This document shows positions 1-64,000 of a DNA stretch of 64,000 nucleotides, piece after piece. The notes below the pieces were generated by a model. The model had not been told where the DNA came from. It saw nothing but the letters and a program-made list of their open reading frames with translations, and made no database searches. The position numbers and the translations under genes were made by a program. Positions within the stretch are counted from its first letter, which is position 1. Every line of letters starts with the position of its first letter. Source of the stretch: an uncultured Planctomycetales bacterium (GTDB lineage: Bacteria > Omnitrophota > Gorgyraeia > Gygaellales > Profunditerraquicolaceae); contig CAZIUK010000003.1 of assembly GCA_964542785.1 (NCBI GenBank), positions 12,946-76,945 of the forward strand. Direction: 5' to 3'.

Positions 1-3000
1 ATTAGTATGCGTTCTTTAGAAGATTTTAAGCTTAAAAAGAACCCACACGGGCAATACCGAGTAGATGATTTTTATTCTGTTTTAAAATATCTTAAATCTG
101 AATATCCCGAAGATATTTTATTTCTCTTTACCTCAACCGATTTAACTTCAAAATTTTATAGCCTAGTCCCTTATTACATCTTTGGCCGGGCGTGGATAGA
201 AGATAAAGTAATAGTTACCTCTATTTATCAATTCCATTCTTTTTCTGCTGAATTATTCAAAGAGCGTATTTATAAGCAGATTCTTCATGAATTAGGTCAT
301 ATATTAGGGCTTGATGATTGTCTTGATTCTAATTGTGCTATGCGTTTTTCTAGAAATATTATGGAATTGGATGAGAGAAAAAAAGAGTTTTGTAGCGGAT
401 GCAGGGGTTTTCTTAAGGTAGAATTAAGCAATTTCCGTGAGAATGACGGCGCTTATACCGCTAATAGTATTTATCTAATAGGGTCAGAAAAAGGCTTACA
501 GGGTGTTAGTTATTTTAGCCTTTATCTTTCGGGATCTGAGGATAAAGAAGGGTTTTTTGGCAATCTTACTAAGCAAGTGGTAGCTTACCATGGGTATAAA
601 GAGGTTGTAGAGTATGAATGTAGCCTGCAAGTTCATCAAAAAGCATTGCACGATATTTATGCAAAAGAGGTTAATTTTAAGACAGGATTAAGAAGGGATT
701 TAGAAACTTTAAAGAGACCTAGATTACCTAAAGAAACTAAAATAGAAAATGTATATCCTTTTAGGCTTTACAGCAAAGAGAGGATTGTAAGTAAGGCAGA
801 TATAGAAAACATAGAGTATTTAAAAGAAAGTCTAAAACGAAATATATACTACGTTAATGCTCCGTCGTTAAGAAAAGATCAGATTATTTTTAGGGTTAAG
901 GACCTTGTTAAAATAGTTTCGTTTATTAAAGCAGAAATAAACAAGCGTCTTCCCAAATTACAGATAATAAATATTTCTGTTTATGGGTCATATCTTTTTA
1001 GCGATGAGGAAGTTGTCCCAAGCGATATAGATATAATTGTTATTGTTGGCGGGAATTACTTTAGTACCGGCATTGAGATCCCGATTAGCCGTTTATGGAT
1101 ACCTTCTTTTGGCAATCTACGTTTGGCTAAGCAGTTTTCTATTTATGTTATGGGCGACGAAAATCTTAAGGACGGCATTTTGGATGAGACTGCAATTTTT
1201 AGCCCGCAGGAAAAAGTTAGATGGCTTGCAACGCAGAAGAGAGTTGTTGAGAATACCTCTTTTGTTTTATACAGAAGGAATGTTGTTTTAGACGGTTGTG
1301 ATTTTATAGCAAACGAAGAGATTTACCGCAGAAATATCTTAGCGCGTGTTTACGACCTTCTTTATAATGCCTACCGTAGGATGTATCTTCATCAACTTAA
1401 GACTAATGAAAAAGAGTTTGAAAGGTTTAAAATTGCTACTACTCGCTTATTAGACGCAGCATTATTTTTAAAAGACCATAAGCCTGTTAGTTTTGATTGC
1501 GAGGAGATATTTAACTTAAGAAAGAGGTTTGAAGAGACCTACGTGATAGACCGTAAGATGGCAAAGTTGGAAGTTCAAAGGGCATGGGTTCAATTATCAG
1601 AGGAATACTCTAGATTTTTAGGAGTTTCTAATTACCGCGATAATGGAGGCAGTTATAAAAATACAAAGCAGGGGTATAGTTGCCCTTTTTTTACAGTAGA
1701 TAGACATCAGGAGGCGTATACCCTAATTCAAGAGTATGTAAAGATAATTGATAAGCTACCTGTACTTATTAACTTTGATGCTCGTTTTGATATAGGGCAA
1801 ACAATTCCGCTTTTAATTGCAGGCCGTAATTGGATATCTTTCCTATTGGATAGTAAGCTAATCCGGAGTTGTTATTTTATTTCAAACAGGCCTAAGTATA
1901 GTAGCTTTATTTTGCATTATGACAATAAAGGAATGATTTTAAAGAGCAATAGTCTAAATTCTTTAGATTGCGCTGAAGAGAATGCTATTGTCAGCATTGA
2001 CTTAGACTATATTATTTCGAAAGATATTCCGGAAGAGATAGACGAAAGTAGGATAGCTTTAGTGGTTAATAGTATATTTAGAATTTTGCGGGAGAATAAT
2101 ATAAAGCCTTCTATGGTTATTGTATTGCGTTCTTCGGACTCCATTCTATCCGCTTTAGAGTGGAGAGCAAGGGCGAGGATTGAATCTTGTTTTCTAGAAT
2201 TTTTTGTGGAGATTAGAAGGAATACCGAATTAGAAAACGAGGCACAAGCTAGGCAGAAGGTTTTAAATAAGGCTACCCTTAAGAAGATAAAAGAGGAGGA
2301 TAATGCTAAGATAAGTATAGTCCTTGGTAATAAGTTAAGGACTTTTACTCTTTATAGATGGGTTAGGATATTTGATAGCATCCTTTTTTCTCTTGATAAA
2401 GAGAGTTCTTCCTTAAAGGGAATGGTTAAAGATATAGAAAGTTTCCGGTTTAGCAATAATTGCTTATCTAAAATACAGGGTTTTATGAATTTGGTAAAAG
2501 ACTCAAGGTTAGAGGAGAAAAAAGAGTCTTTCAGGAGGCTCCTTGTTGCTAAAGAGTTTATAGGGTTAGGAAGGGTTAATTTGGCGGTAGAATCAATGCA
2601 GGCGGTAGCTTTGTTAATAAGGTCGCGTATTGCTGATATTGAGTCTATGAGAGAGAGATTGTTTAAAGTTAGAAAAGAGCTTTTAACATTATCTAAAAAT
2701 AGATTGGAGAGGGTTCAAGGAGCTATTAGAGAAGTAACGGCAGGTTATTGCTATTCTAAAGATAGTAGTTATCTTAAGCAGTCTTTATTTCGGCTATTTA
2801 GATGGCCTTTTTTAGGGGAGCCGGATTTTATAGGGGTACGTAATCAGATTAAGCGCTTAGGAATAATCGTAAATAATCTGCAAAAGAATAAAGCTAGAGG
2901 GCTTCTTTTTGAAAGATTAAAGTTGATAGAGTCTATTTTATCTGAGGCGTTATTAGAGAATGAGTTTACAACAGATTATAGAAATAAGGTTAAATCTTTT

Positions 3001-3423
3001 AGCGGGAGGTTAGAAGAGTTTGATGTTTTATTTAAGGAGTGGGCCGTAAAAAATAGCCTTATTCGAGGCTCTCCGAGGTATTGGAGGGCGCGCCTCTTTA
3101 AGGCTCTCTTTATCTCGGAGAAATCCCCTTGTTTTGCTGCCTGCGATACTATGCTCTTAGTCATCAAGGTTACGAATTTTAGGTTGATTATTCATAGTTT
3201 AATTAAAAATAACCGCTCTAATCTTTTAGGGTTTATTCTTGGTTTTTTAAAATCAAACCCAGATATGCATTGCGCAAAAGATATTACCGGTAAAAATAGG
3301 AATCAATTCCTTATGGAGCTTATAGCAAATGCCTCTTCTGATTTTAATTTATTAGAAAAAGCCAAGGCAGAAGATATAGTAAACCTTTATAAGGCGTTTT
3401 TAATCAAGTTTCCTGGAAAATAG
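1..3423 (+). CDS. Multidomain protein (possibly 5'-partial): N-terminal archaemetzincin-like zinc metallopeptidase, central Pol-beta-type nucleotidyltransferase, long C-terminal helical region
   Basis: HELGHILGLDDCLDSNCAMRF...CSGC fits the archaemetzincin HEXXHXXGX3CX4C...CXXC signature. GSYLFSDEEVVPSDIDIIVIV fits the minimal NTase G[SG]..D.D motif. RRMYLH (Rx4H) follows the NTase. The frame stays open to nt 1, so the start may lie upstream of the window. Confidence 0.6.
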   Translation: MSMRSLEDFKLKKNPHGQYRVDDFYSVLKYLKSEYPEDILFLFTSTDLTSKFYSLVPYYIFGRAWIEDKVIVTSIYQFHSFSAELFKERIYKQILHELGHILGLDDCLDSNCAMRFSRNIMELDERKKEFCSGCRGFLKVELSNFRENDGAYTANSIYLIGSEKGLQGVSYFSLYLSGSEDKEGFFGNLTKQVVAYHGYKEVVEYECSLQVHQKALHDIYAKEVNFKTGLRRDLETLKRPRLPKETKIENVYPFRLYSKERIVSKADIENIEYLKESLKRNIYYVNAPSLRKDQIIFRVKDLVKIVSFIKAEINKRLPKLQIINISVYGSYLFSDEEVVPSDIDIIVIVGGNYFSTGIEIPISRLWIPSFGNLRLAKQFSIYVMGDENLKDGILDETAIFSPQEKVRWLATQKRVVENTSFVLYRRNVVLDGCDFIANEEIYRRNILARVYDLLYNAYRRMYLHQLKTNEKEFERFKIATTRLLDAALFLKDHKPVSFDCEEIFNLRKRFEETYVIDRKMAKLEVQRAWVQLSEEYSRFLGVSNYRDNGGSYKNTKQGYSCPFFTVDRHQEAYTLIQEYVKIIDKLPVLINFDARFDIGQTIPLLIAGRNWISFLLDSKLIRSCYFISNRPKYSSFILHYDNKGMILKSNSLNSLDCAEENAIVSIDLDYIISKDIPEEIDESRIALVVNSIFRILRENNIKPSMVIVLRSSDSILSALEWRARARIESCFLEFFVEIRRNTELENEAQARQKVLNKATLKKIKEEDNAKISIVLGNKLRTFTLYRWVRIFDSILFSLDKESSSLKGMVKDIESFRFSNNCLSKIQGFMNLVKDSRLEEKKESFRRLLVAKEFIGLGRVNLAVESMQAVALLIRSRIADIESMRERLFKVRKELLTLSKNRLERVQGAIREVTAGYCYSKDSSYLKQSLFRLFRWPFLGEPDFIGVRNQIKRLGIIVNNLQKNKARGLLFERLKLIESILSEALLENEFTTDYRNKVKSFSGRLEEFDVLFKEWAVKNSLIRGSPRYWRARLFKALFISEKSPCFAACDTMLLVIKVTNFRLIIHSLIKNNRSNLLGFILGFLKSNPDMHCAKDITGKNRNQFLMELIANASSDFNLLEKAKAEDIVNLYKAFLIKFPGK

Positions 3424-3588
3424 GGGGGTCTTTTTTGTAAGGGGGAAGGATTTGCAAGAAATTAAGAAGGGTTTTGTTTTTTATTTTAGAAGAGTAGTTG
3501 TTTGTTTCTGTTATATTGTATCGGAGTTTATGATATAATAATTTAGAGTTTAAGCAGGAAAAGCTACAGAGAGAAAGGATGTTAGAGT

Positions 3589-3945
3589 ATGGATGAGCGT
3601 AGAGCTTACCCTAGGATGAGAGTGGATAAAAATGCGGCTTGTACGATTGAAAACCGCTTTACTCCGCTTGCCTGTAATGTTGATGATATAAGTTTAAGTG
3701 GAGTAAGGATTACGATGTCAAAGAATCTTTTCCCGGAGGCTTTTTCTAATATAACCCTGGATATTCCGGAAACTTTATCTTTTAATGTCGGAACGCATGT
3801 CGCCTGGCATGATGAATACGAAGGAAAAAACACATATGGCCTTGCCTTCAATAGGTTAGATGATGGGGATAGAGATAAAATAGCCATTTTTATAAAAGAT
3901 AATTTGTTTAAGACTTTAAGTAAAGAATGGTGGAGGGGCTTATAA
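3589..3945 (+). CDS. PilZ-domain protein (predicted c-di-GMP receptor)
   Basis: RRAYPR (RxxxR) and DISLSGVRI (DxSxxG) motifs at PilZ spacing; 118 aa. Confidence 0.55.
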   Translation: MDERRAYPRMRVDKNAACTIENRFTPLACNVDDISLSGVRITMSKNLFPEAFSNITLDIPETLSFNVGTHVAWHDEYEGKNTYGLAFNRLDDGDRDKIAIFIKDNLFKTLSKEWWRGL

Positions 3946-3946
3946 T

Positions 3947-4633
3947 ATGTATGAACGCAGGAAGATATCCAGATGGCGCATTGATAAGCCGGCGAGGATT
4001 AAGTTTGAAGGATCCGTTTCTTTTATTGATTGCTTGGTCAAAGATATTAATTTTAAAGGCATGCAGATTGTAATGCCTTTAAGATTTAAGGCAGATACTT
4101 ATATAAAATTTAAGTTAAAATTGTCAGATCTTTTTTCTATAGAGAGTGAGGCATGGATAGCTTGGCATAAAAATAGCGATAGGCATAACATTTACGGCTT
4201 TTTATTTACAAGACTTACTGATGCAGATAAAGAAGTTATTTATAAATTTGTTTATCAGAGTGTCCCTGAAGCAATTTCGCATAATTTGTGGAAGGATGCT
4301 TTAAGGGAAGGAGGTGAAGATATGAATGACCGTAGGGTTTTCCAGAGGTTTAATATTCGTTTTTCTGTTAGGTTGTTTGATTTAAATAGCGGATATGAGT
4401 TTACCGGAGAGACAAGCGATATAAGCGCTAAAGGTCTAGGGGTATGGTTAAAAGACGATATACCTCCTAATACTCCTTTGGAGGCTTGGCTGAAGATCCC
4501 CGATAAAGGTGAACCTTTATACACAAGGGGGAGCGTGGCCTGGTCAAAGCCTGACCTTCAGGGTGAACACCGTTTAGGCATAAGCCTTGAACGGGCTGAC
4601 CTTATGGGTTTATCTAGGATATTGAGGATTTAG
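3947..4633 (+). CDS. Tandem PilZ-domain protein
   Basis: Two RxxxR...DxS/NxxG units (RRKISR/DINFKG and RRVFQR/DISAKG); starts 2 nt after the preceding PilZ gene. Confidence 0.55.
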   Translation: MYERRKISRWRIDKPARIKFEGSVSFIDCLVKDINFKGMQIVMPLRFKADTYIKFKLKLSDLFSIESEAWIAWHKNSDRHNIYGFLFTRLTDADKEVIYKFVYQSVPEAISHNLWKDALREGGEDMNDRRVFQRFNIRFSVRLFDLNSGYEFTGETSDISAKGLGVWLKDDIPPNTPLEAWLKIPDKGEPLYTRGSVAWSKPDLQGEHRLGISLERADLMGLSRILRI

Positions 4634-4670
4634 AAAAATATTTTAAAAATTTTAATCAGATTATAAAAAT

Positions 4671-5981
4671 ATGATAAGATCTAAGTTTTGCCTCTTTATT
4701 TTTGGTACTTTTTTTGCGTTTGCGATAGTATTATCAGGCTGTCTGCAAAAAAACAGGATAGATAAACCTACCCTTACTCTCTGGCATTGGATGACTGACC
4801 GAGAAACTCCCTTTAAAGAGTTAGCTAAAAAGTATGAAGCTAAGACAGGGATAAAGATAAACCTTGAGCTTTATGCGCCCTCAGAGGCTTATGCGCAAAA
4901 GGTGCGTGTTGCAGCACAAGGAGCAAACCTGCCTGATATCTTTGCCATCTTAGGGGAAAAGAGGGATCTTGCATCTTTTATTAAAGCCGGGCTTATCCTC
5001 GATCTTACCTCTTATATGCAAGAAGATTCCTTTAGGTGGGAGGGGCTTTTTTATCCTAAGGCGATAGCTGTAAATAGTTTTAGCAAGGATGACAGCTATG
5101 GAGTTAGTCCAGGGATTTATGGCGTGCCGATAGATATAATGACTATTCAAATGCTTTATAATAAGTCTTTATTTAAGAGCCTGGGGTTAAATCCGAATAA
5201 CCCCCCGAAAGATTTTACAGAAATTTTAAATATAGCAAAGAAGATTAAGGAAGAAGGTTTGCAAGGGTTTGTTTCCGGCTTTAGCGAGGTATGGTTGGTT
5301 TATTGCTTTGCCGAAAACTATGCCTTTAATATTATGGGTCCGGAAAAGATGTTAGCTACCATAAAAGGAGAGGTTCCTTATACTGATTCAGACTGGGTTA
5401 GAGTTTTAGAATTATTTAAGGATATGCAGGAATCCGGACTGTTGGCTAAGGGGATAGTTACTATGGTTAATAAGACCGCTGAACAGCTTTTTGCTAATGA
5501 GAAGGCGGTATTTGCTTTTAATGGCTCTTGGTCTGTAAATGTCTATAAAGCGATGAACCCAAAATTAAATTACGATGTTTTTTTTCCTCCTCGGGCAAGC
5601 TATAATTATCCTATGGTTATAAGGGGAGGGGCTGGTTCTTCATTTGTGGTTAATGCACGTTCGCCTAATAAAAAAGAGGCGGTAAATTTTTTACGTTGGC
5701 TTACTGAAGATGAGCAGCAGGTATATCTATCTGAAGCAACTAATAATCTTCCAGCGAATAAAAAGGCAACAGGTTCCCTAAGTGGAGTTTTAGCCGGTTT
5801 TGCCAAGGGTATAGATAGCGCCATACATCCTAATCTTTGGGAAGAAAGGGAATCGTCGTCGGTAATTGATGCTTTTGGCAGGGGGGTGCAGTCAATTATT
5901 ATAGGCAAGAAGACTCCTGAAGAGGCGGCTTTAGAGATCCAGAAGATAAAAGAGAAGGAGTTAATTAGAAAGCGCAAATAA
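4671..5981 (+). CDS. ABC transporter substrate-binding lipoprotein (family 1, sugar/oligosaccharide)
   Basis: Signal peptide with lipobox (LSGC); size and composition typical of sugar-binding proteins; followed by two permease genes. Confidence 0.75.
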   Translation: MIRSKFCLFIFGTFFAFAIVLSGCLQKNRIDKPTLTLWHWMTDRETPFKELAKKYEAKTGIKINLELYAPSEAYAQKVRVAAQGANLPDIFAILGEKRDLASFIKAGLILDLTSYMQEDSFRWEGLFYPKAIAVNSFSKDDSYGVSPGIYGVPIDIMTIQMLYNKSLFKSLGLNPNNPPKDFTEILNIAKKIKEEGLQGFVSGFSEVWLVYCFAENYAFNIMGPEKMLATIKGEVPYTDSDWVRVLELFKDMQESGLLAKGIVTMVNKTAEQLFANEKAVFAFNGSWSVNVYKAMNPKLNYDVFFPPRASYNYPMVIRGGAGSSFVVNARSPNKKEAVNFLRWLTEDEQQVYLSEATNNLPANKKATGSLSGVLAGFAKGIDSAIHPNLWEERESSSVIDAFGRGVQSIIIGKKTPEEAALEIQKIKEKELIRKRK

Positions 5982-5982
5982 G

Positions 5983-6864
5983 ATGAAGTTAGGGCCTAAT
6001 TTAGAAAATTATGCTTTGATTTTCCCGGCGTTATTGATCTTCTCTATATTTTATATCATTCCTTTTATATGGATTTTTCAGTTAAGTTTTTTTGATTGGG
6101 ACGGGATATTGCCCTATAAGTCTTTTTGCGCTCTGGCTAACTTCAAGGAGGTTCTTTTTGAGGATTTTAGTTTTTGGCAATCTATGCGTAACGCAGGGTA
6201 TATTACTCTTGTAGCGCTCTCTTTTCAGAATCTTTTAGCGTTCTTGTTAGCTTTGGCGTGTGACCGTCAGATACGTATGAAGAATTTTTATCAAGCGGTA
6301 TTTTTTATCCCCCCTATACTCTCTGAAATAGTTGTAGGTATAGTATGGCGTTTTATCATTAGCGATGTTGAAGGAGCTAATATAGTTAACCGTATCCTCT
6401 GCGGGATTGGGCTGCAAGAGCTTGCGCGCAACTGGTTGGCTGATCCTGATATTGCGCTTACCACTATATCTATAGTGCATAGCTGGAAGGGGTTTGGCTG
6501 GGGATTTTTAATCTTTCTTGCCGGGCTACAAACTATCCCTAAAGAGCTTTACGAGGCGGCGCGCATTGACGGGGCTAATGCTTGGGATTCCTTTAAAAAG
6601 ATTACCCTTCCTTCAATGGTGCCGGTAATAGTATTAGTATCAATATTAACAATTTTAGGGACGATGCAGGCATTTGCATTGATTATAGGGCTTGTAGGAG
6701 GGGAGTTTGCCGGGCATACCTCGGTTCCGGTTTTAAGGATATTAGCGGTTATGCGCGATTCATCGCGCTTTGGCTATGCCTGCGCACAAGGGTTGATCTT
6801 TGGGGCAGTTTTGGTAATAATCTCATTTATGCAATATAGGTTTTCTGGTAAATATCGTAAATAA
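5983..6864 (+). CDS. ABC transporter permease (MalF/UgpA-like)
   Basis: Six predicted TM helices; EAA loop motif ELYEAARIDGANAWDSFKKITLP. Confidence 0.85.
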   Translation: MKLGPNLENYALIFPALLIFSIFYIIPFIWIFQLSFFDWDGILPYKSFCALANFKEVLFEDFSFWQSMRNAGYITLVALSFQNLLAFLLALACDRQIRMKNFYQAVFFIPPILSEIVVGIVWRFIISDVEGANIVNRILCGIGLQELARNWLADPDIALTTISIVHSWKGFGWGFLIFLAGLQTIPKELYEAARIDGANAWDSFKKITLPSMVPVIVLVSILTILGTMQAFALIIGLVGGEFAGHTSVPVLRILAVMRDSSRFGYACAQGLIFGAVLVIISFMQYRFSGKYRK

Positions 6865-7712
6865 TGGAAAGCGCTGTTTATTATAAAATAAAAAGATTTA
6901 TACAAGGTTTTTTTACGCACCTATTCCTTATCAGCGTGGCTTTAACCTGTCTGTATCCTTTACTATGGATATTCTTTGGTAGTTTTAAGACACAAGAGAG
7001 TATTTTTAATAGTATCTCGATTATCCCTGAAAAATTTCATTTTGAAAATTATTATTTTGCGTTAATTAAAAGTGATTTTAGCCGTTATTTTTTTAATAGC
7101 GTTTTCTATACTATTATCGTAGTAATTGCGGTAGTAATCATTTCTTCAATGGCAGGGTATGCCTTTAGCCGTTTGCGTTTCTTTGGGAGAAGGGCGGTAT
7201 TTTTAATATTTATAGCAGCGATGATGATTCCTTTACCCGGAAGTTTCGTAGCCCTATTTATCCTATTAAATAAATTGCATCTGCGCGATACTCCTTTAGG
7301 GTATATTTTATGTATGGTTAATGCCGGGCTGCCCGTAAGCATATTTTTGCTAAAGACATTTTTTGACACGATGCCTAAAGAGATTGAAGATGCCGCGCGC
7401 ATTGACGGTTGTTCTAAAATAGGTATTTGGCGGCATATAGCCTTGCCGCTTGCGCGGCCTGCCCTAGCGGTAGTAATTATTATTAACGTTTTAAATGTTT
7501 GGAATGAATATATCCTGGCTTTGGTAGTTTTTGACAACAAAAACTTTATGCCCCTTCAGCGGGCGTTAGTAGTTTTTCAGGGGGAGTTTTTAACTAACTA
7601 TCCGCTTTTAATGGCAGGACTTACCATAACAGTCATGCCCATAATTATTATCTATATCCTGATGCAAAAGCATATAGTCAAGGGGGTAACTTCCAAGGTC
7701 TTTTTTGGATAA
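6864..7712 (+). CDS. ABC transporter permease (MalG/UgpE-like)
   Basis: EAA loop EIEDAARIDGCSKIGIWRHIALPLARPA; start overlaps the stop of the upstream permease gene. Confidence 0.85.
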   Translation: MESAVYYKIKRFIQGFFTHLFLISVALTCLYPLLWIFFGSFKTQESIFNSISIIPEKFHFENYYFALIKSDFSRYFFNSVFYTIIVVIAVVIISSMAGYAFSRLRFFGRRAVFLIFIAAMMIPLPGSFVALFILLNKLHLRDTPLGYILCMVNAGLPVSIFLLKTFFDTMPKEIEDAARIDGCSKIGIWRHIALPLARPALAVVIIINVLNVWNEYILALVVFDNKNFMPLQRALVVFQGEFLTNYPLLMAGLTITVMPIIIIYILMQKHIVKGVTSKVFFG

Positions 7713-7720
7713 TAAATGTA

Positions 7721-7748
7721 TTTACAAGCATAGTAAATCTGTTATAAT
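7721..7748 (+). promoter_or_regulatory. Sigma70-like promoter: TTTACA, 16-bp spacer, extended -10 TGtTATAAT
   Basis: Read directly upstream of the MFS transporter gene; spacer 16 bp. Confidence 0.4.
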
Positions 7749-7824
7749 ATATTTCTTAATTTTTGCCTATTTTGGCTTTACCTAATATATTAACTGTAGT
7801 TATAAGAGAAAGGACAGGCAACTT

Positions 7825-9336
7825 ATGAGCCAGCTGGAGGGTCAAGTTAAGCACCATCTTACAGCGCCAGAAGACCGTATCTCTATTTTTCAGCAGTTTA
7901 TTTATAGCTTAGGCGGGTTTGCAAATACTGCGCAGGCTGCTTTTATCGGGCAGATGGTTATTGTCTTAAACTTAGGTTTAGGGGTAAACCCAGCCTTAGT
8001 TGGTTTGGTAGGAGCTATCCCGCGCATAGTGGATGCTATCTCAGACCCTATAACCGGGTATTTTTCCGATAATTTACGTACCCGTTGGGGGAGGCGTAAG
8101 CCAATGATATTTTTAGGGGCTATAACCGGAGGGATTTGTTTTGCCTTGATGTTTCAGCTTTACAAAGGGTACAGCGAGATGTTTTACTTCTGGTATTTTT
8201 TGATATTCCAAATCCTTTATTTTATAGGGTTTACCTGTTTTTCTATTCCTTGGATAGCTCTTGGTTATGAGATGACCCCTGATTACCATGAAAGGACGCG
8301 GCTGCAAGGCGCAAGTAATATCGCCGGGCAGTTACCTTGGCTTATTGCTCCTTGGTGTTGGGCTATTATGCATAATCAAGCATGGTTCCCAGATATAGTT
8401 TACGGGGGGAGGGTTCTCTCGGTTATTATTGGGACCATTATCGTTATTTTTGGTATTATGCCGGCAATCTTTAATAAGGAGCGTTTTTATGCCTTGCCAA
8501 AGCCTGATGTAAGGGGTGCTTTAAATGTAACAAAGAGCTTTTTTTCCGGAGCCCTCATTACCCTTAAATGTAAATCTTTTCTTAAGCTGTGTTTAGCTAC
8601 CCTGCTTATCTTTGGCGGGTTCATGTGTGCCTCAGCTTTTACGATTTACGTAGTCTTCTTTTATGTTTTTCAGAATGCTCCTATTCTTGATCAGGCCTAT
8701 GCGAAGGGGGGAATTTTACTTGGATTCTACGGGACCTTCAGCGCTATTTGTACGATGGGGGTAATTTTTGTGACTACGTGGCTTTCTAGAAAGCTCGGCA
8801 AGAGAAACGCATTTTTTGTTACTATACCTATTTCAATTATTGGTTATGCCTTAAAGTGGATAGGCTATAATCCACAGTATCCTTATTTGCTTTTTGTTGC
8901 TGCTCCTTTTATCGTTTTTGGATTAGGGTCTCTTTTTACTCTAATGAGCTCTATGGTAGCTGATGTCTGTGACCTAGATGAGCTTAATACGACTACCCGG
9001 CGTGAAGGCATGTTTAGTGCAGTTTATTGGTGGATGGTTAAGTTAGGGATTGCGCTCGCCTCGATTATTTCGGGGGTACTCATAAATGCAACCGGCTTTC
9101 GTCAAGAGCTTGGTTTATTCCAGTCTGTAGATACCTTGCTTTGGCTTAGGATTTATGATATAGGTATCCCTATAGTAACTTCCCTTATTGCTATTTTTAT
9201 TATTATGACTTTTGATATTTCTGAGTCTAGGGCGTGCGATATCCGCCAGCAGATAGAAAGACGCAGAGGAGAAAGGCGTGCAGAAGAAGAGAAACATATA
9301 GAAGAAGAAAGGCGTAAGGGAGAAAGAAGGAATTAA
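7825..9336 (+). CDS. MFS transporter, glycoside-pentoside-hexuronide:cation symporter family
   Basis: GPH signature DPITGYFSDNLRTRWGRRKP; 12 predicted TM helices; Arg/Glu-rich C-terminal tail. Confidence 0.7.
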   Translation: MSQLEGQVKHHLTAPEDRISIFQQFIYSLGGFANTAQAAFIGQMVIVLNLGLGVNPALVGLVGAIPRIVDAISDPITGYFSDNLRTRWGRRKPMIFLGAITGGICFALMFQLYKGYSEMFYFWYFLIFQILYFIGFTCFSIPWIALGYEMTPDYHERTRLQGASNIAGQLPWLIAPWCWAIMHNQAWFPDIVYGGRVLSVIIGTIIVIFGIMPAIFNKERFYALPKPDVRGALNVTKSFFSGALITLKCKSFLKLCLATLLIFGGFMCASAFTIYVVFFYVFQNAPILDQAYAKGGILLGFYGTFSAICTMGVIFVTTWLSRKLGKRNAFFVTIPISIIGYALKWIGYNPQYPYLLFVAAPFIVFGLGSLFTLMSSMVADVCDLDELNTTTRREGMFSAVYWWMVKLGIALASIISGVLINATGFRQELGLFQSVDTLLWLRIYDIGIPIVTSLIAIFIIMTFDISESRACDIRQQIERRRGERRAEEEKHIEEERRKGERRN

Positions 9337-9348
9337 GGTAATAGTACA

Positions 9349-11643
9349 ATGAAAAGATTAGAGAGTTTTTTAAGAATATTATTTATTTTCCCGCTGGCCT
9401 TGGCCCTTGTTAGTCTTTCTCAACCGGCGGTCAAAGTTTTAAAAGCCGGCGAAGAGCCTATTACAGCTTCCTCCGCAGAACTTATTAATAAGGCTTGGGC
9501 CGCGCATGGTAGGCGGAATATTGAGGCGACCTTTAAATACACCCAGCAGGTTATAGATCTTTATAAAGATAAGGCAGATAAAGACCAGGCGGGTTTAAGG
9601 TCGCTGCCTAAGAGCAAGGATGAGATAGAAGATGTAAGGGCTTTAAATGACGTAGCTACTGCTTATTTTATCCAGGCGGAGAGTTATCTGCGCCAAGATA
9701 AGCCTAAAGAGGCTAAGCAGTTGTTAGAATTGGTAGTTAGTAAGTATCCTTTTGCTCAAGCCTGGGACCAACGGGGATGGTTCTGGTCAATAAAAACAGC
9801 TGCGGAGCAAACGATTAAGAAGATAGAGACCGGTTCAATTGAGGTAGAAAAGAAAAAGAAGGTAAGCCAGTTAGTTACTGATATTAACCTTTATGATTCC
9901 GGGAAAGAGGATTTTTTAGATTATACCAAGTATGGGGAATTTAAGAATGTAGGGACAAAGGATTATAAGTATCATGTTACTGATCAGGCGGGTTTAATTG
10001 CCGCAGTAGGTGAAGGCATTTATCCTAACTCTACTTCTGTAAGGTGGGATCCTGCTTTTAAAAACGCATTAAAAGAAAAGAGACTTGAAGGGGAGCTTTG
10101 GGATTTTCTCCAATCCCCGGATTTAGAGGCTGCATTTTTTAAATGGGCCACAGCTTCAGAGCCGCAGGGGGTAAAATTATTCTATACGGCATTAATTTTA
10201 GAGAAGGCAGGTTTGATAAAACATGCGCTTAAATGTTATTATGCTATTGTTGTTCATTTTCCCGGGAGTTATGGGTGGACATACTTTAAGACCCCTTGGT
10301 ATGTAGGCCAAGCTGCTCTTTCTAAGATAAAATTTATTCTTAAGAATAATCCTCAGTTAGGGTATAAACTTGAGGGTGCAGATATAAAGATTGTTAATGG
10401 GTATGATAATAATGTTGCGAACGACATTGCAGTAGTAAGTCCGGGCAAGTTTGTTAAAGTCAAGAGAACTGAGGTATCTTCTAAAAATAGTATTAAGCCC
10501 TTGAAGATTAAAAGGCAGTCAGGGGCGGGCAAGGTTTATACAGTGCAGTATGAAAATGGAGACTGGCAACTTATGGTAGAAGGGAAACCTTATATAATAA
10601 AAGGGATTACCTATACTGCAACTAAGGTCGGGCAATCCCCAGATGAGGGGACATTGACCAGCTGGATGGAGGATGATTTTAATAACAATAAGAGGCCAGA
10701 CGGGCCGTACGATGCTTTTTTAGATACTAACCCTAATTTACCTATTGGGGATTTTAAATTAATGAAAGATATGGGGGTAAATACCATAAGGCTTTATCAT
10801 CATCCTGAGAAAGTAAATAAAGAGGTTTTAAGGGATATGTATAATACTTATGGTATCCGCGTAATTCTGGGGGATTTTTTAGGTAAATATGCTTTAGGCT
10901 CAGGTGCTGCGTGGGATCCGGGGACCGATTATAATAACGAGGAACATAAGAAGAATATGATTGAATCGGTTAAAAAGATGGTTTATGAACATAAGGATGA
11001 GCCGTATCTTTTATTTTGGGTTTTAGGAAATGAAAATGTCTACGGGTATGCGTGTAATGCTAATACTGATCCGGATGCTTTTTTTAAATTTGCCAATGAA
11101 GTGGCTAAGATCATTAAATCTATTGATTCTGACCATCCTGTGGCTATATGTAGTGGAGATATACTTTATCTAGATAGGTTTGGCAAGAGTTCTACGGATA
11201 TAGATATTTTTGGGGCTAATTCTTACCGCGGAGACTACGGCTTTGGCCGTTTCTGGAAGAGTGTTAAAGAGGAGGCAGGCATACCTGCCTTTATTACTGA
11301 GTATGGTTGTTCTGCATATGTAGAGGGGAAGTCTTTGCTTGAGGCAGAGGAGCTTCAGGCATCTTACCATAAAGGTTCTTGGGAAGATATAGCCTTTAAC
11401 ATGGCTTTTGGAGAAGGAGAAGGGAATGCTTTAGGCGGAGTAATATTTGAGTGGATGGATGAGTGGTGGAAGGGTTATGAGCCATTTATCCATGATACTA
11501 AAGGGCTTTGGGCAGGTCCATTCCCGGGAGGATATATGCTTGAAGAGTGGTTAGGCTTATGCGGGCAAGGGGATGGAAAAGAGAGCCCGTTTTTTAGGCA
11601 TCTGCGTAAAGCTTATTACACTTATCAAGAGATGTGGAGGTGA
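9349..11643 (+). CDS. Secreted clan GH-A (TIM-barrel) glycoside hydrolase-like protein with a ~400-aa N-terminal extension
   Basis: Signal peptide; candidate acid/base WVLGNEN; candidate nucleophile FITEYG; EWMDEWWKG motif shared with the paralog at 13022. Confidence 0.55.
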   Translation: MKRLESFLRILFIFPLALALVSLSQPAVKVLKAGEEPITASSAELINKAWAAHGRRNIEATFKYTQQVIDLYKDKADKDQAGLRSLPKSKDEIEDVRALNDVATAYFIQAESYLRQDKPKEAKQLLELVVSKYPFAQAWDQRGWFWSIKTAAEQTIKKIETGSIEVEKKKKVSQLVTDINLYDSGKEDFLDYTKYGEFKNVGTKDYKYHVTDQAGLIAAVGEGIYPNSTSVRWDPAFKNALKEKRLEGELWDFLQSPDLEAAFFKWATASEPQGVKLFYTALILEKAGLIKHALKCYYAIVVHFPGSYGWTYFKTPWYVGQAALSKIKFILKNNPQLGYKLEGADIKIVNGYDNNVANDIAVVSPGKFVKVKRTEVSSKNSIKPLKIKRQSGAGKVYTVQYENGDWQLMVEGKPYIIKGITYTATKVGQSPDEGTLTSWMEDDFNNNKRPDGPYDAFLDTNPNLPIGDFKLMKDMGVNTIRLYHHPEKVNKEVLRDMYNTYGIRVILGDFLGKYALGSGAAWDPGTDYNNEEHKKNMIESVKKMVYEHKDEPYLLFWVLGNENVYGYACNANTDPDAFFKFANEVAKIIKSIDSDHPVAICSGDILYLDRFGKSSTDIDIFGANSYRGDYGFGRFWKSVKEEAGIPAFITEYGCSAYVEGKSLLEAEELQASYHKGSWEDIAFNMAFGEGEGNALGGVIFEWMDEWWKGYEPFIHDTKGLWAGPFPGGYMLEEWLGLCGQGDGKESPFFRHLRKAYYTYQEMWR

Positions 11644-11751
11644 AATCGGAGGAGAAAGGAGTGGAGAATAAACAGGTATATAAAAATAAAAAATATAAAT
11701 AATGGAGTAAGATATATATTAAGTTAAAAAGAAGGAAAGGAAGGTGCGGCA

Positions 11752-12888
11752 ATGAAAAAAATATTGGTAGTCTTGTTAATGTTAGGCTTGATTTTGCCTA
11801 TGGCTCATTCAGTTCAGGCACAGCCTAAGGAGTTTGTGGTTTATTTTGATAAGAACGCCAAGAATAATCATTATATCCCTGCCGGTTGGATGGGGGATAC
11901 AGGGGATATTACCCTTGATGATAATTCAGCAGATAATCCGTATTCAGGGACGACTTCTATGAAATTTGTTTATAGCGCCAAGAAATCCCAAAAACAAGGA
12001 TGGGCTGGAGTATATTGGCAGAGCTCTCCTAATAACTGGGGGAATAAGAAGAGTGGATTTGATCTCTCCGGTATGACCAAACTTACCTTTTGGGCGCGTG
12101 GGGCAAAGGGAGGAGAAGTAATACATAAGTTTGTAGTCGGAGGTTTAAAGGGTATTTACCCGGATTCAGCAACTATTGAGATGGGCCCTGTAGAACTAAC
12201 TAATTCTTGGAAGCAATATACTATTAACCTTGCCGGGAAAGACCTTACTTATATAAATGGCGGTTTTTCTTGGGTGACGAATGCGGATTTAAACCCCGAT
12301 GGTGCAACCTTCTACATTGACGATATTAAATTTGAAGCAGATTCTTCTATGAAACCGGAAGGAAAAAAAGAAGAAGCTATGCCTTTTTATGTTTTTTCTG
12401 ACAGGTCTTCTATGAACAATCATTTTATCCCTTCGGGTTGGATGGGTGATTTTGGCGATTTAAAGTATGATATATCTAAAGAAGATCCGTATTTAGGAGA
12501 TACCTGCATTAAATTATCTTATAGTGCTAAAAAGGCGCAGGGTGCTGGTTGGGCAGGTATATACTGGCAAAACCCGGCTCATAATTGGGGGACAGTTGAC
12601 GCAGGATACGATTTGTCTAAAGCTAAAAGCCTTACATTTTGGGCTAAAGGGGCTGAAGGAGAAGAGCGTATTGAGGAGTTTAAAGTCGGAGGAGTAATGG
12701 GAGAGTTCTCTGATTCTGATTCGGCAGTAATTGGCCCGGTTATTTTAAATAAGGAATGGACAAAATATACCATTGACTTAAAAGGCAAGGATATGTCCTA
12801 TATTATCAGCGGATTCTGCTTATCTGCTAACGCAGATAATAATCCTGAAGGCGCTGAGTTTTATTTGGATGAGATTAAATTCGAATAA
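11752..12888 (+). CDS. Secreted protein with two tandem ~180-aa homologous domains (putative carbohydrate-binding modules)
   Basis: Signal peptide; internal duplication (YIPAGWMGDTGD...GWAGVYWQ...NWG and FIPSGWMGDFGD...GWAGIYWQ...NWG), each half ending in DDIKFE / DEIKFE. Confidence 0.5.
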   Translation: MKKILVVLLMLGLILPMAHSVQAQPKEFVVYFDKNAKNNHYIPAGWMGDTGDITLDDNSADNPYSGTTSMKFVYSAKKSQKQGWAGVYWQSSPNNWGNKKSGFDLSGMTKLTFWARGAKGGEVIHKFVVGGLKGIYPDSATIEMGPVELTNSWKQYTINLAGKDLTYINGGFSWVTNADLNPDGATFYIDDIKFEADSSMKPEGKKEEAMPFYVFSDRSSMNNHFIPSGWMGDFGDLKYDISKEDPYLGDTCIKLSYSAKKAQGAGWAGIYWQNPAHNWGTVDAGYDLSKAKSLTFWAKGAEGEERIEEFKVGGVMGEFSDSDSAVIGPVILNKEWTKYTIDLKGKDMSYIISGFCLSANADNNPEGAEFYLDEIKFE

Positions 12889-12898
12889 AAAAATCAGG

Positions 12899-12965
12899 GA
12901 CGGCTCTTGTGCCGTTTTAAAAGTGTCCCCTTTTTGTCTTTGGGGACACTTCTGCTTTATTTTTA
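12899..12965 (+). terminator. Two tandem rho-independent terminator hairpins
   Basis: ACGGC-tcttgt-GCCGTTTT, then GTGTCCCC-tttttgtcttt-GGGGACAC followed by TTCTGCTTTATTTTT. Confidence 0.6.
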
Positions 12966-13021
12966 GAGCCATCCCTATTTTTATTTTAGTTATTTTTAAT
13001 TTAGGCGCGGCTGTAAGGCCT

Positions 13022-14188
13022 ATGCCAAAAGCCTTTGTTAAAAAGTTAAAGAACAGCCATTACCAGCTCATCGTGGAAGGCAAGCCCTATGTTATAAAAG
13101 GTGTTTGTTATAATCCTATACCTATAGGCCAAAACCATGAATATAATTGGTGGGGTGATCCTAATAAGCCTTGGGAGATAGACGGCGAGCTTATGCAGAA
13201 GATGGGGGTTAATGCTATAAGGGTATATCAGGTGCAGGGCGAACCGGAAGAGGTAAAAAGAGTTATAAGGTATTTATATGAGAAGCACGGCATACGCACT
13301 ATATTAGGAGATTGGCTCGGTTTTTGGGAGTTTCCCTGTCCTTTTTATGGAGATAAAAGGTTTCAGAAGAAGATAAAAGAAGAGGTTTTAAATATGGTCA
13401 AAGAGTATAAGGACGAGCCCGGGGTCCTAATGTGGGTTTTAGGGAATGAGAATAATTATTCTTGTTTAGGGCATGTTAATCCTTGGGGTAATGAGGACAT
13501 TGACAAAGAGACCGACCCTCAGAAACAAAAGGCGATGCGCGCTAAGGTTTATTATTCTTTTGTAAATGAGATAGCGTTAGAGATAAAAAAGATTGATAAA
13601 GACCATCCGGTGGCGTTAGGGAACGGAGAGCTTGTGGGGTTAGAGTTTGCCAAAGAATATGCCCCGGATATAGACATAGTTGCTTGTATAATTTATCGCG
13701 GAAAAACCTTCGGCAACCTTTTTAACTCGCTTCGGCTTACCTTTGATAAGCCTATATTTTTATCTGAGTTCGGCGCGGATGCGTATGATGCGTATTTAAA
13801 AAAAGAAGACCAGAATATGCAGGCTTTTTTCTTAGAATCGCAGTGGCGGCAGGTTTATCAAAACTTAGCCGGCAATATAGATGGCGCGGGAAACTGCCTT
13901 GGTGGAGCAATGTTTGAATGGACGGATGAATGGTGGAAGCATGATGAACATAATCCGGATAGTTGGAGCGTGCATGATACCGGTTCAAATTGGTCTAATA
14001 GCAGTTATTATTTTGATATCAAGGCTGAAGGGAATAAGAATATGAATGAGGAGTGGTTCGGCTTGGTAGAGCTTTTAAAAGAAGAAGAGTGCGGGATAAA
14101 TAAAAGGCTGCCAAGGAAAGCGTATTATGTTGTAAGGGAATTTTGGAATGAGCCGGGCTTAAATAAAAATAAAAGGAATAAAAAATGA
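13022..14188 (+). CDS. Cytoplasmic clan GH-A glycoside hydrolase-like protein, paralog of the 9349 gene
   Basis: WVLGNENNYS and FLSEFGADAYD motifs; EWTDEWWKH. The ORF-track start at 12869 reads through the upstream terminator. Met52 (MPKAFVKK) aligns with the paralog core. Confidence 0.55.
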   Translation: MPKAFVKKLKNSHYQLIVEGKPYVIKGVCYNPIPIGQNHEYNWWGDPNKPWEIDGELMQKMGVNAIRVYQVQGEPEEVKRVIRYLYEKHGIRTILGDWLGFWEFPCPFYGDKRFQKKIKEEVLNMVKEYKDEPGVLMWVLGNENNYSCLGHVNPWGNEDIDKETDPQKQKAMRAKVYYSFVNEIALEIKKIDKDHPVALGNGELVGLEFAKEYAPDIDIVACIIYRGKTFGNLFNSLRLTFDKPIFLSEFGADAYDAYLKKEDQNMQAFFLESQWRQVYQNLAGNIDGAGNCLGGAMFEWTDEWWKHDEHNPDSWSVHDTGSNWSNSSYYFDIKAEGNKNMNEEWFGLVELLKEEECGINKRLPRKAYYVVREFWNEPGLNKNKRNKK

Positions 14189-15780
14189 AAAAAATAACCT
14201 TATTTATTATACTTCTATTTTTTATTTTTTTTCCAAAGGTAAAAATTTTTGCCTTTGACTTAGATGAGTTAAAAAAATGCGCCTGCGAAGGAGTTTTGGA
14301 TAATAATCTTGTTAGAGGATGCCTTAATGAGGCTAAGAGCGGGTATCTAAAAGAGAATAGGTATTCGGAGTTTGTGGAGCTTCTAAAAAGCTTGTGCCCA
14401 AACAAAGAAGCAAATAGATTGTTAAATTACAATATAGCATTAGCGCGTTATGAGCAGTTAAAGTATTTAGAGGAGTCTAAGGGGTGGGATGAGTATTTTG
14501 CCATGGGGAATAATTACCGAAATGATATAGCAAGAGAAGCCGGTTTAGTTATTATCTCTTTACCTGAGGATAGCCGGGAGTCTCTTGAGGCGAGGCTCCT
14601 TCTTTATAGGTTCCATAAAGACCAGCAGGATTCTTTTGTTGAGGATGCGCTCTTAGACTTAATGGCCTCTGCACAAGGGTATGCAAAATTTGGCGATGAC
14701 CCAAGCCTTTTAAAAGAGGTTGCGGATACCCTTTTTTCTTACCAAGAGAGCTTCAGGTCTAAAGAGGCGTATAGGTTGTATGTTGCTTTACTTACAAGGT
14801 TAGATATAAAAGATGAAGAATTAAAAAAATTAGCGGTTCAATTTTATCAAGAAGGGAACTTAGAGTTAGCAGAGAATATTTATGATACCTATATGACAAG
14901 AATTAATGACTCTTTTCTGCAAGAGGATATTTTAAAAGAATTAAAGGAAGTAGCGAGGTTATTTTCTTATAAAGACTCAGGGCATTATGATTTAGATTAT
15001 GCTGAAAGTATTTTTCAGAAGATAGAGGACATAGACGGTATAGATGCTTTTGACGAAGATTTAATTTATATGCGTGGGTTTAACTTGGAGAAGAATAAAT
15101 CTTTTGAAAAGACAAAGAATATTTATTTAATGCTTTTAAAGGATTATCCTGAAAGCCGTTATGCTCAAGAGGTTATTTTTAAACTCGGCGTTATCTTTAC
15201 CTATGCCTTGAGGGACCCTAAAGAAGGGGAAGGGTATTTTAAGCTCCTTGCCGATAAGCAGGATTTAACTTCTTATTCTTTAAGTAGTTTATACCAGTTA
15301 GGATTAATAAAGCAGTGGGAGGCGGATACCGCTGCCGCTAAAAATTATTACAATAAATTAATTAGCAATTCTCAAATAAGTGAAGAAACGAACCTCGTTT
15401 TGGCGGCTAAGAAGAGATTAAAAGAGGTAGAGGATAAAGAGCCTATGGAGCATAACCTTAGATTTTTTATGGATGCTTCTCTTGGAAAAGAGTTTTCGGG
15501 TTTAGGCATGAGTAAGGTTGGTTTAAGGCCGAATATTTATATGCCTAAATTAACTGAAGACATAAATATAAGTTCTTACGTTTATCTTGCTGCAAGCGGT
15601 TGTTTTAATGTTGAGGTACAGTATCTCTGGTCAGGGGATTTAGGAGGGGCTGAACCCGGGGTAAAGGATCCCGGGTTTAACCTATCCTATAAAAATCCTG
15701 GGACAAAGATAGTAGGTCTGGTTTTAATCTCGCCAACAGGCATAACAGATTATGCCTTTGACTTTGTAGATGTCAGGTAA
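14185..15780 (+). CDS. Secreted helical-repeat (TPR-like) protein, unknown function
   Basis: Signal peptide; alpha-helical repeat composition; no catalytic motif recognised. Confidence 0.4.
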   Translation: MKKITLFIILLFFIFFPKVKIFAFDLDELKKCACEGVLDNNLVRGCLNEAKSGYLKENRYSEFVELLKSLCPNKEANRLLNYNIALARYEQLKYLEESKGWDEYFAMGNNYRNDIAREAGLVIISLPEDSRESLEARLLLYRFHKDQQDSFVEDALLDLMASAQGYAKFGDDPSLLKEVADTLFSYQESFRSKEAYRLYVALLTRLDIKDEELKKLAVQFYQEGNLELAENIYDTYMTRINDSFLQEDILKELKEVARLFSYKDSGHYDLDYAESIFQKIEDIDGIDAFDEDLIYMRGFNLEKNKSFEKTKNIYLMLLKDYPESRYAQEVIFKLGVIFTYALRDPKEGEGYFKLLADKQDLTSYSLSSLYQLGLIKQWEADTAAAKNYYNKLISNSQISEETNLVLAAKKRLKEVEDKEPMEHNLRFFMDASLGKEFSGLGMSKVGLRPNIYMPKLTEDINISSYVYLAASGCFNVEVQYLWSGDLGGAEPGVKDPGFNLSYKNPGTKIVGLVLISPTGITDYAFDFVDVR

Positions 15781-15821
15781 TCCTTACAACCTGGGCATTT
15801 CTCATTAATTCTTAATAATAC

Positions 15822-15850
15822 TTGACTTATGTTTTATTTAGTAGTATAAA
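15822..15850 (+). promoter_or_regulatory. Sigma70-like promoter TTGACT, 17-bp spacer, TATAAA, upstream of the ROK regulator
   Basis: Read directly from the sequence. Confidence 0.35.
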
Positions 15851-15892
15851 TAATTCAGTATATTTTGCCACGGAGATAAAGGAAATGTTTTT

Positions 15893-17059
15893 ATGCGCAA
15901 TTTTGATTTCGATAAAGAGGTCTCTAGCGAAAAAGGAAAACGCAATATTGAAATTTTAGATATTTTAAGAAAACGCGGTCCGCTAAGTAGGCCGGAGATC
16001 TCTAAGGATATGGGTATCAATGTCGTTACCATATCTAATTATATAAATGATTTTATAAAAAACAATTTGGTCTTTGAAAAAGAGCTTGATATCTCTGAAG
16101 GGGGCAGAAGGCCTTTGCTTTTAGATTTAAACCCGCAAGCCGGATTTGTTATCGGCGTGGGTTTAAATCTTACCAATATGGTCGGAGTATTAGTGGACCT
16201 TAAGGGGAATATAATTACTAAGACTCAAACCGCAAGACCAAAAGTTTTGGCTAAAGAGATATCTGAGTGTGCTCTGGAGATTATACGTGAAATACTGAGG
16301 CGCTCTAAAGAATATTCTTCCGAGATTAAAGGGATTGGCATTGGGGTTGCAGGGTTAGTTAATAAAGATACCGGCTTAATACACTGGCCCCAAAAGGCGG
16401 ATCGCTATTATACCTATCTTTCTTTAGACCTGCCTCTTAAAGAACTTATAGAAAAAGAATTCGGGTTTCCTTGTCTAATTGAAAATGATGCTACCAGCGC
16501 ATGTTTTGGGGAGCAGTGGTTTGGCGCTGGGCAGGGGTATAAGAATATTATATATATGTTCTCCGGAGTTGGTTGTGGCATAATGATAAATGGAGATGTT
16601 TACCGTGGGGCAAAAGGGTATGCAGGAGAGTTAGCTATTTATAGCCATAAAGAAGAGGATATCTTTAACTGTGATTTAGGCCCTGAATGTTTTGTTAAGC
16701 CTTGGGAGACAGATCTTAAGATGCTTAAAGATACGGGGAAACCAGATTTAAGGACTCTATTTAATCTTATTTGGCAAGGTGATGAGCAGGCTTCAAAAGC
16801 TATTATAAGAGCGGCAAAGAGGTTAGGGGTTAAAATAGCTTTTTTAGTGAATCTTCTTAACCCTGAGATGGTTGTTATTGGGGGAGGGCTAGAAGATGCA
16901 GGAGATAGTTTTTTAAAAGAGGTAAATAGTACTGTAAATGATTGGGCTTTTAGCGAATCTACCAAAGGCTTAAGAATAGTTTTTTCTCAATTGCGGGAAA
17001 ACTCAGTTGCCTTAGGAGCAGCCAGTATAGTAATACAAAGGGTTTTTGCGCAAGCATAA
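15893..17059 (+). CDS. ROK-family transcriptional regulator / sugar kinase (NagC/XylR-like)
   Basis: N-terminal winged HTH; ROK motifs GIGVAGLVN and ENDATSACFGEQWFGAG. Confidence 0.8.
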   Translation: MRNFDFDKEVSSEKGKRNIEILDILRKRGPLSRPEISKDMGINVVTISNYINDFIKNNLVFEKELDISEGGRRPLLLDLNPQAGFVIGVGLNLTNMVGVLVDLKGNIITKTQTARPKVLAKEISECALEIIREILRRSKEYSSEIKGIGIGVAGLVNKDTGLIHWPQKADRYYTYLSLDLPLKELIEKEFGFPCLIENDATSACFGEQWFGAGQGYKNIIYMFSGVGCGIMINGDVYRGAKGYAGELAIYSHKEEDIFNCDLGPECFVKPWETDLKMLKDTGKPDLRTLFNLIWQGDEQASKAIIRAAKRLGVKIAFLVNLLNPEMVVIGGGLEDAGDSFLKEVNSTVNDWAFSESTKGLRIVFSQLRENSVALGAASIVIQRVFAQA

Positions 17060-17073
17060 ATTAAGGAGGATAG

Positions 17074-18228
17074 ATGGAGCAGAAGGAAAAGTTTATTATT
17101 GTAGGCCTCATTGGGGTTGCGGTTGTCTGCGCTTTTCTTTTAATTCAGTCAGCTGGCGATAGACAGCAGTTGACGCACGAACGAGACGAGCTAAAGAAGG
17201 AGAATGTAAGTTTAACTTTAAAGATAGACAGGTTTACTGCTGATTTGCGCGCCTATCAGGATAAGATAAATTCTTTAAATGCTGATTTAGATAAGGCTTA
17301 TCAGGATAAGGCGGAGTTTGAAAAAAAATATATATTAGTAAATAAAGCTCGGGAAGAGTTGGTAGAAAAATTAAAATCTCAAGCGCGCCCTGCTTTGGCA
17401 GTCCAAGAGACTCAACAGTCTTCTGCCCCACAGGCAAATGATGTTTATTGGGCAGATATACTAAAAACAAAGACTGACCTTGAGCTTCAGCTGAATAATT
17501 TAAGAGGAGAGCTTAAAAAGTTGCAGATAGATAATGAGCAGTTGCAAAGAGAAAAGGGTTCTTTTGAGTTAGAGCTAAATAATTTAAAGCGGGAGAAGGA
17601 CGATTTAAGCAGGCAGTTAGACTATAATAAAAAATTATTGGATAGTTTGGCGCAGGAGTTAGTAAGGGAAAAGAACGATAAAACTCAAATTCAGGATAGC
17701 TATAAACTTATACGTAATGAGAACTCTGTTTTAACCAGGCAGATAAATAGGCTTAACTTGCGCAAGGTAGATTTGGAGAGAAAGCTTCAAGAGGCAAATG
17801 AAGAAAGATCTAACCTTGAGCATAGGGCCCAAGAGATGGAGGTTATGCTTACCGAAAGGTTAAATCAGATTAATAACCTTAAAGAGAGGATAGAGAGTGT
17901 AAGGTCAGGCGAACCTCTTAAGGGGCAGAAGCAGGAATCGGTAAATTTGCCTGCTATAGTAGTAAAACCTAAAGATCCGGCTTACTACCATCAGGATGAT
18001 ACAGGCTCTAGCCTTATAGGAAAAATTATGGCGGTGAATAAGGAGAATAATTTTGTAATTATTGATTTAGGGGAAGAGGCAGGCGTGAAGGTAGGTGATA
18101 CGCTTAGGGTTTATAGGAATGATAAGCCTATTGCGAATATTGAGGTTACGCAGGTACGACGGAACATCTCTGCCTGTGATATAAAGCAGCAAGGTTCTAC
18201 AATAAAAATCGGCGATACAGTAAGGTAA
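17074..18228 (+). CDS. Membrane-anchored coiled-coil protein with a C-terminal beta-rich domain
   Basis: N-terminal TM helix; ~250 aa of heptad-like Leu/Glu/Lys repeats; no known motif. Confidence 0.35.
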   Translation: MEQKEKFIIVGLIGVAVVCAFLLIQSAGDRQQLTHERDELKKENVSLTLKIDRFTADLRAYQDKINSLNADLDKAYQDKAEFEKKYILVNKAREELVEKLKSQARPALAVQETQQSSAPQANDVYWADILKTKTDLELQLNNLRGELKKLQIDNEQLQREKGSFELELNNLKREKDDLSRQLDYNKKLLDSLAQELVREKNDKTQIQDSYKLIRNENSVLTRQINRLNLRKVDLERKLQEANEERSNLEHRAQEMEVMLTERLNQINNLKERIESVRSGEPLKGQKQESVNLPAIVVKPKDPAYYHQDDTGSSLIGKIMAVNKENNFVIIDLGEEAGVKVGDTLRVYRNDKPIANIEVTQVRRNISACDIKQQGSTIKIGDTVR

Positions 18229-18235
18229 TTATTAA

Positions 18236-19261
18236 ATGGCACGCATTAAGAAGAATCCCACCGGAAGTATCTCTATAGAGGATGTTGCTAAAAGAGCAGG
18301 GGTTTCTATCACTACCGTCTCTAGAGTTATTAATAAGGTTGGGACGGTAAAGGAGAAAAACCGGCTTAAGGTTTTAAGCGCTATAAAAGAGTTAAAATTC
18401 CAACCTTCGGTTTTTGCCCAAAGGCTTGCTACGGGAAAAAGCAATGTGGTTGCTTTAATTATCCCTCGCTACGAAGGGGTATTTTATTCTTTTTATGCAT
18501 TAGAGTTAATTCGCGCTACGGGAAACCTCTGCGAAGTTTTTAATCTAGACCTTTTGCTTCATCTAACTGATAGCCATAAGAGAGCCCCGCTTAATTTAAA
18601 GGGCGTGGGGGGGGTTATGTTTTCGGATATTATCGGTACCCGTTTTCAGGTAGAAGAAGCAATAACTTCAGGCACACCAGCAGTTGTAATAAATAATTAT
18701 GTTAAAGACCTGCCGGTAAGTTGTGTGGCTATTGATAATGTAGGCGGCGCAGAAAACGCAGTTAATTATTTGGTAAGCCTAGGGCATAAAAAAATAGCGC
18801 ATATTACAGGAGACATAACAACGCAGGCAGCAGCCTTAAGGCTTGAGGGGTATATTCAGGCATTAAAAAAGAATAATATCCCGGTAAGAGAAGAGTATAT
18901 ATTAAAAACAGATTATTCTAGGGGGCAGGCTAGGTCTGCAGCAGAGACTTTATTTAAGCTTTCTAATATCCCTACGGCAGTTTTTGTGGCTTCAGATTCA
19001 ATGGCACTTGAGGTTATGACTTTAGCGCGCGAGATGGGCAAGAGTATCCCTACGGATTTATCTATTGTAGGATTTGATGATAACCCCTCAGGGCTTTACG
19101 GGCCCGTGGCATTGACTACAGTTAGACAGCCTTTAATTAAGATGGCGGAAGAGGGGGTAAAGGAATTAAATAGGTTGATGACCTTAAAAAAAGGAAGCCA
19201 AGTAAAAAAAGTTATTTTACCGACGGAACTAATCGTAAGGGAATCCTGCCGAAGCCTTTAA
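18236..19261 (+). CDS. LacI-family transcriptional regulator
   Basis: N-terminal HTH ISIEDVAKRAGVSITTVSRVINK; periplasmic-binding-protein-like effector domain. Confidence 0.85.
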   Translation: MARIKKNPTGSISIEDVAKRAGVSITTVSRVINKVGTVKEKNRLKVLSAIKELKFQPSVFAQRLATGKSNVVALIIPRYEGVFYSFYALELIRATGNLCEVFNLDLLLHLTDSHKRAPLNLKGVGGVMFSDIIGTRFQVEEAITSGTPAVVINNYVKDLPVSCVAIDNVGGAENAVNYLVSLGHKKIAHITGDITTQAAALRLEGYIQALKKNNIPVREEYILKTDYSRGQARSAAETLFKLSNIPTAVFVASDSMALEVMTLAREMGKSIPTDLSIVGFDDNPSGLYGPVALTTVRQPLIKMAEEGVKELNRLMTLKKGSQVKKVILPTELIVRESCRSL

Positions 19262-19269
19262 TTTTTTTA

Positions 19270-19317
19270 ATACAATCAGTTGTATATCTATCGTTCTTAA
19301 AGCACAATATATTGTAA
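19270..19317 (+). promoter_or_regulatory. Two NrdR-box-like palindromes (ATACAATCAGTTGTAT and gcACAATATATTGTaa) with centres 32 bp apart
   Basis: Inverted repeats read directly. Box 2 fits the NrdR consensus acaCwAtATaTwGtgt. The 32-bp spacing and position upstream of the RNR promoter are typical for NrdR. Confidence 0.5.
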
Positions 19318-19324
19318 TTTTTTA

Positions 19325-19353
19325 TTGACAAGTAAATGTCTCTTGTGTTATTA
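19325..19353 (+). promoter_or_regulatory. Sigma70-like promoter TTGACA, ~18-bp spacer, TATTAT for the RNR gene
   Basis: Read directly; AGGAG ribosome-binding site before the ATG at 19404. Confidence 0.35.
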
Positions 19354-19403
19354 TTGTCTATAAAAATAAAATGTCTTTTTAATTTTTCTAATAGGAGATT
19401 GTT

Positions 19404-22400
19404 ATGAAGCCAAAATTATCCGAAAATGCATTGAAAGTTTTAGAAAGAAGGTATTTGAAAAAAGATGAAGAGGGGAAAGTTGTAGAAACCCCGCAAGAGC
19501 TTTTTAGAAGAGTGGCCTCTGCAATTGCTTCGGCAGATAGGTTATACGGAAAAACAGAAAAAGAGATTAAGGTGTTAGAGGAAGAGTTTTACAATATGAT
19601 GGCTTCTTTGGAGTTTCTCCCTAATTCCCCTTGCCTTATGAACGCCGGTAAGGATTTAGGGCAACTATCTGCTTGTTTTGTCCTTCCGATAGAAGATTCC
19701 ATGGACTCTATATTTGAGAGTCTTAAAGCAACTGCTATGATCCATAAGTGCCTTGTCCCAGAAACTATTGTTATGGTTGATAGCGGTTTAAAGGAATTAA
19801 AAGATGTTTCTCCCGGAGAGAGGATACTTACCGAAGAGGGGTATTATAAGGTAAGCGAAATACATAAAAATGGAACCAAAGATATTTTTGAAGTAGTTAC
19901 TGAAAAAGGATATGCAATTAGAGGCACTGCTAAGCACCGCCTATTTATTATTGATGAAAATGGCAATTATGCATGGAAAAAGATAAAAGATTTAAGCCCG
20001 GATGATTGGGTGGTTTTAAAGCCCGCTAAGTGGCATGGTAGAGAAGTAGTAAAGCTTTCTAATTTTAAGTATGATTATCATCCGGTTAATAACGGGTCTT
20101 TTAACTTAAAGAGGGTAAAGATTCCAAGCTTCCTCTCTGTGCAATTGGCAGAATTATGGGGGATGTATATAGGCGATGGCTCTAACCATCGCGACGGAAT
20201 CAGGTTTAGCGTTGGAGAAGAGAGCCGGGAGCTTGTTGATTACATCTCTAAAATCTCCTTAGAACTATTTAACAAAAAACCAAGTGTGAGTAGATATGAA
20301 AAGAAGAGTTGTTATGAGGTAGCTCTTCTTAGCGTTGAACTTAAAGAATGGTTTGCGTCTTTAGGCATAACCAAAGCCTCAGCGCGTAGCGCAAGGATCC
20401 CTAAGATTCTTAAAAACGCGGGAGAAGATTATATATGTGGTTTTTTAAGAGGGCTTTTTTCTACGGATGGCTGTATAAGGAAGAGCGGGCATATTGCTTT
20501 AAGTACTACATCAAGCGCTTTGGCAGAAGAATTACAGGTCATTATGCTTTATTTAGGGATACCTACGCAAAAAACATACCGTCCGGATACAGATAGTTAT
20601 CAAGTCTCAGTTTGTAATAAGTCAGGATTTGCTATTTTTAGGGATAAGATAGGATTTTTAATCCGCGCTAAGCAAGAAAGGTTAAGTTCCGTTAATATTG
20701 AGGAGATTTTTACTAAAGGGCAGATAATCCCGAACCAGAAGAATCGTTTAAGTTCTTGGTATAATAGCTTGGAAGATATCTTAGAAAGAAGAAGGGCGGC
20801 AGATTTTATAGAAGGAATAATCCATAGGCCATCCGGCTTTCGCCAGTTAACCCGGCAGAAGGCATTGCTTATGCAAGAAGATGGCTTAGGCCCCGAATTC
20901 CTTAAGCAGTTTTTACAGGATAACTTATTCTATACGAAAATAAGCAGTATAAAACATTGCGGCAAGAGCGTAGTGTATGACTTAACTGTTCCTTATAAAC
21001 ATTCTTATGTGGCGAATGGTTTTGTTAGCCATAATTCTGGTGGAGGGACGGGTTTTTCCTTTTCGCGCCTTCGGTCGAAAAATGCGGTAGTTAAGACTAC
21101 TGGGGGTGTTGCCTCGGGGCCTATATCTTTTATGCGCGTTTATGATGCGGCGACCGAAGCGGTAAAACAAGGCGGGACAAGGCGTGGCGCTAACATGGGC
21201 ATATTAAGGGTAGACCACCCGGATGTCTTAGAGTTTATTACCTGTAAAGATAATAATAAGCAGATTAATAATTTCAATATCTCTATCGCCTTAACCGATG
21301 AATTTATGCGCAAGTTAGAAAAGAATGAGGATTATGATTTGATAGATCCCCATACTCAAAAGGTAGTAGAGAAGGTTAACTCTAAGGAGGTATTTGACTT
21401 AATAGTAAAGCAGGCGCATAAGAACGGAGAGCCTGGGGTGATCTTTATTGACAGGATGAATGAATTTAATCCTACCCCTAAATTAGGCAAGTATGAGTCT
21501 ACTAATCCTTGCGGGGAGCAGGTCTTACTTCCTTATGAGAGTTGTGATTTAGGTTCAATAAACCTTTCTTTGATTTGCAAGCAAAGAGACGGGCTTTATG
21601 AGATTGATTGGAATAGGTTAAAAGAGGTGACGCATTTAGCTGTGTATTTTTTAGATAATCTAATTGACGAGAATAAGTTTCCTCTTTTGCAAATTGAAAA
21701 GGCGACAAAAGCGACCCGCAAGGTTGGGTTAGGGGTTATGGGTTGGGCTTCTCTGCTTATACGTTTGAATATACCTTATAATAGCGACGAGGCGGTTGCC
21801 TTGGCTGAGAAGGTTATGTCTTTTATTTTAGATGAAGCGGTTAAAAAATCTTTAGAGTTAGGCAAGGCAAAGGGTGCCTTTCCTGCATTTAAAGGAAGTA
21901 TCTATGATAAGAAGAACGCAACGGCTAAGATGCGCAATGCCACTCTTACTACGATAGCTCCGACAGGGACAATTAGTATTATTGCCGGTCCGTGCTCTTC
22001 TGGGATTGAGCCGTTGTTTGCGATATCTTATTACCGTAATGTAATGGACAATGATAAGTTAGTAGAGGTTGATCCTTTATTTGAAGAGGTGGCGCGTTTG
22101 CGCGGTTTTTATAGCCGTGAATTGATGGAGAAGATTGCTAAGAGCGGTTCCCTTGCGCATATTGAAGAGGTGCCTGAGGATGTAAAAAAGATTTTTGTTA
22201 CTGCCCACGATATATCTCCTGAATGGCATGTGCGTATGCAGGCGGCATTTCAGAGGTTTGTACATAATGCTACTTCAAAGACAATAAACTTTCCAGAGGA
22301 GGCTTCTATCGAAGATGTCCGTGAGGCCTATCTTTTAGCTTATGATTTAGGGTGTAAGGGGATAACTGTTTATCGCGATAAGAGCCGAGAGGAACAGGTC

Positions 22401-23003
22401 TTAAATATTGGTAGCTCTAAAGAAGACAAGAGCATAAAGACAGATACCTTTAAGCAGGATTTTAAGAAAGAGATTGCGCCTAGGCCTCGACCGGAGGTAA
22501 TTTTTGGCACAACGACAAAGGTCCCAACCGGCTGCGGGAATCTTTACGTTACTATAAATGTTGACGAAAAAGGAGAGCCATTTGAATTGTTTACTCAAAT
22601 GGGTAAAGCCGGGGGGTGCGCTGCTTCCCAACTTGAAGCCATAGGCAGATTAGTCTCTTTAGGTTTTCGTACAGGAGTAGAGGTCAAATCTATTATTGAA
22701 CAGCTTAGGAATATCCGCTGTCCGTCTCCTTCTTGGGAGAAAGGGCAACGTATATTTTCTTGTGCTGATGCTATTGCCAGAGTAATAGAGAGAAGGTTGG
22801 TAAATACGCAAACCTCAAAAGAAGGGCTTGAAGTAGCTCCAATAGCGATGAAGCACTCTTCTGATGATGAGCAAGTAGTAACTGAGATTAATAATAGCAC
22901 TAGCCGCGGGGATATTGTTGGAGTATGCCCTGATTGCGGGGGAGCTCTTCGCCATGAAGAAGGGTGTATGAAGTGTTATGCCTGCGGGTTTTCTAAGTGT
23001 TGA
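19404..23003 (+). CDS. nrdJ: Class II (adenosylcobalamin-dependent) ribonucleotide reductase, intein-containing
   Basis: Motifs LPNSPCLMNAG and (after intein removal) IHK-SGGGTGFSFSRLR; C-terminal zinc ribbon CPDCGG...CMKCYACG. The extein is ~770 aa. Confidence 0.85.
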   Translation: MKPKLSENALKVLERRYLKKDEEGKVVETPQELFRRVASAIASADRLYGKTEKEIKVLEEEFYNMMASLEFLPNSPCLMNAGKDLGQLSACFVLPIEDSMDSIFESLKATAMIHKCLVPETIVMVDSGLKELKDVSPGERILTEEGYYKVSEIHKNGTKDIFEVVTEKGYAIRGTAKHRLFIIDENGNYAWKKIKDLSPDDWVVLKPAKWHGREVVKLSNFKYDYHPVNNGSFNLKRVKIPSFLSVQLAELWGMYIGDGSNHRDGIRFSVGEESRELVDYISKISLELFNKKPSVSRYEKKSCYEVALLSVELKEWFASLGITKASARSARIPKILKNAGEDYICGFLRGLFSTDGCIRKSGHIALSTTSSALAEELQVIMLYLGIPTQKTYRPDTDSYQVSVCNKSGFAIFRDKIGFLIRAKQERLSSVNIEEIFTKGQIIPNQKNRLSSWYNSLEDILERRRAADFIEGIIHRPSGFRQLTRQKALLMQEDGLGPEFLKQFLQDNLFYTKISSIKHCGKSVVYDLTVPYKHSYVANGFVSHNSGGGTGFSFSRLRSKNAVVKTTGGVASGPISFMRVYDAATEAVKQGGTRRGANMGILRVDHPDVLEFITCKDNNKQINNFNISIALTDEFMRKLEKNEDYDLIDPHTQKVVEKVNSKEVFDLIVKQAHKNGEPGVIFIDRMNEFNPTPKLGKYESTNPCGEQVLLPYESCDLGSINLSLICKQRDGLYEIDWNRLKEVTHLAVYFLDNLIDENKFPLLQIEKATKATRKVGLGVMGWASLLIRLNIPYNSDEAVALAEKVMSFILDEAVKKSLELGKAKGAFPAFKGSIYDKKNATAKMRNATLTTIAPTGTISIIAGPCSSGIEPLFAISYYRNVMDNDKLVEVDPLFEEVARLRGFYSRELMEKIAKSGSLAHIEEVPEDVKKIFVTAHDISPEWHVRMQAAFQRFVHNATSKTINFPEEASIEDVREAYLLAYDLGCKGITVYRDKSREEQVLNIGSSKEDKSIKTDTFKQDFKKEIAPRPRPEVIFGTTTKVPTGCGNLYVTINVDEKGEPFELFTQMGKAGGCAASQLEAIGRLVSLGFRTGVEVKSIIEQLRNIRCPSPSWEKGQRIFSCADAIARVIERRLVNTQTSKEGLEVAPIAMKHSSDDEQVVTEINNSTSRGDIVGVCPDCGGALRHEEGCMKCYACGFSKC
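19749..21035 (+). mobile_element. Intein (429 aa) with a LAGLIDADG homing-endonuclease domain inside the RNR gene
   Basis: Begins with Cys (CLVPETIVMVDSG) and ends with HN followed by Ser (VSHN|SGGG). Two LAGLIDADG-like blocks (LWGMYIGDGS, FLRGLFSTDGC). Inserted in the conserved IHK/SGGG active-site loop. Confidence 0.8.
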
Positions 23004-23058
23004 TTTAGTTATTCGATTATTTTGTTTATCAGTTTGATAGTTAAATAAGGGGATTAAG

Positions 23059-24342
23059 ATGAAAAAAATTCTTTATGTAGTGCTTGATGGTTTAGGGGAT
23101 TTGCCGATAAAAGAGTTGGGAGGAAAGACCCCGCTTGAAGCGGCAGTTACTCCTAATATGGATAGGTTAGCGCAGTCAGGCAGAACAGGGATAGTTTATC
23201 CCGTAGGAAAAGGTATTGCCCCGGAGTCGGATGTAGCGGTAATCAGCCTATTAGGGTATGACGCGCATAAGTATTATACCGGACGCGGGCCATTAGAGTC
23301 TTTTGCCGAAGGTTTGAATATAAATGATGGGGATGTTGCTTTTAGAGTTAATTTTGCTACGGTAGGCGATGACCTAAAGACTATAAAAGACCGCCGCGTG
23401 GGGAGAAACCTCTCTACAGAAGAAGCCGCTGCTTTAGCTAAGGAGATAAATGCAAAGGTTACTTTGTCTAGCGCTACATTTGAGTTTAAGAGTACTATTG
23501 GACACCGCGGGATATTAGTGATAAGAGGGATGCATCAGAAGTTATCAGGTTGGATTACTAATACAGACCCTGCTTATGGCCGTTACGGAGTATTTGGCGT
23601 AGCCTTAGATGAGTTTGAAAATAGGGTAGCGGTATCTGTACCTATACAAGGACATGAGGAGGACTTAAGCGCTAAAGAGTCTTCTAAGCTTTTAAATGAA
23701 TTTACTGAAAAATCTATAAAGGTATTAAATGAATCAGCAATAAACAAGAAGAGGATTAGTGAAGGAAAGTTGCCGGGAAATTTAATCCTCTCGCGTGACG
23801 CAGGGGATCGGTTGCCTAAATTTCCTTCTATTTTAAGCATATTTAATTTAAAGTTTGGTTCTTTTGTGCAGATGCCTGTTGAGAAGGGAATAGCACTTTT
23901 AACGGGGATAGATGTTATTGAAGTTCCTCAATCAAGCGGCCATTTAGATGTGGATTATCCTATTTGGGCAAAGATAGCGTTAGATTCTATGCAAAAGTAT
24001 GACGGAATTTATGTGCATTTAAAAGGCCCTGATGAGCCTGCGCACGATGGAGATTTCTTGAATAAAAAAGAGAGTATAGAGGCAATAGACAAACATTTCT
24101 TCTCAAGTCTCTTACCTAAATTGGATATCGCTAATACTATTGTTGCTATAACCGCAGATCACTCTACTGCCTGCGCAATCAAAGCGCATACTGCAGATCC
24201 TGTTCCGCTATTAATATGCGGGGGGAATATTAGGCCTGATGGCTCAATGAGTTTTTCAGAGCGGGCAGCAGCCTTAGGCTCAATCGGAGAACTTTTAGGT
24301 AATCAGATACTGCCGTATTTAGTGGATTTATCTAAAGAGTAA
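23059..24342 (+). CDS. apgM: Cofactor-independent phosphoglycerate mutase, archaeal-type
   Basis: N-terminal MKKILYVVLDGLGD and overall ApgM (alkaline-phosphatase superfamily) architecture; 427 aa. Confidence 0.75.
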   Translation: MKKILYVVLDGLGDLPIKELGGKTPLEAAVTPNMDRLAQSGRTGIVYPVGKGIAPESDVAVISLLGYDAHKYYTGRGPLESFAEGLNINDGDVAFRVNFATVGDDLKTIKDRRVGRNLSTEEAAALAKEINAKVTLSSATFEFKSTIGHRGILVIRGMHQKLSGWITNTDPAYGRYGVFGVALDEFENRVAVSVPIQGHEEDLSAKESSKLLNEFTEKSIKVLNESAINKKRISEGKLPGNLILSRDAGDRLPKFPSILSIFNLKFGSFVQMPVEKGIALLTGIDVIEVPQSSGHLDVDYPIWAKIALDSMQKYDGIYVHLKGPDEPAHDGDFLNKKESIEAIDKHFFSSLLPKLDIANTIVAITADHSTACAIKAHTADPVPLLICGGNIRPDGSMSFSERAAALGSIGELLGNQILPYLVDLSKE

Positions 24343-24363
24343 GGCATTGGTTTTATCTCTTAT

Positions 24364-24396
24364 GGGGCCGGAGTTATATCCGGCCCCTTTATTTAT
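24364..24396 (+). terminator. Rho-independent terminator GGGGCCGG-agttatat-CCGGCCCC followed by a T-tract
   Basis: Perfect 8-bp GC stem plus TTTATTTAT, read directly. Confidence 0.65.
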
Positions 24397-24426
24397 ATAA
24401 TTATTTTAGGATTAGGTTTTTTAGCG

Positions 24427-26262
24427 ATGGAGAATTACGAGATTATAGTAATAGGTGCAGGGCATGCCGGGATAGAGGCTGGTTTGGCAGCTTCGCGGAT
24501 GGGGCGTAAGACAGCGATAGTTACCTTTAGAAAAGAGACCATTGGGCTTATGAGTTGTAATCCGGCGATTGGAGGAGTAGGCAAGGGGCAATTAGTCCGT
24601 GAAATAGATGCTTTAGGGGGAGAGATGGCTCATGCTATAGATTTTAGCGGGATACAGTTTCGCACTCTCAATGCTTCTAAAGGAGCGGCAGTTCATTCAT
24701 CCCGGGCTCAGGCAGACCGAAAGATTTATCAAAGATATATGCAAAAGAGGGTAACAAGTCAAAAAAATCTTACTCTTATAGAAAAGGAAACGACAGGTAT
24801 TATTAAGGAAGATAGGGCAGTTGGAGTTAGATGTGGTAAAGAGGTAATCCTCGCAAAAAAAATTATTCTTGCTGCGGGGACTTTTTTAAACGGAGTAATA
24901 CGTATTGGCTTAGATAAGTATAAAGGAGGCAGGGTTAATGAGCCTGTTAGTCAGAGATTGCCTTTAAGTTTAAAAAGTGCCGGGCTTAAAATGGGCCGGT
25001 TTAAGACTTGCACTACAATGTGCCTTGACAAAAGGACGATTGATTTTTCTAAGATGGCGCCCCAATTTGCAGATAGCAGGATAAGGCCTTTTTCTTCTGC
25101 TACCAAGAAGATAAATTTAAAACAAAAACCATGTTACTTAACTTATACTAATGATAAGACGCATAAGATAATCGCTTCCTCTTTAAAGGATAAAGAGTTT
25201 TTAGCTATCCTTAAAGAGGGGGTAAACCCGCGTTACTGTCCTTCTATAGAAGATAAGATCATGCGTTTTCCTGATAGAGAGAGGCACCAGGTATTCTTAG
25301 AGCCCGAAGGCATAGATACTGATGAGTATTATTGTAACGGGCTGTTTACTTTTCTGCCGAAAAATACACAAGAGGCTATAATCCGCTCTATTGTGGGGTT
25401 AGAAAAAGCCAAGATAACTAAGTTTGGTTATGGTATAGAGTATGATTACTTTGACCCGACTCAACTTTTTCCTACTTTAGAGGTAAAAAAAATTAGAAAC
25501 TTATATCTTGCTGGACAGATTAATGGCACAACCGGGTATGAGGAAGCTGGAGCGCAAGGGTTGATTGCCGGGATTAATGCGGCTTTAAGCATAAGCAAAA
25601 AAGAACCGTTAATACTTAACCGCGCTTTAAGTTATATCGGCGTCTTAATTGACGACCTTGTTACTAAGGGGGTTGAGGAGCCGTATCGTATGTTTACCTC
25701 GCGGGCAGAATACCGGCTTATATTAAGAGAGGATAATGCGGATATACGCTTAAGCAAAATAGGTTATGACTTAGGGTTAGTTAAAGATTGTCTTTATAAA
25801 AAGTCTTTAGTTAAGGCTGAAGAGATTAAAAAGGGGATACTTTTTTTAAGGGATACTCGGGTTAAATCTTTTAAAGCAGAGAGATTAAAAAAAGAGGCAA
25901 CGCTTGAAAGTTTATTAAAAAGGCCCGGTGTAGGGCTGGATGACTTTAAGGAGTATAACTATAAAGAGCTTAAAGGTGTAGAGGTTGATGTGTCTAAGGG
26001 CATAGAGATTGAGGTAAAGTATAGCGGGTTCATAAGCAGGCAGATAAAAGATGTTGAGAGGTTTATGCATCTTGAGAAGATAAAAATTCCTAATAGTATA
26101 GTTTATACTGATATTCCGGGGTTATCCAACGAGGCAAAGGAAAAATTAAGCAGGCTTAGACCTTTGACCCTTGGCCAGGCATCACGTATATCAGGGGTAA
26201 CTTTGGCGGCTATTTCAATATTGATGATCTATCTTAAGAAAGAGCGTTTAGGGGTAGTATAA
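24427..26262 (+). CDS. mnmG: tRNA uridine 5-carboxymethylaminomethyl modification enzyme
   Basis: FAD-binding IVIGAGHAGIEAG; full-length MnmG/GidA architecture (611 aa). Confidence 0.95.
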   Translation: MENYEIIVIGAGHAGIEAGLAASRMGRKTAIVTFRKETIGLMSCNPAIGGVGKGQLVREIDALGGEMAHAIDFSGIQFRTLNASKGAAVHSSRAQADRKIYQRYMQKRVTSQKNLTLIEKETTGIIKEDRAVGVRCGKEVILAKKIILAAGTFLNGVIRIGLDKYKGGRVNEPVSQRLPLSLKSAGLKMGRFKTCTTMCLDKRTIDFSKMAPQFADSRIRPFSSATKKINLKQKPCYLTYTNDKTHKIIASSLKDKEFLAILKEGVNPRYCPSIEDKIMRFPDRERHQVFLEPEGIDTDEYYCNGLFTFLPKNTQEAIIRSIVGLEKAKITKFGYGIEYDYFDPTQLFPTLEVKKIRNLYLAGQINGTTGYEEAGAQGLIAGINAALSISKKEPLILNRALSYIGVLIDDLVTKGVEEPYRMFTSRAEYRLILREDNADIRLSKIGYDLGLVKDCLYKKSLVKAEEIKKGILFLRDTRVKSFKAERLKKEATLESLLKRPGVGLDDFKEYNYKELKGVEVDVSKGIEIEVKYSGFISRQIKDVERFMHLEKIKIPNSIVYTDIPGLSNEAKEKLSRLRPLTLGQASRISGVTLAAISILMIYLKKERLGVV

Positions 26263-26318
26263 TTTAAAGCAGAATATCTCCTTGACCCGGGATTTCCCCT
26301 AGTATATAATTCATTTTA

Positions 26319-27035
26319 ATGAAGAAGAAGATTGTAACTTGGATAAAAAAAAAGGTTAAGTCTGCAAGGGCTAGGGGGATTGTTTTAGGGTTATCCGGAG
26401 GGTTAGATTCAGCAGTTGTTGCCGAATTGTCTTTACAAGCAGTTGGGAGAGAGAATGTATTAGCTTTAATCTTACCTTGCAATAGCATAAGAGAGGATTT
26501 AAAGGATGCTAAGTTAGTTGTAAAGGCGCTTAAACTAAAGGCAAAAAATATAGACCTAACTAAGGTTTATGAGCTTTTTATAAAGCTTTTACCTTCGGCA
26601 GGCATCCTTGCTAAGGCTAATCTTAAACCTAGGCTGCGCATGACTGCGCTTTATTACTTTGCCAATAAGTTTAATTACCTTGTTTGCGGTACAAGCAATA
26701 AATCAGAGGTATCTATAGGGTATTTTACTAAGTTTGGGGATGGCGGGGCAGATATACTTCCTTTGGCGGGGTTGTTAAAATCTCAAGTAAGAGATTTGGC
26801 AAGAGAGCTAAATATCCCAAAGAGGATAATTTCTAAAGCTCCTAGTGCCGGACTTTGGAGGGGCCAAACTGATGAAGCAGAGCTAGGACTTACATACAAT
26901 GAGCTTGATGATATATTGATGCGGCTCGAGAAGGGGTTAAAGCAGTTGTCGTCTTTAGATAAGGTAAGAAAGGTAAAGAGTTTGATTTTACACTCTGCGC
27001 ATAAAAGAGGTAATGCGGCTGTTTTCCGTATTTAA
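26319..27035 (+). CDS. nadE: NH3-dependent NAD+ synthetase
   Basis: PP-loop SGGLDSAV; 238 aa. Confidence 0.85.
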   Translation: MKKKIVTWIKKKVKSARARGIVLGLSGGLDSAVVAELSLQAVGRENVLALILPCNSIREDLKDAKLVVKALKLKAKNIDLTKVYELFIKLLPSAGILAKANLKPRLRMTALYYFANKFNYLVCGTSNKSEVSIGYFTKFGDGGADILPLAGLLKSQVRDLARELNIPKRIISKAPSAGLWRGQTDEAELGLTYNELDDILMRLEKGLKQLSSLDKVRKVKSLILHSAHKRGNAAVFRI

Positions 27036-27050
27036 GCGAAAGGGGAAAAG

Positions 27051-27542
27051 ATGGATGAGATACTTAAGATATTAGAGAAAGATGCGCGCACAGCTCCTGA
27101 GGATATCGCTAAGATGCTTAAGAAAAAAAGGAGCCCTCAAGAGATAAGGGATAAGATTAAAAAGTATGAAAAAGACGGGGTGATTTTAAAATATAAGACA
27201 GTTTTGAATAAAGATTTAATTCGAAATAATGAATCATGTGTACGCGCTTTAATTGAGGTTAATGTCCTTCCGCAGAAAGATGTTGGTTTTGATAGGATAG
27301 CCGAGCGGATATATTCCTTTCCAGAGGTCTTAAGTTGTTATCTTATATCAGGCGCATACGACCTTCTTGTGATAGTGGAGGGTAAGAATATACATGCTGT
27401 ATCAAACTTTGTGGCAGAGAAACTTTCCTGCCTTGAGAATGTCCGCGAGACGACTACGCATTTTCTGCTTAAAAAATACAAAGAAGACGGAGTCGCCTTG
27501 AAGCGCAAAGAGGATAATAAAAGGATAGCTATCTCTTATTAA
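27051..27542 (+). CDS. AsnC/Lrp-family transcriptional regulator
   Basis: N-terminal HTH plus RAM domain; 163 aa. Confidence 0.75.
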   Translation: MDEILKILEKDARTAPEDIAKMLKKKRSPQEIRDKIKKYEKDGVILKYKTVLNKDLIRNNESCVRALIEVNVLPQKDVGFDRIAERIYSFPEVLSCYLISGAYDLLVIVEGKNIHAVSNFVAEKLSCLENVRETTTHFLLKKYKEDGVALKRKEDNKRIAISY

Positions 27543-27628
27543 TAAAATATTTTTTAGCTGCTATTTTTTTAAAAGGATTTTTATGCGAAAAGATAAGTTT
27601 TAGCAAGAAGCAATAATAAAGTAAAACA

Positions 27629-28789
27629 ATGAGAAATATCGTATCTAATAAAGTAGAGCAGATACAGCCTTCAGGCATCAGGGCTTTTTTTGATTTAGTC
27701 TTGGGAATGAAGGATGTTATATCATTAGGCGTAGGCGAGCCTGATTTTGTTACCCCTTGGGCGATACGTGAATCTGGGATAACTGCGCTTGAAGAGGGCT
27801 TTACTTCATATACTTCTAATAAAGGTTTATACAAGCTGCGCTTGGGTATAAGCCGTTATCTAAGGAGTAGATTCGGCATGGAGTATTCTGCGGATGAGGA
27901 GATTCTGGTTACTGTCGGGGTAAGTGAAGCTATGGATTTAGCTTTGCGTACGATTGTAAACCCTAATGACAAGATCCTAATACCTTCTCCTAACTATGTC
28001 TCTTACGGTCCGCTTGCGGAGTTAGCCTCAGGCATCCCCGTATATATAGATACGCAGAAGGATGGGTTTAAATTAACCGCCAAAAATCTAGAGAGGCATA
28101 TAGATGATAAGGTAAAAGGGATAATTTTTAATTACCCGTGTAATCCCACCGGAGTTTCTTACAAGAGAAAAGAGTTAAGCAGGATAAATGAGATTCTCTT
28201 AAAGAATAAGATTATATGTATATCGGATGAGATATACGGGGATTTAACTTATGATTTTGAGCATGTAGCCTTCCCCTCGTTGCCTAAGGCTAAAAAGAAT
28301 ACGATTTATCTTAATGGTTTCTCTAAGTCATACGCGATGACCGGCTGGAGGGTAGGTTTTGCCTGTGGGCCTAAAGATATTATCGCAGGAATGACCAAGA
28401 TACATCAATATACTATCATGTGTGTCCCTACAGTCTCTCAGATGGCAGCATCTGAAGCGTTGTATTCTGGGGAAAGGGAAGTTAGGGAGATGAAACGCGA
28501 GTATGCAAGAAGAAGGGAATTTATTATTGAAGGGTTAAATAAGTTAGGGCTTCTTTGCCATAAGCCGCAAGGAGCTTTTTATGCTTTCCCTAATATCAAA
28601 AAAACAGGGTTGACTGCTCTTGATTTTGCCCAGAGGCTTTTAAAGAAGAAGAGAGTTGCAGTGGTCCCGGGGACTGCCTTTGGCAGGGAATACAAAGACT
28701 ACCTTCGTATATCCTATGCTTCAAGTTTAGATAATCTTAAAGAAGCTTTAAAAAGGATCGGCGATTTTTTAATTAGCGGGGGTATCTAA
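27629..28789 (+). CDS. Class I/II pyridoxal-phosphate aminotransferase (aspartate aminotransferase-like)
   Basis: PLP-lysine motif NGFSKSYAMTGWRVG; 386 aa. Confidence 0.85.
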   Translation: MRNIVSNKVEQIQPSGIRAFFDLVLGMKDVISLGVGEPDFVTPWAIRESGITALEEGFTSYTSNKGLYKLRLGISRYLRSRFGMEYSADEEILVTVGVSEAMDLALRTIVNPNDKILIPSPNYVSYGPLAELASGIPVYIDTQKDGFKLTAKNLERHIDDKVKGIIFNYPCNPTGVSYKRKELSRINEILLKNKIICISDEIYGDLTYDFEHVAFPSLPKAKKNTIYLNGFSKSYAMTGWRVGFACGPKDIIAGMTKIHQYTIMCVPTVSQMAASEALYSGEREVREMKREYARRREFIIEGLNKLGLLCHKPQGAFYAFPNIKKTGLTALDFAQRLLKKKRVAVVPGTAFGREYKDYLRISYASSLDNLKEALKRIGDFLISGGI

Positions 28790-28822
28790 AAAAAGGTTTA
28801 CGGAATAGAAGAGGAGATAAAG

Positions 28823-29209
28823 ATGGTAAAAAGACGTATTTTTATTGCAGATGACGAGCCGGAGGTCCTCTTTTTGCTAAAAGATTTTCTTACTGCTAAT
28901 AATTTTGATGTTAAAGTTTGCAAGGTATCTAAAAATGTTGTGCGCTTAATTCGTTCTTTTAAGCCCCATTTAATTCTCTTAGATTTATTGATGCCTGATC
29001 TAGGCGGTTTTGAGGTGTGTGAAATTTTAAATCACGATTCTTGTACTTGCGGGATACCGATAATTATTATTTCCGGGTTAGGCGACCCAAAGGATATTAA
29101 AAAAGCCTATAAATTGGGCATAGTGGGTTATCTGGTTAAGCCATTTTCTTTAGAGAGTATGCTTAAAAAAATTAATCAGGCCATTGCTAATAAGGAGAAA
29201 GTCTTTTAG
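28823..29209 (+). CDS. Stand-alone response-regulator receiver (CheY-like)
   Basis: Receiver acidic residues (DDEPE...LLDLLMPD) and conserved Lys (GYLVKPF); 128 aa. Confidence 0.8.
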   Translation: MVKRRIFIADDEPEVLFLLKDFLTANNFDVKVCKVSKNVVRLIRSFKPHLILLDLLMPDLGGFEVCEILNHDSCTCGIPIIIISGLGDPKDIKKAYKLGIVGYLVKPFSLESMLKKINQAIANKEKVF

Positions 29210-29259
29210 CCTTTTTTTCCTTCACGACGGTAGATTTAAATAAAAATTAAAAATACTTC

Positions 29260-29307
29260 TTGACAAAAACCCCATTCTTTTATATCATTTGATATAGAGT
29301 TATATCA
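29260..29307 (+). promoter_or_regulatory. Promoter TTGACA, 17-bp spacer, TATCAT, followed by a perfect inverted repeat TGATATA-gagt-TATATCA (candidate operator)
   Basis: Read directly upstream of the MerR-like gene. Confidence 0.35.
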
Positions 29308-29358
29308 AGTGCTATAACTTACCATATATCTATAATCCTTTTAACAGAGGAGACTCAA

Positions 29359-29586
29359 ATGGCCGAATCCTTAATTTCTCCCGCTGAAATAACTAAAATT
29401 CATAGCATATCTTATCAGACGGTTAACTACTATACTAACCTTGGGCTCTTAAAAGTCAAAAAGAGAGAGGCTAATAATCGTCTTTACAGCTCCAAGGAAG
29501 TCAGTTCTAGCTTAAAGAAGGTCTCTGAGCTTAAGAGCCGGGGGTATTCATTAAAGCTTATATGTGATTTATTAAGAAAGGGCTGA
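29359..29586 (+). CDS. Small MerR-type HTH protein
   Basis: IHSISYQTVNYYTNLGLL resembles a MerR N-terminal HTH; 75 aa. Confidence 0.45.
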   Translation: MAESLISPAEITKIHSISYQTVNYYTNLGLLKVKKREANNRLYSSKEVSSSLKKVSELKSRGYSLKLICDLLRKG

Positions 29587-29590
29587 TGGG

Positions 29591-30415
29591 ATGAGCTATT
29601 ATTCCGCGCTGGGGTTAAAAAAGGAACCTTTTTCTAATAGCCCTGACCCCGATTTTTTCTTTGAATCCAATGAACATAAAGCTGCCCTTACCAGGCTTTT
29701 GATTGAAATACGTCTGCGTAGAGGCTTAAGCGTTATTTTAGGTGATGTAGGAGTCGGCAAGACTACTCTTTCCCGTAAACTTTTTCAAATGCTAAAAGAG
29801 CGTTTGGATATACTCTTCTTTATGGTCTTGGATCCAACCGCTGAAAGCGCAGAGTTATTCTTAGAGTCGTTAGTGCGTACCTTTAACCTGCAGGATGATA
29901 TCGGTGATTCTCCGACAATACTTGATTATAAAGAGGTTATTAAAAAATTTCTCTTTCAGAAGGGGGTGGAGGAGAATAAAACTATAGTTTTAGTTGTTGA
30001 TGAAGCTCAAAAGCTTAACCCCTTGTCTTTAGAGATCTTACGCGTCTTATTAAATTATGAAACTAATGATTTTAAGCTTTTGCAGTTAGTCTTATTGGGG
30101 CAGTTGGAGCTCTTGTCTAGAATAAAAGAGATTAAGAATTTTTATGACCGTATAGTCCTTAAATATGTAATAAACCCTTTAGATGAATTAGCGACAAGGG
30201 ATTTAATTGATTTTCGTTTGAAGCATTCTGGTTTTGATTCTGAACTAAAACTTTTTACAGAGGAAGCAGTTAGCGAGGTTTACCGTTATAGCCAAGGTTA
30301 TCCGCGCAGGATTAATTTAATTTGCCATAATTCATTAAGAAATTTTTTGATGAGCAAAAAAACTTTAATTGATGCAGATATAATTAGAGAAGCAATAACT
30401 AAAAGCGCCTTATAG
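29591..30415 (+). CDS. ExeA/GspA/MshM-like AAA ATPase associated with secretin assembly
   Basis: Walker A GDVGVGKTT; Walker B VVDEAQ; ExeA-family N-terminus MSYYSALGLKKEPF. Confidence 0.75.
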   Translation: MSYYSALGLKKEPFSNSPDPDFFFESNEHKAALTRLLIEIRLRRGLSVILGDVGVGKTTLSRKLFQMLKERLDILFFMVLDPTAESAELFLESLVRTFNLQDDIGDSPTILDYKEVIKKFLFQKGVEENKTIVLVVDEAQKLNPLSLEILRVLLNYETNDFKLLQLVLLGQLELLSRIKEIKNFYDRIVLKYVINPLDELATRDLIDFRLKHSGFDSELKLFTEEAVSEVYRYSQGYPRRINLICHNSLRNFLMSKKTLIDADIIREAITKSAL

Positions 30416-30417
30416 TT

Positions 30418-31077
30418 ATGGATAAACAGAGCTCTGACGAAAGACTCCTTAAGCTTATAGAAGGTCAATATAATACCACTACCTTAAAAGGACAGCAAAT
30501 CCCATTTCCCAAAGGACAGAAGCCCGCTATAGAGAAAATAGAGAGAAAATTTAACCTCAATAAATTATTATCTCAAATTAAGGAGCTAAAAATTGATTTA
30601 GTTTATATTAACAAAGGATTAATTTTAGCAGCTGTTTTTTTAGTTTTAGTTTTTTTATTTACTATCTTTACTCCTCCTGGGACTTCTCTTTTAAGCCTTG
30701 AGACTTTTAATAACGCTAGCTCTCGGCAGATAGAGCAGCTAATTAATATGGGGCAAAAGCAGGCGAGTTTGCGTAAATCTGCCTCCTTTAAGGATATAAA
30801 AAGGAATATATTTCTTCCTTTTAGCGCTCCTCAGGGTTTATTAAACCTACAGCAAGCTACAGAATTATCGGAAGAGATAAAAGCGTTAAAATTGGTGGGT
30901 ATTATTTGGTCGGCTGATCCTGAGGTTATGATTGAGAATGCAAAAGACACAAGGACTTATATACTTAAAAAAGGAGATACTTTTAATGAATCTTATAAGG
31001 TAAAAAATATAACACGCAATTCAGTAACCTTGCAGGTATCTACCCAAGATGGCCTAAAGGATTATGAGCTAAGATGA
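30418..31077 (+). CDS. Bitopic membrane protein, possible GspB/GspC/PilP-like secretin partner
   Basis: Single TM helix; C-terminal beta-rich segment; sits between the ExeA-like and secretin genes. Confidence 0.35.
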   Translation: MDKQSSDERLLKLIEGQYNTTTLKGQQIPFPKGQKPAIEKIERKFNLNKLLSQIKELKIDLVYINKGLILAAVFLVLVFLFTIFTPPGTSLLSLETFNNASSRQIEQLINMGQKQASLRKSASFKDIKRNIFLPFSAPQGLLNLQQATELSEEIKALKLVGIIWSADPEVMIENAKDTRTYILKKGDTFNESYKVKNITRNSVTLQVSTQDGLKDYELR

Positions 31078-32609
31078 GGATTTTATTTTATTTTTTCTTA
31101 TATTTATCTTTATTTTTATTTTATCCCGGGTTAATTTTATCAGGAGAGGAAGGTACGCAGGTAAGCGCAGTTAAGGAGGTTAAGTTAGACGGGGTAAATG
31201 ATGATAGTCAAGAGAGTATTGATAAGATTTCTTTGGATCTGAAAGGGGTTGATATCAATGAGCTTTTTAAGATAATTTCTGCAAAATCCGGAATCACCAT
31301 AGTTACCTCTCCTGAAGTAAGGGGCCGGGTTTCGGTTTTTATTGATAATTTAAGTTTTGATGATGCGTTAGACGTAATCGTGACCTTACAGGATCTTGCT
31401 TACGAGAAGAAGGGGAACGTAGTAAAGGTGATGACTATGGTAGAGTATGAGCGGGCCTATGGGAAAAAATTCGGGGAGAGGAAAGAGACCCGTACTATAC
31501 GGCTTACTTATGCTAAGCCTTCTAATGTCGTCAATGCAATTACCTCCTTAAAGTCTGACCTTGGCAAGATTATTGCCGATGAATCTACCGGGACTATTAT
31601 TATAACCGATACTCCGCAATCTTTAAGTGTCATTTTAGAAGCTATTAAAGAATTAGACCGTCCTTTAGAAACTTTAGTAATTGATATTAATTATGCGCGT
31701 TTTGGGGATATAAAAAATTACCTGAATGAATTAATTACCCCCGGGGTAGGGCAGATTATCTCTGATGATAGAAGCGGTAAAGTGGTGGTTTATGATTTTC
31801 CTCAAAGGTTGGCGCGCATTAAAAACCTTTTGCAGGAATTAGACGAACAGTCCCGTCAGGTGCTTATTACTGGAGAGATTATTGAAGTAGAGATAGGCGA
31901 TAAATTTCAAAGCGGTATTGAGTGGGAAAAAATATTTAAGTCTGTGCATATGGATAATTTGGATTTAGTAGCGAAATTTCCAGTTACCCCGGCTTTGGCT
32001 AATTACGGTAAAATTAGCATAGGAACCTTGACACAGGACCATTATAATATAATAATTAATATGATTAATGAATATGGAAAGACTAAGATACTTAACCGCC
32101 CTAGGATTGTGGCGGTTAATAAAGAAGAGGCTAGGATTCTTGTCGGGACTCGCGAGGCCTATGTTACCTCTAGCCAAAGCCAAAGCGAAACTTCTGTAGT
32201 TACCGCAGAGAACATCAACTTTGTAGATGTCGGGCTTAAGCTGGTGGTTATTCCTACTATTGGCTCTGACGGTTTTATTACTATGAAAATAAAGCCTGAA
32301 ATCAGCACAGTAAAGGAGTATTTAGATACTGAGGCAGGTGGCCGTGTGCCGATAGTTAAAACTGCTGAATCGGAGACTGTGGTTAAGGTAAAAGACGGAA
32401 ATATGTTAGTTATAGCAGGGTTGATGATAGATAGTGATTTAAAAGAGGCTAAGGGGCTGCCTGATTTGTCTAAGTTGCCTATTTTAGGCCATTTATTTTC
32501 TACGAAGACAAAGGAAAAGACAAAATCAGAAATAGTTATTTTTATAACGCCAACAATTATAAGCGGCACTAGTGATTTTGGGCGCGAGGAGAGAAATGCA
32601 ATCAGGTAA
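31074..32609 (+). CDS. Secretin (T2SS/T4P GspD/PilQ/MshL family)
   Basis: Signal peptide; N-terminal secretin-N domains; C-terminal secretin core ending LPILGHLFSTKTKEKTKSEIVIFITPTII. Confidence 0.85.
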   Translation: MRILFYFFLYLSLFLFYPGLILSGEEGTQVSAVKEVKLDGVNDDSQESIDKISLDLKGVDINELFKIISAKSGITIVTSPEVRGRVSVFIDNLSFDDALDVIVTLQDLAYEKKGNVVKVMTMVEYERAYGKKFGERKETRTIRLTYAKPSNVVNAITSLKSDLGKIIADESTGTIIITDTPQSLSVILEAIKELDRPLETLVIDINYARFGDIKNYLNELITPGVGQIISDDRSGKVVVYDFPQRLARIKNLLQELDEQSRQVLITGEIIEVEIGDKFQSGIEWEKIFKSVHMDNLDLVAKFPVTPALANYGKISIGTLTQDHYNIIINMINEYGKTKILNRPRIVAVNKEEARILVGTREAYVTSSQSQSETSVVTAENINFVDVGLKLVVIPTIGSDGFITMKIKPEISTVKEYLDTEAGGRVPIVKTAESETVVKVKDGNMLVIAGLMIDSDLKEAKGLPDLSKLPILGHLFSTKTKEKTKSEIVIFITPTIISGTSDFGREERNAIR

Positions 32610-32628
32610 TATTATAAATGGTATAAAA

Positions 32629-32666
32629 GGGGACAGCGACTTTTTTATCAAAAAGTCGCTGTCCCT
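32629..32666. repeat. REP-like palindromic element GGGGACAGCGAC-T6atcA5-GTCGCTGTCCCT
   Basis: Exact family members also at 36657, 36819-36872, 38526, 53391-53449, 55076, 55700 and 59281-59340. Confidence 0.85.
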
Positions 32667-32670
32667 ATTT

Positions 32671-34611
32671 ATGAAATGGGGTATCTGCCTATTTTTATTA
32701 TTTTTGCTGATAGCGCCTTTAGGGGCTTTTATTTTTGCGCAAGGCGATATTGATTATGATGAACAGATAGATAAGATTTCTTTAGATTTAAAGAATGTTG
32801 AAATTGTAGAGCTTCTGCGCATACTTTCTCTTAAGACAAAAAAGACAATTGTCCCCAGCAAAGATATCTCAGGGCGCGTTACTATTTACCTTAATAACGT
32901 CTCTTTTAATGACGTTTTAGATATAGTCCTTTTAACTCAAGGCCTGGCTTTAAACAAAAAAGATAATATTTATTATGTTATGAGCGAAGCTGAATTTAAA
33001 AAAATTTTCGGCCGGGATTACATTGACAATAGAAAGGTAGAGACGGTAAAGCTTGCTTATGCTAAGCCCTCGGTAGTTTTTAATGCCTTAGGCCAGTTAA
33101 AATCAGATCTGGGGAAATTAGTCGTAGATGAATCAAGCGGGACGGTTATTCTTATAGATATTCCCGAAAAACTTTCTCTGATGAAAAAGATGATAAATGA
33201 AATGGACCAGCCATTGACAACCAAGGTCTACAACCTTAACTACATTAAAGCTGCTGATGCTAAAACTCAAATAACTGCCGCTATTACGCAAGGCACAGGA
33301 GAGGTTATAGTAGATGAAAGAAGCAGTAAAGCTATTGTTTCAGATTTATCTAAGAAAATGGATAAGATAGGTATGCTTGTACGCGAGATAGACGAAGAAT
33401 CGCGCCAGGTTTATGTGGAGGCTGATATTGTAGAGCTTAGTTTAAGCGATAAGTTTGAGCGCGGCATAGATTGGGAGAAGGTTTATACCTCTGCGGCTAT
33501 GGATGGATTAACCTTTGCCGGTTATTTCCCTGCTACATTAGCGCAGTTTCAAAAAATATCCGTTGGCACTTTAGCCGTGGATCACTACAAGGCCATATTA
33601 AATTTTCTTAACACTTACGGCAAGACGAATATCATCTCTCAGCCTAGGATAGCAGTTGTTAATAATGAAGAGGCAAATATTATGATTGGCGTGCGTGAGG
33701 CTTATATAACACAGACGCAGAGTCAGGCTACTTCCACTACGGTTACTTCGGAAACGGTAGAGTTTATTGATGTTGGCGTTAAGCTTAAAATATCCCCAAG
33801 GATAGGCTCTGATGGTTTTATCACTATGAAACTTAAACCTGAGGTAAGCTCTGTAAAGGAGACAGTAGAGACTTCTTTAGGCAGCCGTATTCCGATAGTC
33901 CAGACTTCTGAGTCAGAGACGACGGTAAAGGTTAAGGATGGGACGATGATTATGATTGCCGGGATGACTAAGATTGAAAATGTAGATGCGATTAAGGGTT
34001 GGCCAGTGCTTTCTAAAATTCCCTTTCTTGATATATTCTTTGGCAATCGTACCAGCGAGAAAAAGAGAACAGAGGTTATAGTCTTTTTGACTCCGAGAAT
34101 AATGCGCAGTGATGAAGGCTTAAGAGGATTAGAGATTGCTAAGATTCTCCCTAAGGAATATCTGCCTGAGAAGCTGCAGGTTAAGATAGACAGGGACCAG
34201 AAGATAGATGACGCTTTGTTTGAGACTGAGGAGAATCCGCAGGAATTACTTACGGCGCGCGATTATTATTTTAAGGGGTTAGAGTCGCAGGCATCTTTGG
34301 ATAATAAAGAGGCCATACGTTATTTTAAGAAGGCTATAGAGTTAGATAGTAAATATGCCGCGGCTTATAACAATTTAGGAATTGCTTATGAGAAGGAGTT
34401 TATGCCGGAAAAAGCAGAAGAGGCGTATCTTCAGGTTATATCTATGGACCCTTCTTTTGTCTCTGCTTATTCTAATTTAGCCTTACTTAATGAAGACCGG
34501 CTTGATTATGCCCGGGCGCTTATTTATTGGAGAAAACGAGTCCTTTACGGAGACCCTAATGATGAGTGGACTAAACAGGCTGTTCAAAGGGTTAAGGAGC
34601 TTAGCCGTTAA
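32671..34611 (+). CDS. Second secretin paralog with a C-terminal TPR extension (secretin fused to a pilotin/MshN-like TPR domain)
   Basis: Likely start MKWGICLFLLF (signal peptide), just after the REP element. Secretin core IPFLDIFFGNRTSEKKRTEVIVFLTP. C-terminal TPR repeats (AIRYFKKAIELDSKYAAAYNNLGIAY...). Confidence 0.8.
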   Translation: MKWGICLFLLFLLIAPLGAFIFAQGDIDYDEQIDKISLDLKNVEIVELLRILSLKTKKTIVPSKDISGRVTIYLNNVSFNDVLDIVLLTQGLALNKKDNIYYVMSEAEFKKIFGRDYIDNRKVETVKLAYAKPSVVFNALGQLKSDLGKLVVDESSGTVILIDIPEKLSLMKKMINEMDQPLTTKVYNLNYIKAADAKTQITAAITQGTGEVIVDERSSKAIVSDLSKKMDKIGMLVREIDEESRQVYVEADIVELSLSDKFERGIDWEKVYTSAAMDGLTFAGYFPATLAQFQKISVGTLAVDHYKAILNFLNTYGKTNIISQPRIAVVNNEEANIMIGVREAYITQTQSQATSTTVTSETVEFIDVGVKLKISPRIGSDGFITMKLKPEVSSVKETVETSLGSRIPIVQTSESETTVKVKDGTMIMIAGMTKIENVDAIKGWPVLSKIPFLDIFFGNRTSEKKRTEVIVFLTPRIMRSDEGLRGLEIAKILPKEYLPEKLQVKIDRDQKIDDALFETEENPQELLTARDYYFKGLESQASLDNKEAIRYFKKAIELDSKYAAAYNNLGIAYEKEFMPEKAEEAYLQVISMDPSFVSAYSNLALLNEDRLDYARALIYWRKRVLYGDPNDEWTKQAVQRVKELSR

Positions 34612-35965
34612 CTTAAAACCAAAGAAGAGCTTTTTTCAGGAGAAACTCCTCCTCTTTTCTTTTTTCATCCTTATTTTTAGCACCTTTCTTATAGGATCTG
34701 TTGGTATATCCAAAATATATTGGTTTAATGCTAAAGTTAAAGATTTAGCCCAACATAACCTTAAATTAGAGTCCGCAGTTCTTGAGATGAGGATAAGGAA
34801 TGCTAATTTTGCGATGGGGGTGCGTAACTATGTTTTTTGGCGCGCTTCACGCTACTTGCAGTCTGTATCCATTGCCGGAGACTTAGATAAGATTTTTATT
34901 TCGGTAGAAGATTTTGAAGAGCATCTTAAAGCGTATCGCCAGAGTTCTTATCTAAAGGAGCAGAGGGATTGGGCAGATGAAGTAGCTTTAGCTTTTGATG
35001 GGGTTGTCCAGCAAGGCAAGAGGCTTGTTGAGCTGCTTGGAAAAGAAGAACCGGGAAAGATAAGCGAGCTTATAAACAGCCAGTTGATGAGCTTTGAGAA
35101 TAATGTTTACCGAATTGATGAATTTTTAGATAAGGCGATGGGCAAGTCTAATCTTGCTGAGGTAGAGCGCCAGATGCTTATTACAGCTCAGGATAAGGAG
35201 CAGGCTATTAGTTTTTTGAAGGTAAGCCTTATTGTATCTATTCTTATGGGGTTAGTTATTGCGTCTGTGGTATATCGCAGGATAGTCCGGGAAAAAGCTT
35301 ACCGCCAGAAACTCTTTGACCGGATTGTAAATCTTGAGGAGGACGAGCGTAAGAAGCTCTCTACCGCGGTTCATGATGAGATGGGCCAAGACTTAAGCGC
35401 CCTTAAGATTTATTTAGGGTTAATTTCTCAAGAGCTGCCGGATATAGCTGAAGATACTAAGAAAAAGCTTGATGAGTGCAAAAAGATCGCTTCCGGGCTT
35501 ATCGAGAAGAGCCATAATATTTCTTTTCTTCTCAGGCCCCCGGAGTTAGACGAGGTAGGGCTTTTAGAGAGCATAGAATCGCTTCTTCTTGAGGCTAAAC
35601 ATTTAACGGGGATAGAGTATTCATTTCAGAAGCCTAAGCTTTTGCTGGATTGTTCGGCAGAGAGGAGTCTTTTGCTTTACCGCGCCTCTCAGGAACTTTT
35701 AACCAATATGATAAAATATGCAAAGGCAAAAAATGTGGTTTTACGTTTAAATAGGATCGGTGATTCCGCTCAGCTTTTTTATTATGATGATGGTTGCGGG
35801 TTTGATCTTGCAAAGTTAAAGTATAAATTATTGCGCCGCAGAGAGGATAAGTTTGGCTTGGGGTTATTGGGCCTGAAAGAAAGGGTGGAGCTTTTAGGCG
35901 GGGATATAAAGATAAATTCGTCTTTGGGGGGAGGCACGACTATTATAGTCAATTTGCCGCTTTAA
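34559..35965 (+). CDS. Sensor histidine kinase (HisKA_3 / NarX-DegS type)
   Basis: Two TM helices around a ~190-aa periplasmic domain; H-box AVHDEMGQDLSALKIYL; HATPase_c G-boxes. The only in-frame start codons (34490, 34508, 34559, 34562) overlap the 3' end of the secretin-TPR gene, so the start is uncertain. Confidence 0.75.
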   Translation: MMSGLNRLFKGLRSLAVNLKPKKSFFQEKLLLFSFFILIFSTFLIGSVGISKIYWFNAKVKDLAQHNLKLESAVLEMRIRNANFAMGVRNYVFWRASRYLQSVSIAGDLDKIFISVEDFEEHLKAYRQSSYLKEQRDWADEVALAFDGVVQQGKRLVELLGKEEPGKISELINSQLMSFENNVYRIDEFLDKAMGKSNLAEVERQMLITAQDKEQAISFLKVSLIVSILMGLVIASVVYRRIVREKAYRQKLFDRIVNLEEDERKKLSTAVHDEMGQDLSALKIYLGLISQELPDIAEDTKKKLDECKKIASGLIEKSHNISFLLRPPELDEVGLLESIESLLLEAKHLTGIEYSFQKPKLLLDCSAERSLLLYRASQELLTNMIKYAKAKNVVLRLNRIGDSAQLFYYDDGCGFDLAKLKYKLLRRREDKFGLGLLGLKERVELLGGDIKINSSLGGGTTIIVNLPL

Positions 35966-35967
35966 TC

Positions 35968-36609
35968 ATGCCTATAAGAGTCGCTATAGTCGATGACCAC
36001 GATATAATCCGTTTGGGGATAAAGAGTGTCTTAGAGAAAATCACAGATTATGAAATTTGCGCTGAAGGAGAGAATGGCGAAGAAGCCTTAAAGATCGCGC
36101 AAAGCTTATCTCCGGATATTATGTTGTTAGATATAACTATGCCTAAGCTTGGAGGGCTTGATATTATTTCCAGGATAAAACGTGCCAGTCCTAAAACCCG
36201 CATTGTGATTATTTCGGTGCATAAATTAGGGGCGTATGTTTTAAAGGCCTTAAGGCAAGGAGTAAGCGGGTATCTTAATAAGGAGAATGTTGCAGAAGAA
36301 CTACTTCTAGCACTTTCAAGCGTATCTAAGGGTAAGGTTTATTTTGGTCAAGAGATATCTCAGTATCTTGCAGAGACTGTTAAAAACCCGGACCAAAAAC
36401 CCTTGTCTCACAGCCTTCTGAGTGAAAAGGAATTGGATATTCTGCGTTTGGTAGTTGAAGGGAAGACAGCAAAAGAGATAGCAGAGGTTACTTTTCTAAG
36501 CCATCGGACAGTTGAAAATTATAAGAATAGTATTATGAAAAAGCTTAATTTACACAAGACAAGTGATTTGATTAAGTACTCATTAGAGAACAAAATACTT
36601 GATATTTGA
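35968..36609 (+). CDS. NarL/FixJ-family response regulator (receiver plus LuxR-type HTH)
   Basis: Receiver motifs (DDHD...LLDITMPK); C-terminal LuxR HTH LSEKELDILRLVVEGKTAKEIAEVTFLSHRTVENY. Confidence 0.9.
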   Translation: MPIRVAIVDDHDIIRLGIKSVLEKITDYEICAEGENGEEALKIAQSLSPDIMLLDITMPKLGGLDIISRIKRASPKTRIVIISVHKLGAYVLKALRQGVSGYLNKENVAEELLLALSSVSKGKVYFGQEISQYLAETVKNPDQKPLSHSLLSEKELDILRLVVEGKTAKEIAEVTFLSHRTVENYKNSIMKKLNLHKTSDLIKYSLENKILDI

Positions 36610-36615
36610 TCTTAT

Positions 36616-36643
36616 AAATGTCCAATCTAAAATGTCCATTCTA
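36616..36643 (+). promoter_or_regulatory. Perfect tandem 14-bp direct repeat AAATGTCCAATCTA / AAATGTCCATTCTA
   Basis: Read directly; lies between the NarL-type regulator and the DUF2341-like surface protein gene. Confidence 0.3.
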
Positions 36644-36656
36644 AGGAGAAGGGAAA

Positions 36657-36669
36657 GGGGGACAGCGAC
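36657..36669. repeat. REP half-site GGGGGACAGCGAC (solo)
   Basis: Matches the repeat family. Confidence 0.7.
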
Positions 36670-36791
36670 TATTTATAAGAGTAATATTTATAATAAAATA
36701 GAGTAGTTTTACGATTGTTATTTTAGGATAAATATAATATACTTAAGGTACAGGTTAAAAATAAAAAATGGCAGGTATAATGAAAATAATA

Positions 36792-36815
36792 AACAATAAC
36801 AATAACAATAACAAC
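36792..36815. repeat. Hexanucleotide microsatellite (AACAAT)3 plus AACAAC
   Basis: Read directly; ~35 bp upstream of the probable start codon at 36849. Confidence 0.8.
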
Positions 36816-36818
36816 AAA

Positions 36819-36872
36819 GGGGACAGCGACTATTACTATTTTTGCGCTATGATAAAAAAAGTCGCTGTCCCC
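36819..36872. repeat. REP element GGGGACAGCGAC-30 nt-GTCGCTGTCCCC spanning the start codon of the downstream gene
   Basis: The right arm encodes residues 3-8 (KKVAVP) of the signal peptide. Confidence 0.85.
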
Positions 36873-39338
36873 ATTTTGGTTGCGTGTTTTTTTGTTGTCG
36901 CAGCGCAGGCAGAGGTCTTGGTAATTAAAGCTCCCTTAACTTGGGGGCTTGATAAATCCGCAGAATACCCTTTGCCAAAAGTATTAAACGGTATTTATAC
37001 AACTGACCAGTTTGTAGCTACTGAAGGACAAGTTAGCGCTATTACGATGAATTGGGAATCAAGGGGCGCTATATCAATGGAGGTAAGCGCTGATAATGGG
37101 CTGCATTATACTCCGGTAATAAATGGCGTTCCTTTAGAGAGCGGTTTTGTAAGTGGAGATAGGATTCGCTGGCGGGCACAAGCGCTAAATGAGGATGCGC
37201 AGTTAACAGCGGTGAATCTTTCTTATTCTGATACATCCGGAGTAATAGGGGATTTTGGCCAGCCACTTTTAAGCGGATTTATGTACCGTAAAGAATTTAT
37301 AGTGCGCAATGATTCTAGAGAAGATTTATACAATTATCAGATGAAGCTAAGAATAGGGGAAAGTGAATTAGCCAAGGATGCTGATATCTGCCTTTCTAAA
37401 AAAGCAAAAGAGGATTTTAGCGATATAAGAATTAGCGCATCTGATGGTAAGCGTATTTTATCCTATTATCTTGAAAGCATAGAAGGCGAGCTTCCAGGAA
37501 AGCGCAGTGCTGTAATTTGGGTTAATATTCCTCAACTGCCAAAAGAAAAAGATTTAAAGCTTTACCTATATTATGGGAATCCGCAGGCTTTAAGTTTATC
37601 AAGCGGCGAGCAGACGTTTGATTTTTTTGATGATTTTAAAGACCCTGCCAAGAGCAATGAGAAATGGATAACCTATACAGAAAAAAACGGTACCTTGCAA
37701 TTAAAAAATGGGGAAATTAAGCTTGATGCAGCCGAAGCCATTACAAAAGATTTTCTTTTTAAAGAAGGAATTGTTGAGTATCCCGTAGAGATTGAGAGCG
37801 GTTTTGAAAACAGTTTAAACTTGCGTGTCCAGAATGGTAACTCTTATGATATTCCGCTTTGGTCGGGTTATTCTTCTTTATACAAAGGTGCAGAGCATTG
37901 CATTGCTGTAGAGGGGACAGTAAGAAATAATGACACAACTGCTCTACCTTCTTTTGCCGGAAATAGGTATTACTACCGTTTTGAATATTTTAATGGTAAT
38001 ATAGTCTTTAGCCGTTTTGATGCTTTGACTAAAGAAAAGCAGGCAGAGGCAGTCTTTAAGTCTGATTCTTTGCAAAAAATAGGCTATCTGTCTTTGCGTT
38101 CCGGAGGTGACGGGAATGGCAAGAATGTTATTCGTTTTGGCGCTATACTTGTGCGTAAAGCTGCTTTAATCAAACCGTATTTTGTTTCAGCAGGAAAAGA
38201 AGAGCAACTCTCTTTGCCTATTTTTTCCGGTACAACTCTTTCTTCTTTTGGGAGCCTTACTTTGGCCAAAGGGGCAATGAGCGGGCATTATATTTCAAGT
38301 AATATCCGAAGCGAAGACCAGATAAGGATCATGATCCCTGACTGGGATATTGATTCTCTTGGAGGAGAGTTTATCTTACATCTTTCTGCTGATGCCGGCG
38401 GGTCATATAAGAAAGGCTGCGAAAAGGGGAAGTATTATTATGCTTCAAAAAAGGATTTTGTCCCCGGGAAAAACTTAAAGATACGCATTGACCTTTTAAA
38501 AGGGGCAGGCTCCGAAGTCGAAAAAGTCGCTGTCCCCTTTGTGAAGGTGGAGCATAGGGCAGGAAAGGTAAATATTATTTCACCTAATGGCAGAGAGGTC
38601 TGGGAGGTAGGAAGCAGTAAGAAGATTAGCTGGAGTGCCTTGGATTACGATGAAACTTATCTTTTTGATTTAGCTTACTCTGTCAATGGAGGAAAGGATT
38701 ATATTGAGATTATAGCCAATAAAGATAATGATGGAGTTTATACTTGGGTTGTCCCGGATAAAATTACTAAAATCGCAAAGATAAAGATATCTGATTCTTT
38801 GGATAAAGGTATTTATGATCTTTCCGATGCTTATTTTTCTATTGTAGCTAGAGAAGATTTAAGCATTCAGGAAGAGAAAAAAGAAGAAGCAGGGGTAGTA
38901 GTGCAGGCAGCGCTAAAAGATAAAGCCAGTAAAGAGAGCAAAGATAAGAAAGATAAAGTTACTAAAGAAAGCAAAAAGAAGAAAGATAAAGTTAGCAAAG
39001 AGAACAAAAAGTTGCCGGGGAAAAATCTTTATGATCTTTTAATTAAGATAGGCGATAGCAGGTCTTCCTACAGCGAGGGGGATATTGTTATCTTAAGGCC
39101 TTCAGGTTATATTTGGAGCGTTGAAGAGAGGGAGAAGTTTTTGATTGCGCAGGTATACCTAACTGAAAAGCAGGCTGAGGAATTAACCTCTCCTTTAAAA
39201 ACAAAGGATGGAGAGATATTAAGCCGCAGGAAATATAGGATTAACTTGCTTAAGCAGGGGCTTAAAGGTTTGACAGGGTCAATTAAAAGGCCAAAGGGCT
39301 CTTTTGAGGCAGGGGTTATTGAGGATAAGGCAAATTAG
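36849..39338 (+). CDS. Secreted DUF2341/LamG-like surface protein with a Lys-rich low-complexity tail
   Basis: Start MIKKVAVPILVACFFVVAAQA (signal peptide); the ORF-track start at 36768 adds an artefactual poly-Asn extension. IRISASDGKRILSYYLE...AVIWVNIPQL...LYLYYGNPQA resembles the DUF2341 signature. KDK/KESKKK repeats near the C-terminus. Confidence 0.55.
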   Translation: MIKKVAVPILVACFFVVAAQAEVLVIKAPLTWGLDKSAEYPLPKVLNGIYTTDQFVATEGQVSAITMNWESRGAISMEVSADNGLHYTPVINGVPLESGFVSGDRIRWRAQALNEDAQLTAVNLSYSDTSGVIGDFGQPLLSGFMYRKEFIVRNDSREDLYNYQMKLRIGESELAKDADICLSKKAKEDFSDIRISASDGKRILSYYLESIEGELPGKRSAVIWVNIPQLPKEKDLKLYLYYGNPQALSLSSGEQTFDFFDDFKDPAKSNEKWITYTEKNGTLQLKNGEIKLDAAEAITKDFLFKEGIVEYPVEIESGFENSLNLRVQNGNSYDIPLWSGYSSLYKGAEHCIAVEGTVRNNDTTALPSFAGNRYYYRFEYFNGNIVFSRFDALTKEKQAEAVFKSDSLQKIGYLSLRSGGDGNGKNVIRFGAILVRKAALIKPYFVSAGKEEQLSLPIFSGTTLSSFGSLTLAKGAMSGHYISSNIRSEDQIRIMIPDWDIDSLGGEFILHLSADAGGSYKKGCEKGKYYYASKKDFVPGKNLKIRIDLLKGAGSEVEKVAVPFVKVEHRAGKVNIISPNGREVWEVGSSKKISWSALDYDETYLFDLAYSVNGGKDYIEIIANKDNDGVYTWVVPDKITKIAKIKISDSLDKGIYDLSDAYFSIVAREDLSIQEEKKEEAGVVVQAALKDKASKESKDKKDKVTKESKKKKDKVSKENKKLPGKNLYDLLIKIGDSRSSYSEGDIVILRPSGYIWSVEEREKFLIAQVYLTEKQAEELTSPLKTKDGEILSRRKYRINLLKQGLKGLTGSIKRPKGSFEAGVIEDKAN
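38526..38537. repeat. Solo REP half-site GTCGCTGTCCCC inside the coding sequence
   Basis: Read in-frame as KVAVPF within the DUF2341-like protein. Confidence 0.7.
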
Positions 39339-39379
39339 GCAAAGGTATAACTTTTCTTCCTATTAAGGGGGTTTTTAAG

Positions 39380-40987
39380 ATGAGAAAGAAGTTATTAGTC
39401 TTCTGGGTTTTATTTTTTGCTTTAGTATTTTTAAAGAGTACCTTTGCCAATAATATAACTGTAAGCAACCTTTCGCTGGATAACCTGGATTCAGCTTCAG
39501 GCACAGTTGAGATAAAGTTTGATTTAGATTGGGAGAATAGTTTTTCCCCGGAACAAGACCCTGATGCTACAACATTTGACGCAGCGTGGGTATTTGTTAA
39601 GTTTTACAGCGGAGATCCTAAGAAGTGGCATCATGCGCGGCTAAGCGAAGGCGGGACCTTCCAGTTGTATAGCACGGAGACAAAATTAGGGATTACCGAG
39701 GATAGAGTAGGTGTTTTTTGCCGCCCGGGAAACAACCAAACCCTTATCTGGAACTATCGTGATGCAGGAGTCAGCTTGGAAGAGGAGGATATAAAGATTA
39801 AGGTCTTTGCCATTGAGATGGTATATATACCAGAGGGAGAGTTTTATATAGGTTCCGGTATGCTAGAAGCTTATTCGTTTTATGACGCCTCTGATCCTAC
39901 TCGGAGTCAGCCTATTAAAATTACTGCCTCTTCTCCCTGGCTCTCTGATAGGGCTAATGGCGCTGAAGGCACAGGAATACCAGGAGATATAGCGTTTAAT
40001 AAGACTACCAGTCCTGGCTATGGTAATCTGCCAGTAGTAAGAACCCAATTAAACCCTAACTATCCTACAGGATACAAGGGGTTTTATATCGCAAAGTATC
40101 CGATCTCTCAGGGTCAATACAGGGATTTTTTAAATACCCTGACTAGGGAAGAGCAGCATAGGCTGGTTGGGAAAACTATAAGTGACACTAACGCATCTTT
40201 CTCACTTCCTGACAATATCCCTCCAGGAACAACAGAGGTAACTAATGTATATGTAATGGAGAATTCTCCCGCCTTAACTAGGCGTGTTTCAATAAGATGC
40301 GATAGCCAGATAGATGCGTATGCTCCGGTAACTTTTTACTGCGACTTAAATGGAAACGGTATTCCTAATGAAGAAGATGATGGAGAGTGGCTCCCGATGA
40401 GTGACATCTGGTGGCACTTTAACGGAGCATTCTGTGATTGGGCAGGGTTGCGGCCTATAACTGAATTAGAATATGAAAAAGCCTGCCGCGGTCCAGTTTA
40501 TCCTGTCCCAGGGGAATTGGCTCATGGGCTTTCTAACGTTAATTATCTTTCGGTTTCCGCTGCCCAGGTAGGTAACCCCGGGCGAATTGATGAGTATGCA
40601 ACTAATAACGGGAACTTTCGTTGGATATATGGTACCTCGTGGATAATGCGGGTAGGTTTTGCCGCGACCCCTAATTCTACCAGGGAATCAGCAATTTCTT
40701 CTTATTATGGGGTAATGGATATGACATCCCAGGTTAGTACTCCTGTTGTAAGTGTAGTTGCTCTTACTTTTGACGGACAACATGGAGATGGAGAGTTAGA
40801 CGCGTCAGTAAACACAGTGCATAATGTGCCTAACTGGCCTACAGATCATGCAGGCTGGCGCTCCGGTGACAGGAATTATGTGAGTGCGGTTTCGTACCGT
40901 TATTCTGATAGCAATCTGGATCCTTTAGTATGGAAAAAGAATCGTACTGGAAATAGCAGTATACGTCCTTGCCGGACTGCTTATTAG
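39380..40987 (+). CDS. Secreted FGE-sulfatase (SUMF1/formylglycine-generating-enzyme) domain protein
   Basis: Signal peptide; GFYIAKYPISQGQYRDFLNTL and a C-terminal Trp/Gly-rich region typical of the FGE-sulfatase fold; 535 aa. Confidence 0.55.
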   Translation: MRKKLLVFWVLFFALVFLKSTFANNITVSNLSLDNLDSASGTVEIKFDLDWENSFSPEQDPDATTFDAAWVFVKFYSGDPKKWHHARLSEGGTFQLYSTETKLGITEDRVGVFCRPGNNQTLIWNYRDAGVSLEEEDIKIKVFAIEMVYIPEGEFYIGSGMLEAYSFYDASDPTRSQPIKITASSPWLSDRANGAEGTGIPGDIAFNKTTSPGYGNLPVVRTQLNPNYPTGYKGFYIAKYPISQGQYRDFLNTLTREEQHRLVGKTISDTNASFSLPDNIPPGTTEVTNVYVMENSPALTRRVSIRCDSQIDAYAPVTFYCDLNGNGIPNEEDDGEWLPMSDIWWHFNGAFCDWAGLRPITELEYEKACRGPVYPVPGELAHGLSNVNYLSVSAAQVGNPGRIDEYATNNGNFRWIYGTSWIMRVGFAATPNSTRESAISSYYGVMDMTSQVSTPVVSVVALTFDGQHGDGELDASVNTVHNVPNWPTDHAGWRSGDRNYVSAVSYRYSDSNLDPLVWKKNRTGNSSIRPCRTAY

Positions 40988-41036
40988 GAAGTTAACAGGT
41001 TTTTGTAGGATTAAAGAGGATTTAAAAGAGGGAAAG

Positions 41037-43922
41037 ATGGAAAAGAAAGAGAGAATAAACATAATAATTTCAGTAATTCTTATTCTTACGGCAGCATCCC
41101 TGTTTTTTCCGCTTTCTTCTGCCTTTGCCGGCCAATTTACCGGAGGTATCGGCGACGGAGATGCTTGTGCAGAGGTCTCTCTCTCCTCTCTGGCTACGGT
41201 TCCAGAAGTAGTTTCAAAGATTATCCGGGCAGGGGAGGAGATATTATCTATCAGCCGCTTAAATAACAAAGTTACCGTTGTCTTGACTAACCCCTACCCT
41301 AATAATAACCTTAAACCCGGCCAGTATATTGTGATTTATACCGGGATCTCTGGGACTCCTTCTTTTAACGGCAGATTCTTAATTGATAGCGTCTTAAGCC
41401 AAAGCGAGTTTACCTATCAGCAGGGAGGCAGTAATGAGTCAGGGTCTATAGGAAGCTTTAGTTTTGCCGGAGGAGATTTTAGTACCCTTACTAGCTGGGA
41501 GGCTGATTTACCGTATGATTTAGCCAGTACAGGCACGCCGCATATCGCCGTATGTTATAATGATTGGGTATCAGGGCTTAAAGATAACCTTGTGGTTGAA
41601 GGACATACAACCACCCCTAAATATTATATAAAAATTACTCCTTTTAGGCTTGACCGAAATACTGGGAAACCAAAGTCAGGCTTTTTTATTGCTCCTTCAA
41701 GCGGAAATGCAATAATCCTCCAGGATAATGCTGATTTGGTGCTTGATAGTATTGAAGCTACTGCTCCGGTAGTGATCAATGCCGGAGTAGCCCGGGTTGA
41801 TGATCGTTCCATCTATTCAAAGTTAGAGGTAGGTAGCGGCGCGACCTTGGCTCTTAGCGGGGCGAATTTTGGTAATTTAAAAGAGATGGTTATAAACGCA
41901 GGTTCAACCCTTGAATATCTTGACGGTGATTCTTCTTCTTTAGACAACCCAATAGCCTTGCTTAACCAGGATCACCATCATCTTAAGCTTTCTAAGGGGT
42001 TTTTTAAGTTACCGGCAGATAATTTTACTATTATGGGTAATATTGATATCGGATCACAGGCAAGCTTGGATGCGACAGAAAATAATTATAATATCAAAGT
42101 TGCAGGAGATTGGTTCTGTTTGGGGAATTTTAATTCGCGCGTGGCAGGAGTGGAATTTAACGGAACTAACCAAAAGATATCCGGGTCAACTTCTTTCTTT
42201 AATTTTAGAAAAGATAACTCAGGCCCTGGTACCTTAATCTTGACCTTTGAAAGCGCATCTCTTCAGACTGTCAAAGGCAGGCTTGACTTAGGAAGAGGAA
42301 GCAGGGAAAATTTTTTAAAGTTGCGCAGCAGCCAGGAGGGGAGTCAGTGGGAGCTTGACCTTCAGGGAGATAGCTTAGCCGGGTTTGTAAATGTAAAGGA
42401 TTCTGATGCTTCCAGGGGAAATAAGGTTTATGCTACAGCTTCTTTGGATTCCGGGAATAATGATAATTGGGAGTTTAACAGCGCTGAAGGAGGGCCTATC
42501 CAGTCTGTGAGCGTTTCTCCTTCAAGCGGGTATCGAAAGATCGGAGAGAGTGTAGGGTTTACAATTAAAATCAAGCCGCAATATTCTAACAGCACTCTTT
42601 TGTATTATGAATCTTATTTTGGAAACCATTTAATTGAGCTAACCAGGGAAGAAGACGGTATAACTTTTAATGGTTCCTATATAGTTAAAGAGGGTGATCC
42701 TGATATAGCTGATCCTTCTTTGTCAGGCAGGCTTGAGATTATGCCTTTTGGGGGAGCTACATCTCTTTTTAGCGCGATTTTATCTAAAACCACTCTGTAT
42801 ATAGATGCTAATAAGCCGGTAGTAAGTAGTGGAAACATCTTAGTTACCACTAGTCCTGATAATGGTGAATTTTATCGCGCTGGCGAAGATATTACTCTTA
42901 CCTGGGATAATTCTGCTTCTGGAGACGGGAGCCATAATCCGGATATTGCCCTAGTTACCGCTGATTTTTCAGCTTTAGGCGGAAGTTCTGCTGTAGAGAT
43001 GTCAGAGAGCGAAGGTATTTATACCGCAAGCTATACAGTTTCTGCTGAGAGTATAAATGGTACCCATGATATCTTAGTTACTGTTACGGATAAGGCCGGC
43101 AACCAGACCTCTCTTGCCGCCCCTACAAAGGTAAGAGTTGTCTCTGGCTCTCTTACGCTTACCAGCCCCACTACCCCGGTAAGCTATGTTGCCGGAACAA
43201 CCCAGAAGATAACCTGGAATGCTTCTGGAGATATAAGTACGGTAAATTTAAAATATTCCATTGATTCAGGACAAAGTTATAAGACCATTAACACTGTAGG
43301 GTCTTTGACCGGGGGGAATACTTGTGACTGGGTAGTTCCTAGCGATATAACTTCTAAGGCCCGGGTTAAGGTTGAGGATACTGCCATTAAGCAGGTTTAT
43401 AGCGCCTCAAGCGTAGATTTTAGCATTGTTTATCCTTCTGTTACTATTACCAGTCCTAATGGAGGGGAGTCTTGGACAGCAGGCTCTAAACAGAATATTA
43501 CTTGGACAACGAATTCACCTTTAGTGACTCATCTTAAACTTGAATATTCTGTTGATGGAGGATCAAGCTGGAATTTAATTGCCGCAGCAGTTCCTAATAC
43601 AGGATCATATTTATGGAAACTGGATAACCTTTTTGCTGTAGATACTGTTAGGGTAAGGGCGACAGGCTTAGCCCGTAATCAAATGTTAACTTTAGGCGGA
43701 AGCGCTATGGACAAAGTTTCTTCTGGCGCTTGGCTGGAGGATAACTATAAGGTTTTAGCCATAGAGGTCTTAAGTGATTTTAACGCAGGAGACACTCTGC
43801 TGATATCTGGTCTAAAGTTCGGTAATTTTATTGTCTCTCCTGCGAATAACCTGAAGTTAAGCGCTGGAAGTAATTCTGTTATAGATGATAAGAAGATTAC
43901 AGTTATAGCGCCTTCTGTTTAG
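41037..43922 (+). CDS. Large (961 aa) secreted/anchored protein, probably beta-rich surface protein
   Basis: N-terminal TM/signal; Ser/Thr/Gly/Asn-rich composition typical of Ig-like or beta-helix surface proteins; no catalytic motif found. Confidence 0.45.
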   Translation: MEKKERINIIISVILILTAASLFFPLSSAFAGQFTGGIGDGDACAEVSLSSLATVPEVVSKIIRAGEEILSISRLNNKVTVVLTNPYPNNNLKPGQYIVIYTGISGTPSFNGRFLIDSVLSQSEFTYQQGGSNESGSIGSFSFAGGDFSTLTSWEADLPYDLASTGTPHIAVCYNDWVSGLKDNLVVEGHTTTPKYYIKITPFRLDRNTGKPKSGFFIAPSSGNAIILQDNADLVLDSIEATAPVVINAGVARVDDRSIYSKLEVGSGATLALSGANFGNLKEMVINAGSTLEYLDGDSSSLDNPIALLNQDHHHLKLSKGFFKLPADNFTIMGNIDIGSQASLDATENNYNIKVAGDWFCLGNFNSRVAGVEFNGTNQKISGSTSFFNFRKDNSGPGTLILTFESASLQTVKGRLDLGRGSRENFLKLRSSQEGSQWELDLQGDSLAGFVNVKDSDASRGNKVYATASLDSGNNDNWEFNSAEGGPIQSVSVSPSSGYRKIGESVGFTIKIKPQYSNSTLLYYESYFGNHLIELTREEDGITFNGSYIVKEGDPDIADPSLSGRLEIMPFGGATSLFSAILSKTTLYIDANKPVVSSGNILVTTSPDNGEFYRAGEDITLTWDNSASGDGSHNPDIALVTADFSALGGSSAVEMSESEGIYTASYTVSAESINGTHDILVTVTDKAGNQTSLAAPTKVRVVSGSLTLTSPTTPVSYVAGTTQKITWNASGDISTVNLKYSIDSGQSYKTINTVGSLTGGNTCDWVVPSDITSKARVKVEDTAIKQVYSASSVDFSIVYPSVTITSPNGGESWTAGSKQNITWTTNSPLVTHLKLEYSVDGGSSWNLIAAAVPNTGSYLWKLDNLFAVDTVRVRATGLARNQMLTLGGSAMDKVSSGAWLEDNYKVLAIEVLSDFNAGDTLLISGLKFGNFIVSPANNLKLSAGSNSVIDDKKITVIAPSV

Positions 43923-44022
43923 CAAGGCGGATTTGGGGATAGTTTTGTTTAGGTAAGGGGATTATAGAGGTTTTAAGATAAGAGTAGTTAGAGATGGTTA
44001 GAAGATGTGGGGTGAATAGATT

Positions 44023-47000
44023 ATGAAGAAAATACTCAAGGTATTATTAATAGGCGGGTTAGCGCTCTGGGGTTATTTTGAATCCGCATCCTTGGCTTTA
44101 GGAGCTAATCTTTCTATCTCAAGCGCGTCTGATCAGACCTTTATCTCTGAGGAAGCGCCTAAGGATGCGCAGGCTATAACCATTACTGATGTATCTGGAT
44201 CCGGCATAATCGTTTCAAGCGGGTTGAGGATACTTATCCCGGATTCTTTCGGGATGCAGTGGCATGGGGCTATGCTTAGGGATGATAGCGTGACTGATAC
44301 CTCTAACGCTGATTTTAGTGTTATTGCCGCGCAGATAATCTCTGCCGGGGTAACCTTGGAAAGTTCAGATGCCGGAGCAACCGGGAGCGTGGAGGTTAAT
44401 TTTACCAGTATAAACTCTATACCTGCTGATGCAAAGATAGTGATTACATTCCCGGATAATTTTGTTTTTAATTCTAAAAGCCCAACTCTTGCTTCTTCTG
44501 CCACAATGAGCGGGGATTTTAGTGTTAGTATTACTGGGCAGGTTATAACAGTTACCCGCAACTCAACTTCGGCTTCTTCTGCTGGAAGCCACTTAATTAC
44601 CTTAACTAATATTAAGAATCCGATTAGGCCGGGAACAACTGGGGCATATTCATTGAAGATCCAGACTCTGGCGGGGTTTGATATTGATGTGAATAATGAT
44701 TTAGCCGCTTCCACGATTGTCCCTGCGGCAACTTCCCGTATAACTTTAAATTCTCCGGATGATATGACTGCAGGCGCAGCGCGCGCAGCCTACACCTTAA
44801 CCCGTTATGATGAGTACGGTAATTTAAGTACACAAGAGGAAGAAGTCTTTGACATTTCAACTACCTCTACCGGGGATAATGCTGTTTTCTACAATGATGC
44901 TACTGCAAGCGAAGCCGGGAATATCATTACCAGTATCACTATCCCCCAGGGTTCTTCTTCGGTTAACTTCTGGTATGACGATACCAAGATGGGGGCGTAT
45001 ACAATTGCGGCTATTAAATCAGATCAGCCTGAGATTACCGTTTCTGATGGTATAAATGTAAAGCATGCTGAACCGGATCATTTAAGGTTTGTTTCTGATA
45101 TACCTACTGCGGATGCCAAGCAGGTCTCTGTGCAGTTTAACCTGCCTCAGCTTGCTGCTGTTGACCGTTATGATAATATACTTACTAATGACTACGGAGC
45201 TGCTGCTTATTCCGGGAATAAGGCTATAACCTATTCCTTAAGCGGTCAAAGAGACGCTCCCGACGGAAATGGGACAGATCTTTTTTATTCCGACAATGTA
45301 GCTTCGGCGAAGGTAAATTTTACTAACGGCCTCTCAACAAATGCCCTTAGCGCTAAGTTATACCGGGCGCAGAATACGGTTATATCCCCGGCGGATAGTA
45401 ATCTTCCCAGCGAGAGTCTTCCTTCTAACGAGATTATTGTTAACCCGGCTACAGCGACAAAACTGGTCTTTAAACAGCAGCCTTCTGGCAGTGCGATAGT
45501 CAACTCTGCCTTTTTACAACAGCCGGTAGTAGCTATCCAGGATCATTACGGCAACCAGACTTTGGATATATTCCCGATAAAGCTCTATGATTCTATCCGT
45601 TCGGAATTTCCTTATGCCGATGCTCCTGGAATTTTAACTTCTGACCACGAGGATAATACATTAAATGCCGTTGCAGGCGAGGCGTCTTTTAGCGGGGTTG
45701 AATATAATGCCTCAGGTGTAATATACCTGTATGCCCAAGGATTAGGCGCAGGCAGCAATGTTAACCCTGTTTTTTCAAATGAGATAACCCTGGCTACTTC
45801 CGTCACAACCATGGTTAAGGCCGCGGATACTCCTGTAGCTGACTTTAACCTAACTCCTACCAACGATACATTGGAAAAGAAGTTTAAGGTTTTAAAGTTT
45901 AAGGTAACTGATGCCGGAGAAGATAAGACTCCTACATTGATCGATCAGATTAAAATAGCAGTATCCGGCACCGGGGGTCATGCTTCTACAGATATTGCCT
46001 GGGCAGGTTTATATGTAGGAGAAGAAAAGGTGGCGGATGCTGCTTCTATAACAGATGACTTTATTACTTTTGGGCAGGAGCCTAACAGCGATTCTACTGC
46101 AGGTATCTACAGCGTGCCTGATAGTAGCTCTGTTGAATTTACCGTGTATATCCATATGAAGCCGGATAAGTTATCCGCCCTTGACGGCCAGTCGTATATC
46201 TTTACTACTGATGAAGATAGGGTAGGGGTTGACAGAGGGGCTTCTTCGCAAATGACGGCAAGCTCAGGCAGTATAGCCGCTGTTACCGGAACTATTAAAG
46301 TTGATATGACGCATCTTGAGATTGTAACTGAAGAAGGAGCCTCAACATTAACTGTCTCTGCTGGGGTGCCGGTAGAGCTGTTGGTGCGCGCTACCGACGC
46401 TAATAAGAACATAGATAGCGATTATAATGGTAGCCATACCTTAGTCTTCTCAGGGTTAAATAGTGTTGGTACCCTTTACCCAAAGATAGAGAGTGTCCTT
46501 TTTGGCTATAATATAACTATTTCTTTTTCAGGAGGTATTTCTGCTTCTCAAGGAGTTACCCTTACTCCTTATAAGAGCGAGGAAGGTATAATCGTTGTCC
46601 AGGAATCAGGAAAGTCTTACAGTCAGCATGGATTAACTGCCACGATTGTCCCTGCGGCGACTTCCCGTATAACTTTAAATTCTCCGGATGATATGACTGC
46701 AGGCGCAGCGCGCGCAGCCTACACCTTAACCCGTTATGATGAGTACGGTAATTTAAGTACACAAGAGGAAGAAGTCTTTGACATTTCAACTACCTCTACC
46801 GGGGATAATGCTGTTTTCTACAATGATGCTACTGCAAGCGAAGCCGGGAATATCATTACCAGTATCACTATCCCCCAGGGTTCTTCTTCGGTTAACTTCT
46901 GGTATGACGATACCAAGATGGGGGCGTATACAATTGCGGCTATTAAATCAGATCAGCCTGAGATTACCGTTTCTGATGGTATAAATGTAAAGCATGCTGA

Positions 47001-50000
47001 ACCGGATCATTTAAGGTTTGTTTCTGATATACCTACTGCGGATGCCAAGCAGGTCTCTGTGCAGTTTAACCTGCCTCAGCTTGCTGCTGTTGACCGTTAT
47101 GATAATATACTTACTAATGACTACGGAGCTGCTGCTTATTCCGGGAATAAGGCTATAACCTATTCCTTAAGCGGTCAAAGAGACGCTCCCGACGGAAATG
47201 GGACAGATCTTTTTTATTCCGACAATGTAGCTTCGGCGAAGGTAAATTTTACTAACGGCCTCTCAACAAATGCCCTTAGCGCTAAGTTATACCGGGCGCA
47301 GAATACGGTTATATCCCCGGCGGATAGTAATCTTCCCAGCGAGAGTCTTCCTTCTAACGAGATTATTGTTAACCCGGCTACAGCGACAAAACTGGTCTTT
47401 AAACAGCAGCCTTCTGGCAGTGCGATAGTCAACTCTGCCTTTTTACAACAGCCGGTAGTAGCTATCCAGGATCATTACGGCAACCAGACTTTGGATATAT
47501 TCCCGATAAAGCTCTATGATTCTATCCGTTCGGAATTTCCTTATGCCGATGCTCCTGGAATTTTAACTTCTGACCACGAGGATAATACATTAAATGCCGT
47601 TGCAGGCGAGGCGTCTTTTAGCGGGGTTGAATATAATGCCTCAGGTGTAATATACCTGTATGCCCAAGGATTAGGCGCAGGCAGCAATGTTAACCCTGTT
47701 TTTTCAAATGAGATAACCCTGGCTACTTCCGTCACAACCATGGTTAAGGCCGCGGATACTCCTGTAGCTGACTTTAACCTAACTCCTACCAACGATACAT
47801 TGGAAAAGAAGTTTAAGGTTTTAAAGTTTAAGGTAACTGATGCCGGAGAAGATAAGACTCCTACATTGATCGATCAGATTAAAATAGCAGTATCCGGCAC
47901 CGGGGGTCATGCTTCTACAGATATTGCCTGGGCAGGTTTATATGTAGGAGAAGAAAAGGTGGCGGATGCTGCTTCTATAACAGATGACTTTATTACTTTT
48001 GGGCAGGAGCCTAACAGCGATTCTACTGCAGGTATCTACAGCGTGCCTGATAGTAGCTCTGTTGAATTTACCGTGTATATCCATATGAAGCCGGATAAGT
48101 TATCCGCCCTTGACGGCCAGTCGTATATCTTTACTACTGATGAAGATAGGGTAGGGGTTGACAGAGGGGCTTCTTCGCAAATGACGGCAAGCTCAGGCAG
48201 TATAGCCGCTGTTACCGGAACTATTAAAGTTGATATGACGCATCTTGAGATTGTAACTGAAGAAGGAGCCTCAACATTAACTGTCTCTGCTGGGGTGCCG
48301 GTAGAGCTGTTGGTGCGCGCTACCGACGCTAATAAGAACATAGATAGCGATTATAATGGTAGCCATACCTTAGTCTTCTCAGGGTTAAATAGTGTTGGTA
48401 CCCTTTACCCAAAGATAGAGAGTGTCCTTTTTGGCTATAATATAACTATTTCTTTTTCAGGAGGTATTTCTGCTTCTCAAGGAGTTACCCTTACTCCTTA
48501 TAAGAGCGAGGAAGGTATAATCGTTGTCCAGGAATCAGGAAAGTCTTACAGTCAGCATGGATTAACTGCCACGATTAATGCGGGTGCTGCCAGTAATATT
48601 GCCCTATTAAGCGGCAATAACCAATCTGGAAAGATAGCCGCGCCTCTACTCCAGGCTTTTGTGGTGGCAGTTACCGATGTTTATGGTAATGGTATTGGAT
48701 CTGGGACCGGGGTTGATTTTGCTATTCTTAGCCAGCCTGAAGGTGCAACAGGAGCTTTATTAAGCACTATTTCTGGTGTAACTGATGCTAATGGCCATGC
48801 CTTTACAACCCTGACTGTAGGTAGCCTTGCTGGTGATTATCAGGTGACTGCTTCTTCAGCGGGGTTATCTGGTTCACCGGTAACTTTTATCGCTACGGGT
48901 TTACTCCCTAGTGCAATTCAGCTTTTAAGCGGAGATAACCAGTCTAAACAGGTAGTTTCTGCATTAGATGACCCTCTGGTAGTTAAAATAGTTGATTCAA
49001 CAGGTATTCCTATTCCTCGTGAGAAAGTGGATTTTACTATATCTTCTTATCCTGAAGGCGCGGTTGGGCAAGCGCTCTTGTCAGGCTCAGTGGTAACTGA
49101 TGATAACGGCCAGGCACAGACCAGCTTTACTTTAGGAGATAAGGCAGGGGTTTACAAGGTAACTGTTAATTGCGGTTCGCTTACTGCGGTTGATTTTAAT
49201 TTTAATGCTACTGCCAGGGCTCCTTATCAGGTAGCCTTAAGAGGTCCGGTTTCAGTCAAGGCAGGGGAGGTCTCTACCAAATTTACCGTCTCCATAGAGG
49301 ATGAATACAATAATCCTTCTAATTTATCCCAGGCAACTGTATTTTCATTAACCAATAATCCTTCTCGGCCAAGCGGAATATTTTATTCAAATAGCGACGG
49401 GACGTTAGCAATTAATTCTCTGACTGTAGCTAAGGGTACGAATAGCGCCAGTTTTTACTATAAGGATACAATAACTGGCATGGCGAATATTACGGCAACC
49501 CGTACTAGCGGGCAGTCTTTAATCCAGGGAATATCAAGCCAGGAAGTTACGGTTATCCCTTCGGATGCCTATCGTTTTACTATTGTTGGCAATACTGATA
49601 CTATAGAGACAGGGGAAAGTAAAGTATTGACCATAACCGCTTATGATAATTTAGGCAATGTAAAGAGCGATTATACCGGGAATGTTAATGTTCTCTTCTC
49701 TGGGGCTAGTGCTTCCCCAGCTCCTTCATCAAAGAAAGCCACAGCTTCTAACCATCTAAGTCAGGATATTGAATTTGGAAAGACTACCAGCCTAAACTTT
49801 ATTAATGGTGTAGCTGTTTCAACCTTGAAGTTTTATAAAGTAGAGGATGTGAATATAAAGATAACCAGCGGTTCAATAGTTACTGCTGAAGAGGATAGTC
49901 TAAGCTTTACCGTCAGGCATGGTCAGGCAGATCACTTGAAATTCGGCGGGAATCTTCCTGCTTTGCAGGAGGCGGGGGTAGAGTTTGATTTTGAAACTAC

Positions 50001-53000
50001 GCTGCAAGCGGTTGACCTTTATGATAATATCTGCAACGGCCTTAATGGTTCTTCCGGATTCTCTGGTTCAAAGAAGGTTACCTGGAGTTTAAGCGGAGCT
50101 TCTGATGGACCTGAGGGGAATGTTATTGATGAGTTTGTCAGTCCTGTAGAGTTTAGCTTAGGGGTATCCACTACTACTTTAAGCGCAAAGCTCTACCGTG
50201 CACAGGATACCACCATTACCGCTGCTATTTCTGCTTTAATAGGGGTAAATGTTGCTTCGAATACAATTACAGTTGAGCCTGGGGCAGTAGCAAAGCTAAG
50301 GTTCTCTCAGGAGCCTGCGGCTTCTTCCATTACCAGTCAGGCTTTAGAGGTACAGCCTAAGGTTGCGGTAAGTGATCAGTATGGTAACCCTGTTTCTACT
50401 ACCTCGGCTAACGTAAGCATTGCTGCTTCAACTAGCAATGATTCATTTGTACCTGTGGTTAATGGAGTATTAAGCGCTATTGGAGGACTTACAGCATCTA
50501 CAGTTAACGGAGTAGCTTCTTTTAGCGGAGTAACCTATAATTATCCTGAGACTATTTACCTTCGCGCCACAGTCGCAGGGGTAAGCCTGGTGCCGGTATT
50601 CTCTTCAGGTATAACATTTAGTACCGCTCAGGAAACAGCTCTCTCTGTTACTACACCAGGGCCTACTGCTATTTCTTCTCTTGCCTATACTACTGCAGAC
50701 AGAGTTGGGGTGCTTAATTTTAGGGTTGTTGATGGGGGGACTGATGGTTTCTCCAGTAAGATACGCCAGGTGATTGTAAAGCGCAACACCTCTGATACTA
50801 CCGGCGGGTGGACAAATTACCTGCAGGGAGTCTATATTACCGATGGAGCAACGCAGGTGGTTGGGAGGATAGAGGATGATCAGATTATTTTTGGCTTGGG
50901 GGGAAATGATATTTATGATGTTACTAACGGCACGACTAAGAATTTTACTGTGAGCGTATTTTTGAAGAATCCGCTCCCCTTAGATTCAGATAATAAGGTT
51001 TTGGGTTTCAAGCTTGATCCGGCTACAGATATAGTATTTGGTTCACCTAGCTCTAGGCTTGTCTCTTCTTCTGTGATGAGTTCAACTCCAAAGATCTCGG
51101 TTGTGGCTACTGATTTTGCTATTTTTGGCTCTCCTACCATGAATGCCGGAGATACCCAGCCGATTACGCTTAAGGCCGTAGATATACTGGGCAATATTGA
51201 TAAGGATTATGTTGGAGAAAAAACTTTAGTTTTTAGCGGACCAAGTATAACGAGTAAAGGAAATGAGCCCATCGAGACGACCTCAAATATTCCTTTTGGT
51301 ACGGATACCCCGGTTTCTTTTACCAACGGCCAGAGCTCATCTACCGTCGGGATTAAACTCTTTAAAGCCGAAACTGCTTATGTTAAGGCAGCCGATATTT
51401 CTGCGGGGATAACTACTCCTAATCAGAAAGCCTTGATTGTTACGGTTTACGGCGGAGCTGCCACGGGTTTAAGTTGGCTTACCCAGCCGGTGGGCGTAGT
51501 TGTCGAAAATGCCCCGTGGAAAGAGTTTAGTATTTCAGTTACCGATGCTTATGGCAATACCTCATCCAGCAGTACTGAGGTAACCGTAGCTCCTTCTAAC
51601 GGCAGTATCTCTACAGGTTCGCAGGCAACAGTTACCGCTCAATCGGGAATAGCCACATTCTATAATTTTGCGGTAAATGGTCTTAATGATGAAGAGAAGA
51701 TCACTTTAAGCGCATCAGCAAGCGGGGTAGCCGGTACCGGTCCTTCCAATGAAGTGCAGGTATTTAAGGTTTATAAGGTAACGGTCTTTGTAAAAGATTA
51801 TACTAGCGCTAGTAATCTTACTGAATGCGCTTTGGATGCCACATCTAACGGAGTAGTCGTAGATGGTTTTCCAAAGACAGGCAACAGCCCGTTTACTTTT
51901 AACTTGCCCTACGGGACGTATACCTTCCGGGTCTCTAAGGAAAAATATGTTGATGAAAACACCGAAAAGACAGCTGGTGTTGCCGCGGATTACCTGGACG
52001 GAGTATATGATGCAAAGATTACCTGGTCTTTGACTGCTACAAGTTTAGTTGAGGCTACTGCTGATTATAAAGCACAGAGCGCTTTTGTTTATGATGAAAG
52101 TACTGACAAGCTTTCTATCCGCGTCTGGCTGGAGAAGCGCGGGAAGATGGTAGTTAATGATGATGTTAATATTTTAGGTAATGCGGTTGTAGATATCTAT
52201 AATGATTCTACCGGGGGATGGCTTAAGTCAATTACCTTAGAGCCTCCTGCTGCGTCTAATACTGTAAATGGAGTTTATTTTAAGGAGATACCTAATGTAG
52301 TTTCTGTTGACGATGATTTTAACCTTGTTGCAGGCAAGACCTATTTTGCCCGTGTTGTCATTAATTATGGTGGGCTTACTGGTACAGGCAGAAGTTATGA
52401 AGGAGGAGCGACCTTTAGTGTTACTATAAACGAGAATCTGCGCGCAGTTACTAATTCTATTCAGACGGTTGCTACTAATATCGCCGGGCAGACTGCGGCA
52501 ATTCAAAAGACGATAAAGGATGAGATAGAAGGCCAGATTACTAGTGTTGTTGTGCCTAAGATTACTGATGTAAAGACTGAGACATCTAAGATTCTTTCTG
52601 CCACAGGCACAGAGTCTTTGCAGGATAAGATTGCCGAGGTAAAAACACAGGTAGTCCAGGAGGTTCAGCCGCATATTAAATCCGGTATATTAAATGGAGA
52701 GACTGCGGTAAGAACTGGCTCTAAACTAGCTGTTCGTTATCGAACTGATTCTGGACTTTCTCCAACGATATCCGTATATAGCCCCAAGAACAATCTTCTT
52801 ATCTCCGACAGGGCTATGGCAGAGATAGGGATAACGGGAATCTATGAGTATAATGTAACATTTTTACCGGCTTGGGGGAGGGGATCCTTTACTATTGTTT
52901 GTTCAGAGCCGGTAAAAGGAACAGCTGATGCCTTTGTGCTTAAGGTAAGTGATTCGGATATAGAGGATATATCAAGTAGTGTCTCTGCTGTTTTAGGTAG

Positions 53001-53370
53001 CACCTCTGGCATTACCAACCTTAAGAAAGTAACCGAAACCTTAAACGCGCAGTTTAGTGATATGGATAAGGCTATTGCCCAAATCAGCAAGAATATTACT
53101 GGAAAGGTTGAAGAGGTAAAAGGGGCTGCCGTTGAACTTGCCGGCGTATTTAAGCAGCTTGAGGATATGAGTAATACCATTAAGAGCTTAGGAGGGACAG
53201 CCGGTATAAATATTGATAAGATTTACGAGGTATCTAAAGATAAGCAGGAGGATATTAGTTATATTAAGAATAAGAGCGAAGAGCTTAAGGCGGCGATGGA
53301 GCTTAACCAAAAGATGATAGAGAATGTTGCTAAGAAGCCAGTAGTTCAAACCTGGTTTGAATTCAAGTAA
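44023..53370 (+). CDS. Giant (3115 aa) cell-surface protein with repeated Ig-like/beta-sandwich modules and a C-terminal coiled-coil-like region
   Basis: Signal peptide; long Thr/Ser/Val/Gly-rich modules. Residues ~230-872 are repeated almost identically at ~873-1515. Followed by a REP hairpin. Confidence 0.7.
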   Translation: MKKILKVLLIGGLALWGYFESASLALGANLSISSASDQTFISEEAPKDAQAITITDVSGSGIIVSSGLRILIPDSFGMQWHGAMLRDDSVTDTSNADFSVIAAQIISAGVTLESSDAGATGSVEVNFTSINSIPADAKIVITFPDNFVFNSKSPTLASSATMSGDFSVSITGQVITVTRNSTSASSAGSHLITLTNIKNPIRPGTTGAYSLKIQTLAGFDIDVNNDLAASTIVPAATSRITLNSPDDMTAGAARAAYTLTRYDEYGNLSTQEEEVFDISTTSTGDNAVFYNDATASEAGNIITSITIPQGSSSVNFWYDDTKMGAYTIAAIKSDQPEITVSDGINVKHAEPDHLRFVSDIPTADAKQVSVQFNLPQLAAVDRYDNILTNDYGAAAYSGNKAITYSLSGQRDAPDGNGTDLFYSDNVASAKVNFTNGLSTNALSAKLYRAQNTVISPADSNLPSESLPSNEIIVNPATATKLVFKQQPSGSAIVNSAFLQQPVVAIQDHYGNQTLDIFPIKLYDSIRSEFPYADAPGILTSDHEDNTLNAVAGEASFSGVEYNASGVIYLYAQGLGAGSNVNPVFSNEITLATSVTTMVKAADTPVADFNLTPTNDTLEKKFKVLKFKVTDAGEDKTPTLIDQIKIAVSGTGGHASTDIAWAGLYVGEEKVADAASITDDFITFGQEPNSDSTAGIYSVPDSSSVEFTVYIHMKPDKLSALDGQSYIFTTDEDRVGVDRGASSQMTASSGSIAAVTGTIKVDMTHLEIVTEEGASTLTVSAGVPVELLVRATDANKNIDSDYNGSHTLVFSGLNSVGTLYPKIESVLFGYNITISFSGGISASQGVTLTPYKSEEGIIVVQESGKSYSQHGLTATIVPAATSRITLNSPDDMTAGAARAAYTLTRYDEYGNLSTQEEEVFDISTTSTGDNAVFYNDATASEAGNIITSITIPQGSSSVNFWYDDTKMGAYTIAAIKSDQPEITVSDGINVKHAEPDHLRFVSDIPTADAKQVSVQFNLPQLAAVDRYDNILTNDYGAAAYSGNKAITYSLSGQRDAPDGNGTDLFYSDNVASAKVNFTNGLSTNALSAKLYRAQNTVISPADSNLPSESLPSNEIIVNPATATKLVFKQQPSGSAIVNSAFLQQPVVAIQDHYGNQTLDIFPIKLYDSIRSEFPYADAPGILTSDHEDNTLNAVAGEASFSGVEYNASGVIYLYAQGLGAGSNVNPVFSNEITLATSVTTMVKAADTPVADFNLTPTNDTLEKKFKVLKFKVTDAGEDKTPTLIDQIKIAVSGTGGHASTDIAWAGLYVGEEKVADAASITDDFITFGQEPNSDSTAGIYSVPDSSSVEFTVYIHMKPDKLSALDGQSYIFTTDEDRVGVDRGASSQMTASSGSIAAVTGTIKVDMTHLEIVTEEGASTLTVSAGVPVELLVRATDANKNIDSDYNGSHTLVFSGLNSVGTLYPKIESVLFGYNITISFSGGISASQGVTLTPYKSEEGIIVVQESGKSYSQHGLTATINAGAASNIALLSGNNQSGKIAAPLLQAFVVAVTDVYGNGIGSGTGVDFAILSQPEGATGALLSTISGVTDANGHAFTTLTVGSLAGDYQVTASSAGLSGSPVTFIATGLLPSAIQLLSGDNQSKQVVSALDDPLVVKIVDSTGIPIPREKVDFTISSYPEGAVGQALLSGSVVTDDNGQAQTSFTLGDKAGVYKVTVNCGSLTAVDFNFNATARAPYQVALRGPVSVKAGEVSTKFTVSIEDEYNNPSNLSQATVFSLTNNPSRPSGIFYSNSDGTLAINSLTVAKGTNSASFYYKDTITGMANITATRTSGQSLIQGISSQEVTVIPSDAYRFTIVGNTDTIETGESKVLTITAYDNLGNVKSDYTGNVNVLFSGASASPAPSSKKATASNHLSQDIEFGKTTSLNFINGVAVSTLKFYKVEDVNIKITSGSIVTAEEDSLSFTVRHGQADHLKFGGNLPALQEAGVEFDFETTLQAVDLYDNICNGLNGSSGFSGSKKVTWSLSGASDGPEGNVIDEFVSPVEFSLGVSTTTLSAKLYRAQDTTITAAISALIGVNVASNTITVEPGAVAKLRFSQEPAASSITSQALEVQPKVAVSDQYGNPVSTTSANVSIAASTSNDSFVPVVNGVLSAIGGLTASTVNGVASFSGVTYNYPETIYLRATVAGVSLVPVFSSGITFSTAQETALSVTTPGPTAISSLAYTTADRVGVLNFRVVDGGTDGFSSKIRQVIVKRNTSDTTGGWTNYLQGVYITDGATQVVGRIEDDQIIFGLGGNDIYDVTNGTTKNFTVSVFLKNPLPLDSDNKVLGFKLDPATDIVFGSPSSRLVSSSVMSSTPKISVVATDFAIFGSPTMNAGDTQPITLKAVDILGNIDKDYVGEKTLVFSGPSITSKGNEPIETTSNIPFGTDTPVSFTNGQSSSTVGIKLFKAETAYVKAADISAGITTPNQKALIVTVYGGAATGLSWLTQPVGVVVENAPWKEFSISVTDAYGNTSSSSTEVTVAPSNGSISTGSQATVTAQSGIATFYNFAVNGLNDEEKITLSASASGVAGTGPSNEVQVFKVYKVTVFVKDYTSASNLTECALDATSNGVVVDGFPKTGNSPFTFNLPYGTYTFRVSKEKYVDENTEKTAGVAADYLDGVYDAKITWSLTATSLVEATADYKAQSAFVYDESTDKLSIRVWLEKRGKMVVNDDVNILGNAVVDIYNDSTGGWLKSITLEPPAASNTVNGVYFKEIPNVVSVDDDFNLVAGKTYFARVVINYGGLTGTGRSYEGGATFSVTINENLRAVTNSIQTVATNIAGQTAAIQKTIKDEIEGQITSVVVPKITDVKTETSKILSATGTESLQDKIAEVKTQVVQEVQPHIKSGILNGETAVRTGSKLAVRYRTDSGLSPTISVYSPKNNLLISDRAMAEIGITGIYEYNVTFLPAWGRGSFTIVCSEPVKGTADAFVLKVSDSDIEDISSSVSAVLGSTSGITNLKKVTETLNAQFSDMDKAIAQISKNITGKVEEVKGAAVELAGVFKQLEDMSNTIKSLGGTAGINIDKIYEVSKDKQEDISYIKNKSEELKAAMELNQKMIENVAKKPVVQTWFEFK
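44712..48569 (+). repeat. Near-perfect tandem duplication of a 1929-bp (643-codon) unit inside the giant gene
   Basis: Copy 1 ~44712-46640, copy 2 ~46641-48569. I see only one difference (GCA/GCG, synonymous). The antisense ORFs 44849/46778, 45285/47214, 45612/47541 and 46107/48036 are exact duplicates offset by 1929. Confidence 0.9.
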
Positions 53371-53390
53371 AAATAATGATAATGGATAAT

Positions 53391-53449
53391 GGGGACAGCG
53401 ACTTTTTTGATAAAAAGTCGCTGTCCCCCTAGAAAAAGTCGCTGTCCCC
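53391..53449. repeat. REP element GGGGACAGCGAC-T6gatA5-GTCGCTGTCCCC-ctagaaaaa-GTCGCTGTCCCC; probable terminator of the giant gene
   Basis: One left arm and two right arms; stable hairpin 20 nt after the stop codon. Confidence 0.85.
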
Positions 53450-53495
53450 TTTAAAAGGGTGACATATTTGAAAAATATGGTAAAATAAAATCAAG

Positions 53496-54200
53496 ATGAT
53501 AAAAATACTATTGAAGGGTAGGTTTAATTTTATTCTAATTATCTTTATTGCGTTATTTCTTTTTTTTGTTCCTGCGGAAGCTGGCATTACTATGCGCCTT
53601 ATGGCAGTAAACCCGGCTGATTCAGAGCAAACCGTTCCGATAAAGGTTTATCTTCCTGTAGAAGTCAAGCCCGAAGATATAATATATAAAGACGATTTAG
53701 ATGTAGCTTATGATACCCAGCAGGGAAGTTATTATGTTTTTGGAGAATTCCTCTTAGCCCCTAAAGAGGTATTAGAGAAAGAAATAGAGATAAAGGATAT
53801 CTGGGTTATAGATTTAAGCGAGGTTGAAATGTTACGCTTAGAGGCTAAGGATATGCTGAAGTCTTTTAAGAAGACAAAGTATTATGAACGCGCCCAGCTT
53901 ATTTATAATGGGATAGATAAAAAGCTTAAAGAGGTAGAAGAGGAGCAAGATTTGTCTTCTGCCAGCCCTGCTTATAAGATTTCAAATTATAGAAATTCTT
54001 TAAGTTTGATTGATTCTGTCAAGGCCGATCTTGTCTCAGCTAAAACCCTTTTATCTGAGGCTTTACCTAAAGGTATGGCTAAGCTTACTTGGGGAGTTAT
54101 TTTGTTTATTGTGCTTTTTTTAGGGGTTTTAGGGGGAGGATCTTTTTTTATTTGGCAACACCAGTCAAGGCTTGAATCTGAAGAGAAGACCAAGGAGTAA
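53496..54200 (+). CDS. Bitopic or secreted protein with N- and C-terminal hydrophobic segments, unknown function
   Basis: Hydrophobic N-terminus; C-terminal TM helix LTWGVILFIVLFLGVLGGG. Confidence 0.35.
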   Translation: MIKILLKGRFNFILIIFIALFLFFVPAEAGITMRLMAVNPADSEQTVPIKVYLPVEVKPEDIIYKDDLDVAYDTQQGSYYVFGEFLLAPKEVLEKEIEIKDIWVIDLSEVEMLRLEAKDMLKSFKKTKYYERAQLIYNGIDKKLKEVEEEQDLSSASPAYKISNYRNSLSLIDSVKADLVSAKTLLSEALPKGMAKLTWGVILFIVLFLGVLGGGSFFIWQHQSRLESEEKTKE

Positions 54201-54266
54201 ATAAAATAAATACAAATATTATCAGGACAGATAGGGCAAGCCCTTTTAATACCTAAACGTTAATTA

Positions 54267-55046
54267 ATGAAAAGGGAATTTGTTATTTTATTAGTAATTT
54301 TATTTTTTTTTGTGCATAGTTTAGGCGCGCAGGCTTCAGAAGGGCTTTGGAATACTGAAAAGACTCAGCATTTTATAATATATTACCAGTCTGCCCAGGC
54401 AAGTTTTATTCGGGATTTGGCTTATGCCGCTGAAAGGTATTATAACAGCATTATTGATGAGCTTGGTTTTAGGCGTATGGATTTTTGGAGTTGGGATAAC
54501 CGGGCTAAAATCTATATATACAATGGATTTGAAGATTATAAAAAAGAGGCTGACCGTAAAGATTGGTCTGGTGCGGTTGTTTTTGTGGATACCCGTACTA
54601 TTAAAAGTTTTTTAGGGCAGTTTGATTTTTTTGATTCTATCCTTCCGCATGAGATGACCCATATAATATTCAGGGAATTTGTGGGTAGAGAAGCAATCCT
54701 TCCTTTGTGTATAGATGAAGGAGTTGCAAGCTCTCAGGAGAAAGGCCATTTGCATGAGAGGTTATCTTTGATAAAGAAACTTATTTTGCAGGGAAAATAT
54801 ATGCATTTTGATAAATTATTCAATATCTACCAGGCTAAGGGTATAAGCCCTCAGGAGTTTTATGCCCAGTCAGCCTCGCTCGTTGTTTTTTTAATAAAAC
54901 AATATGGAAGAGAACGTTTTGTTGATTTTAGCCGTAAATTAAGGGACGGAATGCTTTGGGATAAGGCTTTATTAAGCGTATATAAGTTTAAGAGCTTTGC
55001 AGATATGGAGAATGAGTGGAAAGATTTTATTTTGAGAAATTTCTGA
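54267..55046 (+). CDS. Secreted putative HExxH zinc metallopeptidase-like protein
   Basis: Signal peptide; ILPHEMTHIIF (HExxH) with a downstream Glu (CIDEG). Confidence 0.4.
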   Translation: MKREFVILLVILFFFVHSLGAQASEGLWNTEKTQHFIIYYQSAQASFIRDLAYAAERYYNSIIDELGFRRMDFWSWDNRAKIYIYNGFEDYKKEADRKDWSGAVVFVDTRTIKSFLGQFDFFDSILPHEMTHIIFREFVGREAILPLCIDEGVASSQEKGHLHERLSLIKKLILQGKYMHFDKLFNIYQAKGISPQEFYAQSASLVVFLIKQYGRERFVDFSRKLRDGMLWDKALLSVYKFKSFADMENEWKDFILRNF

Positions 55047-55075
55047 AATACTGCTATAATAAACAGTGATATAGT

Positions 55076-55087
55076 GGGGACAGCGAC
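55076..55087. repeat. REP half-site GGGGACAGCGAC flanking the RAYT remnant (left)
   Basis: Family match; inverted relative to the half-site at 55700. Confidence 0.8.
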
Positions 55088-55214
55088 TTTTTGACTTTTT
55101 ATTTTTAGCTCTTTGATAATTTTTACTTAAATTTTTAAGTTAGATTTCCTTCCTTGCCGCGTCTATTGATAGTGAAGGTGATAGATGATATAGGGCCTAA
55201 AAGGAAGGGGTGGT

Positions 55215-55650
55215 ATGGGGAGAATAGCCAGAATAGTAGGAGTAGGGTTGCCGCACCATATTACACAGAGAAGGAATTACCAATAATGTTGCTCATATGC
55301 GTTATTCGCAGTATTTTAATAATAAATTAAACCAGCGAGGGCATCTTTGGCAGGGAAGATTTTATTCTTGTATTTTGTCGCAAGCGCACCTTATGCTTGC
55401 TGCTTGCTATATAGAGCGTAATCCTGTACGCGCGGGTTTAGTAGATCAGCCATGGCATTGGCAATGGTCAAGTGCTGCCAGCCATACAAACCGTAAGATT
55501 GATGAGTTGGTTAATTCTGATGAGTTGTTAAAGCTTGTAGGTATGTCAAGCTCTTCTTGGGAGAAATATATAGAAACAAAGGAAGAAGAGAGTTTTTTGC
55601 AGGATATAAGGAAACATACTTTTACCAGTCGTTCTTTTGGCGTGGTTTAG
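55215..55650 (+). pseudogene. Degraded REP-associated tyrosine transposase (RAYT/TnpA_REP, IS200-like Y1 transposase family)
   Basis: N-terminal fragment MGRIARIVGVGLPHHITQRRNYQ ends in a stop at 55284-55286 (TAA). The C-terminal fragment (55297-55650) is in another frame and carries GHLWQGRFYS...YIERNPVRAGLV...WQWSS. The central HuH-motif region is missing. Confidence 0.7.
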
Positions 55651-55699
55651 GTTATTTTAAGGAGCAGGTCTAAGAAGGATAGGGTTGGGTTAAAAAAAA

Positions 55700-55711
55700 G
55701 TCGCTGTCCCC
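55700..55711. repeat. REP half-site GTCGCTGTCCCC flanking the RAYT remnant (right)
   Basis: Family match. Confidence 0.8.
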
Positions 55712-55735
55712 GTTTTAGTATGGAGGTTATTTAAG

Positions 55736-56614
55736 ATGCATAAAGATGTAGATATTTTAGTTATCAAAGGAGAAGAAAAAGCCACAGGGTTGATTGAATC
55801 TACGGTTCGTTCTGCAGGCTACAATGTTTGGTTGGCCAATGATCATAATGAAGGCTTGAAGCTTTTGCGTTCTAATACTTTCCCGATAGTAATTACAGAA
55901 GTACTTTCTGTAAAGATGGATGTTGCTCACTTTTGTAGAGAGGTCAACAAACTAAGCCCGTTGACTAACGTGATTGTTGTTGCCCTCTATTCTTTAATTA
56001 ATAACGCTATTAAGGCTATGGAGGCAGGGGCTTACGGGTATATTACTAAGCCACTAAATGTTTCTGAAATACGTATAGTCGTGGAGAGGGCAGTAGAGAG
56101 GTACTTTCTGTTTTCTGCCAGGGAAGATAAGGATTATTTTGTTGATTTAGCTGTAAGGGATGGGCTTACCGGACTTTTTAATCGGCGCTATTTTAATGAA
56201 TTAATAAAAATAGAGTTTAGCCGCATTAAGCGGTTACCGTCGTTTCTCTCTCTGCTAATTCTTGACATAGATAATTTTAAAAACTATAATGATACGCAAG
56301 GACATAGCGCAGGCGACATTTTATTAAAGAATGCCGCTAAAATTTTTAAGAGTTCTGTGCGTACCGTAGATATAGTTTTTCGCTATGGGGGAGAGGAGTT
56401 TGCAGTAATACTTCCTAGTACAGATAAAAAAGGGGCTCAGATTATTGCAGAGAGGATACGTATGCAGGTGAGCCTGTATCTACCTACTACTGTAAGTATA
56501 GGCATTTCTACTGCCCCAGAAGATGCCGAGGAGATAAGCCTATTGATAGAGAAGGCGGATAAGGCTTTGTATCAAGCGAAGAACAGTGGTAAAAATAAGT
56601 GGTGTGTTGCATGA
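55736..56614 (+). CDS. Response-regulator receiver plus GGDEF diguanylate cyclase
   Basis: GGEEF active site (RYGGEEFAVIL); RxxD-like I-site context; N-terminal receiver-like domain. The 3' end overlaps the atpC start by 16 nt. Confidence 0.85.
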   Translation: MHKDVDILVIKGEEKATGLIESTVRSAGYNVWLANDHNEGLKLLRSNTFPIVITEVLSVKMDVAHFCREVNKLSPLTNVIVVALYSLINNAIKAMEAGAYGYITKPLNVSEIRIVVERAVERYFLFSAREDKDYFVDLAVRDGLTGLFNRRYFNELIKIEFSRIKRLPSFLSLLILDIDNFKNYNDTQGHSAGDILLKNAAKIFKSSVRTVDIVFRYGGEEFAVILPSTDKKGAQIIAERIRMQVSLYLPTTVSIGISTAPEDAEEISLLIEKADKALYQAKNSGKNKWCVA

Positions 56615-56835
56615 GGGTTCTTATACTAGAGCCTAAAGGGACTATTTGGGAGGGGATAGCAGAGCAAGTGACCCTTCCGGCTAAAGAAGGTCAAATGTGT
56701 GTGCTTGATTTTCATCAGCCTTTTGCAGTTAGGTTGATAAATGGCAGCATTGTTTTTAGCAATAAAAGAATAAAAATAAAAGACGGGGTTGCTTATATGC
56801 GGTCTAACAATTTGACGGCCTTTGTGCAAACTTAA
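56599..56835 (+). CDS. atpC: F-type ATP synthase epsilon subunit, short form (beta-sandwich only)
   Basis: 78 aa resembling the epsilon N-terminal domain; lacks the C-terminal helical hairpin; position in the atp cluster. Confidence 0.55.
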   Translation: MVCCMRVLILEPKGTIWEGIAEQVTLPAKEGQMCVLDFHQPFAVRLINGSIVFSNKRIKIKDGVAYMRSNNLTAFVQT

Positions 56836-56840
56836 AAAAT

Positions 56841-57053
56841 ATGAGTAGTATAGGATTAATTATCGTTATGTTTTTAAGCACTGCCGGCCCGGCTGCAGTT
56901 ATAGCTTTTGTAGGATATGCTGCGGTTAAGGCGGTCGCGCGTAATCCTTCCGCGAGCCCAAAGATATTTACTGTTATGATTCTATCATTTATATTCGCAG
57001 AGGCGATAGCGATTTTAGCCCTTCTGATTATATATAATTTGTTTACCAAATAA
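56841..57053 (+). CDS. atpE: F-type ATP synthase c subunit
   Basis: 70-aa helical hairpin; polar loop ARNPS (compare ARQPD); ion-binding Glu in helix 2 (FAEAIAILALLI). Confidence 0.75.
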   Translation: MSSIGLIIVMFLSTAGPAAVIAFVGYAAVKAVARNPSASPKIFTVMILSFIFAEAIAILALLIIYNLFTK

Positions 57054-57060
57054 GATAAAT

Positions 57061-57774
57061 ATGTTGATTAACCTTTTGATTTTGCAAATTATTACCTTTA
57101 TAGGGGTTGTCTTACTTTTACGTTTTATATTTACCCGCCACTTAAAATCCGCGTTATCCAGGCTTAATGCCTTGCATGGGGAAAATTTATCTAAAGAAGA
57201 AGAGCTTAAGGAGGAGATCAGGCGTGTTAAGGAGCAAAGCGAAGCCTTTATTAAACAAAGCAGGGAAGAAGCAGAATTAATCATTGCTGAGGCTAATAAG
57301 AATGCTCAGAGAATTAGGATGAATATTGAGGAGCAGGCTAGAAATCAGGCAGAGAAGATCATCAGTGATTCTCGCATAGATAGCGAGAAAATTCAAAAGG
57401 AAGCACTTAAGAATATACAGGGACAGAGTATAGAGTTAGCCTTAAGGATGATTTCAGAATTGCTTACTGAAACAGATAAGGTAGCTTTGCAGTATGAGTT
57501 AGCCAACGGTATTATTGAAGAGATCTCCCGATTGCCTAAAGAACAGTTTAGTGTTCCCGGGGGGGAAGTCAACATTACTTCCAGCTTTCCGCTGTTAGAA
57601 AGGCAATGCAATAAAATAAAGAGTATTCTTACAGATAAATCAGGTTCGCCTGTAAATTTAAATCAAAAGTTAGACCCGGAGATTATCGGCGGGCTTATAG
57701 TTGAAATGGGGGGCATGGTCATCGACGGGACATTAAGAAGCAGGCTACAGAGGGTTGCTGAGGGGTTTAAATAA
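57061..57774 (+). CDS. atpF: ATP synthase b subunit fused to a delta (OSCP) C-terminal-like domain
   Basis: N-terminal TM helix plus a long charged helix typical of b. C-terminus EIIGGLIVEMGGMVIDGTLRSRLQRVAEGF matches the delta C-terminal motif (compare [24 protein letters not shown]). Confidence 0.65.
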   Translation: MLINLLILQIITFIGVVLLLRFIFTRHLKSALSRLNALHGENLSKEEELKEEIRRVKEQSEAFIKQSREEAELIIAEANKNAQRIRMNIEEQARNQAEKIISDSRIDSEKIQKEALKNIQGQSIELALRMISELLTETDKVALQYELANGIIEEISRLPKEQFSVPGGEVNITSSFPLLERQCNKIKSILTDKSGSPVNLNQKLDPEIIGGLIVEMGGMVIDGTLRSRLQRVAEGFK

Positions 57775-57778
57775 GCTT

Positions 57779-59251
57779 ATGGCTGTTGAGGCGTTAGATA
57801 TTAAAGAAGTAGGCAAGGTTGAGGAGCTTAAGCAGGGGATCGTTAAAATTAGTGGTTTGCCTAATTGCGCCTTTGGGGATGTTATAACTTTTGATAATTC
57901 ATCTTTTAGCATTGATAGTATGCTTAAGGGGATGATTATTGAGTTTGATTCTAAATACGCCTTTGGCATTGTTTTTGGGGATGAGCATAGCATAAAAGTA
58001 GGGGATATTGTTTCTAGCCGTAAACATTTATTAAGCGTACCGGTTGGAGATAGTTTTATAGGTAGGGTGGTAGATGCCTTAGGTAATCCTTTGGATGGTA
58101 AAGGTAAGATAGAGAAGGATGAAGATTATCCGGTTTTTCGGCAAGCTGCCGGGATAATGGAACGCGAACCCATTTCTCAGACTTTGCATACGGGTATTAA
58201 AATTATAGATATGTTGATTCCTTTAGGCAAGGGGCAACGTGAGCTTGTTGTTGGGGATAGGCAAATAGGCAAAACTTCTATTGCCTTGGATATGATAATA
58301 AATCAAAAAGGCAGAGATGTTATATGTATATATTGCTGGATTGGAGGCAGTATATCTGCCTTTAATAAGGTTATTCAGACTATAAAAGAGCACGGGTGCA
58401 TGGATTTTACTTTAGCTGTTTGTGCTTCTGCCGGGTCATCGGTTAGCGAACAGTATATTGCTCCTTATACTGCCGCGGCTTTAGGCGAGTATTTTATGTA
58501 TAAAGGCAAGGATGTGTTAGTAGTTTTTGATGATTTGACTAAGCATAGCTGGGTTTATAGGCAGATGTCTTTGTTACTGGAGCGTGCCCCTGGGAGAGAA
58601 GCTTACCCCGGAGATATATTCTTTCTTCACTCTCAATTAATGGAACGTGCTGGGAGGCTTAAAAAAGAATTTGGCGGAGGAACTATGACTTTTTTACCTT
58701 TGGCTGAAACACTGCAAGGAGATATTACAGGCTATATCTGTTCTAATATCGTTTCAATGACTGACGGGCAAATCTATTTAAATACTGGGTTATTCCAAGA
58801 AGGTTTTAAGCCAGCAATTGATTTAGAGTTATCTGTATCTCGTATTGGCAGTAAGGTACAGTCTCCGGCCATTAAGAAGTTAAGCGAAGGATTGCGTTAT
58901 GAATATGTACATTACCGTTCTTTGTTGAGATTGACGCGCCTGCGGACAAAATTAAGCCCCGAGGCTACGCAACAGATTCAGCGCGGTAGGGCGCTCTATG
59001 AATTGCTTATACAAGAAAATTTTTCTCCTGTTTCTCAAGCAGAAGAGATTGTTTCTTTTTACGCTTTTCAACAAAAAATCCTCGAGTCGATAAATTTGGA
59101 CGAGGTAAAATTGTTTAAGAAAAACTTTTTCCCTTATTTAAGTAAAAATAATCAAGATTTGGTGGATATTTTGAATGATAAAGGTGAACTTACAGAAGAA
59201 GTCAAGCAGCTTTTAGACAAGGCGATAAAAGGTTTTTTTGCGCTTTCATAA
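57779..59251 (+). CDS. atpA: F-type ATP synthase alpha subunit
   Basis: P-loop GDRQIGKTSIALDMIINQ; full alpha architecture. The ATG at 57779 follows the atpF stop; the ORF-track start at 57755 overlaps atpF. Confidence 0.9.
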   Translation: MAVEALDIKEVGKVEELKQGIVKISGLPNCAFGDVITFDNSSFSIDSMLKGMIIEFDSKYAFGIVFGDEHSIKVGDIVSSRKHLLSVPVGDSFIGRVVDALGNPLDGKGKIEKDEDYPVFRQAAGIMEREPISQTLHTGIKIIDMLIPLGKGQRELVVGDRQIGKTSIALDMIINQKGRDVICIYCWIGGSISAFNKVIQTIKEHGCMDFTLAVCASAGSSVSEQYIAPYTAAALGEYFMYKGKDVLVVFDDLTKHSWVYRQMSLLLERAPGREAYPGDIFFLHSQLMERAGRLKKEFGGGTMTFLPLAETLQGDITGYICSNIVSMTDGQIYLNTGLFQEGFKPAIDLELSVSRIGSKVQSPAIKKLSEGLRYEYVHYRSLLRLTRLRTKLSPEATQQIQRGRALYELLIQENFSPVSQAEEIVSFYAFQQKILESINLDEVKLFKKNFFPYLSKNNQDLVDILNDKGELTEEVKQLLDKAIKGFFALS

Positions 59252-59263
59252 ATGGGATAAATG

Positions 59264-59340
59264 AAATGGGGGACGAAATGGGGGACAGCGACTTTTTTCT
59301 AAAAAAAGTCGCTGTCCTCCCATAAAGTCGCTGTCCCTCC
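59264..59340. repeat. Compound REP element (GGGGACAGCGAC-T6ctA7-GTCGCTGTCCtCC-cataaa-GTCGCTGTCCCtCC) inside the atp cluster
   Basis: Family match with degenerate right arms; preceded by the partial direct repeat aaatggggga. Confidence 0.8.
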
Positions 59341-59349
59341 CATTAAAAG

Positions 59350-60192
59350 ATGATACCGGTTGGGAAGCTAAAAGTAAACCTGCAGTTTAATAAGAACCTC
59401 GGCAATTTAGTTGAGGTGATGAAGTTGGCGGCGACCTCGCAGTTTAATCAATTTCGTTTAAAGGGGGAGCCGTCTTCTGAGTATGTAAAGCTGCTTGGTG
59501 ATTTCTTTGGAACCCTTTTAAGTATTGGTATTGGCAATGATTTATTAAGGCCCAGGGAGGGCCTGCCGTCTCTTTTAGTCTTAGTAAGTTCCGATGAAGG
59601 TTTTTTAGGAGAGCTTAACTTTCTTTTAGTTAATAGTCTTCTTAATACTTTAAGGCGAAATGATATCATTGCTTGTTCAGGAACCTTAGGGGCCAACTAT
59701 TTAAAAGAGGTCCAAATTGACTTTTCTTATTTTGATTCTCCTGGAGAAAAGCTTGATACAAAAGCCCTATCTTCCTTAAGGGATTATATATTAAACCTTT
59801 ATTTAAAGAAGAAGGTTGGCAGGGTTTATATAATTTACTCTAAGTTTATAAACATCGGCGCTCAACAGATTGAGGTAGAGACTATATTGCCTTTGTTTCA
59901 AGATTACCAGATGCAAAGAGTCCCCATTCAAAATTTTTTAATTGAGCCTAACCTTAAGTCGGTAATAGAAGGATGGGTTAAAAGCTGGCTGGATTTTCGC
60001 CTTTATCAAATTTTTTGGTTAAGCAAGCTCTCAGAGTTTGCCGCTAGGATTATGCATTTAGAGGGTAGTGTCCAAGAGTTAAAAAGGATAAATGGCCGCT
60101 TGAATATAGAGTATTTTAAATATTTACATGCCTTATCTGATAAATCGATTAGGGAGATTACTGCGGCGCGTTTAATTAATAAATATAGGTAA
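59350..60192 (+). CDS. atpG: F-type ATP synthase gamma subunit
   Basis: N-terminal LGNLVEVMKLAATSQF (gamma helix); 280 aa; between alpha and beta. Confidence 0.7.
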   Translation: MIPVGKLKVNLQFNKNLGNLVEVMKLAATSQFNQFRLKGEPSSEYVKLLGDFFGTLLSIGIGNDLLRPREGLPSLLVLVSSDEGFLGELNFLLVNSLLNTLRRNDIIACSGTLGANYLKEVQIDFSYFDSPGEKLDTKALSSLRDYILNLYLKKKVGRVYIIYSKFINIGAQQIEVETILPLFQDYQMQRVPIQNFLIEPNLKSVIEGWVKSWLDFRLYQIFWLSKLSEFAARIMHLEGSVQELKRINGRLNIEYFKYLHALSDKSIREITAARLINKYR

Positions 60193-61599
<1,407 letters not shown>

Positions 61600-61601
61600 A
61601 T

Positions 61602-63227
61602 ATGTCTAATAAATTATTAGGAGAGATGTTGTTGAGGAAGAAGTTTATCAGCGAGGAACAACTTTCTCAGGCATTAATGGCTTGTTCTCAGAATGAATCT
61701 ATGTTGGGGGCATACTTAGTGGAGAAAGGTCTTATCAGGGAAGAGGAGCTTTTAAGTGTCTTGTCCGAACAGTTTAATATTCCTTTTCTTTCTAATTTAA
61801 GAGAGGTTAAGGTTTCTACTGAAGCGATAAAAGCTATCCCGGCAAAATTAGTACAACACCACGGGTTTATCCCCATAAGTTTAGATGGCCAAGTTTTAAC
61901 GGTTGTGGTTTTTAATCCCATGGATTTATGGCTTGCGGAAAATATTAAACTTAATTTAGGCTTTCAAATTAAGAGGGTACTCTCTACGCGAAATGAAGTA
62001 GAGAAGGCAATACACAAGTATTATGGTGCTGTTGCCGGTACTGTGGATAAAATCATGGAAGGAAGATTTAGGCCCGGGATAAAGATTGAAAAAAGAGAGA
62101 CCATAGAGGATATTGAAAAAAACTCCGATGAGGCCTCAGTGATAAAGCTGGTGAATCAGATTATTTCAGAGGCAATAAAAATAAACGCGACTGATATTCA
62201 CATTGAGATTTATGAGAAGAAGATAGAGTTGCGTTACCGCATTGATGGAGTTTTACGTGAAATGAAGTTGCCCCAGGATGCTTATTATATCGGCCCGGCA
62301 ATTGTATCCAGGGTTAAAATTATGTGCCGTTTGGATGTTGTAGAACACCGCTTGCCTCAGGATGGCAGGGCAAGGGTGCGTTTAATTAGCGGGCAAGAGG
62401 TAGATTTAAGGGTTTCGGTTTTACCCAGTTATTTTGGAGAGAATGTTGTTATTCGCATACTTCCTTCGGGAGTTTTGCTTTGTTTGGATAAGATAGGTTT
62501 TTTCCCCGAAGATCTAAAGAAGATAAAAATGCTTTTGCAAAAACCGCACGGGATAATCCTTATTACAGGGCCTACCGGAAGCGGCAAGACTACCACGCTC
62601 TATGCTTCTTTAAGCCAATTAAACCGTAAAGAGGTAAAGATAATCAGTATAGAAGATCCGGTTGAATATGCAGTAGAGGGAATTACCCAAATCCATATTA
62701 ATCCTAAAATCGGGCTTACTTTTGCCAGCGCATTACGCAGTGTATTAAGGCATGATCCGGATGTTATGATGATAGGGGAGATCCGAGATCCTGAGACTGC
62801 GGATTTAGCGATACGTTCTGCATTAACCGGCCATTTGGTATTCTCTACGCTTCATACCAATGATTCAGCATCTGGGGTTGCCCGTCTTATAGATATGGGG
62901 ATCGAGCCGTATCTTTTAGCTTCCTCAATTGAGGTAATTATAGCGCAGAGGTTAGTGCGCTTGCTCTGTACTGCTTGTTCAGGAAAAGGTTGCGAGGCTT
63001 GCAGTGAAACAGGGTTTAAGGGGAGAAGGCCGGTTTATGAGATTATGATTATAGATGATGAAATTCGTAATATGATTATATCTCGTAAAAGTTCGCAAGA
63101 AATAAAGGCTAAGGCGCGGCAGAACGGGATGCTTACCCTTATGGATAACGGCATGCTTTTAGTTGAACAAGGTTTAACTAGTAAGGAAGAGATTTTACGC
63201 GTTGTGGAGTTAGAGCAGGAAGGTTAA
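61602..63227 (+). CDS. GspE/PilB/MshE-type secretion/pilus assembly ATPase with an N-terminal MshEN (c-di-GMP-binding) domain
   Basis: Two MshEN 24-residue motifs (LLGEMLLRKKFISEEQLSQAL and MLGAYLVEKGLIREEELLSVLSEQ); Walker A ILITGPTGSGKTTTL; tetracysteine CTACSGKGCEACSETG. Confidence 0.9.
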   Translation: MSNKLLGEMLLRKKFISEEQLSQALMACSQNESMLGAYLVEKGLIREEELLSVLSEQFNIPFLSNLREVKVSTEAIKAIPAKLVQHHGFIPISLDGQVLTVVVFNPMDLWLAENIKLNLGFQIKRVLSTRNEVEKAIHKYYGAVAGTVDKIMEGRFRPGIKIEKRETIEDIEKNSDEASVIKLVNQIISEAIKINATDIHIEIYEKKIELRYRIDGVLREMKLPQDAYYIGPAIVSRVKIMCRLDVVEHRLPQDGRARVRLISGQEVDLRVSVLPSYFGENVVIRILPSGVLLCLDKIGFFPEDLKKIKMLLQKPHGIILITGPTGSGKTTTLYASLSQLNRKEVKIISIEDPVEYAVEGITQIHINPKIGLTFASALRSVLRHDPDVMMIGEIRDPETADLAIRSALTGHLVFSTLHTNDSASGVARLIDMGIEPYLLASSIEVIIAQRLVRLLCTACSGKGCEACSETGFKGRRPVYEIMIIDDEIRNMIISRKSSQEIKAKARQNGMLTLMDNGMLLVEQGLTSKEEILRVVELEQEG

Positions 63228-64000
63228 ATGATATTTAGATATAAAGCTAAAAAAAATCTTAACGAGGCAGTAGAAGGAGAAATCAAGAGTGAAAGTTTAG
63301 AAAAAGCCCTAGCTAGCCTTCAGTCTGAAGGTTTGGTCCCAGTTTATATTGAACCTGTTAGCCAGGATATTCCTATTGAGCAGTTAGAGGTTAACCCTAA
63401 GAAAAATTTTGGCAAGTGGCAACAGAAGCAGTTAATTTTATTTACACAGAAGCTTTATAATTTAGTTAATTCTAATGTAGAATTGTTAAGGGCATTAATG
63501 CTTTTAGAGGAGGATTGCCGCAATCTTACGGAAAAGGTATTAATTGGAGAAATTATAAGGAGTATTAAAGATGGGGCTACTTTCTCTGCTTCTTTAAGCT
63601 TGTACCCGCAATATTTCCCTGCTATTTATGTTAATATGCTGCGCGCAGGAGAATCAACCGGGAGGATTAAGGATGCACTTTTTCAGGTCTTAGGCTACCT
63701 CTGTAGGGTTGAAGACTTAAAAAGTAAGGTTAAGCAGGCTTTGGCTTATCCGCTATTTATGGTGATAGTAGGGACGGGGACTATATTTTTAATGCTTACC
63801 TTTGTTTTACCCCGTATTGCCGGGATGTTTGAAGATTTTCAGGCAGAACTTCCTTTCCCTACGCGCGTACTCTTATCTACCTCTGAATTTATTAAAACCC
63901 ACTGGTTTTTTTTGTTACTTTTTGCTTTTCTTTTAGTTTTTATTATCGGGAAAAAAGGCAAAAAAGGAATTTTTGCCAGTATTAAATACCGCCTCCCCAT
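63228..64000 (+). CDS. GspF/PilC-type inner-membrane platform protein (3' partial at the window end)
   Basis: N-terminus MIFRYKAKKNLNEAVEGEIKSESLEKALASLQSEGLVPVYIEP typical of GspF/PilC; runs off the window. Confidence 0.75.
   Translation, partial: MIFRYKAKKNLNEAVEGEIKSESLEKALASLQSEGLVPVYIEPVSQDIPIEQLEVNPKKNFGKWQQKQLILFTQKLYNLVNSNVELLRALMLLEEDCRNLTEKVLIGEIIRSIKDGATFSASLSLYPQYFPAIYVNMLRAGESTGRIKDALFQVLGYLCRVEDLKSKVKQALAYPLFMVIVGTGTIFLMLTFVLPRIAGMFEDFQAELPFPTRVLLSTSEFIKTHWFFLLLFAFLLVFIIGKKGKKGIFASIKYRLP

Follow-up and report, generated by a model that had tools for sequence, protein, structure and literature searches.

Does a 1,929-nt direct repeat inside the gene of a giant secreted protein record a genuine and recent event, or does it reflect the way in which the contig was assembled? 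We examined this question in a 64-kb window, the whole stretch of DNA that was analysed, from an uncultured, probably Omnitrophota bacterium. The following features define the repeat.

44023-53370, plus strand: gene for a predicted secreted, all-beta, fibre-like protein of 3,115 aa (ORF list and translation).
44711-46639, plus strand: copy 1 (unit A, aa 230-872; offset comparison, AlphaFold2 model and Foldseek).
44730, plus strand: sole difference between the copies, A here and G at 46659 (GCA/GCG, both Ala), 19 nt inside the unit start.
46640-48568, plus strand: copy 2 (A', aa 873-1515), one base different from copy 1 (offset and protein comparisons).

When 1,937 consecutive positions were compared base by base at an offset of 1929 (44711-46647 against 46640-48576), a single mismatch was found. 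The gene thus contains two complete 1,929-nt (643-codon) copies, head-to-tail and identical at 1,928/1,929 positions (divergence 5e-4), plus an 8-nt partial third copy at 48569-48576 (CCACGATT). A preliminary description had reported a near-perfect 1929-bp tandem duplication, a difference at one synonymous position and two 643-codon units in frame inside the 3115-aa gene; the comparison and the reading frame bear this out, and only its coordinates, 44712-48569, need to be shifted by one base to 44711-48568. At the protein level, residues 231-875 are exactly the same as residues 874-1518. Only the boundary codon, which is not part of the repeat proper, specifies different residues (S230 versus A873). 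Sequence flanking the copies was ~25% identical in the offset comparison, which is the random level. The breakpoint flanks agreed at 43/120 positions, the eight of the microhomology included, and are otherwise unrelated. A chance origin of the repeat is excluded.

A repeat search found this period-1929 repeat to be the only long repeat within the window, and it places 41% of the CDS in strict tandem. It is invisible to Tandem Repeats Finder because the maximum period of that program is 500. No composition shift was found across the window. Two antisense ORFs (46107-46412 and 48036-48341) were rejected as genes, being merely the duplicated image of one another.

We then located the breakpoints, which share a short identical sequence.

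44711-44718, plus strand: microhomology CCACGATT at the left parental breakpoint, the start of copy 1 (sequence).
46640-46647, plus strand: novel copy 1/copy 2 junction, ...GGATTAACTG / CCACGATT / GTCCCTGCGGCG... (sequence).
48569-48576, plus strand: microhomology CCACGATT at the right parental breakpoint, the first 8 nt past copy 2 (sequence).

The octamer CCACGATT occurs three times in 64 kb, each time at a unit boundary (start, junction and end), which is the hallmark of a microhomology-mediated tandem duplication. The overlap of the parental sites is 8 bp (10/11), and the chance probability of an 8-nt extension is ~1.5e-5. The junction is spanned by GGATTAACTGCCACGATTGTCCCTGCGGCG; the left flank, GCCGCTTCCACGATT, adjoins the copy that carries A at 44730. 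In both the sequence and the AlphaFold2 model, the two breakpoints fall at equivalent inter-domain linker positions, and they share their linker context (...LAAS/TIVPAATS... and ...GLTA/TINAGAAS...).

Microhomologies of 4-15 bp at a single novel junction are the signature of template-switch duplication in Escherichia coli (PMC1428787). The present structure resembles the lac amplification junctions described there (Slack et al. 2006, PMC1428787): it is a direct tandem repeat with one novel junction and a short identity common to both parental breakpoints, 8 bp here against 4-15 bp in E. coli, and its few-kb unit lies within the range that the same study attributes to switching within one replication fork. 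Unlike the lac case, it is intragenic and in frame, it joins homologous linkers, and it yields a longer protein rather than a change in gene dosage; the mechanism here is read from the scar.

To place the duplicated unit within the protein, the remaining segments were delimited as follows.

44107-44709, plus strand: N-terminal domain region (aa 29-229), upstream of the duplication and the variable end of the family (homologue comparison).
48568-49548, plus strand: middle region (aa 1516-1842), approximately three Ig-like domains, 36-56% identical to homologues P0002-P0009.
49549-51372, plus strand: unit B (aa 1843-2450), an ancient paralogue of the same ~620-aa module (blastp).
51373-53367, plus strand: C-terminal region (aa 2451-3115), best conserved relative to P0002 (homologue and model comparison).
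53391-53429, no strand assigned: 17-bp perfect inverted repeat, GGGGACAGCGACTTTTT / AAAAAGTCGCTGTCCCC, directly past the stop codon (read from the sequence).

The protein begins with a Sec-type signal peptide, MKKILKVLLIGGLALWGYFESASLALGA, and contains no further hydrophobic segment or membrane anchor (hydropathy maximum of 1.44 outside the signal peptide). Residues 29-229 share 41% identity with the N-termini of P0003 and P0004, and P0002, P0005-P0009 and P0027 have other, longer N-terminal regions in this place. Unit A consists of five beta-sandwich domains with approximate limits of 232-350 (D1), 351-464 (D2), 465-582 (D3), 583-745 (D4) and 746-872 (D5), which are mutually dissimilar in sequence except for a weak D2-D3 match. 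The middle region is kept between unit A and unit B in all homologues, and unit B is present in all full-length ones. Unit B matched unit A with 31.5% identity (E = 1.5e-53, 653 columns) in a blastp comparison of split segments; self-blastp of the whole protein gave only the trivial match. The C-terminal region is 70% identical to that of P0002, the closest homologue, against 56-59% for the other segments. It comprises, in order, three beta-sandwiches (one weakly PEGA-like), long helices, a beta-sandwich and long helices, and it ends in a conserved K-P-V-V-Q-T-W-F-E-F motif. The only matches found for the C-terminus, UspA1 and apolipoprotein, were rejected as coiled-coil noise.

Hmmscan returned no Pfam match above threshold for the 3,115-aa protein, with only PEGA listed below the cut-off, and searches of NCBIfam and PDB sequences assigned no family. 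The AlphaFold2 models were of moderate quality (mean pLDDT of 73 for unit A and 69 for the other model), and their inter-domain geometry is unreliable at a pTM of 0.41-0.49. In Foldseek searches against the PDB, both models gave generic matches to strings of Ig-like domains (TM-scores of 0.1-0.27), including FdeC, the S-layer proteins SbsB and SbsC, and the filamin rod. A match to the Aureispira grappling-hook protein GhpA was of the same generic kind and was dropped as a candidate homologue.

These all-beta models and Foldseek matches suggest a likeness to the repeated Ig-like stalks of fibrillar adhesins and the Big_1 arrays of the invasin/intimin type. Hmmscan found no significant Big_1 (PF02369) match in the protein itself, but a relationship to Big_1 is likely because several homologues have precomputed PF02369 matches. 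Unlike the invasin/intimin and S-layer types, the protein has no outer-membrane beta-barrel, LPXTG, SLH or other recognised anchor. No adhesive domain or envelope anchor was recognised by Pfam, NCBIfam or hydropathy, and the helical C-terminus with its conserved terminal motif is unclassified. A surface location, a fibre shape and any part in adhesion are predicted. The earlier view of a giant surface protein is supported by the signal peptide and the Ig-like strings, while its terms "adhesin" and "stalk" were inferred, no adhesive or anchor domain having been found.

The gene sits in a conserved secretin/type II-IV secretion (T2SS-like) locus, and PilZ and binding-protein-dependent sugar import genes also lie within the window. 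In its secretin/T2SS-like neighbours, the PilZ and sugar import genes of the window, its predicted secretion by signal peptide only and its probable phylum, the protein resembles the giant proteins of Omnitrophota (West-Roberts et al. 2023, bioRxiv 10.1101/2023.11.21.568195; Nielsen & Lui 2026, bioRxiv 10.64898/2026.06.07.730766). In contrast to them, it has 3,115 aa, far under the 10-30 kaa thresholds, and lacks HEAT, dockerin and TSP3 domains; only the secretion-locus neighbourhood is common to it and the Archaeovorin/dockerin type. The inverted repeat at 53391-53429 is likely a terminator hairpin, judging from its sequence; a consensus terminator scan did not pick it up. Its right arm recurs once at 53433-53449, which accounts for a 21-nt repeat reported by Tandem Repeats Finder. 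In the syntenic locus of P0006, a diversity-generating retroelement (bAvd and reverse transcriptase) lies beside genes with FGE-sulfatase domains. No reverse transcriptase was present among the annotated ORFs of the window, and a role of such an element in the duplication was dropped.

We next asked whether relatives carry the tandem pair. In a profile search against 1.84 billion representative proteins, with domains then counted in the matches, 39 proteins contained one full module or more. Three modules occur in this protein alone, and the other 38, all more distant relatives, have at most two and contain no tandem pair at any divergence. In P0002, P0026 and P0027, which form the closest clade, and in every other full-length homologue, a lone unit A leads straight into the middle region, after which come unit B and the C-terminus. 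Among the 39 proteins, the tandem pair is therefore unique to this lineage. Removing 46640-48568 in silico leaves an intact ORF of 2,472 aa, a typical size for the family (P0003, P0004 and P0006 have 2,514-2,529 aa). The nearest sequenced relatives are distant, at 56-61% amino-acid identity.

Data from the same population were also inspected. Look-ups with neighbouring proteins retrieved seven independent contigs from five JGI metagenomes that are 99.7-100% identical to the window, with 5 SNPs in ~20 kb. The divergence between the copies (5e-4) is of the same order as these differences. The contigs retrieved stop at 41129 or begin at 51755, and none reaches 44.5-48.8 kb. Exact look-ups in the contig index found neither the giant protein nor the 961-aa protein encoded upstream, an exact 28-nt unit-start pattern had zero matches in metagenome contigs, and no locus was confirmed for relatives of unit A in GTDB species genomes or JGI metagenome contigs.

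Could the second copy be a product of assembly or library preparation, with one copy in the genome and a junction made by chimeric reads or a mis-join? The contig is metagenome-assembled and the exact protein is known from a single record, which would fit such an origin. However, the 8-bp overlap is far below any assembler k-mer or overlap length, and because it is so short, a repeat-induced mis-join cannot make the junction. The junction keeps the frame exactly and brings together equivalent positions in two linkers, whereas a random chimera would be in frame one third of the time and seldom at domain boundaries. Moreover, the SNP tells the two unit starts apart, which simple doubling of the same reads would not do, and the window has no other repeat, anomaly or composition change. 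A pure artefact is accordingly very improbable, and the copy 1/copy 2 junction is probably real. A separate concern is that the junction is real but that the number of copies is wrong, with three or more present or a mixture of one-copy and multi-copy alleles hidden; in that case the two copies in the contig would simply reflect the shortest route through a repeat loop that had collapsed. A near-perfect 1.9-kb tandem repeat is longer than short reads and inserts, and de Bruijn assemblers typically traverse such a loop once, giving exactly two copies whatever the true number. The assemblies from this population (five JGI metagenomes and one SRA run) are fragmented into contigs of 1-5 kb, and this fragmentation, together with a scaffold gap in one contig, marks them as short-read data. 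Recombination would also be expected to make a perfect repeat of 1.9 kb unstable. Against this, the SNP is phased with the flank within a single read or k-mer (A with the left flank, G with the unit end), as fits an ordered structure. The source contig is 101 kb long, far more contiguous than the JGI assemblies, and deeper or long-read data may therefore underlie it. We consider a wrong copy number unlikely on balance, though a real concern: the copy number is at least 2, and 3 or more, or a mixed population, is possible.

The near-identity of the copies could also result from gene conversion acting on an old duplication (concerted evolution). As the nearest relatives are at 56-61% identity, the duplication could have occurred at any time since that deep split, and one SNP cannot date it if gene conversion acts. 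The sole difference is located 19 nt in from the outer edge of the repeat. Conversion tracts dependent on homology to either side would have most difficulty in extending to such a position, and only ~2% of randomly placed sites would be expected within 20 nt of one or the other end. This position has another explanation, however, since newly formed rearrangements mediated by microhomology have also shown point changes near their junctions (PMC1428787). The edges of the microhomology have stayed perfectly sharp, and a tandem pair is absent from the 38 other module-bearing family members, both of which argue against long-term homogenisation, and we regard it as improbable.

We therefore favour, at a probability of roughly 0.6, a genuine, very young and lineage-specific tandem duplication of 643 codons in a Sec-exported, fibre-like surface or extracellular protein. 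The proposal of a recent in-frame duplication that provides a substrate for recombination is supported by the 8-bp microhomology, the linker breakpoints and the single-copy state of relatives at that position. The single-copy ancestor would have had two occurrences of CCACGATT, spaced 1,929 nt and read in the same frame, each encoding (S/A)-T-I where one beta-sandwich domain finishes, immediately before the next. Template switching during replication, or unequal exchange, at the two microhomologies would then have produced one novel junction and an exact in-frame second copy. At the sequence level, the protein grew from 2,472 to 3,115 aa, or by five whole beta-sandwich domains. Since the unit is a heterogeneous five-domain supermodule, identical domains lie five apart rather than side by side. 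The fibre may have become ~20 nm longer, and the conserved D4 domain would be present in three copies instead of the former two. The resulting 1.9 kb of perfect direct repeat would be a substrate for homologous unequal recombination, adding or removing copies.

Such length changes are known from periscope proteins (SasG, Rib, Sgo_0707 and CdrA), in which recombination within the gene, acting on identical repeat DNA, alters the length of the protein (PMC8201768). Like them (Whelan et al. 2021), the gene has tandem repeats of very high identity that encode folded beta-domains in an elongated, secreted or surface protein. The array here has the minimum of two copies only, and, unlike in periscope proteins, its unit is a 643-aa block of five sequence-unrelated domains in which identical domains are not adjacent. 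Pfam, NCBIfam and hydropathy recognised no anchor or distal ligand-binding domain, and the host is an uncultured environmental bacterium rather than a host-associated pathogen. It is a rather doubtful extension to see the two copies as a snapshot of ongoing copy-number variation of a five-domain super-repeat, in which a fibre used by an ultra-small Omnitrophota cell to contact prey or host would carry a length switch of the periscope type. If this were true, building from multi-domain supermodules would keep identical domains from becoming neighbours, alleles with 1, 2, 3 or more copies would coexist in the population, and selection would act on how far the fibre reaches or on how many conserved D4 domains it carries.

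Among long genes of Omnitrophota, this one is an exception, as a recent survey (Nielsen & Lui 2026, bioRxiv 10.64898/2026.06.07.730766) found essentially no large strict tandems: no long gene had at least 10% of its CDS in strict identical tandems, and the authors concluded that recent tandem expansion is not the rule. Taken alone, the event amounts to one recent mutation of a well-understood kind, in a protein whose function is unassigned, and the assembly-dependent length of the gene calls for caution by annotators. The duplication is a known and ordinary kind of event, caught unusually early and clean. It provides a clean natural example of how a long multidomain surface protein grows, with a block of five domains copied in one step, and the new duplication, at linker-level microhomology, repeats the ancient duplication of unit A to unit B in the same family. 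If copy number is variable in the population, periscope-type length variation would extend to uncultured Omnitrophota and to multi-domain units.

Comparing the window with itself at an offset of 1,929 nt over 42-50 kb gave matches at 1,936 of 1,937 positions from 44711 to 46647, against ~25% identity elsewhere. This bore out the preliminary description of a near-perfect 1,929-bp tandem duplication inside a 3,115-aa gene; the location it gave (44712-48569) also held, but was one base off (44711-48568). The offset comparison delimited the following features:

44711-46639, + strand: copy 1 (unit A)
46640-48568, + strand: copy 2 (unit A')
48569-48576, + strand: first 8 nt of a partial third copy

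A separate repeat search recovered the same 1,929 period, and no other long repeat, direct or inverted, was present in the 64-kb window. The host ORF (44023-53370, +; 3,115 aa), here called the giant gene, encodes a predicted secreted fibre-like protein. The unit is exactly 643 codons long, residues 231-875 being identical to 874-1518. As had been claimed, the frame is kept and the single mismatch, A at 44730 versus G at 46659, is synonymous (GCA/GCG, Ala).

All three unit boundaries carry the octamer CCACGATT: GCCGCTT/CCACGATT/GTCCCTGCGGCA from the left flank into the unit, TTAACTG/CCACGATT/GTCCCTGCGGCG at the novel unit-to-unit junction, and TTAACTG/CCACGATT/AATGCGGGTGCT from the unit into the right flank. 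It occurs nowhere else in the window, which indicates that the single-copy ancestor had exactly two octamers, spaced by 1,929 nt and sharing one codon phase. Beyond the octamer the parental sites were unrelated (43/120 positions identical, the 8 microhomology positions counted in), and in-silico deletion of 46640-48568 left an uninterrupted 2,472-aa ORF. Template-switch tandem duplications in E. coli leave one novel junction in direct orientation, with 4-15 bp of identity at both parental sites (PMC1428787). The present repeat resembles them in its single novel junction, direct orientation and short parental identity (8 bp). Template switching or unequal exchange at this microhomology would have generated the second copy.

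The AlphaFold2 model of aa 215-900, for which ten unit sequences were aligned, was all-beta with about five beta-sandwich domains (D1-D5; mean pLDDT 73). Foldseek matched it in the PDB solely to strings of Ig-like domains, including hydin-type domains, complement MG domains, cadherins, the S-layer proteins SbsB and SbsC, the E. coli adhesin FdeC and the filamin rod. No significant sequence similarity was found among D1-D5 within the unit, save a weak D2-D3 match (z = 4), which makes the unit a heterogeneous supermodule; its duplication sets identical domains five domains apart. Each breakpoint falls where one modelled sandwich ends and another begins (strand 657-662 of the model), in similar contexts (...DLAAS/TIVPAATSRITL... 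and ...HGLTA/TINAGAASNIAL...), so whole domains were added and no hybrid domain was made. We conclude that the A-A' supermodule duplication is recent and was probably mediated by microhomology, its host being an uncharacterised protein that is predicted to form a secreted fibre.

The giant protein (+ strand) has the following architecture, unit B being delimited by blastp against unit A:

aa 1-229: signal peptide and N-terminal domain
between aa 229 and 1516: A, then A'
aa 1516-1842: middle region
aa 1843-2450: unit B
aa 2451-3115: C-terminal region

Unit B was 31.5% identical to unit A over 653 columns (E = 1.5e-53); judged by this similarity, the module of unit A had been duplicated once before, giving unit B. 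The N-terminus carries a typical Sec signal peptide, as do P0003 and P0005-P0007, the homologues whose N-termini were inspected, and hydropathy analysis revealed no further segment hydrophobic enough for a membrane helix. In Pfam the sole match was to PEGA and fell below threshold; sequence searches of NCBIfam and the PDB gave no useful match. The C-terminal 665 residues, modelled as beta-sandwiches broken by two long helical regions, were best conserved relative to P0002, the closest homologue (70% identical; other segments 56-59%). The extreme C-terminus (aa 3100-3115, 53320-53367; ...KKPVVQTWFEFK) is conserved in the family, with an invariant P-x-x-x-x-W-x-E motif; no Pfam or NCBIfam sorting signal matched it, and it may function in attachment or assembly. 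Homologues vary at the N-terminal end. By analogy with fibrillar surface proteins, this suggests a distal N-terminus and a conserved C-terminus at which the protein is attached or assembled.

The identical protein was found once among 5.8 billion clustered proteins (NCBI, 101-kb contig, cluster of one). P0002 was 61% identical, its 90% cluster also containing P0026 and the full-length 4,240-aa P0027, and P0003-P0009 were 40-46% identical. Homologue names point to Candidatus Omnitrophota / Velamenicoccus. Within that 90% cluster, NCBI labels P0002 Candidatus Paceibacterota and P0026 Candidatus Omnitrophota, suggesting that one MAG was misbinned or misclassified. Segment-wise blastp placed a variable N-terminus, A (once), middle, B and C-terminus in this order in all these homologues. 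Running a unit A profile over 1.84 billion representative proteins produced 6,776 hits, most of them single Ig-like domains. Of 174 proteins re-scored with this profile, 39 had one or more near-full-length modules. Three modules occurred in the giant protein alone and one or two in the rest of the 39, with paired modules ~330 residues apart in the other family members. The A-A' tandem is therefore a derived, lineage-specific state: the proposed copy-number comparison with relatives confined it to the giant protein among the 39 module carriers, these relatives being distant (at most 61% identity). Near-identical repeats were also seen in P0008 (two copies of a 130-aa segment, 933 residues apart) and P0011 (a 118-aa tandem, ~four copies), both outside the A/B modules, and as ~100-aa tandems in P0017 and P0024, indicating that recent internal duplication is recurrent in the family.

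The copies diverge by 1/1,929 (5e-4 per site), and seven independent same-population contigs, found via neighbouring genes in five JGI metagenomes and one SRA run, showed 5 differences from the window in ~20 kb. The claim of a very recent duplication therefore stands to the extent that its age does not exceed that of ordinary variation within the population, barring gene conversion that erases differences. The lone SNP lies 19 nt from the repeat's outer edge (chance placement ~2%); it could reflect an edge effect of conversion, or a mutation that arose as the segment was being duplicated. Fresh E. coli junctions occasionally carry small changes (3-bp deletion, 1-bp insertion; PMC1428787). At least six public metagenome assemblies contain the same population; all are highly fragmented, and the matching contigs, 1-5 kb long, show 99.7-100% nucleotide identity (L003-L009; JGI 3300076258, 3300076261, 3300076594, 3300076298, 3300076265; Logan SRR12447105). 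One contig, L007, has a 10-N scaffold gap within the DUF2341 gene.

The nearest of these contigs end at 41129 or begin at 51755, short of 44.5-48.8 kb. An 8-bp overlap is far below any assembler word or overlap length, so the parental overlap is too short for a repeat-driven mis-join and, given how assemblers behave, junction k-mers must have been in the reads. The junction is also in frame and respects domain boundaries, and the SNP is near enough to the unit start for phasing with each flank inside single reads, all of which makes an artefactual junction unlikely; we put the probability that it exists in the organism at about 0.9. The count of two is more exposed, because assemblers normally pass only once through a loop in a short-read graph, which would yield two copies whatever the true number, with further copies or a mixed population collapsed. 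Exactly two copies in most cells is nonetheless somewhat favoured as a provisional count.

The gene order listed here is that of the window and was also found around homologue P0006; the hairpin in the last line is a feature of the window:

5' part: AAA_22 ATPase, two secretins, histidine kinase and LuxR-type regulator, DUF2341 protein
middle: FGE-sulfatase-domain protein, 961-aa Ig-like protein, giant gene, 234-aa unknown, Peptidase_MA_2
3' part: response-regulator diguanylate cyclase, ATP synthase genes, MshE-type ATPase
53391-53449, directly after the giant-gene stop codon: 17-bp perfect hairpin GGGGACAGCGACTTTTT...AAAAAGTCGCTGTCCCC, including a repeated right arm (TRF: 21-nt x 2.3 repeat)

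The hairpin is, from its sequence, probably a terminator; a consensus terminator scan left it unflagged. A promoter-like site follows (53459-53486). An ExeA-like AAA_22 ATPase (29591-30415) and an unannotated 219-aa ORF precede the consecutive, slightly overlapping secretin genes (31074-32609 and 32572-34611), the second with C-terminal TPR repeats. The DUF2341-domain gene (36768-39338) contains a lysine-rich 33-nt x 2.9 tandem repeat (38916-39011, 84% matches), and the ribonucleotide reductase large-subunit gene (19404-23003) an intein (Intein_splicing and LAGLIDADG_3 homing endonuclease, ~aa 149-544 of 1,199). At the P0006 locus, bAvd and an RVT_1 reverse transcriptase (a diversity-generating retroelement) are flanked by two FGE-sulfatase-domain genes and lie a short way upstream of the homologue; the window has one FGE-sulfatase-domain gene (39380-40987) and showed no reverse transcriptase. 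The window-start ORF (7-3423; 1,138 aa) has a Peptidase_M54 domain near its N-terminus; next come a PilZ gene and a binding-protein-dependent sugar importer (3947-7712). Large secreted proteins of Omnitrophota have been described near T2SS-like loci, PilZ and sugar-import genes, and this PilZ/sugar-importer arrangement has been reported downstream of the genes for Omnitrophota 'giant' proteins (bioRxiv 10.1101/2023.11.21.568195). The giant protein differs from the Omnitrophota 'giant' proteins in size and domain content.

The duplication added exactly 643 residues, or five domains, in frame. With Ig-like domains ~4 nm long, the fibre would be ~20 nm longer. A third copy of D4, the strongly conserved domain in which invariant columns cluster, would also have been gained. 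The event created a 1.9-kb perfect direct repeat, at which RecA-dependent gain or loss of copies could follow. None of the results points to the duplication as adaptive. The closest concept is that of periscope proteins, in which high-identity tandem domain repeats let surface-protein length vary (PMC8201768). The giant protein shares their repeat identity, and under current annotation shows neither their anchor nor their ligand domain; the giant gene may therefore work like a periscope protein, yet classing it as one is not warranted. Among long Omnitrophota genes, a 2026 survey reported no case in which strict identical tandems made up at least 10% of the CDS (bioRxiv 10.64898/2026.06.07.730766), compared with 41% in the giant gene, which is thus unusual for its phylum, though not a new kind of thing.
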